Shown: positions 1 to 56,722, numbered from the stretch's first letter. The stretch is 56,722 nucleotides of DNA from Myxococcota bacterium (GCA_036482635.1 JAZFWH010000208.1:1-56722); one strand, 5' to 3'. Numbers and translations: made by a program. The notes: a model not told the origin generated them from the sequence alone.

Positions 1-71
1 CGGAGCGTCTGGCGGAGCTGCTCCGCGCGGCGCTGCCGCTGGCCGACACCCGCACCGAGCCCGGTACCTAG
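1..71 (+). CDS. 3' end of an unidentified CDS (partial, runs off window start)
   Basis: In-frame high-GC3 codons ...ERLAELLRAALPLADTRTEPGT ending at TAG 69-71. Too short to assign a family. Confidence 0.3.
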   Translation, partial: ERLAELLRAALPLADTRTEPGT

Positions 72-169
72 AGCCCGGGGACCCTCCTCTCACTCGGCCG
101 TCGCCTTCCGGTACCATGCGCCCCGACTGTGCGTGCGCATCGCGCCCGCGCGGACGCTGGAGGGCGCCC

Positions 170-1894
170 ATGCGCAGGTTGCTCGTCATCCTGGGAATTG
201 TCGTGGCGGCGGTGGTCGGCGCACTCGCCATCGCGGTCTTCAATCTCGACTCCTACATCAACGAGAACCGGGATTGGATCTCGGAGCAGGCGCAGTCGGC
301 GCTGGGCCGCGAGGTGAGCTTCGGCGAGGTCAGCATCTCCCTGGCCGACGGCCTGGCCGTACGCGTCGCGGACCTGCGGGTGGGCGACGACCCCGCCTTC
401 TCGAAGCAGCACTTCGTCACCGCCGACGCCATCGACGTGCAGGTGGCGATCCTGCCCGCGCTGCTCGGGGAGATCGAGGTGGGCCGGGTGGTGCTCCGCT
501 CGCCTTCGATCACGGTGATCCAGACTTCGCGCGGACTCAACACGGACAGCCTGGGCGGCGGCGGGAAAGCGGAGAGTCCGGGCGCCGCGCCGGGCAGCCC
601 TGCTCCCTTCGTCATCGGCGTCGTCGACATCAGCAACGGCACGCTCCGCTTCATCGACCGCACCGTCGATCCGCCTGTCGAGCGCGCGATCGAACGGCTC
701 GACTTCCGCGCCACGGACGTGAGCCTCACCGGTCCGATCGTCTTCGAGATCGACGCCGCCTTGCTCGGCGCGCAGCGACAGAACGTCCACATCGCGGGAG
801 AGGTCGCCGACCTATCGAACCCGCAGGCGAGCTTCGTGCTCACCTCCGACGCCCTCGAGCTGGCGCCCGCCGACGCGGGCGCGCCGCCCGGCGTGATCCG
901 CAACCTCGAGCTCAAGGGGCGCCTGTCGCTGCCCAAGTCGGGTCCGCACGTAAAGGCCACCGTGCGCTCGTCCGGCGGCAGCTTCGCGGGTGCGGAGTAC
1001 CAGAACCTCGCCGTCGACCTGGAGCTGCGCGGCCAGCGCGCGGTGCTCGAGAAGCTGTCGCTCGAGGCCTTCGGTGGCAATCTCGAAGCCTCCGGCACCT
1101 ACGACATGCGCGACCCGAAGCGGCCGCGCTTCGATCTCCACTCGACGCTCGCGGACATGAACCTCCGGGCGGTCGTCGCGAGCCGCTCGTCGAACGCGGC
1201 GCGGCTCGTCGAGGGCACGCTGGGCGGCGTGCTGGACCTGAACGGCGCGGGGTCGGTGTGGGACGAGATCAAGCGAACCCTCACCGGCACGGGCGCGCTC
1301 GAGCTGGCCGACGGCATGCTGAAGGACGTGAACCTGGCCGAGAGCGCGCTGCGGGGCGTGACGGGCGTCGCGGGGCTCTCGGGCCTGTTGCCGCCGACGC
1401 TGCGGGCCAAGTACCCCCAGGTGTTCGGGGTCGGCGACACGGTCTTCGAGACGGCCGTGGCGAAGCTGAGCGTCCGCGACGGCTGGGCCTACCTCCGCGA
1501 CTTCCAGCTGGCCGCGCGGGACTACGCGCTCGGGGGCGACGGCAGGTACTCGCTCGACAACCGGCTCGACCTGGCGACCGTCCTGACGTTCTCCGCGGCC
1601 CTGAGCGAGGACCTGGTGGACGCGGCCAAACCGATGAAGTACCTGCGCGGCGCCGACGGGCGCGTGCAGCTCCCGGTGAAGCTGGTGGGCCCGCTCCCGT
1701 CGGTGCAGCCGGTGCCGGACCTCTCCTACGTTGCGCAGGTCGCGTCGCGCCAGGCCGTGGGAGCGCTGCTCGAGAAGGCGCTGAAGGACTCGTATGTCGA
1801 GCCGGAGTCCGGCGAGCCGAGCGGGCAGCCGACGGCCGAAGACGCCGCGCGGGATCTGATCGAGAAGGGACTCGGCGACCTGTTCGGCCGCTGA
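170..1894 (+). CDS. AsmA-family outer-membrane assembly/lipid-transport-like protein
   Basis: Track ORF 116..1894. ATG at 170 gives MRRLLVILGIVVAAVVGALAIAVF (N-terminal TM anchor) followed by DSYINENRDWISEQAQSALGREVSFGEVSISL, the typical AsmA N-terminal pattern. Confidence 0.7.
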   Translation: MRRLLVILGIVVAAVVGALAIAVFNLDSYINENRDWISEQAQSALGREVSFGEVSISLADGLAVRVADLRVGDDPAFSKQHFVTADAIDVQVAILPALLGEIEVGRVVLRSPSITVIQTSRGLNTDSLGGGGKAESPGAAPGSPAPFVIGVVDISNGTLRFIDRTVDPPVERAIERLDFRATDVSLTGPIVFEIDAALLGAQRQNVHIAGEVADLSNPQASFVLTSDALELAPADAGAPPGVIRNLELKGRLSLPKSGPHVKATVRSSGGSFAGAEYQNLAVDLELRGQRAVLEKLSLEAFGGNLEASGTYDMRDPKRPRFDLHSTLADMNLRAVVASRSSNAARLVEGTLGGVLDLNGAGSVWDEIKRTLTGTGALELADGMLKDVNLAESALRGVTGVAGLSGLLPPTLRAKYPQVFGVGDTVFETAVAKLSVRDGWAYLRDFQLAARDYALGGDGRYSLDNRLDLATVLTFSAALSEDLVDAAKPMKYLRGADGRVQLPVKLVGPLPSVQPVPDLSYVAQVASRQAVGALLEKALKDSYVEPESGEPSGQPTAEDAARDLIEKGLGDLFGR

Positions 1895-1920
1895 CGGCGC
1901 CGGGCGAGGGGGATTTCGAG

Positions 1921-2661
1921 ATGGGTGAAACGCGAGTCGGCGTGATCGGAGCGGGCGTGATGGGAAGCGGCATCGCCCAGACGCTCGCCACCGGCGGGTT
2001 CCCGACCGTCTGTTGCGACCTGGCGAAGGACGCCCTGGAGAAGGCGCAACGGGACGTCGTCTCGGGCCGTTACGGTCTCGAACGCGGCGTCGAGCGCGGC
2101 AAGCTCACCCGCGAGCAGGCCGACGCGGCCCTGGCCCGGCTCTCGTTCACCGACTCGTTCGAGGAGGCCGCGGCGGCGGACCTCGTCGTCGAGTGCGTGC
2201 CCGAGCGACTGGACCTCAAGCTGAAGCTATTTCGCGACCTGGACCGGGCGGCCGCGCCGGGCGCCGTGCTGGCATCCAACACCTCGGGGTTTCCGATCGC
2301 CGCGCTGGCCGCCGCCACCGAGCGTCCCGAGCGCGTGATCGGCTGGCATTGGGCCTCGCCGCCGCCGGTGATGCGCTTCGCCGAGCTCGTCGTCACGCCG
2401 GCCACTGGCGAACAGGCCGTCGCCCTGGTCCGCGACACGGCGCGCGCCTGCGGCAAGAACCCCATCGTGGTGAAGGACGCTCCGATGGCCTGGGGCTTCG
2501 TGGCCAACCGCGTCTACTTCGCCATGATCCGCGAGGCCCAGCGCGTGGTGGACGAGGGCGTGGCGGGCCCCGAAGACGTGAACCAGCTGATGGTCGACTG
2601 CTTCAACTGGCCCGTCGGGCCCTTCGCCATGGTCAAGGGGGCGACTAGCGGCTGGAAGTGA
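1921..2661 (+). CDS. 3-hydroxyacyl-CoA (3-hydroxybutyryl-CoA) dehydrogenase, C-terminally short
   Basis: Last 246 aa of track ORF 133..2661. ATG at 1921. Rossmann motif VGVIGAGVMGSGIAQ and the NTSGFPI / WASPPPVMRFAELV motifs of the 3HCDH family. Confidence 0.8.
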   Translation: MGETRVGVIGAGVMGSGIAQTLATGGFPTVCCDLAKDALEKAQRDVVSGRYGLERGVERGKLTREQADAALARLSFTDSFEEAAAADLVVECVPERLDLKLKLFRDLDRAAAPGAVLASNTSGFPIAALAAATERPERVIGWHWASPPPVMRFAELVVTPATGEQAVALVRDTARACGKNPIVVKDAPMAWGFVANRVYFAMIREAQRVVDEGVAGPEDVNQLMVDCFNWPVGPFAMVKGATSGWK

Positions 2662-4135
2662 GGCCGCCGGGTTCGCGCTCCGCGTCGTCGCCGGCGGCCA
2701 GACGGTTGCGCAGGAGCTTGCCCGTCGCGCTGCGCGGTAGCGCAGCGACGCGCTCGAAGCGCACGGGCACCTTGTAACCCGCCAGCCGCTCGCGGCAGAA
2801 GCGGGCGAGCTCGTCGGCGCCCAGCGCGCAATCGGGGCGCAGCACCAGCCACGCGGCCGGGCGTTGCCCGAAGCGCTCGTCGACGACGCCCGCCACGGCA
2901 GCCTCGAGCACGTCGGGGTGTTCGAGCAGCGCCGCCTCGATCTCCGCCGGGTAGACGTTCTCGCCGCCCGACGCGATCAGGTCGGAGCGTCGCTCGATCA
3001 CGAACAGACGCCCGCGCGCATCCAGCCGGCCGATGTCTCCGGTGTGGAGCCAGCCAGCGCGCAGCACCCGCGCCGTCTCCTGCGGGCGGTTGGCGTAGCC
3101 GCGCATCACCGCGGCACTGCGCACGAGGATCTCGCCCTCCTCACCCGGGCCCGCCGTCCGTCCGCCGGCCAGAATGCGCAGCCGCGTGCCGGGCAGCGGC
3201 TCGAGCCCCGCGCGCGCCGGGTCGGGATCGCTGCCCGGGCGGAGCGTCGCCACCTGGGACGACGCCTCGGTCAGGCCGTAGCTGGGCGCGATGGGAAAGC
3301 CGAGCGCGGCGGCGCGCTCGAGCAGCGGCCGGGGTACGGGCCCGCCGCCCACCAGGACGCAACGCAGTGTCGGCGGCGCCGGACGTCCGCGGCGCGCGTC
3401 GAGCAGTTCCGAGAGCATCGCGGGCACGAGCGACACGCAGGTCACGGCCTCGCCGTCCAGCGCCCGATTCACCGCTTCCGGATCGAAGCGCTCGTGCACG
3501 AGGGCCGGGATTCCGTGCAGCGCGCAGCGCAGCAGAATCACCAGCCCTCCCACGTGGAAGAGCGGCAGGCAGGCGAGCCAGCGGTCGTCGGGCCGAACTC
3601 CCAGGTGCCGCGAGCTGGCCTCGACGCTGGCGCGCAGGTTGCGATGGGTGAGCAGCGCCCCCTTGGGCCGCCCCGTCGTCCCGGACGTGTAGAGCAGCGC
3701 GAACGGCGCATCGAGACCCGCGCGCGGCTTGAATCGGACTGGCGAGCCCGCCGCGGCGTCGGGCAGGCGCAGCGCCGTGACACCGCCCGCCGCGCGGGCC
3801 GCGGCCTCGGCCCGCGCACCGAGGGTCCCGCCGTCGTGGAGCAGGAGCCCGGCCCGCGCGTCGCGCAGCTGGAAGGCGAGCTCGGCCGTCGTGAGCCTCA
3901 GGTTCAGCGGGAGCAGTACGGCGCCAGCTCGATCGATGGCGTGGACGAGTGCGGCGAAGCCGAGCCCGTTGGGAAGGAACGCGGCGGCGACCTCCCCCTC
4001 GCCCAGCCCCCGTGCCGCGAGCCACCCGGCGAGCGCGTCGGCGCGCGCGGCCAGCTCCTGGCGCGATGCGCTCCGCCCCGCCGCGCAGAGCGCGGGCGCG
4101 GCGTCCGGCGTGAGCCAAGGGCGCGGAGCGCTCAC
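2645..4135 (-). CDS. menE: o-succinylbenzoate--CoA ligase
   Basis: C-terminal ~497 aa of track ORF 2645..4558. AMP-binding motifs LLYTSGTTGRPKGA, YGLTE, GWLHTGDIG, SATGKLLR. GTG start at 4135 overlaps the menC TGA (GTGA). Last gene of the men operon. Confidence 0.85.
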   Translation of the reverse strand: MSAPRPWLTPDAAPALCAAGRSASRQELAARADALAGWLAARGLGEGEVAAAFLPNGLGFAALVHAIDRAGAVLLPLNLRLTTAELAFQLRDARAGLLLHDGGTLGARAEAAARAAGGVTALRLPDAAAGSPVRFKPRAGLDAPFALLYTSGTTGRPKGALLTHRNLRASVEASSRHLGVRPDDRWLACLPLFHVGGLVILLRCALHGIPALVHERFDPEAVNRALDGEAVTCVSLVPAMLSELLDARRGRPAPPTLRCVLVGGGPVPRPLLERAAALGFPIAPSYGLTEASSQVATLRPGSDPDPARAGLEPLPGTRLRILAGGRTAGPGEEGEILVRSAAVMRGYANRPQETARVLRAGWLHTGDIGRLDARGRLFVIERRSDLIASGGENVYPAEIEAALLEHPDVLEAAVAGVVDERFGQRPAAWLVLRPDCALGADELARFCRERLAGYKVPVRFERVAALPRSATGKLLRNRLAAGDDAEREPGGLTSSR

Positions 4136-5262
4136 CCGCGAAGCTCCCGCGTCGGCGTCGTCGCGCAGCGCCGCAGCGCAGCGGGCTCGGGCGCGACGCC
4201 CAGCCCCGGGGCGTCCGGCACCGCCAGCGCGCCCGCCTCGACGCGTGCGCCGGGCGCGAGGTCGTCGCGCAGCAGCTCGCCCGTCGCGAGCCCCGCGTCG
4301 GGGAGCGGACCGGGCAGCGCAGCGGCGAAGTGGAGAGCCGCGGCGCGTCCCAGCGCCGAGTCGAGAAAGGAGGTCACCACCACCGGCACGGCGGCGCTGC
4401 GAGCGCGCGAAGCGATGCGCCAGGCGGCGCGCAGTCCACCCACGGCGGCCGGCTTGACCACGAGGCGGTGCGCGGCGCGCCGTTTCAGCAGCTCGACTGC
4501 CGTCGCCTCGTCGCGCACGGCTTCGTCGGCCGCGATCGGGAAGGGCGAGGTCGCGCACAGCCGGGCGAGCCCGTCGCGCTCGTCCGCGCCCACGGGCTGC
4601 TCGAGGAACTCGACACCGAACGGGGCCAGGGCGCGCAGCCGAAGCGCCGCGTCGGCCTCCTTCCAGGCGCCGTTCGCGTCGAGCCGCAGCGCCACGCCGG
4701 GACCCACCGCCCGCCGCACCGCTTCCACCCGCGCCAGATCGAACTCGAAGTCGTGCGCGGCGAGCTTGAGCTTCAGGGTGCGAAAGCCGCGAGCCACGGC
4801 GCGGCGCGCTTGGTCCGCGGCGGCCGCCGGATCGATCGCGCCGACCAGGGCGTTCACGCGCACGCTGGCGCTCGGCGATCGCCCCTCGCGCCGCGCCAGC
4901 CAGCGAGCCACGCTGACGCCCTCGGCGCGCGCCACCAGATCGTGCAGGGCGGCGTCGGCCGCCGCCCGCGCCGCGGGTGCCGCCGGGGCCAGGCGCTCGA
5001 GCCCGTCGAGCCAGCTGTCGGCGTCCAGCTCATCTCGGGCCAGCAGGTCGCGAGCCAGACCTTCGAGCGCATCCCACGTCCGTGCCACGGGCTCGAGCCC
5101 GAAGCCGGGCAGCGGCAGCGCTTCGCCCCAGCCGACCGCGCCACCCCGTGCCTCGAGCTCGAGGAGCACGCCCTCGCGCTCCCGAAGCCGGCCGTGGCCC
5201 GTCTCCAGGGGCGACGCCAGGCGCAGGCGGAATCGGGTCAGGCGCGCCGCGACGAGCCTCAC
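4132..5262 (-). CDS. menC: o-succinylbenzoate synthase (enolase superfamily)
   Basis: Track ORF 4132..5451. GTG at 5262 overlaps the menA TGA. Enolase-superfamily pattern KLKL..., RLDANGAW, FLEQP, PIAADE. Sits in the men operon. Confidence 0.8.
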   Translation of the reverse strand: MRLVAARLTRFRLRLASPLETGHGRLREREGVLLELEARGGAVGWGEALPLPGFGLEPVARTWDALEGLARDLLARDELDADSWLDGLERLAPAAPAARAAADAALHDLVARAEGVSVARWLARREGRSPSASVRVNALVGAIDPAAAADQARRAVARGFRTLKLKLAAHDFEFDLARVEAVRRAVGPGVALRLDANGAWKEADAALRLRALAPFGVEFLEQPVGADERDGLARLCATSPFPIAADEAVRDEATAVELLKRRAAHRLVVKPAAVGGLRAAWRIASRARSAAVPVVVTSFLDSALGRAAALHFAAALPGPLPDAGLATGELLRDDLAPGARVEAGALAVPDAPGLGVAPEPAALRRCATTPTRELRG

Positions 5263-6164
5263 AGCAGCCAGCCCACCGCGAAGAGCGCGGCGAAGGCCAG
5301 CTCGAGCCGCGCCGTGGCGGCGAGCACTTCGTTCAGGGCGGCGCCGCGTTCGCGCACCACCCGGCGCGCGAGGCCCACCGCGAAGGGAAGCGTGGCCAGC
5401 GGCAGCAGCACCGTCAGCGGCGCCGCGCCCGAGCTCCAGAGCAGGACACACGTCGCGTAGGCCGCGATCAGCAGCGCCGCGTACTGGGCGCGGGCGGCTC
5501 CCCGGCCCCAGCGCACGGCCAGGGTGCGCTTGCCCGCGCGCGCGTCGCTGTCCAGGTCCCGGAGGTTGTTGACGACCAGGATCGCCGTCGCCAGCGCGCC
5601 GATCGCGATCGAGGCGACCGGCACGCGCGGGGGCAGGGAGAGCGCCTGCACCCAGTAGGTGCCACAGACGGCGACCACGCCGAAGAAGACGAATACGGCC
5701 AGGTCACCCAGACCGTGGTAGCCGAGCGGGTACGGTCCGCCCGTGTACGCGAAGCCCGCCGCGATCGAGAGCACTCCGACCAGGGCGATCGGCCAGCCCC
5801 CGATCGCCACCAGGTAGAGGCCGACCGCCGCCGCGCCGGCGAAGGCCGTCGCCGCCCCGCGGCGCACGGCAGCGGGTGCGAGCCAGCCGAGCTGGGTCGC
5901 CCGCGGCGGACCCAGACGCCCTTCGGTGTCGGCTCCCCTCTCGAAATCGAAGACGTCGTTGGCCAGGTTCGCGCCGATCTGCAGCAGCAGCGCAGCGGCC
6001 AGCGCGGCCGCCGCCGGAAGCGCGGCGGCGTGGCCGTCCGCGGCGGCCAGCGCGGTCCCCAGCGCGACCGGGGCCAGCGCCGCGGGCAGCGTGCGCGGGC
6101 GCGAAGCCAGCCACCAGGCTCGCCAGCCGGCCGGCGCCGGGTGCGCGGCGTCTAGGGCCGCCAC
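5259..6164 (-). CDS. menA: 1,4-dihydroxy-2-naphthoate polyprenyltransferase
   Basis: C-terminal 301 aa of track ORF 5259..7496. UbiA-family polytopic membrane protein with SRPRTLPAA near the N-terminus and the [11 protein letters not shown] and [19 protein letters not shown] motifs. In-frame GTG at 6164. Confidence 0.85.
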
Positions 6165-6976
6165 GGAAACCGCGAGAAGTCGGGCTCGCGCTTGCCGAGG
6201 AAGGCGTCGCGGCCCTCCTGGGCCTCCTCGGTCATGTAGAAGAGCATGGTGGCGCTGCCGGCGAGCTCCTGGATACCGGCCTGCCCGTCGCAATCCGCGT
6301 TGAAGGCGGCCTTGAGACAACGGATGGCGATCGGGCTGTGGCGCAGGATCTCGCGCGCCCAGCCCACGCCGGTCGCCTCGAGCTCGTCGAGCGCGACGAC
6401 CTCGTTGACGAGGCCCATCTCCAGCGCCTGCCGGGCGTCGTACTGCCGGCACAAGTACCAGATCTCGCGCGCCTTCTTCTGGCCGACCACGCGCGCCAGG
6501 TAGGAGGCGCCGAAGCCCGCGTCGAAGCTGCCCACGCGCGGGCCCGTCTGCCCGAAGCGGGCGTTGTCGGCCGCGATGGTGAGATCGCACAGCAGGTGCA
6601 ACACCTGCCCCCCGCCGACGGCGTAGCCGGCGACGAGCGCGATCACCGGCTTGGGAAGCGTGCGGATCACGCGCTGCAGGTCGAGGGCGTTCAGGCGCGG
6701 CACGCCCTCCTCGTCCACGTAGCCGGCGTTGCCGCGGACCTTCTGGTCGCCCCCAGAGCAGAAGGCCTCCGTCCCCTGGCCGGTGAACAGCACGACGCCC
6801 ACGGTCGGGTCGTCGCGCAGGCGCGAGAAGGCGTCGATCAGCTCGAAGAGCGTGCGCGGCCGAAAGGCGTTGCGCACCTCCGGCCGCGCGATCGTCAGCT
6901 TCGCGATGCCATCCTCGCTCTGCTCGAAGCGGATGTCCTGGTACGTCTTGACGGTCTTCCAGTCGACGGAGTTCAT
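6152..6976 (-). CDS. menB: 1,4-dihydroxy-2-naphthoyl-CoA synthase
   Basis: [40 protein letters not shown]...[11 protein letters not shown]...[11 protein letters not shown]. Crotonase fold with a typical MenB sequence, 274 aa. ATG at 6976 overlaps the menH TGA. Confidence 0.95.
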
Positions 6977-7866
6977 GGTGTTCCTTCCGGTTGAACGGTC
7001 GACGCCGAGGCGACCCGGGCCGGCGTGCGCCGGCTGGCCTCCACATCGGCGAGAAAGCGCCGCGCGATGCCGAGAAAGGTGGCCGGGGCCTCCAGGTGGC
7101 AAGCGTGGCCGGCGCCCGGCACGAGCCGCACGCGGGCGTTCGGCAGGCGGCGCGCCAGGTCCGAGGCGATCGCGACGAACTTCGCGTCCTGCGAGCCGGC
7201 CACCAGCCGCAGCGGCGTTCGGATCCGCTCCAGCAGCGGATGCAGCGCTGGCTGCGCCCCCGCGCCCATCCCGCGCAGGCTGTTCGCCAGGCCCCGCGGA
7301 CGGTTCGCCAGCCGCTGTGCCCGGGCGCGCGCGAGGGCCGCCTGCCCCAGCCGCCGCTGCCCGGCGAAGAGCGGCCGGCCCATCCACTCGTCGACGAAAC
7401 GCTCGAGTCCCTCGCTCTCGATGCGCGCCGCCAGCGCCTCGTCTGCGCGCCGGCGCGCGGCGCGTCGGTCGGGATGCTCGAGTCCGGCGCTGGCACCGAC
7501 CAGCAGCGCCGAGCGCACGCGTTCCGGGCGCCACGCGCACAGCGCCAACGCCACGCGACCGCCCATCGAGTAACCGATCACGTGGGCCGTTCGGACGCCG
7601 AGCGCGTCGAGCGCGGACGCGACCTGCTCGACGCAGCTCTCCATCGTGTAGGCCGCGACGCTGTCCGGGGCGTCGCTACCCCCGTGCCCCACGAGATCCA
7701 GCCGCAGCGTGCGGTAGGCGTCGCTCAGACCGGTCGCGATGCCCTCCATGCTGTCGGCGCAGCCCGTGAAGCCGTGCAGCACGAGCAGCGGCGGTCCCGC
7801 CCCCGAAAGCGTGGCGCGCAGGCGCAGCCCGGCCGCTTCGACCCCGACGCTCTCGGCGCGGCTCAC
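6973..7866 (-). CDS. menH: 2-succinyl-6-hydroxy-2,4-cyclohexadiene-1-carboxylate synthase (alpha/beta hydrolase)
   Basis: C-terminal 297 aa of track ORF 6973..9576. Carries LLVLHGFTG and the nucleophile elbow GYSMGG. GTG at 7866 overlaps the menD TGA. Positioned between menD and menB. Confidence 0.8.
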
Positions 7867-9668
7867 CGCGTCCCCCCCCGGCCAGCGCCGAGGGCGCGAG
7901 CCACCGCGGCGTCGATCGCGCGGTGCTGCGCGACGTCGGCCTCCGGGTCGATCGCCAGCGAGATCACGGAGACGCCGCGCGCGGCGAACGAGTCCTTCAG
8001 GGCCGTGCGGAAGTGCTCCCAGGACGAGGCGCGCGTGAAGCGCGCGGAGTAGGCCCGCGCTACGGCGCCGAGATCGAGACCGTGGGGCGTCCGAAAGTGC
8101 TCTTCGAAGCCGACCCGCTCCCCGTACGCAGCGACCGGGAGGTAGGAGAAGATCCCGCCGCCGTCGTTGTCGAGCACGACGACGGTCGCCCGGATGCCGT
8201 AGCGGTGGGCGGCGAGCAGCCCGCCCGCGTCGTGGAGAAAGGCGAGGTCCCCGGTCAACAGCAGCGTGGGGCCAGTAGCGGCCGCGGCCGCGCCCAGCGC
8301 GCTGGACAGCATTCCATCGATGCCGTTCGCGCCGCGGTTGCAGAGCACGCGCAGCGGCTTGGCGCTGGGGCGCAGGAACGCGTCGAGATCGCGCACCGGC
8401 ATGCTGTTCGAGACGTAGAGCAGGGCCCGTTCGGGCAGCGCGTCGCCGAGCTCGCGCACGGCCCGGGCGCTGAGCAGCCGCTCGTCCTGTGCCAGCGTCT
8501 CGTCGATCGCGGCCTGGGCGCGGCGGTCGGCGTCGGTGAAGGTGTCGAGCCACTCGTCGTGGCGGCGCGAGCTCGTGCCGAGCCGGCGCACGAGTGCGGT
8601 GCACAGCGCCTGCGGGTCCACGCGCAGCGTCGCCGACGCCAGATGGCTGGGGTCGTGCCAGACGCCGTCGGGATCCACCAGCACCACGTCTGCCGGGCGC
8701 TGGCGCTCGAGCCACAGGCGGAACGCCTTGCTCGTCGGGTTGTCGCCGAAACGCAGCACACAGTCGGGGGCGAAGCGCGCCGCGGTCGGCTCGTCGCGCA
8801 GCAGGAGGTCGGCGCTCGCGATCAGCGGGGCCTGGCCCACGTGCGCGCCACGCCGCAGCTGGGAGGTGGGCTCGGCCAGCAGCGGCCAGCCGAGCGCGCC
8901 GGCGAGCTGGGCGACCGCGGCGGCCGTGTCGGGCGTGGCGTCGAGCGGACCGCAGGCGACCACGCCCCGCTCGCGCGTGCGCAGCAGCTGGGCCAGCGAG
9001 GCCGTCAGCTCCGGTGTGGGAGCGGCCGGGCCCGCGACCGCCCGGAGGTAGGGGCGGCCGGGGCGGCCATCGACCGCCAGCGGCGGGAGGTCTTCGGGCA
9101 CGTCCCCGGCCACTGCGACCGGCTCGAGCGGCTCGCGGAAGGGGAGGTTCAGGTGCACGGGGCCCGGCGGCTCTCCGCTCGCCTGCGCTGCCGCGCGGCA
9201 GGCCAGCGCCCGCGCGTAGCGCAACGCGGCCTCGCCCCGTTCCGGGACGGCGACCTCGACGAACCAACGCACGGCCGTCCCGTACAGGCGCAGCTGGTCG
9301 ATCGTCTGTCCTGCGCCCCATTCGCGCAGCTCCGGCGGCCGGTCCGCAGTGAGCACCAGCAGCGGCACCCGCGCGTGGTGTGCCTCGATCACCGCCGGGT
9401 GGAAGTTGGCGGCCGCGGTGCCCGACGTGCAGACCAGGACCACCGGCCGGCGGCTGGCCCGGGCCAGGCCCAGGCCGAAGAAGCCGGCGGAGCGCTCGTC
9501 CAGGTGGGACCAACAGCGCAGCTCTGGGCGCGCGACAGCGGCGGCGACGAGCGGCGTATTGCGCGAACCCGGGCACAGGCAGACGTGTTCGACGCCGCAG
9601 CGGGCGAGCTCTTCGAACAGCGCGCCGGTGAAGGCGTGGGCGCGGTTGGCAGTCCCGACCACCGTCAC
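7863..9668 (-). CDS. menD: 2-succinyl-5-enolpyruvyl-6-hydroxy-3-cyclohexene-1-carboxylate synthase (ThDP-dependent)
   Basis: Track ORF 7863..9758. N-terminus ANRAHAFTGALFEELARCGVEHVCLCPGSRNTPL and motif GTAAANFHPAVIEA. GTG at 9668 (or 9662) lies just after the menF stop. Confidence 0.9.
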   Translation of the reverse strand: MTVVGTANRAHAFTGALFEELARCGVEHVCLCPGSRNTPLVAAAVARPELRCWSHLDERSAGFFGLGLARASRRPVVLVCTSGTAAANFHPAVIEAHHARVPLLVLTADRPPELREWGAGQTIDQLRLYGTAVRWFVEVAVPERGEAALRYARALACRAAAQASGEPPGPVHLNLPFREPLEPVAVAGDVPEDLPPLAVDGRPGRPYLRAVAGPAAPTPELTASLAQLLRTRERGVVACGPLDATPDTAAAVAQLAGALGWPLLAEPTSQLRRGAHVGQAPLIASADLLLRDEPTAARFAPDCVLRFGDNPTSKAFRLWLERQRPADVVLVDPDGVWHDPSHLASATLRVDPQALCTALVRRLGTSSRRHDEWLDTFTDADRRAQAAIDETLAQDERLLSARAVRELGDALPERALLYVSNSMPVRDLDAFLRPSAKPLRVLCNRGANGIDGMLSSALGAAAAATGPTLLLTGDLAFLHDAGGLLAAHRYGIRATVVVLDNDGGGIFSYLPVAAYGERVGFEEHFRTPHGLDLGAVARAYSARFTRASSWEHFRTALKDSFAARGVSVISLAIDPEADVAQHRAIDAAVARALGAGRGGTR

Positions 9669-9669
9669 T

Positions 9670-11088
9670 TCAGAGCTCCACGAGCGCGCCGAGCATGGCG
9701 CGCAGCTTGAGCTGCGTCTCGCGCAGCTCGTCCTCGGGCTGTGAGCCGGCGACGACACCGGCGCCCGCGAACAGCCGCGCGCTCTCGCCGCACAGCAGCG
9801 CCGAACGCAGGCCGACCCAGAACTCGCCGCCGCCGTCGGCGCGCGCGAAGCCGACCGGGCCCGCGTACCAGCCCCGCTCGAGCCGCTCGCGACGCGCGAT
9901 CCAGGCGAGCGCGGCAGCGCGCGGCGAACCGCCCACCGCCGGCGTCGGGTGCAGGCGGCCGACCAGCTCCAGCACGTGCTCCGGTGCGCGCAACGCGCCG
10001 CGAATCGGGGTCTCGAGATGCTGGATTCCGTCCAGGCGCGCCAGGCGCGGGACGTCGGGCACGTCGAGCTCGCTGCACGCGCCCGAGAGCGCGGCCGCCA
10101 ATGAGCTCACCACCAACGCGTGCTCCGCGCGCTCCTTCGCGCTGCCGGCCAGCTCGCGGCCCAGCCGCTCGTCCTCCTGCGGGCTGCGTCCGCGCGGTGC
10201 GGAGCCCGCCGTCGCCGCCGTCTGCAGCGAGCGCCCGTCGAGTCGCACCAGCAGCTCGGGCGTCGCTCCCAGGAAGGTCCCTTCGGGCCGCGCGACCGCG
10301 AAGGTCGCGCAGGACGGGTAGGCGCGGCGCAGCTTCGCCAGGATCGGCGCGGCGTCGAAGCCCCCGCGGCGCGCCACGCGAACGGCCCGGGCCAGCACCA
10401 CCTTGGCCAGCGACCCGCCGGAGATGGCGCGCAGGGCGGCGGCCACGTCGTCGCGAAAGGCCGCGTGCGTACACTCGACCGCCGCGCGGTAGCCGGCTTC
10501 GGCGTCGGCGGCCCCGGCCTGCGCAACCGCCGTCGGCGCGGACGCGATCGCCGCGCACCAGCGCTCGAACGCCGCCCGTGCGAGCGCCAACTCTCGGGTG
10601 GCGTCCGCGCCCGGGTCCACCCGGTGCGTCGCGACGCAGACTGCGCGCGCACCCCGCTTCGCGACGATCAGCTCGGGGAGCACGAGCCGCCCGGCGGGAA
10701 AGCCCTTCCAGTCACCCGACGAGGACGACTCGTCGGCGAAGGAGAAGCCACCGACCAGCAGGGGCTCATCGGCCGACGTCCCCGCCCCGGCGATGCGCTG
10801 GCGATCGCGCGCCAGCGCGCGCGCTTCGCGGGCGGCCGCCCCGAAGCGCTGCGCGCCCGCCAGCTCGATGGCGTGGGACGCACCGAGTCCGACCACCTGA
10901 AGCCCATCGGCGGGCCGCTCCCAGAAGAAGCGCTCCGAGGCCGGCGAGGCGGCAAACAGCTCCAGGCCATCGCGCGGCGCGACCGGCAGCGGAAGCGACA
11001 CCCACTGGGCGCGGCCTAGACTCGCGGCGCGCCGGGCCGCAGCAGCCACCGCGCCCGCGAGCTCGGGACCGGCGCCCGCGGCGCTCAC
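9670..11088 (-). CDS. menF: isochorismate synthase
   Basis: C-terminal 472 aa of track ORF 9670..11478. Chorismate-binding motifs LHPTPAVGG, ERGWYAGPVG and AGAGVVAGSQPEDE. GTG at 11088 overlaps the ubiE TGA. Confidence 0.85.
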   Translation of the reverse strand: MSAAGAGPELAGAVAAAARRAASLGRAQWVSLPLPVAPRDGLELFAASPASERFFWERPADGLQVVGLGASHAIELAGAQRFGAAAREARALARDRQRIAGAGTSADEPLLVGGFSFADESSSSGDWKGFPAGRLVLPELIVAKRGARAVCVATHRVDPGADATRELALARAAFERWCAAIASAPTAVAQAGAADAEAGYRAAVECTHAAFRDDVAAALRAISGGSLAKVVLARAVRVARRGGFDAAPILAKLRRAYPSCATFAVARPEGTFLGATPELLVRLDGRSLQTAATAGSAPRGRSPQEDERLGRELAGSAKERAEHALVVSSLAAALSGACSELDVPDVPRLARLDGIQHLETPIRGALRAPEHVLELVGRLHPTPAVGGSPRAAALAWIARRERLERGWYAGPVGFARADGGGEFWVGLRSALLCGESARLFAGAGVVAGSQPEDELRETQLKLRAMLGALVEL

Positions 11089-11792
11089 GCCGCTTCCTCC
11101 CGGATGGCCGTGACGAGCTGCGCCGCGCCGAACAGCAAGCTGCGGCGCGCCACGTCGCGGAACCCGGCCCGGGCCAGTAGCCGCGACAGCTCGGCGGGAG
11201 CCGGGAGGTAGCTGGTCGACTGCGGCAGATAGGCGTAGGCCGCGCGGTCCGACAGGAGTCCGCCCACCAGCGGCACCACGTTGTCGAAATAGAAGGAATG
11301 GCCCGCGCGCAGCCAGCGGCCCTGCGGGCGATCCACGTCGAGCAACGCCACGCGCCCGCCCGGCGCCAGCACCCGCGCGAGCTCCGCGAAGATCTCCTCC
11401 AGCGACACGAAGTTGCGCAGGGCGAAGCCGCACACGGCCGCCGTCGCGAAGCCCTCGCGCAGCGGAAGCCGGGCGCAATCGGCCTGGACGAGCTGCGCCG
11501 GCACGCGGCGCCGCCGCGCACCGGATAGCATCTGGCGCGCGAAGTCGACGCCCACCACCCGCGCGCCGCGCTGCGCGGCGAGCTCGGCGAGATCGCCCGT
11601 TCCGCAGGCCAGGTCGAGCACCCGATCTCCCGGGCCCAGCCCGATCGCCTCGACGGCCGCGCGACGCCAGCGCCGGTCGAGGCCGGCGCTGAGCAGACGG
11701 TTCAGCCGGTCGTAGCGCGGTGCGATGCGGTCGAACATCGCGCGCACCGAGGCGTGCTTGCCCGCGGCGGGGGGGAGTGCGTTCAGCGCCAC
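11085..11792 (-). CDS. ubiE: demethylmenaquinone/ubiquinone C-methyltransferase
   Basis: MFDRIAPRYDRLNRLLSAGLDRRWRR followed by SAM motif VLDLACGTGD, the UbiE/MenG hallmark. GTG start overlaps the MerR gene end by 10 nt. Confidence 0.9.
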   Translation of the reverse strand: MALNALPPAAGKHASVRAMFDRIAPRYDRLNRLLSAGLDRRWRRAAVEAIGLGPGDRVLDLACGTGDLAELAAQRGARVVGVDFARQMLSGARRRRVPAQLVQADCARLPLREGFATAAVCGFALRNFVSLEEIFAELARVLAPGGRVALLDVDRPQGRWLRAGHSFYFDNVVPLVGGLLSDRAAYAYLPQSTSYLPAPAELSRLLARAGFRDVARRSLLFGAAQLVTAIREEAA

Positions 11793-12535
11793 CCGACCTC
11801 CACTTCCAGGCGCGCGTTCTCGGTGGCGGAGAGGGCGGCCTGCAGGGCTTCGTGCTCTCGCTTGCCGCGCAGCCGGTTCAGCGCCCGGTTCACCAGCGTG
11901 CGCTGGAAGTGCAGCGCCACCAGGCGCGTCACCCCGGGCAGCATCTGCTGGAAGGCCGCGGTGACGGCGGCGTCGTCCACCGGGTCGCCCTCCCGCTTGC
12001 GCACGTGCTCGTCGAACAGATCGATGGCCACGTCGCAGAGCTTCTGGATGTGGCGGGCGTGCTCCACGGCCTGCTGGAGCAGGACCTGCATGGGGAGCCC
12101 CGAGTCGAGCAGCGCCAGCCCGATGCGCGCCATCTCGAGCTCCGACTCACCGAAGCGCTGCTCGCCGCCGACCTGCAACGGCTCGACCAGGCCGGCGGCC
12201 TCCATCGCGCCCACCAGCGCCGGCGGGATGCCCGCCTCCGCGGCGAGCTCGGCGCGTGTGAACGTCCGCTCTCCGACGCGTTCGCGTGTCAGTGCCTCCA
12301 GCAGCTGGGGGGTGTCGCTCTGTTCCGGACTGAGCAGGCGCTGGATCTGCGCCAGCGAGAAGCCTTCGCGACGGCGCTGCCGGATCTGCTTGAGCCGCGC
12401 GAGGTGCTCTTCGCTGTAGATCCCCACGCGCCCTCGCTTGCGCGGAGCGGGTAGCAGACCCCGCGACTGGTAGAAGCGGAGGGTGTCGACGCGCACCCCG
12501 GCCGCGGCGGCCAGGGCCTCGACTCGATACTCCAT
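11783..12535 (-). CDS. MerR-family transcriptional regulator with a second degenerate MerR-like HTH repeat
   Basis: N-terminus YRVEALAAAAGVRVDTLRFYQSRGLL...IYSEEHLARLKQIRQ is a MerR HTH. A second similar unit is FTRAELAAEAGIPPALVGAMEAAGLVEP...FGESELEMARIGL. First gene of the men operon. Confidence 0.85.
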   Translation of the reverse strand: MEYRVEALAAAAGVRVDTLRFYQSRGLLPAPRKRGRVGIYSEEHLARLKQIRQRRREGFSLAQIQRLLSPEQSDTPQLLEALTRERVGERTFTRAELAAEAGIPPALVGAMEAAGLVEPLQVGGEQRFGESELEMARIGLALLDSGLPMQVLLQQAVEHARHIQKLCDVAIDLFDEHVRKREGDPVDDAAVTAAFQQMLPGVTRLVALHFQRTLVNRALNRLRGKREHEALQAALSATENARLEVEVGWR

Positions 12536-12541
12536 GCAGAG

Positions 12542-12570
12542 ATTCTAAGAGTAGTTACTTCAAGTGTCGA
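12542..12570 (-). promoter_or_regulatory. sigma70-like promoter of the MerR-men operon, apparently leaderless
   Basis: Minus strand reads TCGACA-17 nt-TAGAAT-CTCTGC-ATG. The -10 element ends 6 nt before the ATG at 12535, and no SD fits in between. The spacer contains the imperfect dyad AGTAACTACT. Confidence 0.45.
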
Positions 12571-12646
12571 GACGCTCGGGGCAAACCAGCAGCTTCTTCC
12601 TTAACCAATAGTACTCATTACGAAATCTCTCTCTGGAGGGCGGGCC

Positions 12647-13696
12647 TCAGGCCCAGCAGACGGCGACCTTCCGGGGGCCCTCGTAGGGCAGGCGCCCGTG
12701 CGAGACCGAGTGGTTGTCGATCGCGATCACGTCGCCGCGGCGCCAGGGCTCGATCACCATCTGGCGCCATACCGTGTCGCGCACGGCCTCCATGTCCGCC
12801 GCCGGGATCTCGCGCCCGTCGAGGTACGTGCAGTGCATCGACTGCTCCTCGGCCGGCTTTTCGCGCAGCGCGGCCTCCAGCGACTCCGCCATCCGGTGCA
12901 GTCCGAGGTGGCGCTCGGTCGGTCGCAGCTTCGCGATGCGCGCGTACTCCGCCGCCGCGGTCGACAGGTGGAAGGTCGTGCTGTGGTTGTGCCAGACGCG
13001 TTCGCCGGTCAGCGGGTGATCGCGGTACACGGGTTGTGTGCTGACCAGCCGAAGTCCCTGGTTCTCGAGCCAGGTGGGCTCGAAGCCCTGGTCCTTGCAC
13101 TGCGCCTCGACGGCGCCCCGGTCGGTGGTCAGGAACATCTCGTTCCAGCGCTTGAGACGCAGCGGATCGGTGTCCTCACCCTCGCCGGGGCCGCTGTAGT
13201 TGCGGATGATGCGAATCCCGCCCTCCGTGAAGCGGCGCCGCAGTTCGGGGTCGAGGTCGCGCCATACCACGCGAAAGTCGCACAGCGGAGTCTCGCCGCT
13301 GCCCTCCGCCGGGGGCTCGAGACAGCAGAAGAACACGCGGCGCGGCGGGTGGGCGCAGAAGCTCATCTCGCAGTGCTGCGGAATCGGGTAGAAGTTCGGC
13401 AGCTCGCTGGCGCTGAACACGTACTCGCTCAGACTGTCGCGGGGTGACGTCCCCAGGTACTCGTTCTTGAGGTCGTCGTCCACGGCGCGAGCGACGGCCT
13501 CGAAGTCTTCGGGCCCGCGCACCTCGAAGCCGCGGAACAGCAGCGCTCCGTGCTGGGTGAGGCTCTCCTGCACCCAGCCGGCGTTCTCCCCGAGCCAACC
13601 CACGAGCGAAGCCACGTCCCGCCCCGAACCTCGCGGCCGGATCGCGAGGGGCAGCTCGCCGCCGATCTCGTAGGGTGCGTCGATCGCGCTGGCCAT
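12647..13696 (-). CDS. TauD/TfdA-family Fe(II)/2-oxoglutarate dioxygenase (SyrP/clavaminate-synthase-like)
   Basis: 349 aa. Carries the HxE facial-triad candidate PQHCEMSF, the later HNHST/IDNHSVSHGR motifs, and the family-typical WRRGDVIAIDN. Confidence 0.7.
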   Translation of the reverse strand: MASAIDAPYEIGGELPLAIRPRGSGRDVASLVGWLGENAGWVQESLTQHGALLFRGFEVRGPEDFEAVARAVDDDLKNEYLGTSPRDSLSEYVFSASELPNFYPIPQHCEMSFCAHPPRRVFFCCLEPPAEGSGETPLCDFRVVWRDLDPELRRRFTEGGIRIIRNYSGPGEGEDTDPLRLKRWNEMFLTTDRGAVEAQCKDQGFEPTWLENQGLRLVSTQPVYRDHPLTGERVWHNHSTTFHLSTAAAEYARIAKLRPTERHLGLHRMAESLEAALREKPAEEQSMHCTYLDGREIPAADMEAVRDTVWRQMVIEPWRRGDVIAIDNHSVSHGRLPYEGPRKVAVCWA

Positions 13697-13723
13697 GCCG
13701 CCCAGGATACCCCGTCGCGGCGC

Positions 13724-14200
13724 TCAGCCGCCCGGCGATCGGCGCGCGCGCCGCTCCGCCGGCAGCTCGTCGAGGACGTGGAAGCGCACCTGGCCGCGCG
13801 CCACGACGCGCTCGTCGGCGCTGCGCCGGATCACGACCGACCAGAGCTGGTGACTGCGGCCCACGTGGAGTGGCTCTCCGACGGCGACCAGCTCACCCTC
13901 GCTGTGGGAGCGCAGGAAGTCGGTGGTGTTGGAGACACCGACCACGCCCTTCTGCCCGCGCTCGCGCGCCGCCATGCCCGCGCCGTAGCTCGCGACGCCC
14001 TCGACGATGGAGCAGTAGACGCCGCCGTGGGCGATGCCGTAGGGCTGGTGGTGCCGCGGGCCGATCTCGACGCGCGCGCGCACCCGCTCCGGCCCCGCCT
14101 CGAGCACGTCCATGCCCAGGTGCCGGCCCCAGCTGTCCTCGCGGCGCGGATCGCCCCCCGCCGGCGCGCCGCCGAGCTTCTCCCCGCTCTCACCGCTCAT
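13724..14200 (-). CDS. PaaI/YdiI-type hotdog thioesterase (candidate 1,4-dihydroxy-2-naphthoyl-CoA hydrolase)
   Basis: 158 aa. GMDVLEAGPERVRARVEIGPRHHQPYGIAHGGVYCSIVE...HVGRSHQLW is the PaaI-family signature. Lies next to the men operon. Confidence 0.7.
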   Translation of the reverse strand: MSGESGEKLGGAPAGGDPRREDSWGRHLGMDVLEAGPERVRARVEIGPRHHQPYGIAHGGVYCSIVEGVASYGAGMAARERGQKGVVGVSNTTDFLRSHSEGELVAVGEPLHVGRSHQLWSVVIRRSADERVVARGQVRFHVLDELPAERRARRSPGG

Positions 14201-14228
14201 CGATCTCCTCCTGCTCGCGCGACTCCGC

Positions 14229-14748
14229 TCAGAATCGGTACTCGCTCATGGGATGGGACTCCACGCGATCCAGCGCGATCAACTCGCGACAGCTCTCCAC
14301 GCTACGCGCCAGATTCGCCCGAACCCTCTCTTGCGAGCCGCCGGCAGCGTAGAACACCAGGGGATCACTCTGCGCCTCGACCGAAAAGCCCTCCTCGACG
14401 ATGGCGGCCCAGGGCGGCGGCTCGCGGATCCATGCGTGGGAGCGGCTCGGCACGCGAGTGGCTGGCTGCGGCCGTAGCGCACTCGAACGCGCCTCCGCTC
14501 TTGCAGCTCTGGATGGCGAGCGACACCGCGAAGTCGGTATTGTCGCACCGCCAGCCCTGCACGTGGCCTTCGGTCGTGGCGGTCAGGCTCAGGGCTGCGA
14601 GCGGATCGGCCATCCGGTAAAGCGGCCGGCGCTCGAGGACCTCGCCGATGAAATGCTCGAGCGGGTCCCAGTGAACCAGGGCGCGCAGCGGCGACGCCGC
14701 CGGGATCAGGTCGTACGCGATCGCCCAGCTGAGACTGTGCTCGCGCAC
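14229..14748 (-). pseudogene. hypothetical gene split by a frameshift near 14450-14460
   Basis: Track ORFs 14365..14904 (coding-like GC3 down to ~14458, then GC3 drops) and 14229..14453 (high GC3) overlap in adjacent frames. GTG at 14748 is a candidate start. No family recognised. Confidence 0.4.
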
Positions 14749-14996
14749 GCGTCGGGGGTGACCCTCCGGACGCGACTCGTCGGGCAGCTCCGGGCCGGCC
14801 GGTTCCGGGCACGCCACGCCTCGCGCTCCTCGCTCTCGCCGTGTCGCGCCAGCCTGGGAGAGATCCCGGGGCCCCTCGAGCGAGGTCGAGCGGAGCGGCG
14901 CCACGGCGTCCGAGACGCGCCGCCGCAGTCAATCGGACCCCGGATCCGGCCGATGGGAAGGCAGCGGGCGGGGCGTCGCCCGGAGAGGAGGGGGCC

Positions 14997-17894
14997 GTGA
15001 ACCCGCTGGAGCTCGCCGCGGCCACCATGGCCGCCATCGCGCTGTGGCGGATTCGGCGCAAGGGTGCCCTGCAGCGGCGCATCGCCGAGCTCGAGCGGCA
15101 GCTCAGCGAGCTGCGGCGCCGGGTGAGTCTGGCGGAGCCGTCCATCTCGCCCGAGCCGGAGCCCGCGAGGGCGCAGTCGGTCAGCCCGCCCGGAGCGGGC
15201 AGCGCAGCCGCCCCGCCGCCGGTCTTCGAGCCGCCGCCCCCCGCAGCGCGACCCGCCGAGCCGCCGCCCTCGCCCCCGAGACCCCCCGCCGTGCGAATCG
15301 ACTGGGAGCGCTGGCTGGGCGTGCGCGGTGCCGCCGTGCTGGGCGGTGTGGTGCTGGCGCTGGCCGGGGTCTACTTCTTCAAGTACTCGATCGAGCACGG
15401 GCTGATCCCGCCCTGGCTGCGGGTCGTCACCGGCACGCTGCTCGGGGTGGGCTGCATCGCCGCGGCCGAGTGGAAGGCGCGCGCGCGCTACGAGGCGGCG
15501 GCGAACGGGCTGATCGGCGGCGGGATCGTCGTGCTCTACTCGGCCTTCTGGGCGGCGCGCAGCCTGTACGGTCTGGTCGGTTCTGAGCTGGCCCTCGTCG
15601 CGATGATCTCGGTGACGGCGACCTGCACGGCTCTCGCCTACCGCCACGCCTCCCTGGTCATCGCGCTGATCGGACTGATCGGAGGCTTCCTCACTCCGCT
15701 GCTGCTCTCCACGGGCCAGGACCGTCCGATCGCCCTCTTCTCGTACATCCTGCTGCTCGACGCGGGCCTGCTCTTCATCGCGCAACGACGCGGCTGGCCC
15801 CTGCTCGCCCTGCTGAGCCTGGTCGGGACGCTCGTCTACCAGGCGCTGTGGATCGGCAGCCGCATGCAGGCCGGCCAGCTGCTGCTGGCGATCGGCGTCC
15901 TCGCGATCTTCGCCGTGGCCTACGCCTACGCGCTGCGCGGGCTTCCCACCGCTGGCCGCCGGCAGTGGTTGGTGACCCAGGCGGGCGGCGCCCTCTTCCC
16001 GTTCGTCTTCGCCCTCTACCTCGCCGGACGGTCGGACCTGGGCGAGCACTTCTATCCGGTGGCGCTGCTGCTCGCGCTGCTCTCGGGCTCCGCGGCCTGG
16101 CTCGCCCGCGCGCAGCAGCGCGCCTGGCTGGGGCTCGGCGCCGCCTGCGGCTCCACCGCGGTGTTCGCGGTCTGGCTGATCGGGCGCCACCTCGACGCGG
16201 CGCTGGCCTGGGAGGCGGCCGCACTGTGCTTCCTGCTGGCCGGCGTGTTCCACGTCTTCGCGGAGCTCGACCGGCGCCCGGCCGGACGCGCTGGACCGGC
16301 GCCCGCGGCGATGGTGACGTCGCTCGGCTTGCAGGCGCTGCTGATCGCGGCCGCCGCGCGCAGCGCCGACGCGGACCTCTGGCCGTGGCTGTGCGGCTGG
16401 CTGCTGCTGGCTGGACTCTCCTTCCGCCATGGCACCTTCCCCCGGCGCGGCGCGCTGCAGGTCGCCGCCGCGGCGCTGCTGGCGGCGGGCCTGTGGCAGT
16501 TCGCCTGGTGGCACCAGGGCGAGCCGGGCGCGCCGAGCTTCGCCACCCACTGCGCCGTGCTGATCGCGGTCGCGGTGGTCGCGCAGGTGTCCGCGCTGCG
16601 GCGCCGCGAAGCCACGGGGAAGCGTTGGAGCGAGCGCGCCGGTGCGACCTTCGCCGTGCTGGCGTCCATCTCCCTGGCGGCGAGCCCGTCCTTCTACGAC
16701 GCGCCGCTGCTCCCGCCGCTGAGCGCAGCCCTGCTCGGCTTCCTCGCGGCGCTGTCGGCGACGCGGATTCCGTCCGGGCGCTGGCTGTTCGCGGCAATGC
16801 TCTCGACAGCCCTGGTCCACAGCGCGTGGACCTTCGCGCAAGCCACCCCGGAGGCCCCGGAGGCGGCGCTCGCCCTGGCCGGCCAGGCCGTCTCGCTGCT
16901 GCTCTTCGCGTCCTTCCCCTTCGCCGCGCTGGCCCGCTTCCGCACCGAGCGCTGGGCCTGGTACGCCGCGGCGCTGGCGGCCCCGGCCTGGTTCCCCTCG
17001 CTGAAGGTGCTGTACGAGGCCAGCTTCGGAGCGCAGACGATCGGCCTGCTGCCGGTCCTGCTGGGGGCCCTCGCGCTCGGCTCGGCCTGGCAGGCGAAGC
17101 GGCGGCGCGACGCCGCGGACCCGCTGCTCAAGAGCAACCTCGCCTGGTTCCTGGCGGTGGCGTTCGGCTTCGCGACGCTGGCGATCCCGCTCCAGCTCGA
17201 AAAGGAGTGGATCACGATCGGCTGGGCGCTGGAAGGTCTGGCGGTCACGCTGCTGTGGCGCCGGCTGGACCACCCGGGTCTCAAGTACCTGGGGCTGGCG
17301 CTGTTCGCCGGCGTGACCCTCCGCCTGGTCGCGAACGAGGCCGTGCTGGGTTACTACCCGCGCCCCTCCTGGCGCGTGTTCAACTGGCTCTTCTACACGT
17401 ACCTGGTGCCGACCGCGGCGATGATCTGGAGCGTGCGCGTGCTGAATGCGCACGAGATCTCCCGGGCGCGCCCCTGGGAGCGGCGCGTCTACGCCGGCGG
17501 CCGCCCGCTCGGCGCGGCCGGCGTCGGACTCGCCGCGATCGCCGTGATCTTCGTGTGGCTCAACCTGGCGATCGCCGACTGGTTCGCCAGCGGCGCGACG
17601 CTGCGCGTCAGCTTCGAGCGCATGCCCGCCCGCGACTTGACCACGTCGCTCGTCTGGGCACTGTACGCGCTGGCGCTGCTCGCCGCGGGCGTCCGGGCCA
17701 GCAGCCGGGGACTGCGCTGGGTGAGCCTGGGCCTGATGATGGTGGCGGTGGCGAAGGTCTTCCTCCACGACCTCGGCGAGCTGGACGATCTCTACCGGGT
17801 GGGTTCGCTGCTCGGCCTGGCCGTCTCGCTGATCACGATCTCGCTCCTGTACCAGCGCTTCGTGGTACGCGAAGCCACACCGGGGGACACATGA
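14997..17894 (+). CDS. DUF2339-family polytopic membrane protein
   Basis: Track ORF 14841..17894. GTG at 14997 is preceded by GGAGAGGAGGGGG. Short N-terminal TM, coiled coil (RRIAELERQLSELRRR), Pro-rich linker, then >20 predicted TM helices with the repeated pattern FFKYSIEHGLI / GGFLTPLLLS. Confidence 0.8.
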   Translation: MNPLELAAATMAAIALWRIRRKGALQRRIAELERQLSELRRRVSLAEPSISPEPEPARAQSVSPPGAGSAAAPPPVFEPPPPAARPAEPPPSPPRPPAVRIDWERWLGVRGAAVLGGVVLALAGVYFFKYSIEHGLIPPWLRVVTGTLLGVGCIAAAEWKARARYEAAANGLIGGGIVVLYSAFWAARSLYGLVGSELALVAMISVTATCTALAYRHASLVIALIGLIGGFLTPLLLSTGQDRPIALFSYILLLDAGLLFIAQRRGWPLLALLSLVGTLVYQALWIGSRMQAGQLLLAIGVLAIFAVAYAYALRGLPTAGRRQWLVTQAGGALFPFVFALYLAGRSDLGEHFYPVALLLALLSGSAAWLARAQQRAWLGLGAACGSTAVFAVWLIGRHLDAALAWEAAALCFLLAGVFHVFAELDRRPAGRAGPAPAAMVTSLGLQALLIAAAARSADADLWPWLCGWLLLAGLSFRHGTFPRRGALQVAAAALLAAGLWQFAWWHQGEPGAPSFATHCAVLIAVAVVAQVSALRRREATGKRWSERAGATFAVLASISLAASPSFYDAPLLPPLSAALLGFLAALSATRIPSGRWLFAAMLSTALVHSAWTFAQATPEAPEAALALAGQAVSLLLFASFPFAALARFRTERWAWYAAALAAPAWFPSLKVLYEASFGAQTIGLLPVLLGALALGSAWQAKRRRDAADPLLKSNLAWFLAVAFGFATLAIPLQLEKEWITIGWALEGLAVTLLWRRLDHPGLKYLGLALFAGVTLRLVANEAVLGYYPRPSWRVFNWLFYTYLVPTAAMIWSVRVLNAHEISRARPWERRVYAGGRPLGAAGVGLAAIAVIFVWLNLAIADWFASGATLRVSFERMPARDLTTSLVWALYALALLAAGVRASSRGLRWVSLGLMMVAVAKVFLHDLGELDDLYRVGSLLGLAVSLITISLLYQRFVVREATPGDT

Positions 17895-19969
17895 AGCTCC
17901 GCATCGCGTGTGCCGTGGGCTGTCTGATCGCCGGCGCGTGGGCGGCGGGCGCCGCGACGCGCTCTCCGGCCGCGCTCAAGCGCCTGTTCCCCCTCGAGGC
18001 GGAGATCCTGGCCGAACAGACCGGGCTCGTGCGACTCATCCTCACTCCGGAGGTCCTGGCTGCCGCCCGCCCCGACCTCTCGGACCTGCGCGTCTTCGAC
18101 TCGCGGGACCGGGAGCTCGCCTTTCTGCTGGACAGCGGCGGGAGCGCCGTCGAGGTCGAAGAGCGTTTCGAGCCGCGCGTGCTGGGTCTGAAGCGCGAAG
18201 AGCGGGAGCCTGAGCGGGGCCTCGCGACCACCGTGGAGAGCTACCAGATCGAGGCGCCGCCCGAAGCGCCGGAGCACGGCAGCTGGGAGCTCGCCTTCCG
18301 GGTGCGCGAGGAGCGCTTCGTGCGCCAGGTGACGATCGCCGCGCTCGCTGCGAGCGGCCGCGAGGAGACGCTCGTGGAGGCAACGCCCCTGTTCCGGCTG
18401 GACCCGGCCACGCACCTCACGCGCATCCCCCTGCCCGCCTTCGAGGCCAGCGCCCTGCGCGTGCGGATCGAGGGCGCCGAGGGCTTCTTCCTGGAGCCCC
18501 GCTTCGCCTTCGAGAGCCGGCGCACGCTGGGCCCGCTCGAGCGCAGCGTGGTGCCGCTGGAAGAGCTCTCGCGGGAGCAGCGCGACGGGAAGACCGTGGT
18601 CGAGCTGACCCGACCCGGCGGCATCGTGCCCGACCGCATCCGCCTCGAGACGAGTACGGGCTCGTTCGACCGGGGGCTGACCGTGTGGGACGAGCAACCG
18701 GGCCGCGCCGACACCCGGCTCGGCGCGGGCCGCGTGTTCCGCGTCGCCGCGCCCCGCGCCGTCGACCGGCTCGAGCTGGCGGTGCGCAGGGCAAAAGGCG
18801 CCACGCTGCGCATCGAGATCGAGGACGGGGACAGCCCCGCGCTCGAGGAGATCCGCTTCTCGGGAGTGGTGCGCCAGCCCGTGCTGATCTTCGAGCTGAA
18901 CGAAAGTCCCGGGACGCTGCGCTTCGGCGGCGGGCGCGCCCACCGGCCCCGCTACGACCTCGCCTCCCTGCTGCTGGGCGCGCGGCGTTCCATGTCGGGC
19001 CCCAAGGCCGAGGCGGCCGTCCGGCTCTACGACCCGGCGGAGCTGCCCGTGGTGCAGCTCGGCCCGGTCCGTCCCAATCCCGCCTTCGACGCGACGCCCG
19101 CCCTGAGCTTCGCGATGCACCCCGGGGCCGAGATCGATCCGGGCGCCTACAGCCACCGCAGGCCGGTCGAGATCGCGCCTTCCGACGAGGGACTCTCGCG
19201 CCTGCGCCTGGCCCCCGAAGACGCGGCGCTCTCGCGCGCCGACCTGGCCGACGTGCGCATCGTGGGCAATGACTCGCGGCAGTGGCCCTACCTGATGAAG
19301 CGCGACGCGTACTCGCAGCGCCTCGAGCTGGAGATCGACGAGGTCGAGACGCACAGGCGCACGACTACCTACCGGCTGGCCCTGCCGATCGCCCCCCTGC
19401 GCGTGGACCGGCTCACGCTGCGCTCCCCGGCGGCGTTCTTCGACCGACCCTACCGACTCGAGGGCATCGACGAGGACGGAGAAGCGCGGCTGCTCTCGCA
19501 GGGCCGCCTGGTGAAGGGCGCCCGCGACCCGAAGCCGGTGCGCATCTCGTTCGCCCGTCAAAGTGTTTACGCCTTCGAGCTCAGCATCGAAGACGGCGAC
19601 GACGCGCCGCTGGTGTTCGATGCGGTGCGGAGCCGCACGCGGCTTCCGGAAATCTTCCTGGTGGCGCCGGCCGGCCACTATGCGCTGCTGGTCGGCAACC
19701 CCGACGCCTCGCCGCCGCGCTTCGAGCTGGAGCGCGTCCGCGACGTGGTGCTGGCGGTGAGCGGCAATCCCGCCACGACGCAGCCGCTCGAGCCAAACCC
19801 CGCCTACAGCCTCGCCGCGCGCCTGCGCTCGGAGGGGGGCGCCAGCGAGCTGCTGCGCACCGCGGTCGTGTGGGGAGTGCTGTTGGTGGCCGTCGCCGTA
19901 CTCGCCACGCTCACCTGGCGCGTCGCGCGGCAGGAGCCCTCGGCCGCACCGCCCGACGGTGAGCGCTGA
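17891..19969 (+). CDS. secreted/anchored protein, DUF3999-like partner of DUF2339
   Basis: ATG at 17891 overlaps the DUF2339 TGA (ATGA). Signal peptide MKLRIACAVGCLIAGAWAAGA, ~640-aa soluble region, C-terminal TM VVWGVLLVAVAVLATLTW. DUF3999 assignment is from remembered neighbourhood and architecture and needs an HMM check. Confidence 0.6.
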   Translation: MKLRIACAVGCLIAGAWAAGAATRSPAALKRLFPLEAEILAEQTGLVRLILTPEVLAAARPDLSDLRVFDSRDRELAFLLDSGGSAVEVEERFEPRVLGLKREEREPERGLATTVESYQIEAPPEAPEHGSWELAFRVREERFVRQVTIAALAASGREETLVEATPLFRLDPATHLTRIPLPAFEASALRVRIEGAEGFFLEPRFAFESRRTLGPLERSVVPLEELSREQRDGKTVVELTRPGGIVPDRIRLETSTGSFDRGLTVWDEQPGRADTRLGAGRVFRVAAPRAVDRLELAVRRAKGATLRIEIEDGDSPALEEIRFSGVVRQPVLIFELNESPGTLRFGGGRAHRPRYDLASLLLGARRSMSGPKAEAAVRLYDPAELPVVQLGPVRPNPAFDATPALSFAMHPGAEIDPGAYSHRRPVEIAPSDEGLSRLRLAPEDAALSRADLADVRIVGNDSRQWPYLMKRDAYSQRLELEIDEVETHRRTTTYRLALPIAPLRVDRLTLRSPAAFFDRPYRLEGIDEDGEARLLSQGRLVKGARDPKPVRISFARQSVYAFELSIEDGDDAPLVFDAVRSRTRLPEIFLVAPAGHYALLVGNPDASPPRFELERVRDVVLAVSGNPATTQPLEPNPAYSLAARLRSEGGASELLRTAVVWGVLLVAVAVLATLTWRVARQEPSAAPPDGER

Positions 19970-19984
19970 ACGCGGCCGCCACGA

Positions 19985-20071
19985 GCCCGCTGAACTCCGC
20001 TCGGCTGCGCCTCGCTGCGCGCCCTTCGGGCTTGCCCGCTGAACTCCGCTCGGCTGCGCCTCGCTGCGCGC
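19985..20071. repeat. tandem direct repeat, 2 x 38 bp with an 11-bp spacer
   Basis: GCCCGCTGAACTCCGCTCGGCTGCGCCTCGCTGCGCGC occurs at 19985-20022 and identically at 20034-20071. A related copy lies at 50863-50893. Confidence 0.9.
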
Positions 20072-20072
20072 G

Positions 20073-20092
20073 GGCCGACTCTCGAGTCGGCC
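20073..20092. terminator. GC-rich hairpin between convergent genes (putative bidirectional terminator)
   Basis: GGCCGACT-CTCG-AGTCGGCC, an 8-bp perfect stem with a tetraloop, 2 nt from the MFS stop codon. No U-tract. Confidence 0.5.
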
Positions 20093-20094
20093 TG

Positions 20095-21453
20095 CTAACC
20101 GCTGGCAGGGGGGGGCGCGCCCCGCTCGTCGGGGAACACCGGCTCGCCGCTGATCGCCTCGAGCTCGCGCCGGTGGGTCTCGGGCAGGAACAGCACGCAG
20201 ACCCCGGCGAGCACCGACGCACCGGACACCCAGCTCACCACCCGCGCCAGGTCCGCGAAGGACTCGGTGGCCAGGCCAACGACGAACAGGCCGCCGGAGA
20301 ACCCGAACGCCTGGACCGCGATCATCAAGCCGCCGGCGCTGCCGCGGTGCGAGGTCGGGAAGAGCTCCGCGGCGAGGGCGCGCACCACGACGTCGCCGGC
20401 CGCCATGCAGAAGATGTAGAGCCCCCAGCAGACCACGAGAAACGCAGCGGGGCCGTTGAAGAAGAGCACCGCGAACAGCGGGGCGAACGCCAGACCGCAG
20501 AAGCCGATCAGGCGGCGACCGCTGCGGTCGCTGCCGCGCCCGCCCACCACGTTGCCGAACAACCCGATCAGCCCGCCCCCCACCACGAGCAGCGAGTACT
20601 CGCCGGGAGCCCAGCCGTGCTCGACCTGCACGAAGTAGCTCGTGTACTGGAACACGGCGATGCTGCCCATCGAACCGAACAACCCGGCCAGGCCGACGAC
20701 TGCCGCGCGGCGGGGGTGCGTGCGCACGAGCTCGACCAGCGGCTTCGCCCAGGCGCGCAGCCCGCGCTCGTCGCCGAGCCGCTCGGCGGCGTGTCGTTCG
20801 AAGCGATGCGTCTCGCGCAACGCGCGCCGGAAGAACGGCAGCAGCGCGAGGGGCGCAGCGCCCAGCGCGTAGAGCGCGCGCCAGCCGTAGGGCAGCGCCT
20901 CGATCGCGGCGTAGAGCCCCACGCCCAGGCCGTAGCCCACGCCGCCCAGCACGCCGAGCATGCCGATGGCAGACCCGCGCTGGTCCGCCGGGAACTCCTC
21001 CACCAGGATCACCACCGCGAGGGTTGCCCCGGTCAGCATGAACGCGCGCGTCATTATCTGGAGAGCGACGAACTGCAGCGGCGTCTGGCTGAAGCCGGTG
21101 GCGCAGGTACCGACGCTCATGCCGAACAACGAGAGCAGGAACATGCGGCGGCGCCCGGCGCGGTCGGCGAACGGGATCAGGAACAGGGCCCCCAGACCCC
21201 CCAGCCGGATCGCGCCGGTGTAGAAGCCCGTCTCGTCGGCTTCCATGCCGAGCCCCGCGGCGATCTGGGGCAGGGCGGAATTGATCAGGCCGATGTCGTA
21301 GTTCTCGAAGACCATGCCCAGGGCGACCAGTCGCAGCACGCGCAGCGGACCCCGCTCCAGGGCAGAGTGGCGCCCAAAGAAGAGGTCGAGAACGAGATTG
21401 CGGCGGGGCGGCGGGTCCGCGGCAGCGTGGGCGGGGTCCGGGGGGTCGGCCAT
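20095..21453 (-). CDS. MFS transporter
   Basis: 452 aa, ~12 TM. MFS loop motif FADRAGRRRMF between TM2 and TM3, and a second-half motif GGRGSDRSGRR. Confidence 0.85.
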   Translation of the reverse strand: MADPPDPAHAAADPPPRRNLVLDLFFGRHSALERGPLRVLRLVALGMVFENYDIGLINSALPQIAAGLGMEADETGFYTGAIRLGGLGALFLIPFADRAGRRRMFLLSLFGMSVGTCATGFSQTPLQFVALQIMTRAFMLTGATLAVVILVEEFPADQRGSAIGMLGVLGGVGYGLGVGLYAAIEALPYGWRALYALGAAPLALLPFFRRALRETHRFERHAAERLGDERGLRAWAKPLVELVRTHPRRAAVVGLAGLFGSMGSIAVFQYTSYFVQVEHGWAPGEYSLLVVGGGLIGLFGNVVGGRGSDRSGRRLIGFCGLAFAPLFAVLFFNGPAAFLVVCWGLYIFCMAAGDVVVRALAAELFPTSHRGSAGGLMIAVQAFGFSGGLFVVGLATESFADLARVVSWVSGASVLAGVCVLFLPETHRRELEAISGEPVFPDERGAPPPASG

Positions 21454-21571
21454 CGGCCCGACGTTAGGCGCTCAGTCCACCCAGTGCCGCAGGTTGCGCA
21501 CCACCGACGACGACGCCCAGCAGCAGACCCAGCAGAATCCCGGCGGAGAGGCTCACTCGGGCGCGCTCCGC

Positions 21572-21739
21572 CTACGCCAGTCCGTACAGGCGGGCACAGT
21601 AGAAGCGCCCCTCGCAGCGCCACGCGTAGCAGCCGACGCCCGGCAGCTGCGCGATCTGCAGCGCCCGCTCCCGGTAGGGCGGCTCCAGGTACTCGAGCCT
21701 CAGGTCATGCGGCTCGATCACGTGCATGTCGGAATCCAT
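21572..21739 (-). pseudogene. N-terminal relic of an amidohydrolase-2-family gene
   Basis: MDSDMHVIEPHDLRLEYLEPPYRERA matches the characteristic N-terminus of PF04909-type metal-dependent hydrolases (xIIDSDMHVIEPxDLWxxYLDPxYRDRAP), but the frame stops after 55 aa. Confidence 0.35.
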
Positions 21740-21901
21740 GATGCGAAAGCCCTGCTTGGCCACGAGCACTCCCTCGCGACGGAGCCGGTCGACGAGCCTT
21801 GCATGCTGCCACAGCGCGCGGGCAGCGACTCTGGAAAACGCGGCGCGCTCGGCGCCCCGCGCTGTGGATCGGCCCCGGGCGCTGTGCTTCCCTGTGGTGC
21901 C

Positions 21902-23179
21902 ATGCTCGATCCCCGCTGTCTCGCCGATCGCCGCGACGAGATCGTCGAAAGCTGCCGGCGACGGGGGGTCTCCGCGGACGTCGACGCCGCCGTCGCCGCT
22001 TACCAGGGGGTGGCTGCCCTCCAGACCGAGCTCAACGAGCTCAATCGCCGTCGCAACGAGCACCAGACCCGCGGCGTGGGAAAACACCCGCCCGCCGAGC
22101 GCGAGGAACACGTCGCCGAGGGCCGGCGTCTCAAGGACGAGGTGGCGAGCGCGGAGGGCCGACTCGCCGACGCGCAGGTCGCCCTGAGCGACAGCCTCGC
22201 GGACCTGCCGAACTTCGTGCACCCGCAGGCGCCGGTGGGTGGCGAGGACGACTTCCGGGAGCTGCGGCGGGTGGGCACGCCCAGAGACTTCGACTTCGCG
22301 CCCCTGGACCACCTGGCCCTGGGCGAGCGCCTGGAGCTGTTCGATTTCGAGGCCGGCGCGAAGGTGACCGGGCAGAAGTTCTACTACCTGAAGAACGCCG
22401 CGGTGCTGCTGGAACTCGCCTTGCAGAGACTGGCCCTCGACATCGTGATAGAGGAGGGCTTCACGCCGTTCAGCACGCCGGACCTGGCGCGCCGGGCGGT
22501 CGTCGATAGCTTCGCATTCAGCCCGCGCGGCCCGGAGACACAGATCTATTCGGTCGAGAACACCGACCTGGACCTGATCGGTACGGCCGAGATCACGCTG
22601 GGCGGAATCTACGCCGACGCGATCCTGGAGGAGGCCGCCCTGCCCCTCAAGCTGGGCGGCATCTCCCACTGCTACCGGACCGAGGCCGGCTCGCCGGGAC
22701 GGGAGAGCAAGGGCCTGTACCGCGTGCACCAGTTCACCAAGGTCGAGATGTTCGCCTTTACGCGCCCCGAGGACTCGGAGGCCATGCACGACCACCTGCT
22801 CGAGGTCGAGGAGCGCATCTTCCAGGCCCTGGAGATCCCCTACCGGGTGATCGACGTGGCGACGGGCGACCTCGGCGCCCCCGCGTACCGCAAGTTCGAC
22901 GTCGAGGCGTGGATGCCGGGCCGCGGCGAGAGCGGCGCGTTCGGGGAGGTGACGAGTGCCTCCAACTGCACGGACTTCCAGGCCCGCCGCCTGAAGGTGC
23001 GCTTGCGCCGCACCGGCTCCAAGCGCAACGAGCTGGTGCACACCCTCAACGGAACGGCCCTGGCGGTGCCGCGCACGATCATCGCCCTGCTGGAGAACCA
23101 CCAGCGGGCCGACGGGTCCATCGCGTTGCCGAAGGCCCTTCAGCCGTACCTGGGCCGCGAGAGCATTGAAGGCCCCTGA
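21902..23179 (+). CDS. serS: serine--tRNA ligase
   Basis: 425 aa from the ATG at 21902 within track ORF 21314..23179. N-terminal coiled coil. Class II motifs GQKFYYLK, GISHCYRTEAGS..GLYRVHQFTKVE, NGTALAVPRTIIALLENHQ. Confidence 0.95.
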   Translation: MLDPRCLADRRDEIVESCRRRGVSADVDAAVAAYQGVAALQTELNELNRRRNEHQTRGVGKHPPAEREEHVAEGRRLKDEVASAEGRLADAQVALSDSLADLPNFVHPQAPVGGEDDFRELRRVGTPRDFDFAPLDHLALGERLELFDFEAGAKVTGQKFYYLKNAAVLLELALQRLALDIVIEEGFTPFSTPDLARRAVVDSFAFSPRGPETQIYSVENTDLDLIGTAEITLGGIYADAILEEAALPLKLGGISHCYRTEAGSPGRESKGLYRVHQFTKVEMFAFTRPEDSEAMHDHLLEVEERIFQALEIPYRVIDVATGDLGAPAYRKFDVEAWMPGRGESGAFGEVTSASNCTDFQARRLKVRLRRTGSKRNELVHTLNGTALAVPRTIIALLENHQRADGSIALPKALQPYLGRESIEGP

Positions 23180-25103
23180 GCCCAGACTCGTCCTCGGCAC
23201 GGCGGGTCACATCGACCACGGCAAGACGGCGCTGATCCGGGCGCTGACGGGCGTCGACACCGATCGCCTGCCCGAGGAGAAGGCGCGGGGGATCACGATC
23301 GACCTGGGCTTCGCGCCCCTCGACCTGGAGGGTGGACTGCGCCTCAGCGTCGTGGACGTCCCGGGCCACGAAGGCCTGGTGCGCACGATGGTGGCGGGTG
23401 CCACGGGCATCGACCTGGTCCTGCTGGTCGTGGCGGCCGACGAGGGCGTCATGCCGCAAACGCGCGAGCACGTGGCGATCTGCGAGCTGCTCGGCATCAC
23501 CCGGGGCGTGGTCGCGCTCAGCAAGGTCGACGCCGTGGACCCCGACATGTGCGAGCTGGCCGCCGAGGAGGTCGCCGAGTTCCTGAGCGGCACCGGGCTG
23601 GCCGGCGCACCGCTGGTGCGCGTCTCCGCCACGACCGGCAGCGGGCTCGAGGAGCTCCGCGCGCAGCTCGCCACCGCCGGCCGGGCCGAACCGCTCACGG
23701 CCCGCTCCGGGCCGCCACGCCTCTGTGTCGATCGCAGCTTCGCGGTTCGGGGCTTCGGCTGCGTGGTCACGGGGACCCTGGTGGGAGGCTCGTTCGCGGT
23801 GGGGGACTCGGTGGAGCTGCTGCCGGCCGGGCGCGTGGCGCGCATCCGCGGCCTCCAGAGCCACGGGGTGGCGGCACAGCGCGGCGAGCCCGGCGCGCGC
23901 TGCGCGCTGAACCTCCAGGGCGTCGAGGCGCGGGAGGTCGCGCGCGGCGACGTGGTCGCGGCGCCGGGCGCGCTCGCGCCCACGCTCTGCGCCGACGTGA
24001 AGCTCTGGTGGCTGGACGTGGCGCCGCGGGCCGAGCGGCCGGCGGCGGTCGAGCTGCTCACCGGCACGGCCGAGCGACGCGCGCACGCGGCCCCGATCGG
24101 CGCGGAAGCTCTGGTGCCGGGCCGCGCCGGCTACGCCCGCCTCCAGATCGAAGGGGACCCGCTGCCGCTTCTACCCGGCGATCGCTTCATCGCGCGCGGC
24201 TTCGCGCGCACCGCCATGGGCGGCTCGACCCTGGGCGGCGGCGTGGTCCTGGACGTGGCCCCGCCCCACCGGCGCCGCAGCGATCCGGCACTGCTCAGCG
24301 ACCTCGAGGCGCTCGCGGACAGGGACGCGCAGACGGATCTGCTGGTGCGCATCCGCCGCACCGGGCTGGCCGGAGTCGATCGCACCCGGCTGGCCCGCGA
24401 GACGGGCCTCGCCGCGTCCGCCCTCGACGCGGCCTTCGCCGAGCTGGCCGGCGCGGGCAGCGCGGTGGCGACGCCGAGCGGCACCTGGCTCGCGCCCGCC
24501 GCACTCGAAGAGATCGAGCGTCGCCTGCTGGCCGCCCTCGACGCGTACCACAAGGCCGAGCCGATCCAGCCCGGCATGACCGCCGGAGCGCTGCGCGGCC
24601 GGCTGCCCGAGAACGTCGCGCCCGACGCGGCCGAGCTCGCCCTCGCGCGGCTCGACGAGCGCGAGGTGATCCACGTCGATGGAGACGTGGTGCGCCGCGC
24701 CCGACATCGGCCCACCCTCGGAGCGGCCGACCAGGCCCTGGTCGGCCGGCTGCTGGAGGAGGCGCGGGCCGCGGGCCTCGAGCCGCCCGCAGTCCGCGAG
24801 TGGGCCGGGCGAGTCGGCGCCAGCCCGGAGCACCTGCGCGAGCTGCTGGCGCACCTCGAGCGCGAGGGCCAGCTGGTCCGCGCACCGGGCGACCTGTGGT
24901 TCGACCGCGCCGCGGTCGACACGCTGCGCGAACGCGTCGAGGCCCATCTGCGCGAGCACGGCCGGCTCGAAACACCGGCCTACAAGACCCTGATCGGCAC
25001 CACGCGCCGCACGGCGGTGCGTCTGATGGAGCTGTTCGACGCCCAGCGCGTGACGATCCGCCGCGGCGACGCGCGGCTGCTGAGGTCACCCCGGGAGCGC
25101 TGA
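23166..25103 (+). CDS. selB: selenocysteine-specific translation elongation factor
   Basis: G-domain motifs [21 protein letters not shown], then a long C-terminal winged-helix extension typical of bacterial SelB. TTG start at 23166 overlaps the serS end by 14 nt. Confidence 0.85.
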
Positions 25104-25166
25104 CTCCAGCCCGCCCCGCGCTCGCCCGCGAGCCGGACGGCCCGCGGCGGGCGCGGTGCCCGCCCG

Positions 25167-26690
25167 CTACGACGCGAAGAGCGGCTCGAGAGACTCGCGG
25201 GCCCAGTCGAGCAGCGGGATCTCTCCGAAGAAATAGATCGATCCGTCGTTCGGGAAGATCCCGAGGAACAGCACGGCGACCGCGCAGACGATCAGGACCA
25301 GGGCCTCGCCGGTCGCGATCTCCATGCGGGGCGCCTCCTCGCCAGGTTCCCGCATGTACATCAGCACCGGAATGCGCAGGTAGTAATAGACGGAGACGAC
25401 GCTCATCAGCACGCCCAGGATCGTCAGCCAGATGACGCCCGCGTTCACCGCGGCGGCGAAGATCGTGAACTTCGCCATGAAGCCCGCGGTGCCGGGGATG
25501 CCGGTGAGCGACACCATGAACAGGGTCATGAGAGCCGCCAGTCCGGGCCGCGAACGCGCCAGACCCGCGAACGACTCGATCCTCTCGCAGTCCTTCCCAT
25601 GGTTCGCGAGGGCAACCACCACGGCGAAGGCTCCCAGGTTCATGAACATGTAGACAATCAGGTAGAAGACCACGGCGGAGTAGCCCGCTGGCGTTCCCGC
25701 CACGAAACCGATCAGCAGGTACCCGGCGTGCGCAATGCTCGAGTAGGCGAGCAGCCTCTTCACGTTGTCCTGGATCACCGCCATCACGTTGCCCACCACC
25801 ACGCTGAGCGCTGCGATCACCCACAGCACGTTGGTCAGGGATGCCTCCAGGGAGCCGAAGGCCAGCAGCAGCAGGCGCAGCAGCGCCGCGAACGCGGCGG
25901 TCTTGACGGTCACCGACATGAAGGCGGTCACCGCGGAGGGGGCTCCCTCGTACACGTCCGGAGTCCACTGATGGAAGGGCACCGAGGAGATCTTGAAGGC
26001 GAAGCCGACGATGACGAGGCCGACGCCGATCAATGCCATCGGATTGGAGGGGTCGAGGCCGGCCCGAATCTCCGCGAAGGACGTCCCTCCGCAGGTCCCG
26101 TACAGCAGTGCCATGCCGTAGAGGAGGAGCGCACTGGCGAATGAGCCGATCAGGAAGTACTTCAGCGCGGACTCGTTGCTGCGCAGCTTGCGTCGGTCGA
26201 AGCCGGCCAGGACGTAGATCGGAACGCTCATCAGCTCGAGTCCGAGGAATACGGTGAGCAGGTCGATCGCCGTGACCATCAACATCATTCCAGTGGTCGC
26301 CAGCAGAATCAGCGCGTAGTACTCGCCGTGGTTGATGCGAAGCTCGGCGAGGTACGAAATGGAGAGCGCAATGGAGAGCAGTGAGGCGAGCGCGACGACG
26401 GCGCTGATCAGGGCAGAGAAGCGATCGAGCTGGAGCAGCGGGTGCGACGCGTTGAATACCTGGGTCGTTCCCCCGACGAACGCCCCCCAGGCCGCATACA
26501 GGGCGAGGGCCAGGAACGCCATCGACGCGAACCCGAGTACGCTGCCCACCCAGATGTCGGTGGCCTTCCTGCCCAGGACCGTGCTCGCACGCGAGAGAAA
26601 GACCTCTCCCATCAGGATCGCCATGGAGCCGATCGCAACGATGACGATCGGTAGAACGGCCGTCAGGTGTAACTCCGGCGGGGTGATCAC
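25167..26690 (-). CDS. nuoN: NADH-quinone oxidoreductase subunit N
   Basis: C-terminal 507 aa of track ORF 25167..29690. Motifs FHQWTPDVYEGAP and KRLLAYSSIAHAGY. GTG at 26690 overlaps the nuoM TGA. Confidence 0.9.
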   Translation of the reverse strand: MITPPELHLTAVLPIVIVAIGSMAILMGEVFLSRASTVLGRKATDIWVGSVLGFASMAFLALALYAAWGAFVGGTTQVFNASHPLLQLDRFSALISAVVALASLLSIALSISYLAELRINHGEYYALILLATTGMMLMVTAIDLLTVFLGLELMSVPIYVLAGFDRRKLRSNESALKYFLIGSFASALLLYGMALLYGTCGGTSFAEIRAGLDPSNPMALIGVGLVIVGFAFKISSVPFHQWTPDVYEGAPSAVTAFMSVTVKTAAFAALLRLLLLAFGSLEASLTNVLWVIAALSVVVGNVMAVIQDNVKRLLAYSSIAHAGYLLIGFVAGTPAGYSAVVFYLIVYMFMNLGAFAVVVALANHGKDCERIESFAGLARSRPGLAALMTLFMVSLTGIPGTAGFMAKFTIFAAAVNAGVIWLTILGVLMSVVSVYYYLRIPVLMYMREPGEEAPRMEIATGEALVLIVCAVAVLFLGIFPNDGSIYFFGEIPLLDWARESLEPLFAS

Positions 26691-28357
26691 GGCGGCTCCT
26701 CCACCTCGGTCGGCTCCGCGGCGGCCGGCGGCGGCGGCTCGGCGGGCTCCGCTTCGGCCTCCATTTCCACCCCTGGCGTCGGGCCCACCGCGCGGCGCTC
26801 CTCCACTTGACGCAGCAGCTCGATGACGGACGGCTCGATGCGGCGCAGGAAGGTCTCCGGATGCACGCCGATCCAGAAGATCGGAATCAGCATGGCCAGC
26901 ATCACGACCTTCTCGCGCACCCCCAGGTCGACCAGGCTGCGGTTCTCGGAGATCTCGACGGGACCGAACATCACGCGCCGGTACATCCACAGCATGTAGA
27001 CGGCCGCCAGAACCACGCCCAGCGTCGCCAACACCGCCGCCAGCGGATGGGCCAGGAAGGCACCCAGCAGGATCAGGAACTCCCCGACGAAGCCGTTGAG
27101 CATGGGAAGTCCGATGCTGGACATGACGACGATGCCGAAGAAGGCGGCGTACACGGGCATCGGCTTCGCCAGTCCGCCGAAGTCCGAGATCTGGCGCGTG
27201 TGCCTCCGCTCGTAGAGCATCCCGACGAGGACGAAGAGTGCCCCCGTCGATACGCCGTGATTCACCATCTGGAGCACGCTTCCGCTCACGCCCTGGGTGT
27301 TGAAGCAGAATATCCCCAGCATCACGAAGCCCAGGTGGGCGACGGAGGAGTACGCCACCAGCTTCTTCACGTCGGACTGGACCATCGCCACCAGCGACCC
27401 GTAGAGGATCCCGACCAGCGCGAGGCCGACGATCCAGGGCGTGAACTCGACGGCCGCAGCCGGGAAGAGCGGAAGCCCGAAGCGCAGGAAGCCATAGGTC
27501 CCCATCTTCAGCAGCACGCCCGCCAGGATCACCGAGCCCGCCGTCGGCGCCTCCACGTGCGCGTCGGGCAGCCAGGTGTGGAAGGGGACCATCGGGACCT
27601 TGATCGCGAAGGCCAGACCGAAGGCGGCGAACAGCCAGAACTGCGTGCGCCACCAGACCGCCTCGCCCGTCAGCGGAATCTGCGTATCGAGTAATGCGGG
27701 CAGCTGGCTCCCGGGCGGGGCCACGAGGTCGAAGTTGAGTCTGCCCGTCTGCTCGTAGCTCAGGTAGTAGACCACGAGCACGGCCACGAGCATCAGCATC
27801 GACCCGAACATCGTGAACAGGAAGAACTTCACGGCGGCATAGATGCGCCGCGGACCGCCCCAGATTCCGATGATGAAGTACATCGGTATCAGCATCAGCT
27901 CCCAGAACAGATAGAACGCGAAGAGGTTCAGGGAGACGAAGGCGCCGAGCATGCCGGTCTCCAGGAACAGCATGAAGAACACGTAGGTCCTGACGGATCG
28001 CTCGATGTCGTTCCAGGAAGCCAGCAGCACGATCGGAACGAGGAAGGTCGTCAGCACGACCATCAGCAGGCTGATGCCGTCGATCGCCACGAAGTAGTTG
28101 ATCCCGTAATCGGGGATCCAGGGAACGTGCTCGGTGAACTGGAAGCCGGTCCGGGTCGGGTCGAAGGCAGTGAAGAGACGGAGGGAGAGCAGGAACGTGA
28201 GCGTGGTGCTGCCCAGCGCAACCGCGCGCCAAAGCGGGGCCGGCAGTCCCGCAGAGCCCCGCAGCGACGCGAGCGCGCTGGTGGCCAGCAACCCCACCCC
28301 GGTGGCGAGGGGGAAGAAGGTGATGAAGCTCAACAGGTATTCGTCGAGCAATCCCAT
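26687..28357 (-). CDS. nuoM: NADH-quinone oxidoreductase subunit M (with acidic/Pro-rich C-terminal tail)
   Basis: 556 aa. Motifs PFHTWLPDAHVEAPTAGSVILAG and KKLVAYSSVAHLGF. Unusual tail VEMEAEAEPAEPPPPAAAEPTEVEEPP. Confidence 0.95.
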   Translation of the reverse strand: MGLLDEYLLSFITFFPLATGVGLLATSALASLRGSAGLPAPLWRAVALGSTTLTFLLSLRLFTAFDPTRTGFQFTEHVPWIPDYGINYFVAIDGISLLMVVLTTFLVPIVLLASWNDIERSVRTYVFFMLFLETGMLGAFVSLNLFAFYLFWELMLIPMYFIIGIWGGPRRIYAAVKFFLFTMFGSMLMLVAVLVVYYLSYEQTGRLNFDLVAPPGSQLPALLDTQIPLTGEAVWWRTQFWLFAAFGLAFAIKVPMVPFHTWLPDAHVEAPTAGSVILAGVLLKMGTYGFLRFGLPLFPAAAVEFTPWIVGLALVGILYGSLVAMVQSDVKKLVAYSSVAHLGFVMLGIFCFNTQGVSGSVLQMVNHGVSTGALFVLVGMLYERRHTRQISDFGGLAKPMPVYAAFFGIVVMSSIGLPMLNGFVGEFLILLGAFLAHPLAAVLATLGVVLAAVYMLWMYRRVMFGPVEISENRSLVDLGVREKVVMLAMLIPIFWIGVHPETFLRRIEPSVIELLRQVEERRAVGPTPGVEMEAEAEPAEPPPPAAAEPTEVEEPP

Positions 28358-28363
28358 GACGAG

Positions 28364-30408
<2,045 letters not shown>

Positions 30409-30412
<4 letters not shown>

Positions 30413-30729
30413 CACTTGAGGAGGCTCACTTCCTCGATGTTCACTGAGTCGCGGTTGCGGAACATCGCGATCACGATGCCCAGGCCCACCGCGACCTCCG
30501 CCGCCGCCACGCAGATCACCACCAGCACGAACACCTGGCCGTCCAGCTGGGGAGCGGCGCTCGAGCCGGGCCAGGCCCGATTGAAGCCGACGAAGGCCAG
30601 GTTCACGGCGTTGAGCATCAGCTCGATGGACATCAGGATCACGATCAGGTTGCGCCGGGTCACCGCGCCGATGACGCCGAGGACGAAGAGGATCGCCGAG
30701 AGCCCGATGACGTGGTCGAGCGGTAGCAT
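30409..30729 (-). CDS. nuoK: NADH-quinone oxidoreductase subunit K
   Basis: 106 aa, 3 TM. SIELMLNAVNLAF and AAAEVAVGLGI are typical NuoK motifs. Confidence 0.95.
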
Positions 30730-30732
30730 GAC

Positions 30733-31236
30733 TCAGTCGATCTTTCGCTTGGCGAGGATCAGCGCGCCGACGATTGCCGCCAGCAGCAGCAAGGCCACCA
30801 TTTCCACCACCAGGATGTAGTCCGTGTACAGGGCGATTCCCAGCTGTCGGTAGCCGCCGTAGCCCTCGGGAAGCGGAGGGGTGACCGGCAGCGATCCCTC
30901 CAGTAGGCGCAGCAGCTGGGCGAGCACCACCACACCCAGCGCGGTGGCGAAGATCTTCAGCCACCTCTGACGCGACGGCGCAAACTCGTCGCTGCGCAGG
31001 TTGAGGAGCATCACGACGAACAGGAACAAGACCACGATCGCCCCGGCGTAGACGATGATCTGGATGACCGCGATCAGGTGGGCTCCCAACAGCACGTAGA
31101 TCCCCGCCAGCGCCACCATCGTGACCACCAGGCTCATGGCGGCCGCCACCGTGTTGCGAACGTTGAGGATCATCCCCAGCGCCGAAATCACGGCCATGAT
31201 CGAGAAGGCGTAGAAGAGCATCACGCTGGCGGACAC
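30733..31236 (-). CDS. nuoJ: NADH-quinone oxidoreductase subunit J
   Basis: 167 aa. GAHLIAVIQIIVYAGAIVVLFLFVVML is typical NuoJ. Starts 4 nt after the nuoH stop. Confidence 0.9.
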   Translation of the reverse strand: MSASVMLFYAFSIMAVISALGMILNVRNTVAAAMSLVVTMVALAGIYVLLGAHLIAVIQIIVYAGAIVVLFLFVVMLLNLRSDEFAPSRQRWLKIFATALGVVVLAQLLRLLEGSLPVTPPLPEGYGGYRQLGIALYTDYILVVEMVALLLLAAIVGALILAKRKID

Positions 31237-31240
31237 GGAC

Positions 31241-32386
31241 CTATCCCTCGAACAACAGGATGATCAGGCCGGTTGCGAAGATGTTGACGATGGAGAGAGG
31301 CAGCAGGATCTTCCAACACAGGTCCATCACCTGGTCGTAGCGGAAGCGGGGAAGCGTCCAGCGGATCGCCATCTGAAACCAGATCATCGCGATCACCTTC
31401 GCGAAGAAGGTGATCACGTGGAGCACCAGACACACCCCCGTGGCGAAGCCGATGCCGAACACGGGGGTGATCGCTCCGATCAGGGTCTCCTGGGGCAGGT
31501 ATGGGACCGACCAGCCGCCCAGGAAGATCGTGGCGATCAGCCCCGCGATCACGACCACCTCGATGAACTCGGACAGGTAGAACAGGCCGAAGCGCATGCC
31601 CGAGTACTCGAGGTGGAAGCCGGCGATGATCTCCGACTCCCCTTCCGGCATGTCGAAGGGGGGGCGCTTGTTCTCCGCCATGACGGCGGTCAGGAAGATC
31701 AGGAAACCTAGCGGCTGGAAGAAGATCCCCCACGAGGGCAGGCGAATCCAGTCGAACCAGGCCGGGGTCGAGATCCCGAACAGGGAATCCAGAAAGCCGA
31801 GCACCCGGAACGTGCTGTCCTGCGCGATGGCCATGTCGGGCAGCTTGAGCGTATGGAACACCATGAAGACGCCGACGACCGAGAGGCCCATGGTGACTTC
31901 GTAGGAGATCATCTGTGCCGAAGCGCGCAGGCCCCCGAGCAGCGACCAGTTGTTGTTGCTCGACCAGCCCGCGATGATCGTACCGTAGGTAGCGATCGAT
32001 CCGATCGCGAAGATGTAGAGCAACCCCCAGTCGGGATTCGCGACCACTAGACTCAGCGTGAGCTCTCCAAACTGGTAGACCCCACCAAACGGAATCACCG
32101 CGTACGCGATCACGGCGGGCAGCGCAGCGATCATTGGGGCGATCAGGTGCATCACCCGGTTCGCTCCCTGCGGGACCACGTCCTCCTTGCTGAGGAGCTT
32201 CAGTACGTCGGCGATCGGATGGAAGAGGCCGATCAGTCGGATTCCCGCGATGTCGGCGCGGTTCGCACCGATGCGGTCCTGCATGACCGCGCTCTGCTTG
32301 CGCTCGACCCAGGTGATCACGGGAGCGAAGGCGCCCACCACGACGATCAAGATGAACAGCGTCTTGATCACGACCTCGACCGGCAT
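31241..32386 (-). CDS. nuoH: NADH-quinone oxidoreductase subunit H
   Basis: 381 aa. Motifs VERKQSAVMQDRIGANR, NKRPPFDMPEGESEI and GFHLEYSGMRFGLFYL. Confidence 0.95.
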   Translation of the reverse strand: MPVEVVIKTLFILIVVVGAFAPVITWVERKQSAVMQDRIGANRADIAGIRLIGLFHPIADVLKLLSKEDVVPQGANRVMHLIAPMIAALPAVIAYAVIPFGGVYQFGELTLSLVVANPDWGLLYIFAIGSIATYGTIIAGWSSNNNWSLLGGLRASAQMISYEVTMGLSVVGVFMVFHTLKLPDMAIAQDSTFRVLGFLDSLFGISTPAWFDWIRLPSWGIFFQPLGFLIFLTAVMAENKRPPFDMPEGESEIIAGFHLEYSGMRFGLFYLSEFIEVVVIAGLIATIFLGGWSVPYLPQETLIGAITPVFGIGFATGVCLVLHVITFFAKVIAMIWFQMAIRWTLPRFRYDQVMDLCWKILLPLSIVNIFATGLIILLFEG

Positions 32387-33997
32387 CTAGGCGTGCGCCC
32401 CCTCCGCGGCGTCGCCGCCGTCGTGCAGAGGCAGTCCCTGGTCGCCCACCGAATCCAGGTCGATGCCCGCGAAGGCCGGATTCGCCGACCCCAGACTGCG
32501 CGATACCGCCCGCACGTCGTAGGCGCCCTCGAAGCCCTGGAGGCGCAACGCGGCGCCCAGCGCGTGGATCACCTCGCCGTCGCTTCGCGCATCCCAGGCT
32601 GGCTCCACCGCAGGCGTGACGCGTTGCACGCGGTCGCTCCAGTTCGTCAGGGTGCCGTGCTTCTCGGCGGCGTGACGCACGGGGAACATCACGTGCGCGA
32701 CCCGCTGCAGGGCCGACTGGTCCGTGTCCAACGCGATCACGGTGTCGATGTCGGCGAGCGAGTCCACGCCGCCCAGGAAGACATCGTCCAGCACGTCGTG
32801 GCCCATCACGACCACTGCCGCGACGTTGCAGCTCCGCACGCGCTCCAACACCTGCTCGGGGTCGCCGAAGCCGAGCGCGCGGGCTCCGGCGGCGTTCGGG
32901 GCCTTCTCCTGCTTGATGAGCAGGTCGTCCGCCTCGCCGCGAATCACCGCGGCGCCGGAGGCAGTCGCGCCGAGCGCGTCCAGGAAGCGACGGAAGGTGA
33001 GGAGGTCTTCGTTCGTGGCGTGGGCTGATGCGATTCCGGCCAGCGCGTCGCCGCCCATCGCGTCGACGATGCGCCGCAGGCGCACGGCCGCCTCCTCGAT
33101 GCCGGCTTCGAAGCTACGCGCCTCCGGCACGCCATCCGGCCCGCGCACCAACACCTGCTTCAAGCGCCGCCCGGACCCGATCTCCCGGTAGCTCATGCGC
33201 CCCGAGTCACAGATCCAGGTGTCGTTGACCAGGTCGTTGCGACGTGGCACGTACCGATACACCTTGTTGTTCGCCACGCCCAGGTGGACGTTGCAGCCGT
33301 TCGCGCAGCCAGTGCAGACGCCGGGCACGTCCTCCAGGAACCACACGCGAATCTTGAAGCGGAAGTCCTTCGTGGTGAGCGCACCCACGGGACACAGGTC
33401 GGCGACGTTCATCGAGTAGGGATTGTCGAGACTCGTCCCGGGGAAGGTCTCGATCACGGATTCGTCTCCGCGCCTGAAGATCCCCAGCTCCCGCGTACCG
33501 GTTACCTCGGAGCAGAAACGCGTGCAGCGCCTGCACAGGATGCAGCGCTCCTGGTCGAAGACGATCGTCGGCCCCAGGTCGACGTTCTTCTGGAGCGCAC
33601 GGCGGGGCTCGCGGCTGCGGGACTCGGCGACCCCGTACTCGAACGCGTAATCCTGGAGCTTGCACTCGCCCGCCTGGTCGCAGATGGGGCAGTCCAACGG
33701 GTGGTTGACCAGCAGCAGCTCCATCACCCCTTCGCGCGCGGTCTTCACCCGCTCGGAGTCGGTACGGACCACCATGCCGTCCGCCACCGGCGTGTTGCAG
33801 GCGATCTGGAGCTTGGGCGCGCCCTCGACTTCGACCTGGCACAGACGGCAGGAACCGTCGATGGAGAGCTTCGGGTGCCAACAGTAGTGGGGCACATCGA
33901 CGCCGTTCATCAGCAGCCCCGCGTCGTCCAGAGCCTGGAGGATGGTGCGGCCCTCGGAAACCTCGATCGTCTGGCCGTCGATCGTGATCTTCGGCAT
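32387..33997 (-). CDS. nuoG: NADH-quinone oxidoreductase subunit G (short, 536-aa form)
   Basis: N-terminal 2Fe-2S ligands (CWHPKLSIDGSCRLC), NHPLDCPICDQAGEC, CILCRRCTRFC, CPVGALT. Confidence 0.9.
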   Translation of the reverse strand: MPKITIDGQTIEVSEGRTILQALDDAGLLMNGVDVPHYCWHPKLSIDGSCRLCQVEVEGAPKLQIACNTPVADGMVVRTDSERVKTAREGVMELLLVNHPLDCPICDQAGECKLQDYAFEYGVAESRSREPRRALQKNVDLGPTIVFDQERCILCRRCTRFCSEVTGTRELGIFRRGDESVIETFPGTSLDNPYSMNVADLCPVGALTTKDFRFKIRVWFLEDVPGVCTGCANGCNVHLGVANNKVYRYVPRRNDLVNDTWICDSGRMSYREIGSGRRLKQVLVRGPDGVPEARSFEAGIEEAAVRLRRIVDAMGGDALAGIASAHATNEDLLTFRRFLDALGATASGAAVIRGEADDLLIKQEKAPNAAGARALGFGDPEQVLERVRSCNVAAVVVMGHDVLDDVFLGGVDSLADIDTVIALDTDQSALQRVAHVMFPVRHAAEKHGTLTNWSDRVQRVTPAVEPAWDARSDGEVIHALGAALRLQGFEGAYDVRAVSRSLGSANPAFAGIDLDSVGDQGLPLHDGGDAAEGAHA

Positions 33998-35293
33998 CTA
34001 CAGCCCGAAGCTCTCGGCGAACGTGCACTTGCGCTGCCTGACGTGCTCTTCGAAGTCTGCTCGGAAGTGTCGCAGCAGCCCCTGGATGGGCCAGGCGGCG
34101 GCGTCCGCGAAGGCGCAGATCGTCTGGCCCTCCATCTTCGCAGCCAGGTCGAGGAGCAGGTCCAGGTCCTCCTGCTGGCCCGCGCCTCGCTCGATCCGGT
34201 CGACCACCTTGTGGATCCAAGCGGTACCTTCCCGGCACTGGGTGCACTGGCCACAGGACTCGTCGCGGAAGAAGTAGGCGACGACGCTCGCAACCCGCAC
34301 CATGCACGTGGTGTCGTCCATCACCATGATCCCACCCGTGCCGAGCATCGTCTTGCGCTCGCGAAGGAACTCGTTCGCCATGGGCACGTCGAGCTCCTCG
34401 GCCGGGAGGATCGGCATCGACATGCCGCCCGGGATCACTCCTTTGACCTTGCGCCCGCCCGGCACTCCCCCCGCGTGCTCGTACACGAGCTCGTGGAGCT
34501 TGGTTCCCAGCGGCAGCTCGAACAGCCCGGGCCGCTGTACGTGGCCGGAAACGCCGAACAGAGTCGTTCCCGGGCTCTTCTCGGTTCCGATCGAGCGAAA
34601 CCAGTCGACTCCCCTTCCGATGATGTGAGGAACGTGAGCGAAAGTCTCCACGTTGTTCACGGTGCTGGGCATGCCGAAGGCGCCGTACTGGGCGGGGAAG
34701 GGCGGCTTCTTGCGCGGCTGCCCCTTCTTGCCTTCGAGCGATTCCAGGAGCCCCGTCTCTTCGCCACAGATGTAGGCTCCGGCGCCCCTTTGCACCACGA
34801 CGTCGTGGCGGAATCCGCTACCCATGACGTCAGCGCCCAGGTAGCCCTTGTCGTAGGCCTCCGCGACCGCGCGCTCCACCTCGTCCGCCGCTTGCGCGTA
34901 CTCCCCGCGGATGTAGATGAAGGTCTTCTCCGCGCCCGTGGCCCAGGCGCCGATCAGGATGCCCTCGAGCATGAGGTGCGGGCCCCGCTCGAGGATGATG
35001 CGATCCTTGAAGGAGCCCGGCTCCGACTCGTCGGCGTTGCACACCAGGTACTTGGGTTGGTCGGTCTCCTTCGGCATGAAAGACCACTTCATGCCCGTCG
35101 GGAAGCCGGCGCCGCCACGCCCTTGGAGCCCCGCGGCCTTGACCGCCTCGATCACGTCTTCGCCAGACATCTGGGTGAGCGCCTTGCGGGCCGCCTCGTA
35201 ACCGCCGTGGCCCTCGTAGCCGGGCAGCGTCCCGAAGGCGTCGTCCCCGAAGTGCTCCGTCAGGTAGTTCGTGACGTACGGGACCTTCAGCAT
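33998..35293 (-). CDS. nuoF: NADH-quinone oxidoreductase subunit F
   Basis: 431 aa. GLQGRGGAGFPTGMKWSF (FMN/NADH site), YLVCNADESEPG, ESCGQCTQCREG (N3 cluster). Confidence 0.97.
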   Translation of the reverse strand: MLKVPYVTNYLTEHFGDDAFGTLPGYEGHGGYEAARKALTQMSGEDVIEAVKAAGLQGRGGAGFPTGMKWSFMPKETDQPKYLVCNADESEPGSFKDRIILERGPHLMLEGILIGAWATGAEKTFIYIRGEYAQAADEVERAVAEAYDKGYLGADVMGSGFRHDVVVQRGAGAYICGEETGLLESLEGKKGQPRKKPPFPAQYGAFGMPSTVNNVETFAHVPHIIGRGVDWFRSIGTEKSPGTTLFGVSGHVQRPGLFELPLGTKLHELVYEHAGGVPGGRKVKGVIPGGMSMPILPAEELDVPMANEFLRERKTMLGTGGIMVMDDTTCMVRVASVVAYFFRDESCGQCTQCREGTAWIHKVVDRIERGAGQQEDLDLLLDLAAKMEGQTICAFADAAAWPIQGLLRHFRADFEEHVRQRKCTFAESFGL

Positions 35294-35305
35294 CGGTTCC
35301 GTCCG

Positions 35306-35773
35306 TCAGTCGAGCGCGTCGAGGATCCTCTTCGCCTGCTCGGCGTCGAGGTACTCGTGGTACTTGTGATCGACCCGCATCATCGGGGCGTACGCGCACG
35401 CGCCCAGACACTCTTCGTGACCGAGCCCGATGCGGCCGTCGGGCGTCGACTGCCCCACCGTGATGCCGAGATGGGATTCGAGCTGCCGCAGCAGCGTGCG
35501 TGCCCCGCGCAGCGAGCAGGGCAGATTGCTGCAGACCCGCACGTGATGACGCGGCTGGGGCGTGTCGTAGAACATGTTGTAGAAGCTGATCACTTCCATC
35601 ACTTCGATGGGGCGGATGTCGAAGATCTCCGCTACCGCCTGGGCGGTTTCGGGGGCGACGTGACCGAGCTCGCGATGGAGGATGTGCAGCGCCGGGAGCA
35701 GGGCGCCGCGCTTCTCGGGGTACTTGGCGATCTCCCGATCGATCTCCGAGCGGGCCTCGTCCGAGATCACCAT
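35306..35773 (-). CDS. nuoE: NADH-quinone oxidoreductase subunit E
   Basis: 155 aa from the ATG at 35773. KRGALLPALHILH, VRVCSNLPCSLRGA and ECLGACAYAPMM (2Fe-2S ligands). Start overlaps the nuoA end by 7 nt. Confidence 0.9.
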   Translation of the reverse strand: MVISDEARSEIDREIAKYPEKRGALLPALHILHRELGHVAPETAQAVAEIFDIRPIEVMEVISFYNMFYDTPQPRHHVRVCSNLPCSLRGARTLLRQLESHLGITVGQSTPDGRIGLGHEECLGACAYAPMMRVDHKYHEYLDAEQAKRILDALD

Positions 35774-36120
35774 TCCAACCCGCCCTTCATCCACTCGTAG
35801 ACCAGGCCCACGGCCAGGGGAATGGTGAAGACGAACATCGCTCCGAAGCCGTACCAGCCGAGGTCGCGAAAGACGGCGCCCCACGGATAGAAGAAGATCG
35901 CCTCGACGTCGAAGATGACGAAGAGGATCGCCACCAGGTAGAACTTGACTGCGTAGCGCTGGTGGGGAGAGACGATCTGCTTCTCGCCACACTCGAATGG
36001 CTCCTGCTTCTCGTCGAACACGCGGCGCGGGCCGATCAGCAGGTGGACGCCGAGCATCGCACCGAGCAGGACCAGTCCCACGACGAGGATCAACAGGATG
36101 CCGGCGTACTCGGCGAGCAT
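35767..36120 (-). CDS. nuoA: NADH-quinone oxidoreductase subunit A
   Basis: 117 aa from the ATG at 36120. PFECGEK..., YLVAILFVIFDVEAIFFYPW is the NuoA signature. Confidence 0.9.
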   Translation of the reverse strand: MLAEYAGILLILVVGLVLLGAMLGVHLLIGPRRVFDEKQEPFECGEKQIVSPHQRYAVKFYLVAILFVIFDVEAIFFYPWGAVFRDLGWYGFGAMFVFTIPLAVGLVYEWMKGGLEW

Positions 36121-36244
36121 CGGGATCCTCCGCACGACTCGAGAATGTGGCGAAACGGCCCGAGGCCCCACGAGAGCGGCGCGGAAGGTAACGAGGGGCC
36201 CCGGGGGCGTCAAGAAATAGAACGCGCCGAGAGCGTCCACGGCG

Positions 36245-37267
36245 ATGCTCTACACTGTCCGCGTGGCCGTCCCCGTCGGCGTGCTCGGCGCCGGAAGCTT
36301 CGGAACCTGCCTCGCGCTGGTCTGCGCGCGAAAACACGACGTGACGCTCTGGGCCAGAAGGCCGGAGATCGCGGAAGCGATCAACCGCGACCGGCGCAAT
36401 CCGGAGTACCTGAGCCACATCGAGGTCCCCGAGAGCGTGCGCGCCACCTCCGACCTGCGCGACGCCCTGAAGGATCGCGAGGTGGTGATCTGCGCGGTCC
36501 CCAGCCACGGCGTGCGCGAGGTCCTGGGCCGGGCGTCCGGGCTGATCCCCGAGCACGCGATCCTGGTCTCGACGGTGAAGGGAATCGAACCCGAAACCTG
36601 CCTCCGGATGGACCAGGTGCTGGAAGAGGTGCTGGACGCCCGCCACCACCCTCGGCTGGTCTTTCTGTCCGGTCCGTCGTTCGCGCGGGAGATCGCGGAG
36701 GGCCGCCCCACAGCCGTCACCGTGGCGTGCCGGGAGGAGGCCTACGCGATCTCGATCCAGGAGTCCATCTCCTTCCCCTGGTTCCGCTGCTACTCGAGCA
36801 CCGACGTGGTGGGCGTCGAGCTCGGAGGTGCGCTCAAGAACGTCATCGCGATCGCGGCGGGCATCAGCGACGGTCTGGAGTACGGCGACAACGCCCGGGC
36901 CAGCGTGATGACCCGGGGGCTGCGCGAAATCGCGCGGCTGGGGGTGGTGCTGGGCGCCGATCCACTCACCTTTCTCGGCCTGGCCGGCCTCGGCGACCTG
37001 GTGCTCACCTGCGCGGGGAACCTGTCGCGAAACCGCAGGGTAGGGATGGAGCTGGCCCGTGGACGCAAGCTCTCCGACATCGTGGCCGGCATGAGGGAGG
37101 TGGCCGAGGGTGTGCGCACCACGCGCGCCGTCTGCACCCTGGCGGAGCGCCACGGCGTCGAGATGCCGATCGCGCAGATGGTGAACGCCGTCCTGGACGG
37201 AGAGCTGGAGCCGCGCGCGGCCGCGGAGCGGCTGATGCGTCGCCAGCTGACCAGCGAGAACGAATAG
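36245..37267 (+). CDS. gpsA: NAD(P)H-dependent glycerol-3-phosphate dehydrogenase
   Basis: 340 aa. GAGSFGTCLA, NPEYLSHI, VKGIE, GALKNVIAIAAGISDGL, GDLVLTCAGNLSRNRRVG. GTG at 36263 is an alternative start. Confidence 0.92.
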   Translation: MLYTVRVAVPVGVLGAGSFGTCLALVCARKHDVTLWARRPEIAEAINRDRRNPEYLSHIEVPESVRATSDLRDALKDREVVICAVPSHGVREVLGRASGLIPEHAILVSTVKGIEPETCLRMDQVLEEVLDARHHPRLVFLSGPSFAREIAEGRPTAVTVACREEAYAISIQESISFPWFRCYSSTDVVGVELGGALKNVIAIAAGISDGLEYGDNARASVMTRGLREIARLGVVLGADPLTFLGLAGLGDLVLTCAGNLSRNRRVGMELARGRKLSDIVAGMREVAEGVRTTRAVCTLAERHGVEMPIAQMVNAVLDGELEPRAAAERLMRRQLTSENE

Positions 37268-37307
37268 CGATCGCGTTCCCATTTCTACCCCGAGCTCCCA
37301 GGGCGAC

Positions 37308-37335
37308 GGGCCGGGCCTTGCGGGCGGGCCGGCCC
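37308..37335 (+). terminator. GC-rich hairpin downstream of gpsA
   Basis: GGGCCGG-GCCTTGCGGGCGGG-CCGGCCC, a 7-bp outer stem with inner GCC/GGC pairs, 41 nt after the gpsA stop. No U-tract. Confidence 0.35.
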
Positions 37336-37371
37336 TCGACAAGCCTCGGCGATCCGGGCTAGGCTTCAGGC

Positions 37372-37390
37372 GAAAACGAAATTCGTTTTC
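37372..37390. promoter_or_regulatory. perfect 9-1-9 palindrome, Fur-family-box architecture, upstream of feoAB
   Basis: GAAAACGAA-A-TTCGTTTTC, an AT-rich island in GC-rich DNA, ending 33 nt before the feoA ATG. Confidence 0.6.
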
Positions 37391-37423
37391 AATTTACGCC
37401 GCCCCCGAGATCCCGGCCGATCC

Positions 37424-37789
37424 ATGCCCGTCCTCCCCGAACCCGATCCGCTCCCCGCGGCCCGCGCCGACGATGCCGCGGCCGCGATCCCGGGCGAGGC
37501 AGCCCAGGGCGACACGCCCGCGCGGGCGGTGCCGCTCGCCTCACTCGAGCCCGGCGCTTCGGGCGTGATCCAGGCCCTCGACGCGACCACACCCGCCGGG
37601 CGGCGGCTGCTCGACCTCGGCTTCGTACCGGACACCGAGGTGGCGGTCGTGCGGCGCGCGCCGCTCGGCGACCCGGTCGTGTACGAGCTGCGCGGCTACC
37701 GGATCTGCCTGCGGCGTCCCGAAGCGACGCGGGTTCTGGTGCTGCCGAGGGCGCCGAAGCCGCGAGCCGCCTCGGCGCGAGACGAGTGA
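37424..37789 (+). CDS. feoA: ferrous iron transport protein A
   Basis: 121 aa. C-terminal SH3-like FeoA domain LASLEPGASGVIQALD...RRLLDLGFVPDTEVAVVRRAPLGDPVVYELRGYRICLRR. Confidence 0.85.
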   Translation: MPVLPEPDPLPAARADDAAAAIPGEAAQGDTPARAVPLASLEPGASGVIQALDATTPAGRRLLDLGFVPDTEVAVVRRAPLGDPVVYELRGYRICLRRPEATRVLVLPRAPKPRAASARDE

Positions 37790-39678
37790 GCGAAGCCTCC
37801 TGGGCGGCGCCCCTGCGCCTCGGGCTGCTGGGCAGCCCGAACTCCGGCAAGACCACGCTCTTCAACGCACTCACGGGGATGCGCGCGAAGGTCGCCAACT
37901 ATCCCGGAGTCACGGTGGAGCGGCGGGAGGGGGAGACCGCCCTCGAGGGCCGGCGCGTCGCCGTCATCGACCTGCCGGGCACCTACAGCCTGGACCCGCT
38001 GAGCCCCGACGAGGACGTCGTGCTCAAGGCGCTGGAGGGCAAGCTCGCCGACGCCCCCGACGCGGTGGTGGTGGTCGCGGACGCCTGCTCGCTCGAGCGC
38101 TCGTTGCTGCTGCTGGGCCAGGTGCTGCGCCGCAACACCCCCACGTGCCTGGTGCTCACGATGACCGACGAGTTCGACGCCCGGGGCGGGCGGCTCGACT
38201 ACGCGCGCCTGGAGCGCGCGCTCGGCATTCCCGTGCTGGGCGTGGTCGGCCACAAGGGCCGCGGCCTGGTCGCCCTGCGGCGACTCCTCGCCAGGCCGGA
38301 GGGCTGGAGCCGGCCCCACCTCGTCCCGCCCGAGGACGCCGTGGGGCGCGCAGCGTGGGCCGACTCCATCCTGGCCAGCGTCGTTGCACAGCGCCCGGGC
38401 GCGAACCGCGTCACCGACGCCATCGATCGCGCGCTGCTTCACCCCGTGGCGGGAACGGCCGTCTTCGCCGCTGCGATGGTCCTCTTCTTCCAGCTCATCT
38501 TCGCCTGGGCACAGCCGGCGATGGACTTCATCGACGCGGGCGTCGGGCGGGGGTCGGCGGCGGTGCGGGCGCTGCTACCGGCTGGCCTGCTGGCGGACTT
38601 CCTCGCCGACGGGCTTCTCGCCGGGGTGGGCTCCGTGATCATCTTCCTGCCCCAGATCGTCCTGCTGTTCAGCCTGCTCTACCTGCTCGAGGACGTGGGC
38701 TACCTGGCACGGGCCGCCTTCGTCATCGACCGCGCGATGGGCCGGGTCGGTCTCGAGGGTCGCGCCTTCGTGTCGCTGCTCTCCTCCTACGCCTGCGCCG
38801 TCCCGGGAATCATGGCGACGCGCACCATTCCGTCGCCGCGCAATCGCCTCGTCACCATCCTGGTGGCGCCGCTCATGACCTGCTCCGCGCGCCTGCCGGT
38901 CTACGCGCTGCTGATCGGCGCCTTCGTGCCCGCAGTGACCGTCTTCGGACCGCTGGGGCTGCAGGGCCTCACGCTGCTCGGCCTCTACCTGTTCGGCCTG
39001 GCGTCGGCGCTGGGCGTCGCCGCGATCCTCAAGCGGACCATGCTGCGCGGAGACTCGATGCCCTTCTACATGGAGCTCCCGCCCTACCGCGTACCGACAC
39101 TGCGCCTGGTCGCGTCCCAGGTCTGGGGCAGCGCCTGGGCTTTCCTGCGCCGGGCCGGGACGATCATCCTGGCCGCGTCGATGGTGCTGTGGGTGCTGCT
39201 CACGTTTCCACGGGTGGAGCCGCCGGCGGAGCTGAGCGGCCGGGAGGCCAGCCTCTACGCGCTGGAGCGGAGCTTCGCGGGCAGGATCGGGCACGCCCTG
39301 GAGCCTGTCATCGAGCCCCTGGGCTTCGACTGGAAGATCGGGGTCGGCCTGCTCGCCAGCCTGGCCGCGCGCGAAGTGATGGTCGCGACCCTGGGGCAGA
39401 TCTACGCGATCACGGAAGACGGCGGCTCCCTGCGCGCGGCGGTCCGCGCCGACGTGGATCCGCGCAGCGGCCGGAAGGTCTTCAGCGGCGCGACCGTAGC
39501 CTCCCTGCTGGTATTCTTCGTGTTCGCGCTCCAGTGCGTATCGACGCTCGCCATCATGCGCCGGGAGACCAACTCGTGGGGCTGGCCCGCCTTCGCATTC
39601 GGCTATCTGCTCGCGCTCGCGTACGCGGCCAGCTTCGTCACCTACCGCGTCGCGGCCGCGCTGGGCGGCAGCGCGTGA
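37786..39678 (+). CDS. feoB: ferrous iron transporter B
   Basis: 630 aa. G-domain GSPNSGKTTLFNALTG, ANYPGVTVE, DLPGTYSL, then a polytopic permease domain. GTG overlaps the feoA TGA. Confidence 0.95.
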   Translation: MSEASWAAPLRLGLLGSPNSGKTTLFNALTGMRAKVANYPGVTVERREGETALEGRRVAVIDLPGTYSLDPLSPDEDVVLKALEGKLADAPDAVVVVADACSLERSLLLLGQVLRRNTPTCLVLTMTDEFDARGGRLDYARLERALGIPVLGVVGHKGRGLVALRRLLARPEGWSRPHLVPPEDAVGRAAWADSILASVVAQRPGANRVTDAIDRALLHPVAGTAVFAAAMVLFFQLIFAWAQPAMDFIDAGVGRGSAAVRALLPAGLLADFLADGLLAGVGSVIIFLPQIVLLFSLLYLLEDVGYLARAAFVIDRAMGRVGLEGRAFVSLLSSYACAVPGIMATRTIPSPRNRLVTILVAPLMTCSARLPVYALLIGAFVPAVTVFGPLGLQGLTLLGLYLFGLASALGVAAILKRTMLRGDSMPFYMELPPYRVPTLRLVASQVWGSAWAFLRRAGTIILAASMVLWVLLTFPRVEPPAELSGREASLYALERSFAGRIGHALEPVIEPLGFDWKIGVGLLASLAAREVMVATLGQIYAITEDGGSLRAAVRADVDPRSGRKVFSGATVASLLVFFVFALQCVSTLAIMRRETNSWGWPAFAFGYLLALAYAASFVTYRVAAALGGSA

Positions 39679-40529
39679 GGGACGCGGCCCTCGGCGCTCT
39701 CGCCCTGTTCCTGTGTGCGGCCCTGGGCGGCGGGTGCGCCACGCGCAACGTCCGCGAGGTCGCGTTCGAGTCGAAGGGGACGAAGGTCGAGTTGCGCACC
39801 CAGAAGAAGGGCACCCGGGTGGTCGAGCGAAACTTCGACCATCCGGCCACGATCGCCGGCGCCCGGCTCGCCCACATCCTCTCGCGCATCGACCTGCGCA
39901 TGGAGGCCAAGAAGGGCTCCAAGCGCGCGCCGGCCGTGCCCACCGAATCGCTCTACGTGATCGCCGACGGCCTCTCGCAGGCACTCAGCAAGGCGAATTC
40001 GAACCAGGAAATCGCGGTCCTGTCCATCTACAAGACCAAGCGCTTCGGGATCTTCGACCGCAAGTACCTGACCAGCTTCGTCGCGTACGTGCAGGAGGAC
40101 CTGCTCTACATCCACTTCTCCGCCTCGGACTGGAAGATCAAGACCCGTCACAAGAACGAGAAGCTCCCCCAACCGGCAATCGGCGAGTCGGTCATGCGCT
40201 TCCGCCTGCTGCCCTCCAAGGCCATGGCCCAGGTCGATTCGACCTCGCTCGCCGTGGACTGGCGCGACGAGATATTCCGCAGGCCCACGCGCACGCGCAT
40301 CACCGGGACCGGCCGCGTGGTGCGGCGCGAGATCCTGATGGAGAGCGAGCAGGAGCTCGAAGACGTCTCCAACGCGCCGACGATGCCCGAGCACCTCTCG
40401 CCGAGCACGCTGCGAGACCTGGCGGACGCCGAGGAGGGCAGGCTGAAGGGCGAGCTCAGCGAGGCGGAGTACCGGGCTCGCCGCCGCGAGATCCTGAAGG
40501 CCGCCGGGGCGCCGCCGCCCCCCGAATAG
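39675..40529 (+). CDS. putative lipoprotein with SHOCT-like C-terminal motif, translationally coupled to feoB
   Basis: GTG at 39675 overlaps the feoB TGA (GTGA). Signal peptide ALGALALFLCAALGGGCA has an imperfect lipobox. C-terminal GELSEAEYRARRREILKA resembles SHOCT. No family recognised for the ~230-aa core. Confidence 0.6.
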   Translation: MRDAALGALALFLCAALGGGCATRNVREVAFESKGTKVELRTQKKGTRVVERNFDHPATIAGARLAHILSRIDLRMEAKKGSKRAPAVPTESLYVIADGLSQALSKANSNQEIAVLSIYKTKRFGIFDRKYLTSFVAYVQEDLLYIHFSASDWKIKTRHKNEKLPQPAIGESVMRFRLLPSKAMAQVDSTSLAVDWRDEIFRRPTRTRITGTGRVVRREILMESEQELEDVSNAPTMPEHLSPSTLRDLADAEEGRLKGELSEAEYRARRREILKAAGAPPPPE

Positions 40530-40538
40530 CGGCATCCC

Positions 40539-40560
40539 CGGCGCGGCGCCCCCCGCGCCG
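40539..40560 (+). terminator. GC-rich hairpin after the lipoprotein gene
   Basis: CGGCGCGG-CGCCCC-CCGCGCCG, an 8-bp perfect stem, 10 nt after the stop codon. No U-tract. Confidence 0.4.
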
Positions 40561-40676
40561 ACGCCCCGAAGGCCCGGCAGCCGCGCTGCGTGTTCGCTGC
40601 ATCTTGTCACGCGGGCGCGGTTCCATACCCTGTTGGGCTTGCTCCGCCGGACCCGGAGCCCGCTGGAGACCCCCCG

Positions 40677-43600
40677 ATGAACGTCCTGCTCGAGATCGGC
40701 GCGATCGCCCTCGTCGCCGTGCTGGTGGCGCGCTTCGCCCGGCCGCCCTGGCGCAACCGCACCCTCAACCTGCTGAAGGTGGTCGTCACCTTCGAGGCCT
40801 TCCGGCTGCTGCTGACGCATCCGGTGACGATGGAGGACGGCAGCAAGGTCGTCGCGTGGCGGCTCGTGGTCGACACCGTCGGCGGGATCGAGCTCAGTAC
40901 GTTCCTGGTGTTCTGCGCCGCCGCGGCGGGCATCAAGTTCATCGGCATCCTCGCCTCGATGTACCGCTGGCAGGTCCTGCTGCGCGGGCAGGCGATCGAG
41001 CTGCCCTTCCGCCACATCTTCGGCTCGTTCCTGATCGGCCGCTTCATCGGAACCTTCCTGCCCAGCACCGCGGGCCTGGACGGCTACAAGCTGTACGACG
41101 CCGCGCGCTTCAGCGGCCGAACCGTCGAGGTCACCGCCACCACGGCGCTGGAGAAGGTGATCGGCGTCACCGGTATCTTCTCGTCGTTCCTGATCGCTCT
41201 GCCCTTCGGCTTCTCCCTGTTCGGTGACAACGCGGCCCTGATCGCTGGGGTCACCGTGCCCCTCTGCACCGGCCTGATCGGGGCACTCATGCTGGTGCTC
41301 TGGTTCCCCGGCATCATCCAGTGGTTCCTCGAGCACCTGCCCATCCCGGGCAAGGCGCGCCTCGAGGGCCTGGTGATGCGCGTCTCGCACTCGGCGGCCG
41401 CCTACCGCGGCCGGAAGCGGCTGGTGCTGCTGGCCTTCGCTCTCTCGTTCGTCGTCCACTTCACGACGGCCACCATGTACTGGTTCACCGCGCTGGCGAT
41501 CGGAGCCACGCAGGCCGAGTTCTGGCCCACCGTGCTCGGCTCTTCGGTGCAGATCCTGGCGACCGTCCTCTCGCCCTTCACCATCGCCGGCGAGGGGATC
41601 CGGGAGGCCGCGCAGTACTTCCTGCTCGGCAACGTGATCGGCCCCGCCAATGCGATCGTGTCGGCGGCCCTGGGCTTCTGGGCGGCCGAGGCGCTCACGA
41701 TGCTGGGGGCGTATTTCTGGTGGTTCCGGCCCAGGAACTACCACCCGGCCTTCTGCCGCGTGAACGGCGTCCAGGTCGACTACGCGGAGGCGGCGAAGGC
41801 GGCCGTCACGCTCGAGACGGACGAAGAGCGCGAGCGGCGCTCCGAGCGAGCGCTGTCGGCGCCGCCTCCCCTCTGGCAACGCGTGCGCCTGGGCGCCGCA
41901 CTCGGCCTGGCAAGCGGCCTGTGCGGCGGCCTGCTGATCGGCGCCGCCGAGTCGCTCGTGATCGCGCTGGGCGGCCTGGGCGGGGACGCCCAGGTGCTCT
42001 GGTACGGGCCCCTCGCCTACGCCGCGCTGCTGGGCGGACTCGGCTGCGCCGGCGGCGCGGCGCTGGCGGTCCTGCCGGTGGACCGCGAGGAAATCCGTGG
42101 CTGGACGCCCTCGCTGGTCCTGCTCGGCACGCTCCTGCCGTTCTCGCTGGCCATCTCGCTGTTCCGCATCCGCCGCGACGTGTTCCTCGAGCAGATGCCG
42201 CCGCTCCCGGTCCTGGCCGCGCTGCTGGGCGCCGCCGCGGCCGTGGCGCTGCTGCTCTTCCTGCTGGGCCCGCGCCTGTTCCGCACCCGCCTGGGCGACC
42301 TCGTGCGACCGCTCCCCGCGCTGGCCGCGCTGGGCGTCGTCGTCGCCGGCGGCGCCGTGGCGGGGCGCGTGCTGATGGGGAGCGGCGCCGATCGCCAGGC
42401 CCCGCCGCCGGTGCCCGCGGAGCTGCGCGAGCGGCCGAACGTGATCCTCGTGATGGTCGACACGCTGCGCGCCGACCACCTCTCCTGCTACGGCGCGCAG
42501 GACGTGAACACCCCGGCGCTGTGCAGCCTCGCCGGGGACGGCGGGGCGATCTTCGACGCCTACGCACACGCCTCCTGGACCAAGCCCTCGGCGGCGACGC
42601 TGCTCAGCTCGCTGCTGCCCTCGACCCACGGCGCCATCTCGAAGCCCGCGGCGCTCTCCGAGCAGGTGGAGATGCTCGCGGAGCCCATGCAGCGGAGGGG
42701 CTATGCGACGGGCGGCATCGTCTCCAACATCAACCTCGCACCGAGCTTCGGGTTCGACCAGGGCTACGACGAGTACCACTACCTGGCCCCCGACTACCTG
42801 GCCGGGGCGAAGGAGTCGTCCTCGAAGCTGATCCTCTACTCGATCGCGCGCGCGGTCTGGTTCAAGCGGAAGGGCGGCCTGCGAGTGGGCGACTTCTACC
42901 AGGACTCCGCCACCGTGAACGGCGTGGCCTTCGACTTCCTGGAGCGGCACCGCGACGCCCGCTTCTTCCTCTTCCTGCACTACATGGACCCGCACGACCC
43001 GTACTTCGTTCACCCGTACGACGGCCAGGCGATCGCGCGCGTGTCGAACCAGCACCCGGACGCCGCACTCGCCGCCGAGATGCGGCGGCTCTACGTCGGC
43101 GAGATCGAGTACCTCGACGCGAACTTCGCCGCCCTGCTCGAGAAGCTCCGCGAGCTGGACCTCTACGACGACACGCTGATCGCGCTGGTGGCCGATCACG
43201 GCGAGGAGTTCCAGGAGCACGACGGCTGGTGGCACGGACTCACCCTCTACGACGAGCAGATCCGCGTGCCCCTGCTGATCAAGTGGGGGGGGCGCGAGCG
43301 GTCGGTCGTGGGCGACGCCGGGGATCGCGTCGTCGGTCTGATCGACGTGGCGCCGACCCTGCTGGCCCGGGCCGGCGCCGAGATCCCGCCCGCCATGCAA
43401 GGCGTCGACCTGGCGGCCGAACCGCCGCCGGGAGATCGCATGGTCTTCGCCGAGGAGGACCACGAGGGCAACGTGCTGCGCGCCGTGCGCACCCGCGAGT
43501 GGAAGCTGATCGAGGTGATGGAGCAGCCGAGCCCGCGCGGCCTGAAGGCGCAGGAGCTCTACCACGTCGCCGAAGACCCGGGCGAGAGCCGCAATCTGCG

Positions 43601-43751
43601 GGCCGAGCGAGAGGAGATCGCGAGCGAGCTGCGCGCCCACGCCGAGGCCCAGGAGAAGCTCGCCAGGAGCCAGGCCACCGGCGCGGGCGAAGCGCGCCAG
43701 CTCACGGCCGCCGAGGAGGAGGCGCTCCGCGCGCTCGGCTACATCGACTAG
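40677..43751 (+). CDS. fusion protein: MprF-type flippase-like membrane domain (LPG_synthase_TM/UPF0104) + extra TM block + alkaline-phosphatase-superfamily (sulfatase-like) domain
   Basis: ATG at 40677 within track ORF 40590..43751. N-domain YRWQVLLRGQAIELPFRHIFGSFLIGRFIGTFLPSTAGLDGYKLYDA. C-domain VILVMVDTLRADHLSCYG...HASWTKPSAATLLSSLLPSTHG...LVADHGEEF. The sulfatase C/S-x-P-x-R position reads T-K-P-S-A. Confidence 0.8.
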   Translation: MNVLLEIGAIALVAVLVARFARPPWRNRTLNLLKVVVTFEAFRLLLTHPVTMEDGSKVVAWRLVVDTVGGIELSTFLVFCAAAAGIKFIGILASMYRWQVLLRGQAIELPFRHIFGSFLIGRFIGTFLPSTAGLDGYKLYDAARFSGRTVEVTATTALEKVIGVTGIFSSFLIALPFGFSLFGDNAALIAGVTVPLCTGLIGALMLVLWFPGIIQWFLEHLPIPGKARLEGLVMRVSHSAAAYRGRKRLVLLAFALSFVVHFTTATMYWFTALAIGATQAEFWPTVLGSSVQILATVLSPFTIAGEGIREAAQYFLLGNVIGPANAIVSAALGFWAAEALTMLGAYFWWFRPRNYHPAFCRVNGVQVDYAEAAKAAVTLETDEERERRSERALSAPPPLWQRVRLGAALGLASGLCGGLLIGAAESLVIALGGLGGDAQVLWYGPLAYAALLGGLGCAGGAALAVLPVDREEIRGWTPSLVLLGTLLPFSLAISLFRIRRDVFLEQMPPLPVLAALLGAAAAVALLLFLLGPRLFRTRLGDLVRPLPALAALGVVVAGGAVAGRVLMGSGADRQAPPPVPAELRERPNVILVMVDTLRADHLSCYGAQDVNTPALCSLAGDGGAIFDAYAHASWTKPSAATLLSSLLPSTHGAISKPAALSEQVEMLAEPMQRRGYATGGIVSNINLAPSFGFDQGYDEYHYLAPDYLAGAKESSSKLILYSIARAVWFKRKGGLRVGDFYQDSATVNGVAFDFLERHRDARFFLFLHYMDPHDPYFVHPYDGQAIARVSNQHPDAALAAEMRRLYVGEIEYLDANFAALLEKLRELDLYDDTLIALVADHGEEFQEHDGWWHGLTLYDEQIRVPLLIKWGGRERSVVGDAGDRVVGLIDVAPTLLARAGAEIPPAMQGVDLAAEPPPGDRMVFAEEDHEGNVLRAVRTREWKLIEVMEQPSPRGLKAQELYHVAEDPGESRNLRAEREEIASELRAHAEAQEKLARSQATGAGEARQLTAAEEEALRALGYID

Positions 43752-43788
43752 AGCCTCTCACGAACCGCCATCCACAGGCGCCCCCGCC
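43547..43788 (+). repeat. direct repeat copy A (3' 205 nt of the sulfatase-like CDS plus 37 nt downstream)
   Basis: Hand-aligned without gaps to 51033-51274 with 9 mismatches in 242 nt. Confidence 0.9.
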
Positions 43789-43807
43789 GATCGCGGCGGT
43801 GGGGCCC

Positions 43808-44812
43808 TCAGGCGGGAGACGCCTGATCCTTCCACATCGACTCCGCCAGGCGACGCAGCCCCTCCCCGATCGACACCGCGGGCTCGTAACCGAGGTCACG
43901 ACGGGCAGCGCGGATCTCGAACCAGTGCGCTGTCGATAGCTGGCGCGCGACGAAGCGAGTCAGCGGCGGCTCACTGCGGATCCGCAGCAGGCCGTAGACG
44001 AACTCGGCGAGCGCACCGATGCCGTAGGCGACGGACGACGGAATGTGCCGCGTCACCGGGGGCAGCCCAGCTGCGGCCAGGATACCGTTGGTGATCTCGG
44101 CGAGAGGCAGCGGCTCTCCGTTGCTGATGAAGTAGGCCTTGCCCGCACAGGCGGCGTGGGGTTCCAGACGATCCGCCGCAAGGATGTGGGCATCCGCTGC
44201 GTTGTCGATATAGACCGTGTCGATCATGTTGGACCGCTTGCCAATCAGGCACAGCCGCCCCGCCCGACCGCGGGCCACGATGCGGGGAATCAGATGGTTG
44301 TCGCCCGGACCCCAGATCAGATGGGGACGCAGGACCACGGTGCAGAGCTTCTCGCCGTTCGCCGCGAGCACTCTCTGCTCGGCAATTGCCTTGGTTCTCG
44401 GATAGTGAGCGGAAAACTCCTTCGCGTAGGGCAGCGACTCGTCACCGCCCTCGATGTCGCCGCCTGCGTGAACCACACTCGGCGTACTGGTGTACACGAG
44501 CTTCGTTACACCGTGAGCGCGGCAAGCCGCCAGCACGTTGTCGGTCCCGACGACATTGGTGCGGTGGTATTCCTCGTATGCGCCCCATACTCCCGGCAGC
44601 GCCGCCACGTGAAAGACCCGCTGGCAGCCTTCGACTGCGGCGGACACCGCCTCGGAGTCGCAGAGGTCTCCTCGTCGAACCTCGACGCCAAGCTTCTCGA
44701 GCTCCGGGTACGTGCCCCGGGAGAAGCTGCGCACGTCGTCGCCCCGTGCGAGCAGCCGCCGCACGATCGCACCACCGAGAAAGCCCCCTCCGCCGGTGAC
44801 GAGTGATCTCAT
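43808..44812 (-). CDS. oleD: OleD, NAD(P)H-dependent 2-alkyl-3-ketoalkanoate reductase (3beta-HSD/SDR-extended family)
   Basis: 334 aa. LVTGGGGFLGGAIVRRLL and YPRTK catalytic motifs. ATG overlaps the oleC TGA. Fourth gene of a colinear oleABCD set. Confidence 0.85.
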   Translation of the reverse strand: MRSLVTGGGGFLGGAIVRRLLARGDDVRSFSRGTYPELEKLGVEVRRGDLCDSEAVSAAVEGCQRVFHVAALPGVWGAYEEYHRTNVVGTDNVLAACRAHGVTKLVYTSTPSVVHAGGDIEGGDESLPYAKEFSAHYPRTKAIAEQRVLAANGEKLCTVVLRPHLIWGPGDNHLIPRIVARGRAGRLCLIGKRSNMIDTVYIDNAADAHILAADRLEPHAACAGKAYFISNGEPLPLAEITNGILAAAGLPPVTRHIPSSVAYGIGALAEFVYGLLRIRSEPPLTRFVARQLSTAHWFEIRAARRDLGYEPAVSIGEGLRRLAESMWKDQASPA

Positions 44813-46467
44813 GAGAGCTTTCGCGCCGCCCAGATGGCCAGCTTCTCGCGCCCGATCTTGGCATTGTGGCGGATGTCGACGGGGAATCCGCGGTGGTACA
44901 GCACGCAGCGGATGTCGCGGGTGTGCTCGTGCTCGGCGCCCAGCGCCAGCAGGTCACGCGTGAGCGTTGTGTCGGGCCGCACGCCCTTCTCGAGCTCCAC
45001 GCACAGCACCGGCCGGGTCTCTCCGTGGATCCGCGCTCCCACCAGTGCCGAACGATAGACCCTGGGATCCGCGTTGAAGACTGCCTCGCAGGGAACGGTG
45101 AAAAACGTGCGCGAAGTGGTTACCACGCGCTGGGTCTTGCGTCCGCAGAACCACAGCCGGCCCTGTTCGTCGAAACGGCCGAGGTCACCCATGCGATGGG
45201 AAAATCCTTCGCCCCGAGCGTCCCGGATCTTGGCCAATCTGGTGGCCCGCTCCCTTCGGAAGTAGGCGCGGGTGACCGGCGGACCTTTCACGACGATCTC
45301 CCCCACCTCGCCGGGAGGAACGCATAGGGCGTCGTCCCAGGTATCGATCGGACCGTCGTCGATGCGGATCAGGCTGACTCGCACAGGCGCCACCGGACGA
45401 CCTACGCAGATGCCTTCGCCTTGATCGCTTCGCTTGCGCGTTTCGCCCAGCACCTCGTCGCTGGCAATCGAGGCGACGGGCAGCGACTCGGTGGCGCCAT
45501 AGGGAGTGAAGATCTTTGCGTCCGACTCGAGCAGAGTCACGAAACGCTCCATTACCGTTGCGGAAACCGGCGCGCCGGCGGAGATCACCCGCCTGAGAGA
45601 AGGCAGCTTCACCCCGTGTTCCGCTCCATAGCGCCCCACGGTGTTGAGCAGGGCCGGCGAAGCGAACATGTTCGTGACACCGAAATCTTCGATCGCCTCG
45701 ATGATCTTCCGAGGGTCCACCCGCGCCGGGCGGGTCGGATCCATGTCGGGCACGATCGTGGTCATACCGAGCGCCGGATCGAAGAGTGCGAACAATGGGA
45801 AGGTAGGTAGGTCGATCTCCCCGGGACGGATGTCGTACAGTGTCCGGATCATCTCTACCTGGGCGGCGAAGTTGCCGTGGTCGTAGACCACGCCCTTGGG
45901 CACCCCCGTGCTGCCGCTGGTGAACACGATGGCCGCCACATCGCGCTCGCCGACCGGAGGAATCGGCTGCGGGGGCCGCTCGCGCCCGATTTCCTTCACC
46001 TGCGCGAGCGTATGGCCGCCCCAGAACAGGCGGCGTCCCAACGTGATCCGCGTCTTGATGGTCGCCCGGCCCCAGCCCAGAGCCACCCGTGCGGCGTGTG
46101 CCAGGGGGCTTCCGATGAAGGCCGCAGGTTCGGCCTCGCCCAGGCAAGTCGCGAGGCTTGCAAGGCCAATGCCCGGGTCGACCATGACCGGGACGGCGCC
46201 AGTCTTGAGCAGCGCGAAGGTGAGCGCAAAGAACTCCAGACTGGGGCGGACCATCAGGACCGTGCGCACACCGCGGCCCACACCCACCGCGTCCATGCCC
46301 CGAGCGATGAGATCGCTCTGGGCGTCGAGCTGGGCATAGGTGTAATGGGTGTAGCGGACCACGCCCTGCCGATCGCGGCCCTCGGGGTGGACGATGGCCA
46401 GCGCATGCGGCTGCTTTGCCGCCATCCGAGGCAGGAACGAGGCGATGCTGGCGAAGCTCTCGCTCAT
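44809..46467 (-). CDS. oleC: OleC, beta-lactone synthetase (ANL/AMP-dependent ligase superfamily)
   Basis: 552 aa. IVFTSGSTGVPKGV, YGATE, HRMGDLGRFDEQGRLWFCGRK, DIRHNAKIGREKL are typical of OleC-type 'fatty acid CoA ligase family' proteins. Overlaps oleB and oleD by 4 nt each. Confidence 0.85.
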   Translation of the reverse strand: MSESFASIASFLPRMAAKQPHALAIVHPEGRDRQGVVRYTHYTYAQLDAQSDLIARGMDAVGVGRGVRTVLMVRPSLEFFALTFALLKTGAVPVMVDPGIGLASLATCLGEAEPAAFIGSPLAHAARVALGWGRATIKTRITLGRRLFWGGHTLAQVKEIGRERPPQPIPPVGERDVAAIVFTSGSTGVPKGVVYDHGNFAAQVEMIRTLYDIRPGEIDLPTFPLFALFDPALGMTTIVPDMDPTRPARVDPRKIIEAIEDFGVTNMFASPALLNTVGRYGAEHGVKLPSLRRVISAGAPVSATVMERFVTLLESDAKIFTPYGATESLPVASIASDEVLGETRKRSDQGEGICVGRPVAPVRVSLIRIDDGPIDTWDDALCVPPGEVGEIVVKGPPVTRAYFRRERATRLAKIRDARGEGFSHRMGDLGRFDEQGRLWFCGRKTQRVVTTSRTFFTVPCEAVFNADPRVYRSALVGARIHGETRPVLCVELEKGVRPDTTLTRDLLALGAEHEHTRDIRCVLYHRGFPVDIRHNAKIGREKLAIWAARKLS

Positions 46468-47354
46468 TCGCTCGGGGGGTCGGCCAGGAATCGCTCGACC
46501 AGCGCGAGGATCTCGTCGCTCGCGTCTTCCAGCACGTAGTGGCCACAGTCGGGGAAGCGGTGCACCTCAGCGTCGGGAAGATGTTGCTGCCACACGTCGA
46601 GGAAGTGATGGTCGAACACGAAGTCCTTCTCGCCCCAGCAGATGAGCACCGGGGTGTCGGCAAACGACCCGAGCTTGCTCTCGACCTCGCTGATCAGATC
46701 GTAGCCACGGTCACCGGCCCGAAGAGGAATGTCCTGGACGAAGCGAAGCGTCGCGATGCGATTCTCCCAGGAGTCGTAGGGGGCGCAATAGGCGTCCCGC
46801 ACTTCCTTGGACAGGCGCCGTCGCGTGCAGCACACCCAGGCCGCGCCCCGGCTGAAGGCATTGAAGCGCCGGACCATGAACGCGGCGAACGATGTGTTGC
46901 GCACCCACCACAGCGCCGTCGGCAACTTCTTGGCTTTCGGCAGGTGGAAGGCGGCGGTATTGAGAAGCACCAGGCGGCGAATGCGATCGGGGTGACGCAC
47001 GGCCCAGGACATCCCGATCATGCCGCCCCAATCGTGCATCACCAGCGTCAGCTTCTGGTCGAGACCCAGGTCGTCCAAGAGTGCGTCGAGATCGTCGACC
47101 CGACGCTCGAGTGAGTACTCGTAGCGCGTGTCGTCGGGCTTGTCGGACAGGCCGCAACCGATGTGATCCGGAACGATGATCCGATACCGGTCGCGCAGGC
47201 CGCGCACCAGGTCGCGGTAGTAGAACGACCAGGTGGGGTTTCCGTGGAGCATGACGACCGGCTCGCCCTTGCCCTCGTCGAGATAGTGGTACCGCAACCC
47301 GCCGAGGTTGAAATGGCGGCCCTCGAAGGGATACAGCGAGGTCGAGACTCGCAT
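46464..47354 (-). CDS. oleB: OleB, beta-lactone decarboxylase (haloalkane-dehalogenase-like alpha/beta hydrolase)
   Basis: 296 aa. VVMLHGNPTWSFYYR, nucleophile motif VMHDWGG, C-terminal CGHYVLED. Confidence 0.85.
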   Translation of the reverse strand: MRVSTSLYPFEGRHFNLGGLRYHYLDEGKGEPVVMLHGNPTWSFYYRDLVRGLRDRYRIIVPDHIGCGLSDKPDDTRYEYSLERRVDDLDALLDDLGLDQKLTLVMHDWGGMIGMSWAVRHPDRIRRLVLLNTAAFHLPKAKKLPTALWWVRNTSFAAFMVRRFNAFSRGAAWVCCTRRRLSKEVRDAYCAPYDSWENRIATLRFVQDIPLRAGDRGYDLISEVESKLGSFADTPVLICWGEKDFVFDHHFLDVWQQHLPDAEVHRFPDCGHYVLEDASDEILALVERFLADPPSE

Positions 47355-47356
47355 TC

Positions 47357-48373
47357 CTACCAGAGGATGCCGGCCGCCGCACAGTTGATGCCGCTCCCGA
47401 TCCCACCCATCAGGACCTTGTCTCCCTTTTTGATGCGCCCCTCATCCAGGGCCTTCGAGAGCACTGTCGGCACACCGGCCGGGCCGATGTTGCCGAACTC
47501 GGGGTAGATGAGCAGGCACTTGTCGGGAGCGATGCCGAGGGTCTCGACGAGCTGGGAGGAGTGCACCTTGCTGATCTGGTGCATGGCGAACTCGTCGATA
47601 TCGTCACTGGACCAGCCCAGAAACTTCTGGCCCACCGACCAGGCCTTCGATGAAACCTCGAGGCCCGCGAGCAGGAGCTTTCTGGTATCGGTCTTCATCT
47701 CGTCGACCTGGCCGGTGCACAGCCGGTTGTGCGAGGTGGCAGCGACTTTGACCCCCCCCAGATAGCGCGGCGCTTCGGGGCTGAATTCCGAGCGCGTGAG
47801 CACCATCGCCGCCGCACCCGATCCGAGGGTGAGGGCGGCGAACTGCTCGCGAAACATCTTCTCGTCGCTATCTTCGCGATTGAGGCGTTCGATCGTCGTC
47901 TCGGTGATGTAGCGACTGCTCTCGCCGTCCACCACGAGCCCGTACTCGATCTCACCGCGCTCGATCATATTTCCGACGATGTCCATGCCGTTGAGAAAAC
48001 CCAGGCAGGCGTTGCCGACGTCGAAGTTGATGCAGTGCTCTCCGAGCTGGAGATTCCTGTGAACCAGACAGGCCACTGAAGGCTCGATGTAATCTCGACA
48101 TACAGATGTGTTGATGACAATCCCGATGCGATCCCGGTTGATGCCGGACTCCTCGATCGCCCGCTCGGCGGCCATGGAGGCGACCTCGCTCGGCTCTACT
48201 CCTGGATCCCAGAACCGCCTTGCGCTGATTCCGGCCAGCGCCTCGAGCATGCCCGGCCGGATGTCGAGACGGTCGAGAGTCGGCATGAGCTGTTCGTCGA
48301 GCTCAGCGGAGGTGATCCGATGTGGCGCGTCGTAGTGGCGAACGCTGGCGATCGAAACGTGCTCGAACTTCAA
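47357..48373 (-). CDS. oleA: OleA, thiolase-fold (FabH-like) head-to-head acyl-CoA condensing enzyme
   Basis: Track ORF 47357..48469. TTG at 48373 lies 8 nt after GGGGAGGA and gives MKFEHVSIASVRHYDAPHRITSAELDEQL, an OleA-like N-terminus. Active-site motif NACLGF. Ends ...GGIGSGINCAAAGILW. Confidence 0.85.
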   Translation of the reverse strand: MKFEHVSIASVRHYDAPHRITSAELDEQLMPTLDRLDIRPGMLEALAGISARRFWDPGVEPSEVASMAAERAIEESGINRDRIGIVINTSVCRDYIEPSVACLVHRNLQLGEHCINFDVGNACLGFLNGMDIVGNMIERGEIEYGLVVDGESSRYITETTIERLNREDSDEKMFREQFAALTLGSGAAAMVLTRSEFSPEAPRYLGGVKVAATSHNRLCTGQVDEMKTDTRKLLLAGLEVSSKAWSVGQKFLGWSSDDIDEFAMHQISKVHSSQLVETLGIAPDKCLLIYPEFGNIGPAGVPTVLSKALDEGRIKKGDKVLMGGIGSGINCAAAGILW

Positions 48374-48689
48374 GATGAATGTCCTCCCCGGCGCAGGTCG
48401 GTTCAACAGGGAACGGCCGAGGAGGGATCGGCGCGTCGTGGACCAATCACGTATCGGCGAATTCGCCACCGGCGTTAGCCTTCTCGCAGCGGCTGCGATG
48501 AGACGGACCAGACCGAGTGTATTTCCCCCCGCTTTGACAGAACGAAAGAATTCTGACCCGCTCCGATCAGATCACGTCAGGATCTGGTCGGGACCTCATC
48601 GCGGAGGCGAAGCAACCGAACCCGCCATTGGGGATGATTCAGCGTCTCGATGTGTCCAACTCCGGGCACGCTCCAGAGCCGCGCGGAGG

Positions 48690-48872
48690 GACCGACCGCG
48701 CGCCCCTGCAGCCGCACCGCGTTGAGACCTTCAAGTTCAGCACCGATCCGAACCTCGAGGACCAAGATGGCCGACATTGTCGGTCTGCACCTCGATCCAC
48801 CGGAGCGTGCCCTCGTCCTCTGCGTCGACGAGAAGTCTCAAATCCAAGCTCTCAACCGGACGCAGCCTCGAA
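48690..48872 (+). mobile_element. internal relic of an IS630-family transposase gene (frameshifted, both ends missing)
   Basis: [22 protein letters not shown] (frame of ORF 48628) then, after a 1-nt shift near 48765, [35 protein letters not shown] (frame of ORF 48650). This matches the conserved IS630 block ...[48 protein letters not shown]. Confidence 0.7.
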
Positions 48873-48939
48873 ACCCTGTTGCAGTGACGATCCGCCCCCA
48901 GCGCGAAACACGGTGCGCCGCGCAAGAGTCACATCGCAG

Positions 48940-49353
48940 CGCAGGGAGAGGGAGACCCTGGCCATCGTCCGCTACCACCAGGTCGTCACCCGCAAGTCCA
49001 ACGACGAGGTCTTTCACGACCAGATCGGATACTGGACGTGGGATCCCGCCACCAGGATGATCGCGCAGTCCGTCAACATCCCGAGAGTTGTCGCAGTGCT
49101 CGCCGGAGGTTCGTTCGAAGGCGACGCGAGCGGATCCGAGGTTGTCCTCGACGTGTATGCGAAGAAAGGTGATCCCGACTGGGGGATCATCGAGTCGCCC
49201 TTCATGCGAGACAACGCGAGCACGGTGGCGCTCGAACACCGCCTCGATGTCAGCGGCGACTGCATGAGCTACTCGGAGACGACGTCGCTCGACATCTACG
49301 GCCGCAAGTTCGATCACAACGACACGAAAAAGCTGACACGGACCTCGGGCTGA
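48940..49353 (+). pseudogene. 5'-truncated heme-binding beta-barrel (nitrobindin/DUF1794, FABP-like) gene
   Basis: [37 protein letters not shown]...LEHRLDVSGDCMSYSETTSLDIYGRKFDHNDTKKL resembles the C-terminal ~130 aa of this family. The usual N-terminal ~35 aa are replaced by IS630-relic sequence. Confidence 0.5.
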
Positions 49354-49365
49354 CCCCAGCTACTT

Positions 49366-49446
49366 CGCCTACGGTCCCAAGAACCTGAGATCCCCGGGGG
49401 TGTCGTCATGACCGGAGGTTCTCGGACCTCGAATCCCAGTTGAAGC
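49366..49446 (+). repeat. structured intergenic repeat, copy 1 (81 bp)
   Basis: CGCCTACGGTCCCAAGAACCTGAGATCCCCGGGGG...ACCGGAGGTTCTCGGACCTCGAATCCCAGTTGAAGC. Shares its ends and core with copies at 51334 and 52892. Internal inverted repeat GGTCC-CA-AGAACC / GGTTCT-C-GGACC. Confidence 0.85.
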
Positions 49447-49503
49447 ACGAGCTCACGGCCGCCGAGGAGGAGGCGCTCCGCGCGCTCGGCTACATCGACT
49501 AGA
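49447..49503 (+). repeat. third, short copy of the sulfatase-like gene 3' end (57 bp, includes the stop codon)
   Basis: ACGAGCTCACGGCCGCCGAGGAGGAGGCGCTCCGCGCGCTCGGCTACATCGACTAGA is identical to the corresponding part of copy B (51033-51274). It carries copy B's CACGAG variant rather than copy A's CGCCAG. Confidence 0.85.
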
Positions 49504-49614
49504 AGCTGTCTCAGAATCCGGTATCGACAGCTACCCAGATTGCCCGTGGAGCCGTGACCAGCCGCCAGGGGGTTGCCCGAGCGCTCCGCTCCCGCTGTGC
49601 GGGCGCCTCGCGCG

Positions 49615-50232
49615 CTATTTCGACACCCGGGTGATCTTCGAGCCCTGGATCCCCACGCCCCCCATCAGGCCCTTCTGGTCGAAGATGAAGGCGTAGACGT
49701 CCTGGGTGAGCGTCGTGCTGGTGAGCGACTTCGCCCCGCCCTCGTCCAAGACGACCAGGCTCGGGCCCGCGCCGAGCTCGAAGCCCCCGCTCTTGTCGAG
49801 GTAAGCGAGCGCGGAGTCGCTCATGAAGAAGAGTGCGTAGCCAAAGACCTGCGCGCCGGCCTGGAAGCCGTAGGAGGCCGCCACGGAGTTGTAGAAGCCG
49901 GCGACCTTGCCACCGCGGAAGAGCGCCCCCTCGCCGAGCTGGCCGCCGAACATGAAGCCCGCCTTCACCATCTTGGGGAAGACCAGGACGCCATGGGCCT
50001 TGTCCCGCAGCAGACGCGCGCCGGGGTTCTTGCGGTAGAGTTTCTCGAGGGTGGCGCGGGCGTCGCGCTCGATCGACTGGCCGCTGGCGGCCGTGGCCGG
50101 CACCGGTGCGGCCGGGCCGAGGACGAGCGTTGCAAGCAGCAGGGCCACCACGGGCCCCGAGAGCCGGGTGATCACGGGTGCTCCTCTCCAGGGGCGTCCG
50201 CTCCGGAAGCCCTTCTCCATGCCGCCCCTCAT
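49615..50232 (-). CDS. secreted SYLF (DUF500/Ysc84-like) domain protein
   Basis: Last 205 aa of track ORF 49615..51183. Signal-like LSGPVVALLLATLVLGPAAPVPATAAS. SYLF pattern VLVFPKMVKAGFMFGGQLGEGALF...YGFQAGAQVFGYALFFMSDSAL...FELGAGPSLVV. ATG at 50232 overlaps the upstream TGA. Confidence 0.75.
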   Translation of the reverse strand: MRGGMEKGFRSGRPWRGAPVITRLSGPVVALLLATLVLGPAAPVPATAASGQSIERDARATLEKLYRKNPGARLLRDKAHGVLVFPKMVKAGFMFGGQLGEGALFRGGKVAGFYNSVAASYGFQAGAQVFGYALFFMSDSALAYLDKSGGFELGAGPSLVVLDEGGAKSLTSTTLTQDVYAFIFDQKGLMGGVGIQGSKITRVSK

Positions 50233-50705
50233 TGCTCGATCACCGGGATCGATGCGGCGAGCTCGTAGAACATGACTGCGTAGATCTTGGTCTCGATCTG
50301 GTAGAAGCGCATCAGCGTGCGGCCCGGCAGCGCCTCGGCGAAGAGCTCCACGTACGAGTGCCGGAGCGCCACGCGGTCGCGTTGGACGGCGAGGTAGGTG
50401 TCGACGAGCTTGCGCGCCTCGTCGTCCTTCGTGCTCCCGAAGGTCCGCTTGTAGTCGTCGATCACCTGGAGGAGGCGATCGCCAACGACCGTGAGCTCCG
50501 CCTGGTAGCGGTCGTAGACTGGCCAGAACGCGCGGGCCTGCTCGTCGCTGAGCGCGAGGTTCACGGCGACGAGCGCCTTCTTGTTGCTGCGGAGCGTGTC
50601 CCGCAGGATTTCCATGCTGGCTTCGTCCGCCTCCCCGGCGCCGGCCGGCGCCGCGGCAAAGACGAACGGCAGCAGAACGGCGAGGACCCAGCTGGTTTTC
50701 GACAT
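50229..50705 (-). CDS. secreted hypothetical protein (helical), co-operonic with the SYLF gene
   Basis: ATG at 50705 is preceded by AAGAGGAAG. Signal peptide MSKTSWVLAVLLPFVFAAAPAGA. No family recognised. Confidence 0.6.
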   Translation of the reverse strand: MSKTSWVLAVLLPFVFAAAPAGAGEADEASMEILRDTLRSNKKALVAVNLALSDEQARAFWPVYDRYQAELTVVGDRLLQVIDDYKRTFGSTKDDEARKLVDTYLAVQRDRVALRHSYVELFAEALPGRTLMRFYQIETKIYAVMFYELAASIPVIEQ

Positions 50706-50862
50706 GGTTGGTGTCTTCCTCTTTTCCACTCCGGGCCTGCCCGTACCCCCACCGAGGCTCGAAGCGGACGGAGCACACGCTATCTCCGCGAGCCAGCGTC
50801 AGCCAGCTCCGGGCCCGACCACCCCGCCGCTGCTGGCAGCGCTGGCGCGCGGCCCGGTACCA

Positions 50863-50893
50863 AACTCCGCTCGGCTGCGCGTCGCGGCGCGCG
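50863..50893. repeat. dispersed copy of the 19985/20034 repeat core
   Basis: AACTCCGCTCGGCTGCGCGTCGCGGCGCGCG versus AACTCCGCTCGGCTGCGCCTCGCTGCGCGC. The first 18 nt are identical. Confidence 0.6.
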
Positions 50894-50908
50894 AGCTGGG
50901 CCCGCTTG

Positions 50909-51040
50909 CTAGCGGCGGGAGGCGTGGACCTCCGGAAGCCGCTCGGCCCAGGGGTAGGCCTCCCCGAGCTGCCCGGCCACGCGCAGCAGCAGATCTTCGC
51001 GGCCCGTCGCGGCCACCAGCTGCACGCCGATCGGCGCAGG
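50909..51040 (-). pseudogene. C-terminal relic of an amidase-signature-family gene
   Basis: Minus-strand translation PAPIGVQLVAATGREDLLLRVAGQLGEAYPWAERLPEVHASRR* resembles the conserved amidase C-terminus (LPVGLQLIG..F.E..LLR.A..LE). The frame is cut at 51040, where repeat copy B begins. Confidence 0.45.
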
Positions 51041-51274
51041 AGCTCTACCACGTCGCGGAAGACCCGGGCGAGAGCCGCAATCTGCGGGCCGAGCGAGAGC
51101 AGATCGCGAGCGAGCTGCGCGCCCACGCCGAGGCCCAGGAGAAGCTCGCCAAGAGCCAGGCCACCGGCACCGGCGAAGCGCACGAGCTCACGGCCGCCGA
51201 GGAGGAGGCGCTCCGCGCGCTCGGCTACATCGACTAGAGCCTGTTACGAACCGCCATCCACAGGCGCCCCCGCC
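51033..51274 (+). repeat. direct repeat copy B of the sulfatase-like gene 3' end (orphan fragment)
   Basis: Encodes ELYHVAEDPGESRNLRAEREQIASELRAHAEAQEKLAKSQATGTGEAHELTAAEEEALRALGYID* with no upstream gene body. 233 of 242 nt identical to 43547-43788. Confidence 0.9.
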
Positions 51275-51333
51275 CCGAGGAGAACGTCCTCTGCGGCGTG
51301 GGCCAGGGGGGCTGGAAACCTTCCTCGCCCCCC

Positions 51334-51429
51334 CGCCTACGGTCCTAAGAGTCCTAAGAACCCGAGATCCGCGGGGAAGTTGTCATCACCGGAGGTTCTC
51401 GGACCTCGAAACCCGGTTGAAGTGACTAT
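51334..51429 (+). repeat. structured intergenic repeat, copy 2 (96 bp)
   Basis: ~90% identical to copy 3 by hand alignment (10 mismatches in 96). Relative to copy 1 it contains an extra AAGAGTCC(T/C) duplication. Confidence 0.85.
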
Positions 51430-51430
51430 A

Positions 51431-51673
51431 TCCCCCAACATGGTGGAGCAGGGCGAGTCGCCCTGTCTCCCGCCCGCCCGCCTCGAGGAGCTCGGCTACA
51501 AGATTCTCGCCTATCCGCTCACCCTGCTGTCGAGCGCCGCCCGGGCGATGCGCGACGCCCCGACCGCCCTGCGCGTCGGGGCTCCCCCCGCCGATGCGCC
51601 GCTCGACTTCTCGGAGCTCCAGGAGGTCGTCGGCTTCGACCACTACCACGCTGAGCGAACCCGCTACGAGTGA
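51431..51673 (+). pseudogene. 3' relic (~80 aa) of an isocitrate-lyase/PEP-mutase-family gene
   Basis: SPNMVEQGESPCLPPARLEELGYKILAYPLTLLSSAARAMRDA...FSELQEVVGFDHYHAERTRYE* matches the C-terminal ...ANMVEGGKTP.L...EL.ELGY.I.IYP... region of 2-methylisocitrate-lyase-like proteins. Homology starts exactly at the right end of repeat copy 2. Confidence 0.55.
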
Positions 51674-51944
51674 GTGGTCCGCGTTGCGAGAGGATACGGA
51701 CGACACCCTCTGCGCATCGATCCAACCACACGTGGTCTGGAGCGAGCGGTCATTCCAGTCGCGGAATTCTGCTGGGACAGCCAGGTCGTTCCTCGGGAGG
51801 TCTTTCGCTGCGCAGCCGGGATGTCGCGATCTCACAAGACTTTTACATTTCTTGCCAGCCCCCGGGTCGAATCCTTCTATAGACTTCCACCTCTCTGTCC
51901 CCCCCCAAAAGAGACAGACGAGAGAATCGAAGCACGCTGATCCG

Positions 51945-52862
51945 ATGGCTCGCCTTCCGGCATCTTCTCGCGGCCCGGGCGATCCGCGCGCCGTGCGGGA
52001 GTTCGACTTGGAAGCCAGTCTGGAGCCTGGGAGCATCGAGGGAAGCGGTCGCATTACCGCGACCGCCGCTCGCCGGGGAACCATCTTGAAATACAAGGCC
52101 GACCGCGGTCCCATCGCCTACGTGGTGGCGGTCTTCATCCTTCGCCTGGCAATCTGGGCCCTGGCGACGCCGTTGATCTGCGCGATGAGTGTAATTCCGC
52201 TGACGGTGCTCGGCATATTCATCGCCCCAATCAACCACCACCATCAGCACGTCAACTCGTTCCGCGCCCCATGGCTGAACCGACTCTACGACCTGGTGTT
52301 ATCCCTGCAGTGCGGCGTCGGGCCCTATAGCTGGGTGCTCCACCATAACCTCGGACATCATGTCAACTACCTGAACCAGCCTCCCCACGAGCGTCCCGAC
52401 GAATCCCGTTGGACACGAGCCGACGGTACGCAGATGGGTCGCCTCGAGTACTCCATCGATCTGCTCCTCCACCATCAGATCGACATTGTCCGCGTCGGGC
52501 TGCACCATCCGAGATACTTCCGCTACTTCCTGCTGATGAAGCTGCCACTCTGGGGCTTGATCGGTGTCGGGCTCTGGCTTCGCCCGCTGGAGACCGTGCT
52601 CGTCTTTCTGGTGCCGGCCTTCTTCACGCTCTTTCACACGATATGGGCCACCTACGAGCACCATGCGGGCTGTCTGTCGAACGACCACCTCCATGCCAGC
52701 CGCAGCCGCGACAATCGCCTCTACAACGCGCTGACTGGCAACCTCGGGCTCCACACCGCCCACCACAAGCGCCCCGGATTGCATTGGTCGCTCTTGCCCG
52801 TCCTGCACGAAAAGATCCGGGACCAGATTCCAAAGGAACAGATCCTCGAGACGTTCTGGTAG
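51945..52862 (+). CDS. membrane fatty-acid desaturase family protein (di-iron, three His boxes)
   Basis: ATG at 51945 within track ORF 51594..52862, 305 aa. His boxes NHHHQH, HNLGHH and HTAHH. Local GC is ~55% by spot count. Confidence 0.75.
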   Translation: MARLPASSRGPGDPRAVREFDLEASLEPGSIEGSGRITATAARRGTILKYKADRGPIAYVVAVFILRLAIWALATPLICAMSVIPLTVLGIFIAPINHHHQHVNSFRAPWLNRLYDLVLSLQCGVGPYSWVLHHNLGHHVNYLNQPPHERPDESRWTRADGTQMGRLEYSIDLLLHHQIDIVRVGLHHPRYFRYFLLMKLPLWGLIGVGLWLRPLETVLVFLVPAFFTLFHTIWATYEHHAGCLSNDHLHASRSRDNRLYNALTGNLGLHTAHHKRPGLHWSLLPVLHEKIRDQIPKEQILETFW

Positions 52863-52891
52863 TCGCATGCTCGAGGGTGGATTCGAGGTTT

Positions 52892-52987
52892 CGCCTACAG
52901 TCCAAAGAGTCCCAAGAACCTGAGATCCCCGGGGGAGCTGTCACAACCGGAGGTTCTCGGACCTCGAAACCCGGTTGAAGCGACTAT
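52892..52987 (+). repeat. structured intergenic repeat, copy 3 (96 bp)
   Basis: CGCCTACAGTCCAAAGAGTCCCAAGAACCTGAGATCCCCGGGGGAGCTGTCACAACCGGAGGTTCTCGGACCTCGAAACCCGGTTGAAGCGACTAT. Lies between the desaturase stop and the P450 stop. Confidence 0.85.
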
Positions 52988-53013
52988 CCGCATTCAGTTG
53001 GATTCGTGCCTTG

Positions 53014-54258
53014 TCATCGGACCGCCGCGTTCGCGTCCCTCATGCGGAATCGGATGGGGAGGTGTTTGATCCCCCCGACAAACGTAGACGCGAGCCGTTC
53101 CGGTGGGGAGGCGAGCTCCAAGTGATCCAGGCGCGGGAGGATCTCCTCGCAGAAGATACGAATCTCCATGCGGGCGAGCGAAGCACCGAGGCAAAAGTGC
53201 TCACCGATGCCGAACGCTAGGTGGGGATTCGGCGTTCGATCGACGCGAAACTCGAAGGGTTCGGCGAAGACGTCTTCGTCTCGGTTTGCCGAGGGGTAGT
53301 AGAGGCACAGCGTATCGCCCTCGGAGATGGCGGCTCCGCCCAGTGTCAGGGGCTGATTCGCTGTGCGGAGGAAGTGACTGACGGGTGTGGTCCAACGCAG
53401 GAACTCTTCGGCAGCGCTGGTTGCGAGTGTCGGGTCGGCCAGGAGCTTTGCGCACTCTTCTGGGCGTTCGATGAGTGCGAGCATGCCTCCGGAGAGCGCG
53501 TTGCGGGTCGTCTCGTGGCCCGCAGTGAGGAACAGGAAGGCGTATCCGAGACGATCCGCCTCACCCATGGGTTCGCCGTCCAGGGTGGCCCGCGCCAGCA
53601 GCGTGGCGATGTCCTCGCGAGGATCGGTGCGACGCTCGTCAAGGATCTGCTTGAAGAACCCCACGAGTTCGCTCGCGGCGGTCACACCGGACTTGTCGGA
53701 GCGCCGGAACTCCCGGTCCTCAAAGCCGAACAGTTCGTTGGTGCGCTCTAGGACGAAGGCTTCGTCGGCGGGTGCAATGCCGAGCAGGTGGCCGATCAGG
53801 CGGAGCGGAAGCGGTGCGGCGATCTCGCTGACAAAGTCGCATTCGTCTCGGTCCGCCAGCCGGTCCACGAGCGAGCGAGCGCAGTCACGAAGGCGCTCCT
53901 CGATCGCCTTGAGATTGCGGGGCGTAAACCAGGGGGAGGCGATCTGTCGATAGGACCGATGCTCGGGTGGGTCCATCTGGATCAAATTGGGAGGCAGCGC
54001 CGCGGCCAAGCTTTCGGCGGCAGCGCGCGTGATCATGATATTGCGGCCCCGGCTCGAGAATTGATCGGGTTGCATGGAGATCGCCCGAATGTCTCGATGC
54101 TTGGTAACCGCCCAGAACGGCTCGAATCCCACCGGCTCGACCCACGCGACGGGGCGTTCGCGCCGGAGCCGCGTCCAGATCTCGTGCGGGTATCCGTGTG
54201 CGGCATAGGAATCGGCATCGACCAGCCGCTGGGCGTCGGCATCGGCGAGGCGGGTCAC
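53014..54258 (-). CDS. cytochrome P450
   Basis: 414 aa. I-helix LTAGHETT, ExxR (EEFLRW), heme loop FGIGEHFCLGASLAR. GTG start overlaps the upstream TGA. Confidence 0.92.
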   Translation of the reverse strand: MTRLADADAQRLVDADSYAAHGYPHEIWTRLRRERPVAWVEPVGFEPFWAVTKHRDIRAISMQPDQFSSRGRNIMITRAAAESLAAALPPNLIQMDPPEHRSYRQIASPWFTPRNLKAIEERLRDCARSLVDRLADRDECDFVSEIAAPLPLRLIGHLLGIAPADEAFVLERTNELFGFEDREFRRSDKSGVTAASELVGFFKQILDERRTDPREDIATLLARATLDGEPMGEADRLGYAFLFLTAGHETTRNALSGGMLALIERPEECAKLLADPTLATSAAEEFLRWTTPVSHFLRTANQPLTLGGAAISEGDTLCLYYPSANRDEDVFAEPFEFRVDRTPNPHLAFGIGEHFCLGASLARMEIRIFCEEILPRLDHLELASPPERLASTFVGGIKHLPIRFRMRDANAAVR

Positions 54259-55148
54259 GCCTTCGGTTCCCGTGGATTGGTGTCAGTATCGGGTCGAGTG
54301 ACGTGGGCGACGCCTTCGCCAAAGGGTTCATCGCGCCGGCGAAGGGTCTCTTTCAGTCCGTGTTCCCGCACACTGGGCCCGAACTCCCGAACTGCAGCGG
54401 CGTGGTGAGCACGGGCATCGTTCTCAGCGGCAAGCCGTTGCAGGACCTGGGCGCCCATCAGCTCGAGCCCCAGGTTGATGATGCGCTTGTTCGCAGCCAA
54501 CAGGTCCGGATCGATTTTGCAGAGACGGCGGGCTAGGTGCTCGACCTCCGCTTCGAGGAACTCGGCCGGAACCGCCTTCATCACCAGGCCGATCGACGCG
54601 GCGTCGGCCCCGCTCACCGAGTCGCCAGTGAGCTGAAGTCGCTTGGCCCACTGGGGGCCGCAGTGGTAGAGCCACAAGTTGTTGGGCAGAGCGCCGAGAC
54701 TGCGCGCCGCCGGAAAGCCGATTCGCGCATTGTCCGCGGCAATCACCATGTCGCAGGCGAGGGCCAGATCGGTGCCACCCGCCAGGCAGGCGCCGTGGAC
54801 CTGCGCGATCGAGGGCTTATGCGTCTCCCACAGCGCACGAATACGCCGGTTGTTGCGCTCGATCAGCCAGATATCGTCGTCGTGACTTCGCCCCGTCCTT
54901 AGCCCCGATTCGGGGCTGCGTCGGGGCAGCGCGGTAAGGTCGTAGCCCGAGCAAAAGCTGGGCCCCTGGCCGCGCAGGACCACGCAATGGACGCTGCGGT
55001 CATCGTCAGCTTTCCAGAGCGCATGCTCGAGCTCGTCGAGCATCGGTGTCGTGATGGCGTTGTGCTTGTCCGGTCGGGCCAGTGTGATGCGAGCTCGCCC
55101 GTCCTGCACTTCGTAATGAATCTCCTTGTACGAGACATCTGCCGCCAC
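54255..55148 (-). CDS. enoyl-CoA hydratase/isomerase (crotonase) family protein
   Basis: C-terminal 297 aa of track ORF 54255..55361. GTG at 55148. ITLARPDKHNAI, VVLRGQGPSFCSGYDL and AQVHGACLAGGTDLALACD. Confidence 0.8.
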   Translation of the reverse strand: MAADVSYKEIHYEVQDGRARITLARPDKHNAITTPMLDELEHALWKADDDRSVHCVVLRGQGPSFCSGYDLTALPRRSPESGLRTGRSHDDDIWLIERNNRRIRALWETHKPSIAQVHGACLAGGTDLALACDMVIAADNARIGFPAARSLGALPNNLWLYHCGPQWAKRLQLTGDSVSGADAASIGLVMKAVPAEFLEAEVEHLARRLCKIDPDLLAANKRIINLGLELMGAQVLQRLAAENDARAHHAAAVREFGPSVREHGLKETLRRRDEPFGEGVAHVTRPDTDTNPREPKA

Positions 55149-55150
55149 GT

Positions 55151-56338
55151 TCAGGCCACCAGCCGTTGGTTGAGGGACGCCGCGTTGGTGTGCAAGATCT
55201 TCGCCTGGTCTTGCGGGGAGATTCCGCCGAGCTCTTCGAAGATGTCGCGCGGTTTCTCGAGGCCCTCCATGTGCGGCCAATCCGATCCAAAGATCACGCG
55301 ATCGGCGCCCATCTGGTCGGCGATCGCAGACAGGTCGTCTTCCCAGAACGGATTGATCCACACGTGCGCGCGGAAGAGGTCCGAGGGATCTTCCTTGTAC
55401 CAGTGCGGCATCCGACGCTTGGACTGGTCGAGCTTGCGAAATAGGTCGCCGAGATAGCCCGAGCCGTTTTCGACCGATGCGATGCGCAGGTTCGGAAAGC
55501 GCTCGAAAAGCTTGTCGTAAGCCAAGCTGATCAGGAAGTCGTAGATCGCCCGCTCCGGACCAAAGCCGGCGATGGTGGGCTGCAACCCAATACCGAGGCT
55601 GTCGAGAAGGCCCTTGCCTGCGTAGCCGTTGGTCGAATATCCGGAGTTCGCCACGTGGGCCACCACGCAGATCCCGGCTTCGTTCACCCGGGCCCAGAAG
55701 GGATCGAACTCCGGATCGGCCGGATTGAGGGGACCGAGACGGGTCCAGGCCGCGGCCGGACGCATGACGATCACACGCGCATCACGCTCGAGGGCCCACT
55801 CGAGTTCCCGGCAGGCCCAATCGACGTCGGCGAGTGAAAAGTAGGGCGCGCTGAAGATCCGGTTTTGGTAGTTGAGGCCCCAGTCCTCATCAAGCCACCG
55901 GTTGAAGCCCTGGAACAAGGCACACACAGCCTGGATGTCGTCCTTCAGGGGCTCTTCGTACAGGACGCCTTCCGTCGGGAAGAGCCAGACTGCCTCGAGG
56001 CCCTGTTCGTCCATTCGCAAGAGCCGTGCATCGCGGTCCATGTACTCGGGCGGCATGGGCTCGAGGGCGGAGCGAACGAGCTCGATGCCCGACTTTCCAC
56101 CCGGATTTCCCCGGTAGAGCTGGCGCAACACTCCGGGCTTGGAGATCGGGTTGAAGGTCGGATTGGGGGTCTGACGGTCGAGCTTGCCCCCAACCAGATG
56201 GAATTTCTTGCCGTTCTCCATCTCGACCCATTGGACGCAGCGCCTATGCATATGCTTGGGCACGTGGCGGATGAAGGCGTCGTGGGCCTCGTAGTAGTGG
56301 TTGTCAGCGTCGAAGAGAGGGCCGTCGTACAGGCTCAT
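55151..56338 (-). CDS. amidohydrolase-2 (ACMSD-like metal-dependent hydrolase) family protein
   Basis: ATG at 56338 within track ORF 55151..56386. FDADNHYYE N-terminal metal motif, VIFGSDWPH C-terminal motif. Confidence 0.8.
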   Translation of the reverse strand: MSLYDGPLFDADNHYYEAHDAFIRHVPKHMHRRCVQWVEMENGKKFHLVGGKLDRQTPNPTFNPISKPGVLRQLYRGNPGGKSGIELVRSALEPMPPEYMDRDARLLRMDEQGLEAVWLFPTEGVLYEEPLKDDIQAVCALFQGFNRWLDEDWGLNYQNRIFSAPYFSLADVDWACRELEWALERDARVIVMRPAAAWTRLGPLNPADPEFDPFWARVNEAGICVVAHVANSGYSTNGYAGKGLLDSLGIGLQPTIAGFGPERAIYDFLISLAYDKLFERFPNLRIASVENGSGYLGDLFRKLDQSKRRMPHWYKEDPSDLFRAHVWINPFWEDDLSAIADQMGADRVIFGSDWPHMEGLEKPRDIFEELGGISPQDQAKILHTNAASLNQRLVA

Positions 56339-56416
56339 GGATGTCGTCCTCGGTGGCTTCGCAGGATCGCCGCGGCGAACCCTCACCCGCCAGGGGGCGA
56401 GGGTCGAGAATCCAAT

Positions 56417-56452
56417 TTTGAGTTAATACTCATTTTTGATTTTATACTCAAA
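56417..56452. promoter_or_regulatory. AT-rich dyad/direct-repeat operator candidate in the divergent TetR / catabolic-operon promoter region
   Basis: TTTGAGTTAATACTCATTTTTGATTTTATACTCAAA. Contains the dyad TGAGT-TAAT-ACTCA, ATACTCA repeated 18 bp later, and outer arms TTTGAGT/ACTCAAA. Very AT-rich relative to the surrounding DNA. Confidence 0.5.
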
Positions 56453-56490
56453 TCAGATAAGGTCAAGTGGCAGAGAGCCCTGGCCGGCGC

Positions 56491-56722
56491 ATGCGCACCA
56501 CAAAGCCTTCAAAGTCCGAGCGGACCCGGGACGCCATCCTCGAAGCGGCCGAAGGGCTCTTTTCCGAATCGGGATTCGACAGGACGTCCCTGGATGCGAT
56601 CGGCGAGCGGGCGGGAATCTTGGGTACCGCCATCCTCTACCAATTCCCGAACAAGCGAGCCCTGTACGAAGCGGTCGTTTCCGAACTTTTTGGGTGGATG
56701 TTCGGGAGCATCCGGGAAGCCC
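56491..56722 (+). CDS. TetR/AcrR-family transcriptional regulator (partial, runs off window end)
   Basis: MRTTKPSKSERTRDAILEAAEGLFSESGFDRTSLDAIGERAGILGTAILYQFPNKRALYEAV is a canonical TetR N-terminal HTH. GTG at 56467 is an alternative start. Not in the ORF track because the frame is open-ended. Confidence 0.85.
   Translation, partial: MRTTKPSKSERTRDAILEAAEGLFSESGFDRTSLDAIGERAGILGTAILYQFPNKRALYEAVVSELFGWMFGSIREA

Follow-up and report, generated by a model that had tools for sequence, protein, structure and literature searches.

Does a gene 3' end that is repeated on both sides of foreign-looking DNA mark the attachment sites of an integrated island? The question is raised by a window of 56,722 nt, an entire contig from the metagenome-assembled genome (MAG) of an uncultured myxobacterium (Myxococcota), in which a predicted olefin cluster, oleDCBA, lies between two long copies of the 3' end of a flippase/sulfatase fusion gene (S). 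Integrase-borne islands that duplicate the 3' end of a gene include e14 or phage 21 in icd, as well as tRNA and tmRNA islands, and the gene-end duplication of e14 in icd of E. coli measures 165 nt. An earlier note on this DNA had read the locus in the same way, as site-specific integration or serial accretion at one att site. The features needed to evaluate this reading are the following (S tail, 3' end of S; A, amidase gene; D3, a short repeat).

40677..43751, plus strand: S, flippase-like (LPG_synthase_TM) and sulfatase fusion gene, 1024 aa (P0001; Pfam)
43547..43788, plus strand: S tail copy A, last 205 nt of S and 37 nt of spacer, 3' limit within a hairpin rich in G+C, in its left arm
43808-44812, minus strand: oleD (Pfam and NCBIfam; OleD model, 481 bits)
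44809-46467, minus strand: oleC (Pfam and NCBIfam; olefin beta-lactone synthetase, 723 bits)
46464-47354, minus strand: oleB (Pfam and NCBIfam)
47357-48373, minus strand: oleA (Pfam and NCBIfam; PRK09258, 440 bits)
48700..48870, plus strand: IS630-family transposase relic (~56 codons) with a frameshift and both ends missing; tblastn identity with annotated IS630 transposases ~80%
48866..48898, plus strand: partial 3' piece of a D3 repeat, abutting the IS630 relic
48913..49353, plus strand: THAP4-like haem-binding barrel ORF, domain lacking the first ~40 profile positions, GC3 0.83
49366..49446, plus strand: D3 copy 1, 3' end truncated at the junction with S tail copy C
49445..49503, plus strand: S tail copy C, 59 nt, last 56 nt of S and the stop codon, 100% identity to copy B
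49615-50220, minus strand: SYLF-domain lipoprotein gene, GC3 0.92-0.93, core-like
50229-50705, minus strand: 158-aa gene, GC3 0.92-0.93, core-like
50909..51035, minus strand: amidase 3' relic, stop codon and last 40 codons (codons at 50915-51034)
51030..51036, no strand: novel joint of amidase tail and S tail, GATCGGC/GCAGGAG, the A and S matches overlapping by 3 nt
51033..51274, plus strand: S tail copy B, orphan, 205 nt coding and 37 nt of spacer
51334..51438, plus strand: D3 copy 2
51440..51673, plus strand: 77-aa orphan ORF, no family match, GC3 0.90
52086..52862, plus strand: fatty-acid desaturase gene, the first gene of a second low-GC3 block
52892..52997, plus strand: D3 copy 3
53014..56722: P450 (minus), enoyl-CoA hydratase (minus), amidohydrolase (minus) and the start of a TetR gene (plus), GC3 0.75-0.81

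Repeated 3' ends of the S gene

A repeat search of the window recovered 43547-43788 and 51033-51274 as a direct, gapless repeat of 242 nt with 96% identity, and BLAST of a second strain against the window gave 9 mismatches and 0 gaps for the pair (96.3% identity between copies A and B over 242 nt), in full agreement with the earlier note. The make-up of copy A described there, 205 nt of 3' coding sequence and 37 nt beyond it, likewise follows from the position of the S stop codon at 43749-43751. The third copy carries the variants of copy B, as had been claimed, but spans 59 nt at 49445-49503 and not 57 bp at 49447-49503, its homology to S ending at the stop codon. The window contains 3 occurrences of a 42-nt core of the repeat, for which shuffles give an expectation of 0.00.

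Copies B and C share the same bases at columns 150 and 152, where copy A differs, and three further changes occur in copy B only. In our own reading of the alignment, the duplicated S tails have 11 coding differences, of which 9 are non-synonymous. The mismatches are of the types C/G, G/C, G/A and C/T; a diversity-generating retroelement was considered and rejected, as they are not confined to adenines and no reverse transcriptase domain was found in the scanned ORFs. Copies C and B both lie downstream of the intact S gene, in its orientation, and both have illegitimate left joints. Their left limits are unequal (s-56 and s-205, respectively), without a common core boundary, and the joint between D3 and s-56 in copy C has at most 1 nt of shared sequence. 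A dispersed paralogue family, whose tail could have supplied copy B, was checked for and proved not to be its source.

The S-amidase interval in related genomes

Orthologues of S occur in Myxococcota MAGs with 55-74% identity and mostly adjoin FeoB. S is a conserved backbone gene and serves as a homologous anchor. It is followed by a convergent amidase gene (minus strand) in 20 of 40 related loci, the order being FeoB, S (plus), a gap of 0-8 kb, amidase (minus) and CysMet, and in the six tightest loci the two stop codons are 0-90 nt apart. The earlier note had predicted an empty site in which S is followed directly by the region right of 51274; relatives have S followed by the amidase instead. 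At the S-A position none of the 40 loci carries ole genes, and SYLF genes are likewise absent there.

In the present species S and the full-length amidase gene are 15.4 kb apart, with mosaic DNA between them; the amidase gene itself is found past the window end, on a same-species contig. Two such contigs (L042 and L044) run past the window end into the full-length amidase, CysMet, Ogt, a sigma54 regulator, GSH synthetase and PBP, and the gene order past the amidase matches that of a relative (L002). The closest homologues of S and of the amidase show only 74-75% identity.

No recombinase domain was detected by Pfam in any ORF from the S stop codon to the full-length amidase, nor upstream of S in the ORFs scanned (20 of ~34 GC3-called window ORFs), which agrees with the lack of a visible integrase reported earlier. 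Recombinases were also not found among the gap cargo of the relatives.

An amidase relic joined to the orphan S tail

Copy B had been described in the earlier note as an orphan abutting an amidase relic on its left. This is borne out, and the relic is the last 40 codons of the gene: it has 68-80% identity to residues 443-482, the C-terminus, of the amidase that adjoins S in relatives, and matches the 3' end of the full-length amidase ~8 kb rightward, past the window end, with 96.9% identity over 127 nt. The joint is at a 3-nt microhomology, GGC, at 51033-51035.

The ends of both genes are present twice, with similar divergence (S tails 96.3%, A tails 96.9%), and at the joint the A tail (minus) precedes the S tail (plus), a circular permutation of the ancestral order S tail, spacer, A tail. 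Judged from the sequence, such an order is expected of the new joint left by a tandem duplication or by a circle that reinserted, not of an attR. The interiors of the two segments differ, one containing the ole to SYLF genes and the other the desaturase to DXS genes, with only D3 repeats in common; such unlike interiors point to two merged alleles more than to a simple duplication.

Composition of the interval and the oleDCBA block

Up to 44 kb, 1-kb windows have a GC of 0.70-0.73; beyond it the values are 0.61-0.67, with a return to 0.70 at 50-51 kb. The fall from ~70% to ~55-62% noted earlier is therefore real, but smaller than was stated. Rightward, most genes have a GC3 of 0.74-0.83, down from 0.87-0.95, and the pattern is a mosaic, with values of 0.92-0.95 for SYLF, the 158-aa gene, the amidase and S, 0.75-0.82 for the ole genes and 0.75-0.81 from the desaturase to DXS. 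The end of the repeat at 51274 is not a compositional boundary, contrary to what an island edge there would imply: low-GC3 genes resume at ~52 kb and go on for 7.9 kb more to the full-length amidase. This second low-GC3 block runs off the window to DXS and is followed by the full-length amidase and the conserved backbone. Both it and the ole block start exactly 37 nt past an S stop codon.

The contents listed in the earlier note for the DNA between the long copies (oleDCBA, an IS630 relic, truncated genes and SYLF) were all recovered. As in known OleABCD clusters, the four ole genes are co-directional and overlapping (44809-44812 and 46464-46467), and the four families, FabH-like thiolase, alpha/beta hydrolase, AMP-dependent beta-lactone synthetase and 3beta-HSD-family reductase, occur together in one operon. 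Unlike in those clusters, OleC and OleD score below the strict NCBIfam equivalog cut-offs (723 vs 900 bits and 481 vs 580 bits), and the genes are known here from sequence. Their codon composition is foreign-like, with GC3 at 0.75-0.82 versus about 0.9. The closest OleA outside the species, with 83% identity, is found in a lower-GC Myxococcota MAG whose genes have a GC3 of 0.78-0.82, and the block, with its predicted olefin function, appears to have come from such a lower-GC Myxococcota lineage. Of the proposed island, then, what stands is that the ole genes sit on foreign-like DNA absent from this position in 40 of 40 related loci; the att and integrase mechanism is not supported.

Proposed stepwise insertion at a recombination hot spot

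The repeat is probably the scar of recombination in a hot spot, the variable S-A gap, in which stepwise, homology-anchored insertions took place, rather than an att site. Successive insertions of this kind would have built the mosaic. The resident S gene would be the pairing partner for DNA from other strains, which would enter either as a circular fragment through a single crossover or through homology-facilitated illegitimate recombination. The far end of the incoming DNA would join illegitimately within the resident S tail, so that each event would leave the resident tail as a downstream orphan. In a first step, a segment with S tail, SYLF, the 158-aa gene and A tail may have been put before a resident segment with S tail B, 37 nt, desaturase to DXS and A. 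In a second, a segment with S tail A, 37 nt, oleDCBA, relics and D3 would have been put before the product of the first, the then-resident tail being cut to the 59-nt copy C. Since the second step follows the first in this scheme, the ole block would be the newest arrival. The donor and recipient alleles that the scheme calls for are S-SYLF-158 aa-A and an orphan-free S-37 nt-desaturase to A; that neither was encountered by itself counts against it. The ole cluster lies directly after S, where the gap is variable among relatives, and S tails are present in more than one copy, in keeping with serial accretion at one place, the second option of the earlier note.

Three observations were counted for this order of arrival, namely the bases shared by copies B and C, the SNP-poor interval between the repeats and the behaviour of a third strain, which leaves the window sequence inside the IS630 relic at 48731 through a different junction. 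Two strains differ by 6 SNPs in 7486 nt between the repeats versus 73 in 18561 nt in the flanks (p=3.5e-6), with 0 SNPs in 46519-51560. This tract begins inside oleB/C (46519) and not at copy A, which, together with the use of short-read assemblies throughout, also counts against the stepwise scheme. The scheme further needs related alleles or a preferred site to account for two blocks that start exactly at +37 nt, and the mostly non-synonymous tail differences are explained at least as well by decay after an old duplication in place as by divergence between donor and recipient.

The stepwise scheme has counterparts in known systems. Single crossover of circular molecules has been observed experimentally to duplicate 109-950 bp of a homologous locus (PMC3240628). 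The joint described here resembles such Campbell-type or tandem-duplication joints in that the distal end (A tail) lies against the proximal one (S tail), both ends occur twice in direct orientation and 3 nt of microhomology are present; it differs in that the interiors are not those of a simple duplicate and in that the event is read from metagenome assemblies. In Rhs and T6SS effector-immunity loci, orphaned 3' ends form arrays that have been ascribed to sequential displacement via homology-facilitated illegitimate recombination (PMC5361080). On the stepwise reading these arrays share with this locus a conserved upstream anchor, new DNA beside it, older 3' ends pushed downstream in the same orientation, the lack of an integrase and perhaps variation of the array among strains. 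Here, however, a sulfatase-fusion gene is the anchor, the cargo is metabolic (olefin synthesis and lipid-modifying enzymes) in place of toxin and immunity genes, and one orphan carries a piece of the downstream neighbour gene.

Tandem duplication in situ as an alternative

The strongest competing explanation, though an unlikely one, is a microhomology-mediated tandem duplication of ~370 nt (S tail, 37-nt spacer and A tail) in an ancestor with tightly spaced S and A genes, with foreign DNA later entering both spacers at the same point, the top of an inter-gene hairpin. The joint topology and its 3-nt microhomology fit such an event, as do the spacing of only 0-30 nt between the S and A stop codons in relatives, the fillers that both begin at +37 and the amidase-tail homologies that both begin at the stop codon. 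Moreover, the hypothetical empty site folds as a hairpin whose loop is the insertion point, and mostly non-synonymous copy differences are expected of relics decaying in place. Against this, two insertions at the same bond would be required, copy C, joined directly to a different spacer and SYLF genes, is left unexplained, SYLF and the 158-aa gene have a core-like GC3 that suggests old residents of an S-A gap and not later arrivals, and the small duplication of S tail, spacer and A tail occurs in no relative.

Integration at an att site as an alternative

Integrase-mediated integration or serial accretion, with attB in the 3' end of S, the repeats as attL and attR and the recombinase located elsewhere or lost, is improbable. 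The likeness to integrase islands is evident in the direct repeat of a gene 3' end with few mismatches, the intact gene that is kept and the orphan beyond lower-GC DNA. The repeat brackets lower-GC3 DNA, the three S tails have one orientation, the interval is less diverged between strains than its flanks and the size of the gene-end duplication is comparable to the e14/icd precedent. However, neither the 15.4-kb interval nor the window ORFs scanned yielded an integrase, and the gap cargo of relatives is also devoid of them. The left neighbour of the orphan is the 3' end of the gene natively to the right of S, on the wrong side for an attachment site and joined by microhomology, and the orphan is followed on its right by DNA other than the native neighbour. 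The unequal left ends of the S tails and a right-hand compositional boundary that is not at the repeat are likewise unlike those of integrase islands.

The stretch fused to the orphan and the gene order in relatives were what told att site and scar apart here. This has a bearing on island prediction, where a duplicated gene 3' end beside foreign-looking DNA should be viewed with caution, as it can be a scar of duplication or displacement. Under the favoured reading of stepwise insertion, the locus shows the entry of ole genes into one uncultured Myxococcota lineage as one mosaic block between conserved convergent genes, and is in other respects ordinary genome plasticity, an ordinary hot-spot mosaic.

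D3 repeats as possible cassette ends

It is very doubtful that the ~100-nt D3 hairpins are integron- or MITE-like recombination sites bounding cassettes, with the S and A tails as passengers. Copies 49366-49446 and 51334-51438 flank the core-like block, each stands after the 3' end of a gene and before a relic truncated at its 5' end, and a hairpin of 12-14 bp is kept in distant copies. Yet no integron integrase was found by Pfam in the scanned ORFs, RYYYAAC/GTTRRRY boxes are absent from the D3 sequence, its folding energy is no better than that of shuffles (z -0.45 to +0.32), no covariation was seen and the A-S joint has no D3. Equally slight is the chance that the S 3' end with its terminator hairpin is a true attachment site for a recombinase encoded elsewhere, with the D3 hairpins as cassette-end sites. 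If this were so, Myxococcota would have in this locus an integron-like cassette platform, distant from its integrase, by which the ole cluster was captured.

Recurrence of the junctions in other assemblies

The least probable explanation is a chimeric contig that joins strain variants via the repeats: every sequence is a short-read metagenome assembly, two contigs (L041 and L042) break at 48405-48545 with a 141-nt overlap and a third (L043) has a conflicting path, but copies A and B nowhere match exactly over a stretch approaching 141 nt and each junction recurs in at least one other assembly, which makes an artefact unlikely. In L043 a full tail and the SYLF spacer come after the A-S joint, an order that may have arisen where the assembly switched paths within the 59 identical nt.

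Two same-species assemblies share the structure of the window. The junction of S tail and ole recurs in one second-strain contig (L041), those of D3 with tail C, of A with S tail B and of tail B with D3 in another (L042), and the adjacency of oleA and the IS630 relic in L048. The A-S joint is found in three assemblies, including L043, which stems from another sample and a separately produced assembly.

Structure of the interval between S and the amidase

The direct repeat that the earlier note had placed at 43547-43788 and 51033-51274 was recovered as a gap-free alignment of 242 nt with 9 mismatches, and the window contains its 42-nt core three times, versus none in 100 shuffles. The left copy (copy A) consists, as described there, of the final 205 nt of S plus a 37-nt spacer, S encoding a 1024-aa protein in which a flippase-like LPG_synthase_TM domain is fused to a sulfatase domain. 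The third copy (copy C, 59 nt) is 100% identical to the right-hand orphan (copy B), and the amidase relic to the left of copy B comprises the final 40 codons of a minus-strand amidase gene, both in keeping with the first reading of the sequence. The gene assignments made in that reading are also borne out: oleDCBA is backed by Pfam and NCBIfam, the IS630 relic is ~80% identical to annotated IS630 transposases, and both the SYLF lipoprotein gene and the 158-aa gene are present. Contigs reaching past the window end (L042, from a second strain, and L044) carry DXS (-) and then a full-length amidase of 483 aa (-), followed by CysMet, Ogt, a sigma54 regulator, GSH synthetase and PBP, which is the backbone of the related locus L002. 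In this species, the S and amidase stop codons therefore lie 15.4 kb apart.

Order of features from the end of S to the full-length amidase, with GC3 of the genes
43547-43788, S tail copy A with 37 nt (S, GC3 0.95)
oleDCBA (GC3 0.75-0.82)
IS630 relic
48866-48898, + strand, partial piece of the short repeat D3
THAP4-like ORF, domain truncated 5' (GC3 0.83)
49366-49446, + strand, D3 copy 1
49445-49503, S tail copy C (59 nt)
SYLF gene, - strand (GC3 0.93)
158-aa gene, - strand (GC3 0.92)
50909-51035, - strand, amidase tail relic, fused to S tail copy B with 37 nt (51033-51274)
51334-51438, + strand, D3 copy 2
77-aa ORF
desaturase (GC3 from here to DXS 0.75-0.81)
52892-52997, + strand, D3 copy 3
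P450, enoyl-CoA hydratase, amidohydrolase, TetR and DXS
full amidase (GC3 0.92)

Both foreign blocks begin exactly 37 nt past an S stop codon, inside the left arm of a hairpin rich in G+C, a coincidence that calls for alleles related to each other or for a preferred site. Beyond this point copies A and B show no significant homology (541 of 2000 shuffles do as well). Likewise, the spacer after copy C has no significant homology to the 37-nt spacer, nor do the sequences left of the two amidase stops to each other. The homology of copy C to copies A and B ends exactly at the stop codon, where the SYLF 3' region continues. At repeat columns 150 and 152 copies B and C share bases from which copy A differs, and copy B has three private changes (columns 25, 68 and 120). 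A diversity-generating retroelement was rejected as their source, the mismatches not being adenine-specific and reverse transcriptase being absent.

Scans for intrinsic terminators and promoters gave no more sites than shuffles did, no tRNA or tmRNA target occurs in the window, and no Rfam family reached its gathering score, the sole weak match being a eukaryotic lncRNA model (E=0.13). Exact-protein database matches were absent for S (long start), OleC, P0001 and the 77-aa ORF.

Composition and origin of the ole block

The 20 genes upstream have GC3 values of 0.87-0.95. The compositional boundary claimed in the earlier note is real at its left edge, at 43.8 kb in GC3; there is no edge at 51274, and the right-hand island boundary placed there is not supported. 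Instead, foreign-like DNA lies on both sides of a core-like block at 49.4-51.7 kb. Spot GC counts mislead in the Nuo operon region (25-36 kb), where total GC is low (0.62-0.68) and GC3 is ~0.9, indicating that the dip reflects the amino-acid composition of membrane proteins and not foreign DNA.

Another Myxococcota MAG (L049), with GC3 values of 0.78-0.82 in its genes, encodes an OleA homologue with 83% identity and matches the window at 79% nucleotide identity across 3.4 kb, whereas S and the amidase have no homologue closer than 74-75% outside the species. This discrepancy, together with the lower GC3, argues that the ole block was acquired horizontally; judging by these sequence comparisons, its source would be a lower-GC lineage of the same phylum.

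The second low-GC3 block (51940-56722, continued in L044/L047), with genes for a fatty-acid desaturase, P450, enoyl-CoA hydratase, amidohydrolase, TetR and DXS, has the orphan S tail on its left and the full-length amidase on its right. Its lipid-modifying genes adjoin the olefin cluster, and a functional link is possible.

Occurrence of the locus in relatives

The comparison covered 38 loci from GTDB species representatives, among which the source genome is absent, and two from metagenomes that are closely related (S identity 71-74%). The common backbone consists of the Nuo operon, FeoAB, a 285-aa gene, S (+), the amidase (-) and a Cys/Met-metabolism gene (+), the amidase being missing from a few loci. 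In five loci (L001, L004, L007, L024 and L028) the S and amidase stop codons are 0-30 nt apart; in others 0.6-8 kb of unrelated genes separate the two (among them those for a porin, ion channels, short-chain dehydrogenases and a HAD hydrolase), and this cargo includes no integrase. Such variation marks the gap as a hot spot. No relative carries ole, SYLF, desaturase or P450 genes at this gap, or a duplicated S tail. The empty site differs from the predicted one, in which S would adjoin the sequence beyond 51274: in relatives it is the amidase that directly follows S. The earlier proposal, that acquired DNA at an accretion-prone site carries the ole cluster, is supported by composition, by the OleA homologue and by the variability of this gap.

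Occurrence in other assemblies and strains

The window makes up one entire contig (56,722 bp) of a MAG that NCBI labels Myxococcota bacterium. Overlapping contigs were found in three assemblies besides that of the window.

Contigs overlapping the interval
L041 (second strain), window 30676-48545, 99.67% identity
L042/L044/L047, window 48405-56722, 99.76% identity, extending 12 kb further right
L048 (third strain, ENA ERZ23498366), window 44958-48731, 98.9% identity, oleC-oleA
L043 (ENA ERZ23498363), scaffold of 1568 nt carrying the joint between amidase relic and copy B

Every junction occurs in at least two assemblies, making an assembly artefact unlikely. Between the first two strains, 6 SNPs fall in the 7486 nt between the repeats versus 73 in 18561 nt of flanks (p=3.5e-6), and a 5.0-kb tract (46519-51560) has none, where the flanks differ by ~0.39%, which suggests a recent exchange or sweep of the oleBA-relic-SYLF-orphan region. 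The third strain diverges from the window at 48731, within the IS630 relic, indicating that the relic zone varies between strains. In scaffold L043 the joint is followed by the full 205-nt S tail, with neither copy A's nor copy B's private changes, and then by a SYLF-type spacer. Either this arrangement truly exists as an alternative, or the assembler may have switched paths where 59 nt are identical. The final 32 nt of the scaffold, which lie upstream of the 158-aa gene, found no match in the DNA compared. The second-strain contigs L041 and L042 overlap end to start by 141 nt (48405-48545), which suggests that the graph of that assembly branches immediately upstream of oleA.

Origin of the duplicated tails

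The amidase relic (50909-51035) matches the full gene's 3' end at 96.9% identity, close to the value for the S tails (96.3%). The two matches share 3 nt (GGC, 51033-51035) at the joint, GATCGGC/GCAGGAG. In the ancestral order the S tail lies left of the amidase tail; at the joint this order is reversed with strands kept. Such circular permutation with microhomology is that of the novel joint of a tandem duplication, and fits equally well the closure point of a circle excised between amidase and S and reinserted by homologous recombination.

Since copy C runs from S homology into the SYLF 3' region at the stop codon, an allele with the order S, SYLF, 158-aa gene, amidase must have existed. The simplest history that we infer has two steps. 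First, a resident allele (S, 37 nt, second block, amidase) would have received a fragment running from S and its tail through SYLF and the 158-aa gene to the amidase tail, both alleles being putative; with S as its anchor, the fragment would have ended in an illegitimate junction at -205 of the resident S gene, and orphan B would be what remained. The resulting genome would then have received a fragment with S, tail A, the 37 nt and ole through D3, whose end, joined at position -56, would have left orphan C. The route could be a single crossover of circular fragments, for which duplications of 109-950 bp of the homologous locus are documented (PMC3240628), or homology-facilitated illegitimate recombination, as proposed for orphaned 3'-end arrays in Rhs and T6SS loci (PMC5361080). 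The SNP-poor repeat interval, its SNP-free tract and the third-strain junction fit with ole being the latest arrival.

The main rival to this two-step displacement is an old duplication in situ whose relics decayed afterwards, which the coding differences between the duplicated tails, 9 of 11 of them non-synonymous by our own reading, also fit. The att/integrase mechanism first proposed is not upheld, as an att-site crossover would not yield an amidase tail left of an S tail, and no recombinase domain was found in any ORF of the 15.4-kb interval or in the upstream genes scanned. We read the locus as a scar that duplication or displacement left in a recombination hot spot, an event of a kind already known.

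The D3 repeat and other observations

The amidase/S joint is independent of D3, a repeat of ~100 nt found always on the + strand with a conserved 12-14-bp hairpin (CTGAGATCCCCGG...CCGGAGGTTCTCGG). Each copy is preceded by a gene 3' end and followed by a 5'-truncated relic. Neither the rest of the window nor the relatives' loci contain D3; its two distant copies, in JGI metagenomes, lie in L045 (4212-4285) and L046 (2323-2399). It matched no Rfam family, showed no covariation, and its folding energy is unexceptional (z about 0); with neither consensus boxes nor terminal inverted repeats or target duplications, it was rejected as an attC site or MITE.

Elsewhere in the window (21302-25103), the genes for seryl-tRNA synthetase and the selenocysteine elongation factor SelB adjoin each other, a neighborhood that hints at selenoprotein use in the source MAG.

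What the first reader, a model, noticed from the sequence alone, without database searches (positions are those of the whole stretch)
43808..48373. Complete colinear oleABCD long-chain olefin / beta-lactone pathway
Four tightly coupled minus-strand genes have the order and families of the Ole pathway:
- a FabH-like thiolase with active-site NACLGF and an OleA-type N-terminus
- a haloalkane-dehalogenase-like hydrolase (OleB)
- an ANL-superfamily enzyme (OleC)
- a 3beta-HSD-type SDR (OleD)

The junctions are a 2-nt gap followed by two ATGA overlaps.

Established biochemistry: OleA condenses two acyl-CoAs head-to-head. OleD reduces the beta-keto acid. OleC forms a beta-lactone. OleB decarboxylates it to a cis-olefin.

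The cluster lies between a lipid flippase-like fusion gene and a desaturase/P450 region, inside the direct-repeat-bounded segment. Both the product chain length and any retention of the beta-lactone intermediate are open questions.
Basis: partly seen in the sequence, partly recalled or inferred. Interest (0 to 1): 0.6.

Follow-up and report, generated by a model that had tools for sequence, protein, structure and literature searches.

The report
Ordinary oleABCD olefin operon, laterally acquired
This is a complete, intact copy of the well-known four-gene bacterial pathway that joins two fatty acids head to head into a long-chain membrane hydrocarbon; it is ordinary, except that this uncultured Myxococcota bacterium carries it inside a roughly 15-kb acquired DNA island.

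Summary
Four minus-strand genes lie at 43808-48373 in the order oleA, oleB, oleC, oleD. The junctions are TAG-ga-ATG, ATGA and ATGA.

- **OleA:** scores 393-396 bits against the crystallised Xanthomonas OleA and at most 94 bits against any FabH. It keeps Glu97, Cys123, His265 and Asn295.
- **OleB:** keeps the subfamily-III haloalkane-dehalogenase pentad (N39, D108, W109, D244, H272).
- **OleC:** keeps the adenylate-forming enzyme motifs. It scores 723 bits on NCBI's olefin beta-lactone synthetase model.
- **OleD:** keeps GxxGxxG and Ser/Tyr/Lys. It scores 481 bits on the OleD model.

The same gene order recurs in dozens of genomes, including Xanthomonas and Stenotrophomonas. OleA relatives occur in 121 of 400 sampled genomes of the same phylum. 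This is therefore a new member of a known kind, and with OleB intact the end product should be an olefin rather than a retained beta-lactone.

The one extra point is context. The operon has lower GC3 (0.79-0.85, against 0.91-0.95 in host genes). It sits in a roughly 15.4-kb insert between two conserved host genes, and that insert was not found in four relatives examined. The neighbouring desaturase and P450 genes are not conserved partners of ole.

This scan has noted ole clusters in at least 105 other genomes.

The parts
47357..48373 (-). oleA: acyl-CoA:acyl-CoA head-to-head (non-decarboxylative Claisen) condensing thiolase, 338 aa, TTG start
   Evidence: - PDB: Xanthomonas OleA chains score 393-396 bits; the best FabH scores 94.
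- NCBIfam: PRK09258 scores 438 against a cut-off of 285; the fabH model scores 113 against 292.
- E97, C123, H265 and N295 are conserved.
- It falls in the OleA clade of the tree.
- GGGGAGGA lies upstream of the TTG.
46464..47354 (-). oleB: alpha/beta-hydrolase of haloalkane-dehalogenase subfamily III; beta-lactone decarboxylase, 296 aa
   Evidence: - Pfam Abhydrolase_1.
- The best solved relative is DhmeA, an HLD-III enzyme (8ooh/8ckp), at 150 bits.
- The pentad N39, D108, W109, D244, H272 is conserved, and there is no deviation at any of 48 near-invariant columns across 61 sequences (the window's plus 60 from the loci).
- It is 50-70% identical to the gene between oleA and oleC in other genomes.
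44809..46467 (-). oleC: ANL-superfamily beta-lactone synthetase, 552 aa
   Evidence: - NCBIfam: olefin beta-lactone synthetase models score 722.8 (Xanthomonas type) and 639.2 (Shewanella type). PRK09274 scores 753.5 against a cut-off of 478. The next unrelated family scores 178.8.
- Motifs TSGSTG 183-188, YGATE 323-327, D428, R443 and K537 are conserved, with no deviation at 97 near-invariant columns.
43808..44812 (-). oleD: 3-beta-HSD-type extended SDR; NADPH-dependent 2-alkyl-3-oxoalkanoate reductase, 334 aa
   Evidence: - NCBIfam: OleD models score 480.9 and 445.9; the next family (HpnA) scores 161.
- Pfam 3Beta_HSD, E-value 1.2e-59.
- G7, G10, G13, S109, Y137 and K141 are conserved.
48374..48731 (-). 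oleA upstream leader and probable promoter region
   Evidence: It is 98.9% identical, together with oleA, oleB and part of oleC, to an independent metagenome contig (L090). The likeness stops at 48731. No sigma-70 consensus match was found.
43752..43807 (.). 56-nt convergent intergenic spacer with a GC-rich hairpin, between the oleD stop and the stop of the host sulfatase-fusion gene
   Evidence: Fold energy is -38.3 kcal/mol, z-score -2.1.
43547..43788 (+). Left copy of the 242-bp direct repeat: the last 205 nt of the host sulfatase-fusion gene plus 37 nt. The host-to-island boundary lies at 43788/43789.
50909..51274 (+). Internal scar: a 127-nt copy of the host amidase 3' end (50909-51035) abutting the second copy of the sulfatase tail (51033-51274). 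It separates the ole-bearing module from the desaturase/P450 module.
   Evidence: The amidase-tail copy is 96.9% identical to C334:2553-2679. The sulfatase-tail copy is 96.3% identical to 43547-43788.
43789..56722 (.). The part of the lower-GC3 island that lies in the window. It continues into contig C334 up to about position 2552.
   Evidence: - GC3 by gene.
- 79-nt overlap between the end of C208 and the start of C334, with a TetR frame that reads on across the join.
- Relatives go from the sulfatase fusion to C334-like genes, with none of the window's downstream genes in the stretches fetched.

Best explanation
This is a functional, canonical oleABCD operon, transcribed right to left from upstream of 48373.

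**Pathway (inferred from the established Xanthomonas biochemistry).**
1. OleA condenses two fatty acyl-CoAs head to head into a 2-alkyl-3-ketoacid.
2. OleD reduces it with NADPH to the 2-alkyl-3-hydroxy acid.
3. OleC uses ATP to close it into a cis-beta-lactone.
4. OleB decarboxylates the lactone to a long-chain cis-alkene, which stays in the membrane.

**Shown here.** Gene identity, gene order and intactness of all catalytic residues.

**Inferred.**
- The chemistry itself.
- The product: most likely C25-C33 mono-olefins built from the cell's ordinary, possibly iso-branched, fatty acyl-CoAs.

**How it got here.** The operon was acquired laterally as part of a roughly 15.4-kb island inserted between a conserved sulfatase-fusion gene and a conserved amidase gene.
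For: **Anatomy.** Four same-strand genes with a 2-nt gap and two ATGA overlaps.

**Family assignment.**
- NCBIfam and Pfam scores.
- OleA scores 393-396 bits against solved Xanthomonas OleA and at most 94 bits against FabH.
- OleB's best solved relative is the HLD-III enzyme DhmeA. Its pentad, as defined in PMC10503415, is conserved.

**Conserved columns.** The window's OleB, OleC and OleD match the consensus at all 48, 97 and 54 near-invariant columns (alignments of 61, 52 and 44 sequences, the window's own included). OleA deviates only at two non-catalytic columns, A244 and K319.

**Synteny.** The A-B-C-D order holds in most of 80 loci, including Xanthomonas and Stenotrophomonas. It also holds in the closest metagenomic relatives, which share 72-99% OleA identity.

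**Olefin versus lactone.** Presence of oleB marks olefin producers; its absence marks beta-lactone producers (PMC7064751).

**Island.**
- ole GC3 is 0.79-0.85, against 0.91-0.95 in host genes.
- Four relatives keep gpsA, feoB, the lipoprotein gene and the sulfatase fusion, then carry C334-type genes and none of the window's downstream genes.
- The C208 and C334 contigs join.
- OleA was found in 0 of 40 relatives and in 1 of 10 genomes of the same family, but in 121 of 400 genomes of the phylum.
Against: - There are no expression or lipid data.
- OleC and OleD score below the narrow curated equivalog cut-offs: 722.8 against 900, and 480.9 against 580.
- No sigma-70-type promoter match was found upstream.
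- An exact-match scan for the oleD/host junction in metagenome contigs found nothing.
Confidence: 0.9

Rival explanations
1. The cluster makes a retained beta-lactone (or the hydroxy acid) as its end product. The hydrolase would then not act as a decarboxylase.
For: OleA, OleC and OleD are shared with beta-lactone natural-product pathways (PMC7064751). No curated OleB-specific model exists. The best NCBIfam hit for the hydrolase is haloalkane dehalogenase at 177.5 bits, below the cut-off of 241.
Against: - Known beta-lactone clusters lack oleB altogether.
- Here the hydrolase sits in the canonical slot and overlaps oleC by ATGA.
- It keeps the full pentad and every near-invariant column of 60 OleB sequences from other ole loci.
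- It is 50-53% identical to the Xanthomonas and Stenotrophomonas OleB.
Confidence: 0.03
2. The operon is real DNA but does not belong to this genome. The contig would be a metagenome mis-join at the 242-bp repeat, or the bin would be contaminated.
For: - GC3 drops sharply at 43789.
- Repeats of 242 bp and 127 bp lie in the region.
- OleA is rare in the family.
Against: - Two separate contigs change from host-like to island-like composition at the two genes that lie next to each other, or nearly so, in relatives: the sulfatase fusion on C208 and the amidase on C334.
- The island interior carries 96-97% copies of both host gene tails, fused to each other.
- A TetR reading frame reads on across the C208-C334 overlap.
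Confidence: 0.05
3. The operon is a silent passenger: intact in sequence but not expressed, in a decaying mosaic region.
For: The stretch just upstream (48470-51030) is full of gene fragments and repeat copies. No consensus promoter was found.
Against: - All four frames are open, with no deviation at conserved columns.
- A 98.9% identical copy that includes the 358-nt leader occurs in an independent sample.
Confidence: 0.05

Closest known systems
OleABCD of Xanthomonas campestris / Stenotrophomonas maltophilia (head-to-head long-chain olefin pathway)
   Same: - The same four families in the same order.
- The same catalytic residues: Xc OleA Glu117, Cys143, His285 and Asn315 correspond to E97, C123, H265 and N295 here.
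- OleC and OleD score higher on the Xanthomonas-type NCBIfam models than on the Shewanella-type ones.
- Identity to the X. arboricola, X. maliensis and Stenotrophomonas proteins is 50-60%.
   Different: - The genes here are contiguous and translationally coupled. The Xanthomonas and Stenotrophomonas loci have 1-3 kb of other DNA between some ole genes.
- The host is an uncultured Myxococcota bacterium.
- The OleC and OleD scores are below the narrow equivalog cut-offs.
ole clusters of other Myxococcota (for example Plesiocystis pacifica SIR-1, reported to contain ole genes in PMC3098273, citing Sukovich et al. 2010)
   Same: The same phylum. The nearest OleA proteins, at 72-83% identity, are labelled Myxococcota or Myxococcales MAGs and carry the same tight oleABCD cassette.
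   Different: - Flanking genes differ in every case. DNA likeness to L086 and L089 stops at the cassette ends.
- In this genome's own family the cassette was found in only 1 of 10 sampled genomes, and in 0 of 24 in a separate sample.
oleACD-type beta-lactone natural-product clusters (lipstatin, nocardiolactone)
   Same: They share the OleA-, OleC- and OleD-type enzymes and the beta-lactone intermediate.
   Different: Those clusters lack oleB and often use a heterodimeric OleA (LstA/LstB). Here there is a single OleA and an intact OleB.

Membership tests
OleA (thiolase superfamily, KAS III-like head-to-head condensing enzyme) | Catalytic Cys-His-Asn, plus the OleA-specific glutamate base (Xc Glu117) in the RDYxEPS loop | tested here: met
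   E97, C123, H265 and N295 are invariant in 81 aligned OleA sequences and present in the window protein. They align with the Xanthomonas OleA chain. The numbering offset of 20 follows the 358-residue PDB constructs.
OleA (thiolase superfamily, KAS III-like head-to-head condensing enzyme) | Closer to characterised OleA than to FabH or other KAS III enzymes | tested here: met
   - 393-396 bits against Xanthomonas OleA structures; at most 94 against any FabH.
- PRK09258 scores 438 against a cut-off of 285; fabH TIGR00747 scores 113 against a cut-off of 292.
- In the tree, the branch separating the OleA clade from this genome's own KAS III paralogues has SH-aLRT 100.
OleA (thiolase superfamily, KAS III-like head-to-head condensing enzyme) | Condenses two long-chain acyl-CoAs without decarboxylation | not testable with these tools
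   This needs an enzyme assay.
OleB (HLD subfamily III beta-lactone decarboxylase) | Alpha/beta-hydrolase with the HLD-III pentad Asn, Asp (nucleophile), Trp, Asp (acid), His (base) | tested here: met
   N39, D108, W109, D244 and H272 align with the DhmeA pentad residues (N63, D129, W130, D258, H286 in PMC10503415). They are near-invariant in the 61 aligned OleB sequences.
OleB (HLD subfamily III beta-lactone decarboxylase) | Encoded within an ole cluster, next to oleC | tested here: met
   It lies between oleA and oleC and overlaps oleC by ATGA. The orthologue occupies the same slot in most loci.
OleB (HLD subfamily III beta-lactone decarboxylase) | Passes a curated family-specific model | tested here: inconclusive
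   No OleB-named model appeared. The best NCBIfam hit, haloalkane dehalogenase PRK03592, scores 177.5 against a cut-off of 241.
OleC (ANL-superfamily olefin beta-lactone synthetase) | Adenylate-forming core motifs: TSGSTGxPKG, YGxTE, the invariant Asp, the hinge Arg and the C-terminal Lys | tested here: met
   T183-G188, Y323-E327, D428, R443 and K537 are all conserved.
OleC (ANL-superfamily olefin beta-lactone synthetase) | Scores as an olefin beta-lactone synthetase rather than an acyl-CoA ligase or NRPS A domain | tested here: inconclusive
   - NF045786 scores 722.8 and NF045785 scores 639.2. These are far above any other named family (next 178.8) but below their narrow cut-offs of 900 and 850.
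- PRK09274 scores 753.5, above its cut-off of 478.
- Identity to syntenic OleC is 47-62%.
OleD (3-beta-HSD-type SDR, 2-alkyl-3-oxoalkanoate reductase) | Extended-SDR Rossmann motif GxxGxxG and the Ser/Tyr/Lys catalytic set | tested here: met
   G7, G10, G13, S109, Y137 and K141 are conserved in the 44 aligned OleD sequences. Pfam 3Beta_HSD, E-value 1.2e-59.
OleD (3-beta-HSD-type SDR, 2-alkyl-3-oxoalkanoate reductase) | Scores as OleD rather than another SDR | tested here: inconclusive
   NF042422 scores 480.9 and NF042423 scores 445.9. The next family (HpnA) scores 161, but both OleD scores are below the cut-off of 580.
oleABCD operon | All four genes co-linear on one strand | tested here: met
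   The same order occurs in most of 80 loci.
oleABCD operon | The organism makes long-chain olefins | not testable with these tools
   The organism is an uncultured MAG. This needs heterologous expression and GC-MS.

The most novel reading that the evidence does not exclude
The ole cassette is one cargo module of a recombination hot spot downstream of the sulfatase-fusion gene.

**Present layout.** Sulfatase tail, ole module, amidase tail, sulfatase tail, desaturase/P450/ECH/TetR/DXS module, amidase.

**What the layout suggests.** Two alternative islands from related strains were stacked in tandem by one homologous and one illegitimate crossover. A short structured repeat marks the module borders.

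**A stronger version.** The co-resident desaturase, P450 and crotonase genes tailor the Ole hydrocarbon or its precursors into a modified lipid.
Probability: 0.15. Interest if true: 0.4.

Novelty: new member of a known kind. Interest (0 to 1): 0.13.

Why it matters
It adds one more intact and very compact oleABCD cassette, from an uncultured Myxococcota lineage. The cassette is 4.6 kb with no intervening genes. It could serve as a convenient fragment for heterologous olefin production, or for widening the set of tested OleA specificities.

It does not change what is known about the pathway. The context shows that ole cassettes move as self-contained four-gene units between genomes of this phylum. 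That is consistent with the patchy distribution already described for ole genes.

Tried and rejected
- **Junction in other assemblies.** An exact-match scan of metagenome contigs for the oleD/host junction (32 nt) found nothing.
- **Promoter.** The sigma-70 scan gave no site in 43400-49000. The terminator-like sites found were not more than expected from shuffles.
- **Conserved partners.** I tested whether the sulfatase fusion, nitrobindin-like ORF, desaturase, P450, ECH or amidohydrolase accompany ole elsewhere. None hit within about 8 kb of oleA in 80 loci. They are rejected as conserved parts of the system.
- **FA_hydroxylase.** This gene sits beside oleA in the 83%-identical relative L089. 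The window has no such gene, and the rest of the genome gives only a weak 25% match.
- **Pfa-type PUFA synthase.** Such a synthase could feed OleA as in Shewanella. The ketosynthase-bearing frames in the genome are at most 879 aa. None was seen, but the genome is only 92% complete.
- **The long minus-strand ORF 39642-43640 (1332 aa).** It is spurious. The real gene is the plus-strand 40590-43751, with GC3 0.95 and Pfam hits.
- **Structure prediction.** Not run, because sequence-level evidence was already decisive.
Full report
**1. Observation**

- oleD 43808-44812
- oleC 44809-46467
- oleB 46464-47354
- oleA 47357-48373

The longest oleA frame starts at a GTG at 48469. All 120 listed homologues cover 90-94% of that frame, and nearly all are 338 aa. 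The TTG at 48373 is preceded by GGGGAGGA.

The junctions read as described: TAG-ga-ATG, gaATGAgc and ctcATGAga. A 56-nt spacer with a GC-rich hairpin separates the oleD stop from the stop of a convergent plus-strand gene.

**2. Identity of the four proteins**

- **OleA.**
  - It scores 393-396 bits against the solved Xanthomonas enzymes (3fk5, 3row, 4ku5, the 5vx series), aligned end to end. The best FabH scores 94 bits. That these entries are the X. campestris/oryzae OleA is my own knowledge; it agrees with the crystallographic papers cited in PMC7064751.
  - NCBIfam PRK09258 scores 438 against a cut-off of 285. The fabH model scores 113 against 292.
- **OleB.**
  - It is an Abhydrolase_1 protein.
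  - PMC10503415 places X. campestris OleB in that subfamily and defines the pentad.
- **OleC.**
  - It scores 722.8 and 639.2 bits on NCBI's two olefin beta-lactone synthetase models.
  - It scores 753.5 on PRK09274, whose cut-off is 478.
  - The next unrelated family scores 178.8.
- **OleD.**
  - It scores 480.9 and 445.9 on the two OleD models.
  - The next family scores 161.

The OleC and OleD scores fall below the narrow equivalog cut-offs. I read that as distance from the Xanthomonas and Shewanella clades, not as a different family.

**3. Catalytic residues**

I aligned each window protein with its counterparts extracted from the 80 loci fetched. The alignments hold 81, 61, 52 and 44 sequences for OleA, OleB, OleC and OleD, counting the window's own. 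I then listed the columns conserved in at least 97% of sequences.

- OleB, OleC and OleD deviate at none of 48, 97 and 54 such columns.
- OleA deviates at two of 65, A244 and K319, neither of which is catalytic.

Residues present:
- **OleA:** E97, C123, H265, N295, corresponding to Xc E117, C143, H285, N315.
- **OleB:** N39, D108, W109, D244, H272.
- **OleC:** TSGSTG 183-188, YGATE 323-327, D428, R443, K537.
- **OleD:** G7, G10, G13, S109, Y137, K141.

**4. Comparative context**

A pattern scan of one genome per species found at least 594 OleA relatives. The best 80 loci come from Myxococcota, Acidobacteriota, Gemmatimonadota, Thermodesulfobacteriota and many Xanthomonadales. Most show oleA-oleB-oleC-oleD in that order. 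The window's proteins are 47-70% identical to theirs, including X. arboricola, X. maliensis and three Stenotrophomonas species.

A maximum-likelihood tree puts the window's OleA in the OleA clade. The genome's own KAS III paralogues lie far outside it (SH-aLRT 100). Within the clade it falls in an 11-member group of metagenome proteins, two of which are labelled Myxococcota or Myxococcales.

The closest relatives carry the same tight cassette:
- L086: 72% OleA identity.
- L089: 83%.
- L090: 99%. Its DNA is 98.9% identical over 3.8 kb, including 358 nt upstream of oleA.

In L086 and L089 the flanking genes are different, and DNA likeness stops at the cassette ends.

**5. Distribution**

OleA relatives at E no greater than 1e-80 occur in 121 of 400 sampled genomes of the phylum, spread over 78 of 254 genera (genus count includes this genome). 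In this genome's own family they occur in only 1 of 10, and in 0 of 40 family and order relatives in a separate sample.

Ole genes in a myxobacterium (Plesiocystis pacifica) have been on record since 2010 (PMC3098273). This scan has noted ole clusters in at least 105 other genomes.

**6. How it got here**

*Composition.* GC3 is 0.91-0.95 in gpsA, feoB and the sulfatase fusion. It is 0.79-0.85 in the ole genes and 0.69-0.81 in the desaturase, P450, ECH and amidohydrolase genes.

*The host neighbour.* The LPG_synthase_TM plus sulfatase fusion is a conserved gene, found in 11 of 15 family genomes.

*Synteny in relatives.* Four relatives keep the order feoB, lipoprotein gene, sulfatase fusion, three of them with gpsA ahead of it in the stretch fetched. 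They carry none of the window's downstream genes in the stretches fetched. What follows in them matches contig C334 of this genome from about position 2553.

*The contig join.*
- The last 79 nt of the window match the first 79 nt of C334 at 97.5%.
- A TetR frame reads on across the join.
- C334:1-2552 is lower-GC and encodes the TetR C-terminus and a DXS. Host-like composition resumes with an amidase gene.

*Size.* The insert therefore runs from 43789 to C334:~2552, about 15.4 kb.

*Internal scar.* Inside the insert, a 127-nt copy of the amidase tail (50909-51035, 96.9% identical) abuts the second 242-nt copy of the sulfatase tail (51033-51274, 96.3% identical). The layout is: sulfatase tail, ole module, amidase tail, sulfatase tail, second module, amidase.

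*Inference.* Two islands from related strains, both sited between these two genes, were stacked in tandem. This is an inference and is not shown. A fourth relative, G013, has about 6 kb of other genes at the same site. The site is therefore variable in the family.

**7. Function**

With OleB intact and coupled to OleC, the end product should be an olefin. Clusters that stop at the beta-lactone lack oleB (PMC7064751).

No Pfa-type megasynthase was seen. The substrates are therefore probably ordinary fatty acyl-CoAs. Chain length and branching cannot be read from the sequence.

None of the neighbouring genes recurs beside ole in other genomes. I do not count them as part of the system.

**8. Verdict**

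This is an ordinary, well-understood pathway, and it counts as a new member of a known kind. Interest is low.

Noticed in passing
window 56644-56722 and contig C334:1-79 of the same genome: - The window's contig end overlaps the start of contig C334 by 79 nt (97.5% identical).
- A TetR-family frame reads on across the join.
- C334:548-2485 (minus strand) encodes a DXS (1-deoxy-D-xylulose-5-phosphate synthase) with island-like GC3 of 0.80.
- Host-like composition resumes at the amidase gene, C334:2556-4013.
   Followed up: partly
window 50909-51035 and 51033-51274; also 49442-49530: - A 127-nt copy of the host amidase 3' end is fused directly to a 242-nt copy of the host sulfatase-fusion 3' end.
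- A third, shorter sulfatase-tail copy lies at 49442-49530.
- The layout is sulfatase tail, module, amidase tail, sulfatase tail, module, amidase. It looks like two alternative islands stacked in tandem.
   Followed up: partly
L007 (Desulfatiglandales MAG) and L010 (Desulfobacteraceae MAG): These loci have oleA directly followed by oleC and oleD. No oleB-like gene was found in the DNA fetched around oleA (8 kb each side in L007, less in L010). They could be beta-lactone producers, or oleB may lie elsewhere in the genome.
   Followed up: no
L103 (relative G013), the 6 kb downstream of its sulfatase-fusion gene: A different insert occupies the same site in a family relative: a PEP-CTERM-type protein and a CHASE2 adenylate/guanylate cyclase. 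The site is therefore variable in the family.
   Followed up: partly
window 19985-20022, 20034-20071 and 50855-50896: A 38-nt sequence occurs twice, perfectly, 49 nt apart near 20 kb. A 76-93% copy lies in the fragment-rich stretch upstream of the second sulfatase tail.
   Followed up: no
window 49357-49452, 51334-51429, 52892-52987: Three copies of a roughly 96-nt repeat (73-90% identical in register to the copy at 51334-51429) lie at module borders inside the island. No further copy was found in this genome assembly.
   Followed up: partly
window 39642-43640, minus strand: A 1332-aa open frame lies opposite the real sulfatase-fusion gene. It is an artefact of the high GC content. The coding strand is plus, with GC3 of 0.95.
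   Followed up: yes

What the first reader, a model, noticed from the sequence alone, without database searches (positions are those of the whole stretch)
49366..52987. New 81-96-bp structured repeat family, three same-strand copies, each sitting at a module junction
The copies are at 49366-49446, 51334-51429 and 52892-52987. They share the ends CGCCTAC(G/A)GTCC...GTTGAAG(C/T)(GACTAT). Copies 2 and 3 are ~90% identical.

All three copies keep two structural elements. One is an 11-bp interrupted inverted repeat, (G)GTCC-N2-AGAACC ... GGTTCT-C-GGACC, with a ~32-nt loop containing CCCCGGGGG. The other is an alternative stem, (A)ACCGG...CCGGT(T).

Each copy begins 12-96 nt after a plus-strand stop codon (nitrobindin-like relic, orphan sulfatase tail, desaturase). 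In two cases the right end abuts a truncated gene exactly: the sulfatase tail at 49447 with GAAGC microhomology, and the PEP-mutase relic at 51430/51431.

This behaviour fits the terminus of a small non-autonomous mobile element or a recombination site. A REP-like RNA stabiliser/terminator or an sRNA are also possible. I do not recognise it as any described family.
Basis: seen in the sequence. Interest (0 to 1): 0.65.

Follow-up and report, generated by a model that had tools for sequence, protein, structure and literature searches.

The report
New short repeat at gene-mosaic junctions
A previously undescribed ~100-base DNA repeat, seen only in a few uncultured Myxococcota-like bacteria, sits where unrelated gene fragments have been spliced together; it looks like a leftover working site of mobile DNA, not a folded RNA.

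Summary
The three same-strand copies are real (49366-49446, 51334-51429/37, 52892-52991). A fourth, right-end-only copy lies at 48866-48900 beside an IS630 relic. The family ("E") is not a local triplication. Full or truncated copies occur in at least six other metagenome or MAG sources, on both strands, always as a discrete ~95-105-nt unit running from CGCCTACGG to CCTATCCGC around an invariant 20-mer, GGAGGTTCTCGGACCTCGAA.

E matches nothing in Rfam 15, phage or plasmid records, or IMG/VR, and is rare in public data.

The "structured" claim is weak. Folding energies equal those of shuffled sequences. Only one 4-6-bp hairpin with a conserved 8-nt loop has any compensatory support. E has no terminal inverted repeats, target duplications, promoter or terminator.

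E recurrently abuts truncated genes or tRNA/tmRNA 3' fragments, IS relics and microhomology joints. In the window it lies in low-GC acquired DNA, next to duplicated 3' tails of a sulfatase and an amidase gene.

Best reading (about 0.42): a DNA-level cis site or non-autonomous piece of mobile DNA that marks integration and rearrangement junctions. No enzyme was found and mobility was not shown. It is a modestly interesting new member of a known kind.

The parts
48866..48900 (+). E copy 4 (c4): right-end fragment only, CCTCGAAACCCTGTTGCAGTGACGATCCGC
   Evidence: the repeat finder family D12. nhmmer E 0.0013. Joined on its left to the IS630 relic.
49366..49446 (+). E copy 1 (c1): left end intact; right end cut about 15 nt short at GTTGAAGC
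51334..51429 (+). E copy 2 (c2): carries the 9-nt internal duplication and ends at GACTAT (terminal CCGC missing)
52892..52991 (+). E copy 3 (c3): full length, CGCCTACAG...GACTATCCGC
   Evidence: Three of the 20 differences between the window and L010 fall at 52891, 52904 and 52944.
49411..49433 (+). Invariant core ACCGGAGGTTCTCGGACCTCGAA in c1 (the same core lies at 51388-51410 and 52946-52968). It contains the hairpin GAGG-TTCTCGGA-CCTC.
   Evidence: Exact 20-mer matches. Hairpin support.
48698..48865 (+). IS630-family transposase relic: an internal fragment with a frameshift
   Evidence: NCBIfam transpos_IS630, E 2.3e-5, profile positions 113-159 of 299. Reading frames.
48955..49353 (+). 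5'-truncated nitrobindin/THAP4-like heme-binding relic; its stop codon lies 12 nt before c1
   Evidence: Pfam PF08768, profile positions 41-151 of 151
49447..49509 (+). Sulfatase 3' tail, copy 2, joined to the truncated c1 through GAAGC microhomology
   Evidence: 100% identical to tail 3 over 59 nt and 92% to the native tail
50909..51035 (-). Copy of the last 127 nt of an amidase gene that lies about 8 kb to the right, just outside the window. It is joined head-to-head to sulfatase tail 3.
   Evidence: 96.9% identical to L010 4938-5064
51033..51274 (+). Sulfatase 3' tail, copy 3 (205 nt of coding sequence plus 37 nt downstream); c2 follows 59 nt later
   Evidence: 96% identical to 43547-43788
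43547..43788 (+). 3' tail attached to the intact sulfatase-domain gene (40590-43751). G+C falls from about 0.72 to about 0.65 immediately after it.
51437..51673 (+). 5'-truncated PEP-mutase/isocitrate-lyase-family relic, starting no more than 7 nt after c2
   Evidence: phmmer against PDB: 3fa3 residues 213-282 of 302, E 3.8e-6
51945..52862 (+). Fatty-acid desaturase with its own conserved upstream leader (51810-51944). Together with the PEP-mutase relic it forms the segment between c2 and c3.
   Evidence: Pfam PF00487. Orthologues and leader.

Best explanation
E is a DNA-level cis element of mobile DNA. It is either a non-autonomous mobile piece or an orphan working site (an element end, att-arm or origin-type site). 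It travels with horizontally acquired segments and is acted on in trans by an enzyme encoded elsewhere.

The invariant core is the most likely recognition module. It consists of the hairpin GAGG-TTCTCGGA-CCTC with flanking GAGATCC / GGTTCTC and GTCC..AGA repeats. Breakage and joining at or near the right side of E couples E-bearing DNA to new sequence. E is therefore left at the distal end of each acquired segment, next to the displaced, 5'-truncated 3' part of whatever gene, tRNA or tmRNA was the entry point.

In this window two low-G+C blocks entered a native locus. The native order was sulfatase -> <- Ysc84 <- 158-aa gene <- amidase. The blocks were ole genes...c1, and c2...desaturase...c3...P450 and onward. 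They entered by recombination through short homologous 3' gene tails (Campbell-type integration of circularised fragments), with microhomology joints, two of which lie inside E.

Shown: the existence, boundaries and distribution of the family, the lack of RNA-type signals, the gene-tail duplications, and the junction anatomy.

Inferred: that an enzyme acts on E, the order of events, and that E is or was mobile.
For: 1. E is a discrete unit. Homology between copies from different loci is confined to about 95-105 nt, with the same left boundary (CGCCTACGG) and the same right boundary (CCTATCCGC).

2. E is dispersed across organisms with 55-71% G+C, yet the 20-mer core is identical. That fits horizontal spread or strong sequence-specific recognition.

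3. Orientation is not tied to transcription. In co-directional spacers, 5 copies are sense and 3 antisense.

4. Truncated copies fused to truncated genes are frequent:
- c4 with an IS630 relic, c1 with the sulfatase tail, c2 with the PEP-mutase relic;
- L012 with a toxin-like ORF that follows an Unstab_antitox antitoxin gene, and L013 with an IS256 relic;
- L005c lies directly after a short ORF remnant.

5. E lies immediately 5' of co-oriented 3' fragments of classic integration targets:
- a tmRNA 3' end in L002 (Rfam tmRNA, E 2.9e-7);
- tRNA 3' halves twice in L005, as an E-spacer-tRNA composite present in two diverged copies.

6. In the window the sulfatase tails form direct repeats that bracket a low-G+C block, with c1 at its distal end. 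An amidase tail copy is joined head-to-head to sulfatase tail 3.

7. Two assemblies of the same population show 0 differences in 48405-51560 and 20 differences in 51561-56722. A recombination boundary therefore lies within about 230 nt of c2. Under a uniform spread of differences the probability is about 7e-5 (my calculation).

8. The only helix with compensatory support is the small core hairpin with a conserved loop. That is the pattern expected of a protein-recognised DNA hairpin.
Against: - No recombinase, transposase, relaxase or integrase gene lies next to any copy in the sequence examined around E copies, roughly 100 kb.
- There are no terminal inverted repeats and no target-site duplication.
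- No empty site or presence/absence polymorphism was found. The two assemblies carry the same copies, and desaturase orthologues are not syntenic.
- Junction positions inside E vary, which suggests ordinary illegitimate recombination rather than a fixed cleavage site.
- Copy number is low and the sample is small (about 20 copies), so the association with truncated genes could partly reflect E simply residing in decaying accessory DNA.
- No intact PEP-mutase or nitrobindin gene lies upstream to serve as an integration target.
Confidence: 0.42

Rival explanations
1. E is a passive selfish repeat (MITE-, REP- or ERIC-like) that inserts into intergenic spacers and plays no part in making the junctions. 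It appears at junctions only because it accumulates in accessory, deletion-prone DNA and because repeated copies offer homology for rearrangement.
For: - Discrete boundaries, sub-families and many decayed copies.
- Solitary copies in ordinary spacers next to housekeeping genes, for example near gyrA in L001 and upstream of a CoA-transferase gene in L011.
- Junction points within E are variable.
Against: - No terminal inverted repeats or target-site duplications.
- Very low abundance. There are 2 exact-core hits in the only matching species among 185,579 genomes, 6 metagenome contigs, and about 7 E-derived ORFs among 1.84 billion representative proteins.
- The most conserved block is internal, not terminal.
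- It does not explain the repeated placement of E directly 5' of co-oriented tRNA, tmRNA or gene 3' fragments.
Confidence: 0.27
2. E is specifically the conserved arm (P-arm) of the attachment site of a family of integrase-driven islands. Each copy is then an attR/attP scar beside the duplicated 3' end of the target gene, and arrays arise by tandem accretion, as with CIME/ICE accretion.
For: - E is about 100 nt and lies 0-50 nt 5' of a tmRNA 3' end (L002) and of tRNA 3' halves (L005, twice). One of these also carries the conserved downstream arm shared by other tRNA-fragment copies.
- The sulfatase tails are direct repeats around a low-G+C block, with c1 at the far end.
- E contains internal direct and inverted GTCC..AGA motifs that could be arm-type sites.
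Against: - No integrase lies in the window, in its 7.5-kb extension, or in any locus holding E.
- Very similar E copies sit beside at least five different "targets". One integrase family would not be expected to do this.
- The c1/tail joint lies inside E and uses microhomology.
- Other tRNA-fragment copies in L005 and L002 carry a different upstream arm.
- Solitary copies have no target fragment.
Confidence: 0.15
3. E acts as RNA: a 3'-UTR stabiliser or processing element, or a small RNA, as in the REP-like reading.
For: - About half of the copies begin within 100 nt of a same-strand stop codon.
- A small hairpin is conserved and has compensatory changes in a diverged copy.
Against: - No excess folding stability on either strand (z from -0.7 to +1.2).
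- The consensus structure is 6 bp at -5.6 kcal/mol.
- The proposed long stem and pseudoknot are barely above the shuffled controls (78.2% against 75.7% of cells paired).
- No terminator or promoter and no Rfam match.
- Antisense and divergent placements occur.
- Truncated copies are common.
- Close strains differ at 3 positions in or adjoining c3.
Confidence: 0.1
4. E is a relic of a cellular RNA gene, such as the pseudoknot region of a tmRNA carried as a long attachment-site fragment.
For: - In L002, E is contiguous with a tmRNA T-arm/acceptor/CCA fragment.
- E can be drawn as an H-type pseudoknot.
Against: - The Rfam tmRNA model aligns only L002 4371-4411 and not E.
- No intact tmRNA among 185,579 species genomes carries the core 20-mer.
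- The one true tmRNA in the loci (L008) shows no similarity to E.
- Elsewhere E adjoins tRNA halves or protein-gene tails instead.
Confidence: 0.04

Closest known systems
Small bacterial interspersed repeats (MITEs; REP/REPIN; ERIC, Correia/NEMIS, RUP)
   Same: About 100 nt, non-coding, multi-copy and intergenic. Discrete boundaries, sub-families, frequent decay and imperfect internal inverted repeats.
   Different: No terminal inverted repeats or target duplication. Copy number is very low. The conserved block is internal. The hairpin is short. No RAYT or transposase partner was seen.
Attachment-site arms and scars of integrative elements, and tandem accretion (CIME/ICE accretion; tRNA- and tmRNA-targeting islands)
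   Same: E lies just 5' of co-oriented 3' fragments of tRNA, tmRNA and protein genes. Direct repeats of a gene tail bracket a compositionally foreign block. Copies form same-strand arrays.
   Different: No integrase. Several unrelated "targets" lie next to near-identical E copies. Junction positions vary and use microhomology.
Integron attC sites / CALIN arrays
   Same: About 60-140 nt, imperfect inverted repeats, same strand, one per segment, following ORFs (in the window).
   Different: No RYYYAAC / GTTRRRY core sites. GTTGAAG occurs only in the window copies and becomes CTTGAAT, CTTATCC or CCTGGAG elsewhere. No intI. Relatives carry copies on both strands. The segments contain gene fragments rather than cassettes.
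Orphan origins of transfer and other HUH-enzyme sites (MOBP oriT nick regions, T-DNA borders, IS200/IS605 or IS91 ends)
   Same: Strand-specific, about 100-nt cis site without inverted termini or target duplication. A hairpin whose stem can change while its loop is conserved. A sharp right boundary. The right end CCTATCCGC resembles the RP4 nick region CACCTATCCTG|CCC (sequence from PMC3772185). oriT copies are known to serve as recombination sites.
   Different: The ATCCTG core that MOBP relaxases require is not intact (ATCCGC). The right end is less conserved than the internal core. No relaxase or HUH gene lies nearby. Nothing was tested functionally.
Homology-facilitated illegitimate recombination / Campbell-type integration of foreign fragments
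   Same: One homologous anchor (a gene tail) plus microhomology joints (GAAGC). Duplicated 3' gene tails that leave the gene intact. Foreign-composition inserts.
   Different: This explains the mosaic but not why E is a conserved family, nor why it is so often at the joints.

Membership tests
Integron attC | Inverted core sites R'' (RYYYAAC) and R' (GTTRRRY) at the two ends | tested here: not met
   The left end is CGCCTACGG in all copies. The segment near the right end reads GGTTGAAG only in the window and GCTTGAAT, GCTTATCC or GCCTGGAG in relatives.
Integron attC | Association with intI/attI, or arrays all in one orientation | tested here: not met
   No integrase among the ORFs from 40590 to 56386 or in the 7.5-kb extension. 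L005/L007 carry copies on both strands.
MITE | Terminal inverted repeats | tested here: not met
   The ends CGCCTACGG... and ...CCTATCCGC are not reverse complements. No arm pair at the termini was reported.
MITE | Target-site duplication flanking each copy | tested here: not met
   Flanks of about 12 copies share no consistent duplication. Only c3 has a nearby 8-nt repeat, TGGATTCG, offset 6-7 nt from the ends.
MITE | Presence/absence polymorphism (empty sites) | tested here: inconclusive
   The window and L010 have the same copies. Orthologous desaturase loci are not syntenic, so no empty site could be compared.
REP/REPIN | High copy number (tens to hundreds per genome) and a RAYT gene | tested here: inconclusive
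   The exact core occurs twice in the only matching MAG. There are up to about 6 full or partial copies in 17.7 kb of L005/L007. No complete genome was available, and a RAYT gene could not be searched for.
Structured RNA family (Rfam 15, including tmRNA, ribozymes, group II intron parts) | Covariance-model match | tested here: not met
   No hit at gathering score in the whole window. No hit on the copies at E up to 10 in 48700-53200.
Structured RNA (generic) | Folding stability above composition, and covarying helices | tested here: not met
   z-scores from -0.7 to +1.2. RNAalifold gives 6 pairs at -5.6 kcal/mol. The long stem and pseudoknot are close to the shuffled controls. Only the core hairpin shows 3 compensatory cells.
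Integrase attachment-site arm (attP/attR) | Immediately adjacent to a core that duplicates the 3' end of the target gene | tested here: met
   c1 with the sulfatase tail. L002 E with the tmRNA 3' end. L005 E with tRNA 3' halves, twice.
Integrase attachment-site arm (attP/attR) | Integrase (and excisionase) gene within the bracketed element | tested here: not met
   None lies between the sulfatase tails or in any locus holding E.
MOBP-type oriT | Nick-region core ATCCTG, consensus (C/T)ATCCTG(C/T), with a proximal inverted repeat | tested here: not met
   The right end reads (C)TATCCGC. The T of the core is absent in every copy. The consensus is taken from PMC3772185. An inverted repeat, ACCGG..CCGGT, ends about 13 nt upstream in c2 and c3.
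MOBP-type oriT | Cognate relaxase; nicking and transfer | not testable with these tools
   No relaxase in the loci examined. Confirmation requires biochemistry or mating assays.

The most novel reading that the evidence does not exclude
E is the cis site of an unrecognised recombination or gene-capture system in uncultured Myxococcota-like bacteria, used by a trans-acting nickase or recombinase. This system would join acquired DNA to the 3' ends of resident genes, tRNAs and tmRNA, building same-strand arrays of segments. It would be functionally analogous to integron attC sites or T-DNA borders, but unrelated to them in sequence.
Probability: 0.1. Interest if true: 0.75.

Novelty: new member of a known kind. 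Interest (0 to 1): 0.38.

Why it matters
If E is a working site of mobile DNA, it gives a sequence handle for finding segment boundaries, and eventually the responsible enzyme, in a poorly known, uncultured group of high-G+C bacteria. The locus is also a clear worked example of accessory genes (ole-type olefin genes, a desaturase, a P450 operon) being spliced next to intact genes through duplicated 3' gene tails and microhomology. If E is only a decaying selfish repeat, it is a minor addition to the catalogue of bacterial interspersed repeats.

Tried and rejected
- **Rfam.** Searches at gathering score and at E up to 10 found nothing on the copies. The only hits, to two eukaryotic lncRNA models, are chance.
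- **ARAGORN.** No tRNA or tmRNA in the window.
- **tmRNA-fragment idea.** Prompted by L002, then rejected.
- **Phage, plasmid and IMG/VR searches.** Nothing found. The single IMG/VR hit to a relaxed pattern (L009, 39% G+C) is chance.
- **First peptide search.** A concatenated six-frame translation of E used as a protein query found nothing, probably because the candidate list was swamped. A single-frame peptide profile then worked.
- **Integron attC reading.** Rejected on the core sites and the absence of intI.
- **Diversity-generating retroelement reading of the duplicated sulfatase tails.** Rejected because the mismatches are not adenine-specific.
- **Simple tandem duplication of the sulfatase-to-amidase segment.** Rejected because the two intervening blocks are not homologous.
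- **E remnant downstream of the native sulfatase tail or of tail 2.** The alignment score is no better than for shuffled sequence.
- **L022 (sulfatase next to a desaturase orthologue) as an empty site.** Rejected because the sulfatases are only 27% identical paralogues.
- **Intact PEP-mutase or nitrobindin genes as integration targets.** None in the window or its extension.
- **Hammerhead and HDV-like ribozyme resemblances.** Considered by eye. The core motifs are not conserved and Rfam is negative.
- **Shared breakpoint in two truncated copies.** c4 and L012 both break at the 3' edge of the core loop. Given the number of truncated copies, this is not significant.

Full report
**1. Observation**

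The window holds three same-strand copies of a repeat at 49366-49446 (c1), 51334-51429 (c2) and 52892-52987 (c3).
- c2 and c3 are 90% identical and share a 9-nt internal duplication, GTCCYAAGA, that c1 lacks.
- An nhmmer profile recovers all three at E 1e-31 to 3e-38. It also recovers a fourth, partial copy (c4, 48866-48900, E 0.0013) made of the right end only.
- The 20-mer GGAGGTTCTCGGACCTCGAA is identical in c1-c3. It is expected 0.00 times in shuffles of the window.

**2. The family exists elsewhere**

An exact-core scan of 185,579 species genomes hit one MAG twice: "Deltaproteobacteria bacterium Meg19_46_Bin_213", loci L001 and L002. A scan of JGI metagenomes hit six contigs, L003-L008.

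A profile built from these found further, more diverged copies on both strands of L005/L007, which are two overlapping contigs of one organism. There are about six full or partial copies in 17.7 kb.

One reverse frame of E is usually open (GFEVREPPVMT..GISGS). I therefore searched a peptide profile of that frame against the 5.8-billion-cluster protein collection. It returned four spurious ORFs. Three of their contigs contain E at the DNA level, L011-L013; the profile found no copy in the fourth, L014. An index-free search of 1.84 billion representative proteins found only about seven such ORFs.

E is therefore real, dispersed and rare. It is restricted to uncultured, mostly high-G+C (55-71%) bacteria. 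Close homologues of neighbouring genes are labelled Myxococcales or Deltaproteobacteria.

All-against-all BLAST of 600-nt flanks shows that homology is confined to E itself. The unit runs from CGCCTACGG to CCTATCCGC, about 95-105 nt. On this definition c3 ends at 52991, c2 lacks the last four bases, and c1 is cut about 15 nt short.

**3. What E is not**

- No Rfam 15 family matches, at gathering score or up to E 10.
- There is no tRNA or tmRNA in the window.
- No phage, plasmid or IMG/VR record matches.
- Folding energies of eight copies, including the reverse strand, are no better than dinucleotide shuffles (z from -0.7 to +1.2).
- RNAalifold on twelve copies keeps a single 6-bp hairpin at -5.6 kcal/mol.
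- The core hairpin GAGG-TTCTCGGA-CCTC gives 86.7% paired cells, with three compensatory cells. For example, a diverged L005 copy has CACG-CTATCGGA-CGTG.
- No sigma-70-like promoter or intrinsic terminator lies in any copy.
- There are no terminal inverted repeats and no consistent target duplication.
- In relatives, copies lie on either strand in divergent, convergent and co-directional spacers. Among the informative co-directional cases I count 5 sense and 3 antisense.

These results argue against a stable RNA, a terminator or a classical MITE.

**4. What surrounds E**

*Window layout.*
- Up to 43.8 kb the window has native composition (G+C about 0.72, GC3 about 0.9). After that G+C falls to 0.60-0.66, except for a native-like island at 49.6-51.2 kb.
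- A 1053-aa sulfatase-domain gene ends at 43751.
- Its last 205 nt plus 37 nt downstream recur at 51033-51274 (96% identity). Its last ~60 nt recur at 49445-49509. That short copy is 100% identical to the 51-kb copy over 59 nt and 92% to the native tail.
- Looking up the P450 gene recovered a second assembly of the same population, L010. It is 99.76% identical to the window and extends 7.5 kb beyond the window's right end.
- L010 shows that window 50909-51035 (- strand) is a 96.9% copy of the last 127 nt of an amidase gene lying about 8 kb to the right. This copy is joined head-to-head to sulfatase tail 3.

*Content of the segments.*
- Between the native tail and tail 2: an oleD/C/B/A-like cluster, an IS630 relic, c4, a 5'-truncated nitrobindin-like relic and c1.
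- Between tail 2 and the amidase tail: native-composition genes (Ysc84-like and a 158-aa ORF).
- After tail 3: c2, a 5'-truncated PEP-mutase-family relic, a desaturase, c3, then P450, enoyl-CoA hydratase and amidohydrolase genes.

*Simplest history (inference).* The ancestral order was sulfatase -> <- Ysc84 <- 158-aa gene <- amidase. Two foreign blocks then entered by single crossovers in the sulfatase tail and the amidase tail. The incoming DNA was fragments circularised by illegitimate joining. This leaves each gene intact plus a displaced, 5'-truncated tail.

Two of the illegitimate joints lie inside E. They are c1 to tail 2 (GAAGC microhomology) and the IS630 relic to c4.

*Strain comparison.* The window and L010 differ at 0 positions in 48405-51560 and at 20 positions in 51561-56722. 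By my calculation the probability is about 7e-5 if differences were uniform. A population-level recombination boundary therefore lies within about 230 nt of c2.

**5. The same habit in other genomes**

- In L002, E is contiguous with a tmRNA T-arm/acceptor/CCA fragment (Rfam E 2.9e-7). A second tRNA 3' fragment follows.
- In L005, E or its remnant lies 15-50 nt 5' of a tRNA 3' half. This happens twice, as a diverged composite unit.
- The same contigs carry at least six same-strand tRNA-Thr-like 3' halves. Some of these have 170-215 nt of conserved downstream arm.
- In L012, E is cut inside its core and fused to a toxin-like ORF that follows an antitoxin gene (Pfam Unstab_antitox). In L013 it is cut and fused to an IS256 transposase relic. 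In L005c it follows directly after a short ORF remnant that looks to me like the coiled-coil part of an IS3-type OrfA; I did not test this.
- Solitary copies also occur in ordinary spacers, for example near gyrA in L001 and in L011.
- No recombinase, relaxase or transposase gene lies next to any copy.

**6. Explanation**

The evidence favours a DNA-level element of mobile DNA over an RNA. I commit, at about 0.42, to the following reading. E is a non-autonomous cis site (an element end, att-arm or origin-type site) recognised in trans through its invariant core. It is carried with acquired DNA and left at the distal end of inserted segments, beside the displaced 3' part of the entry gene.

Rivals, with my confidence in each:
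- A passive MITE/REP-like repeat that merely accumulates in decaying accessory DNA (0.27).
- Specifically the arm of an integrase attachment site (0.15).
- An RNA element (0.10).
- A relic of a cellular RNA gene such as tmRNA (0.04).

One lead is untested. The right end CCTATCCGC resembles the RP4 oriT nick region CACCTATCCTG|CCC (oligonucleotide sequence and MOBP consensus (C/T)ATCCTG(C/T) from PMC3772185). However, E lacks the T of the required ATCCTG core, so membership is not met.

**7. Limits**

- No complete genome of an E-bearing organism was available.
- No empty site could be found. Desaturase orthologues at 75-89% identity sit in unrelated contexts without E. The one sulfatase-desaturase neighbour (L022) is a 27%-identical paralogue.
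- Mobility, the enzyme and the order of events are therefore inferred, not shown.

**8. Verdict**

E is a new, rare member of the known class of short mobile-DNA-associated repeats. Interest is moderate (0.38). There is a roughly 10% chance that it marks an unrecognised gene-capture or recombination system.

Noticed in passing
window 43808-48469 (- strand): Four-gene cluster resembling oleD/C/B/A olefin biosynthesis (3-beta-HSD/epimerase, AMP-binding enzyme, alpha/beta hydrolase, KASIII-like). It lies in DNA of lower G+C (about 0.65) than the preceding 43 kb (about 0.72).
   Followed up: partly
window 43547-43788, 49445-49509, 51033-51274 and 50909-51035 (- strand): The 3' tail of the sulfatase-domain gene is present three times. 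A copy of the 3' tail of an amidase gene located outside the window is joined head-to-head to the third tail. This fits Campbell-type integration of circularised foreign fragments.
   Followed up: yes
window 19985-20071 and 50855-50892: A different 38-nt repeat, GCCCGCTGAACTCCGCTCGGCTGCGCCTCGCTGCGCGC. Two perfect copies lie 49 nt apart after a stop codon, and a 76% copy lies in the mosaic region. It was absent from the other loci fetched.
   Followed up: partly
window 51810-51944; L015, L016, L017, L018, L021, L022, L023 upstream of the desaturase: The desaturase keeps a conserved ~135-nt upstream leader (..TTTTACATT..TAGACT..) in orthologues whose neighbouring genes are all different. Gene and leader therefore seem to move as a unit. 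The weak Rfam lncRNA hit at 51817-51915 falls on this leader and is chance.
   Followed up: partly
L005 (- strand) near 9758, 5290, 4813, 1476 and 448; L007 12795; L002 198: At least six same-strand copies of a tRNA-Thr(CGU)-like 3' half in 17.7 kb. Their 5' extents vary, and some have 170-215 nt of conserved downstream sequence shared between two organisms. Four directly follow same-strand stop codons. No integrase is in view. They look like attachment-site relics or a second repeat family.
   Followed up: partly
window 48405-56722 compared with L010: Two assemblies of the same population are identical over 48405-51560 but differ at 20 positions over 51561-56722. Three of the differences fall in or at c3: 52891, 52904 and 52944.
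   Followed up: partly
window 52878-52885 and 52998-53005: An 8-nt direct repeat, TGGATTCG, lies 6-7 nt outside each end of c3. No equivalent was seen around other copies, so it is probably chance.
   Followed up: partly
L006 2470-2531 (- strand): A second, diverged and truncated E copy lies tail-to-tail with the full copy, about 60 nt away, at the contig end.
   Followed up: no
L003 1240-1267 and L008 2472-2499: Only the ~23-nt invariant core of E is present. It lies 20-40 nt upstream of the start of a large gene (1434-codon open frame) on the opposite strand, closed by a different short stem (TCGAG/CTCGA). L008 also holds a normal tmRNA gene at 7090-7455 that is unrelated to E.
   Followed up: no
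window 25711-25777, 27318-27384 and 29340-29406: A 67-nt segment recurs three times at 67-72% identity within long - strand ORFs. These are probably paralogous genes in tandem; not examined (family D4).
   Followed up: no
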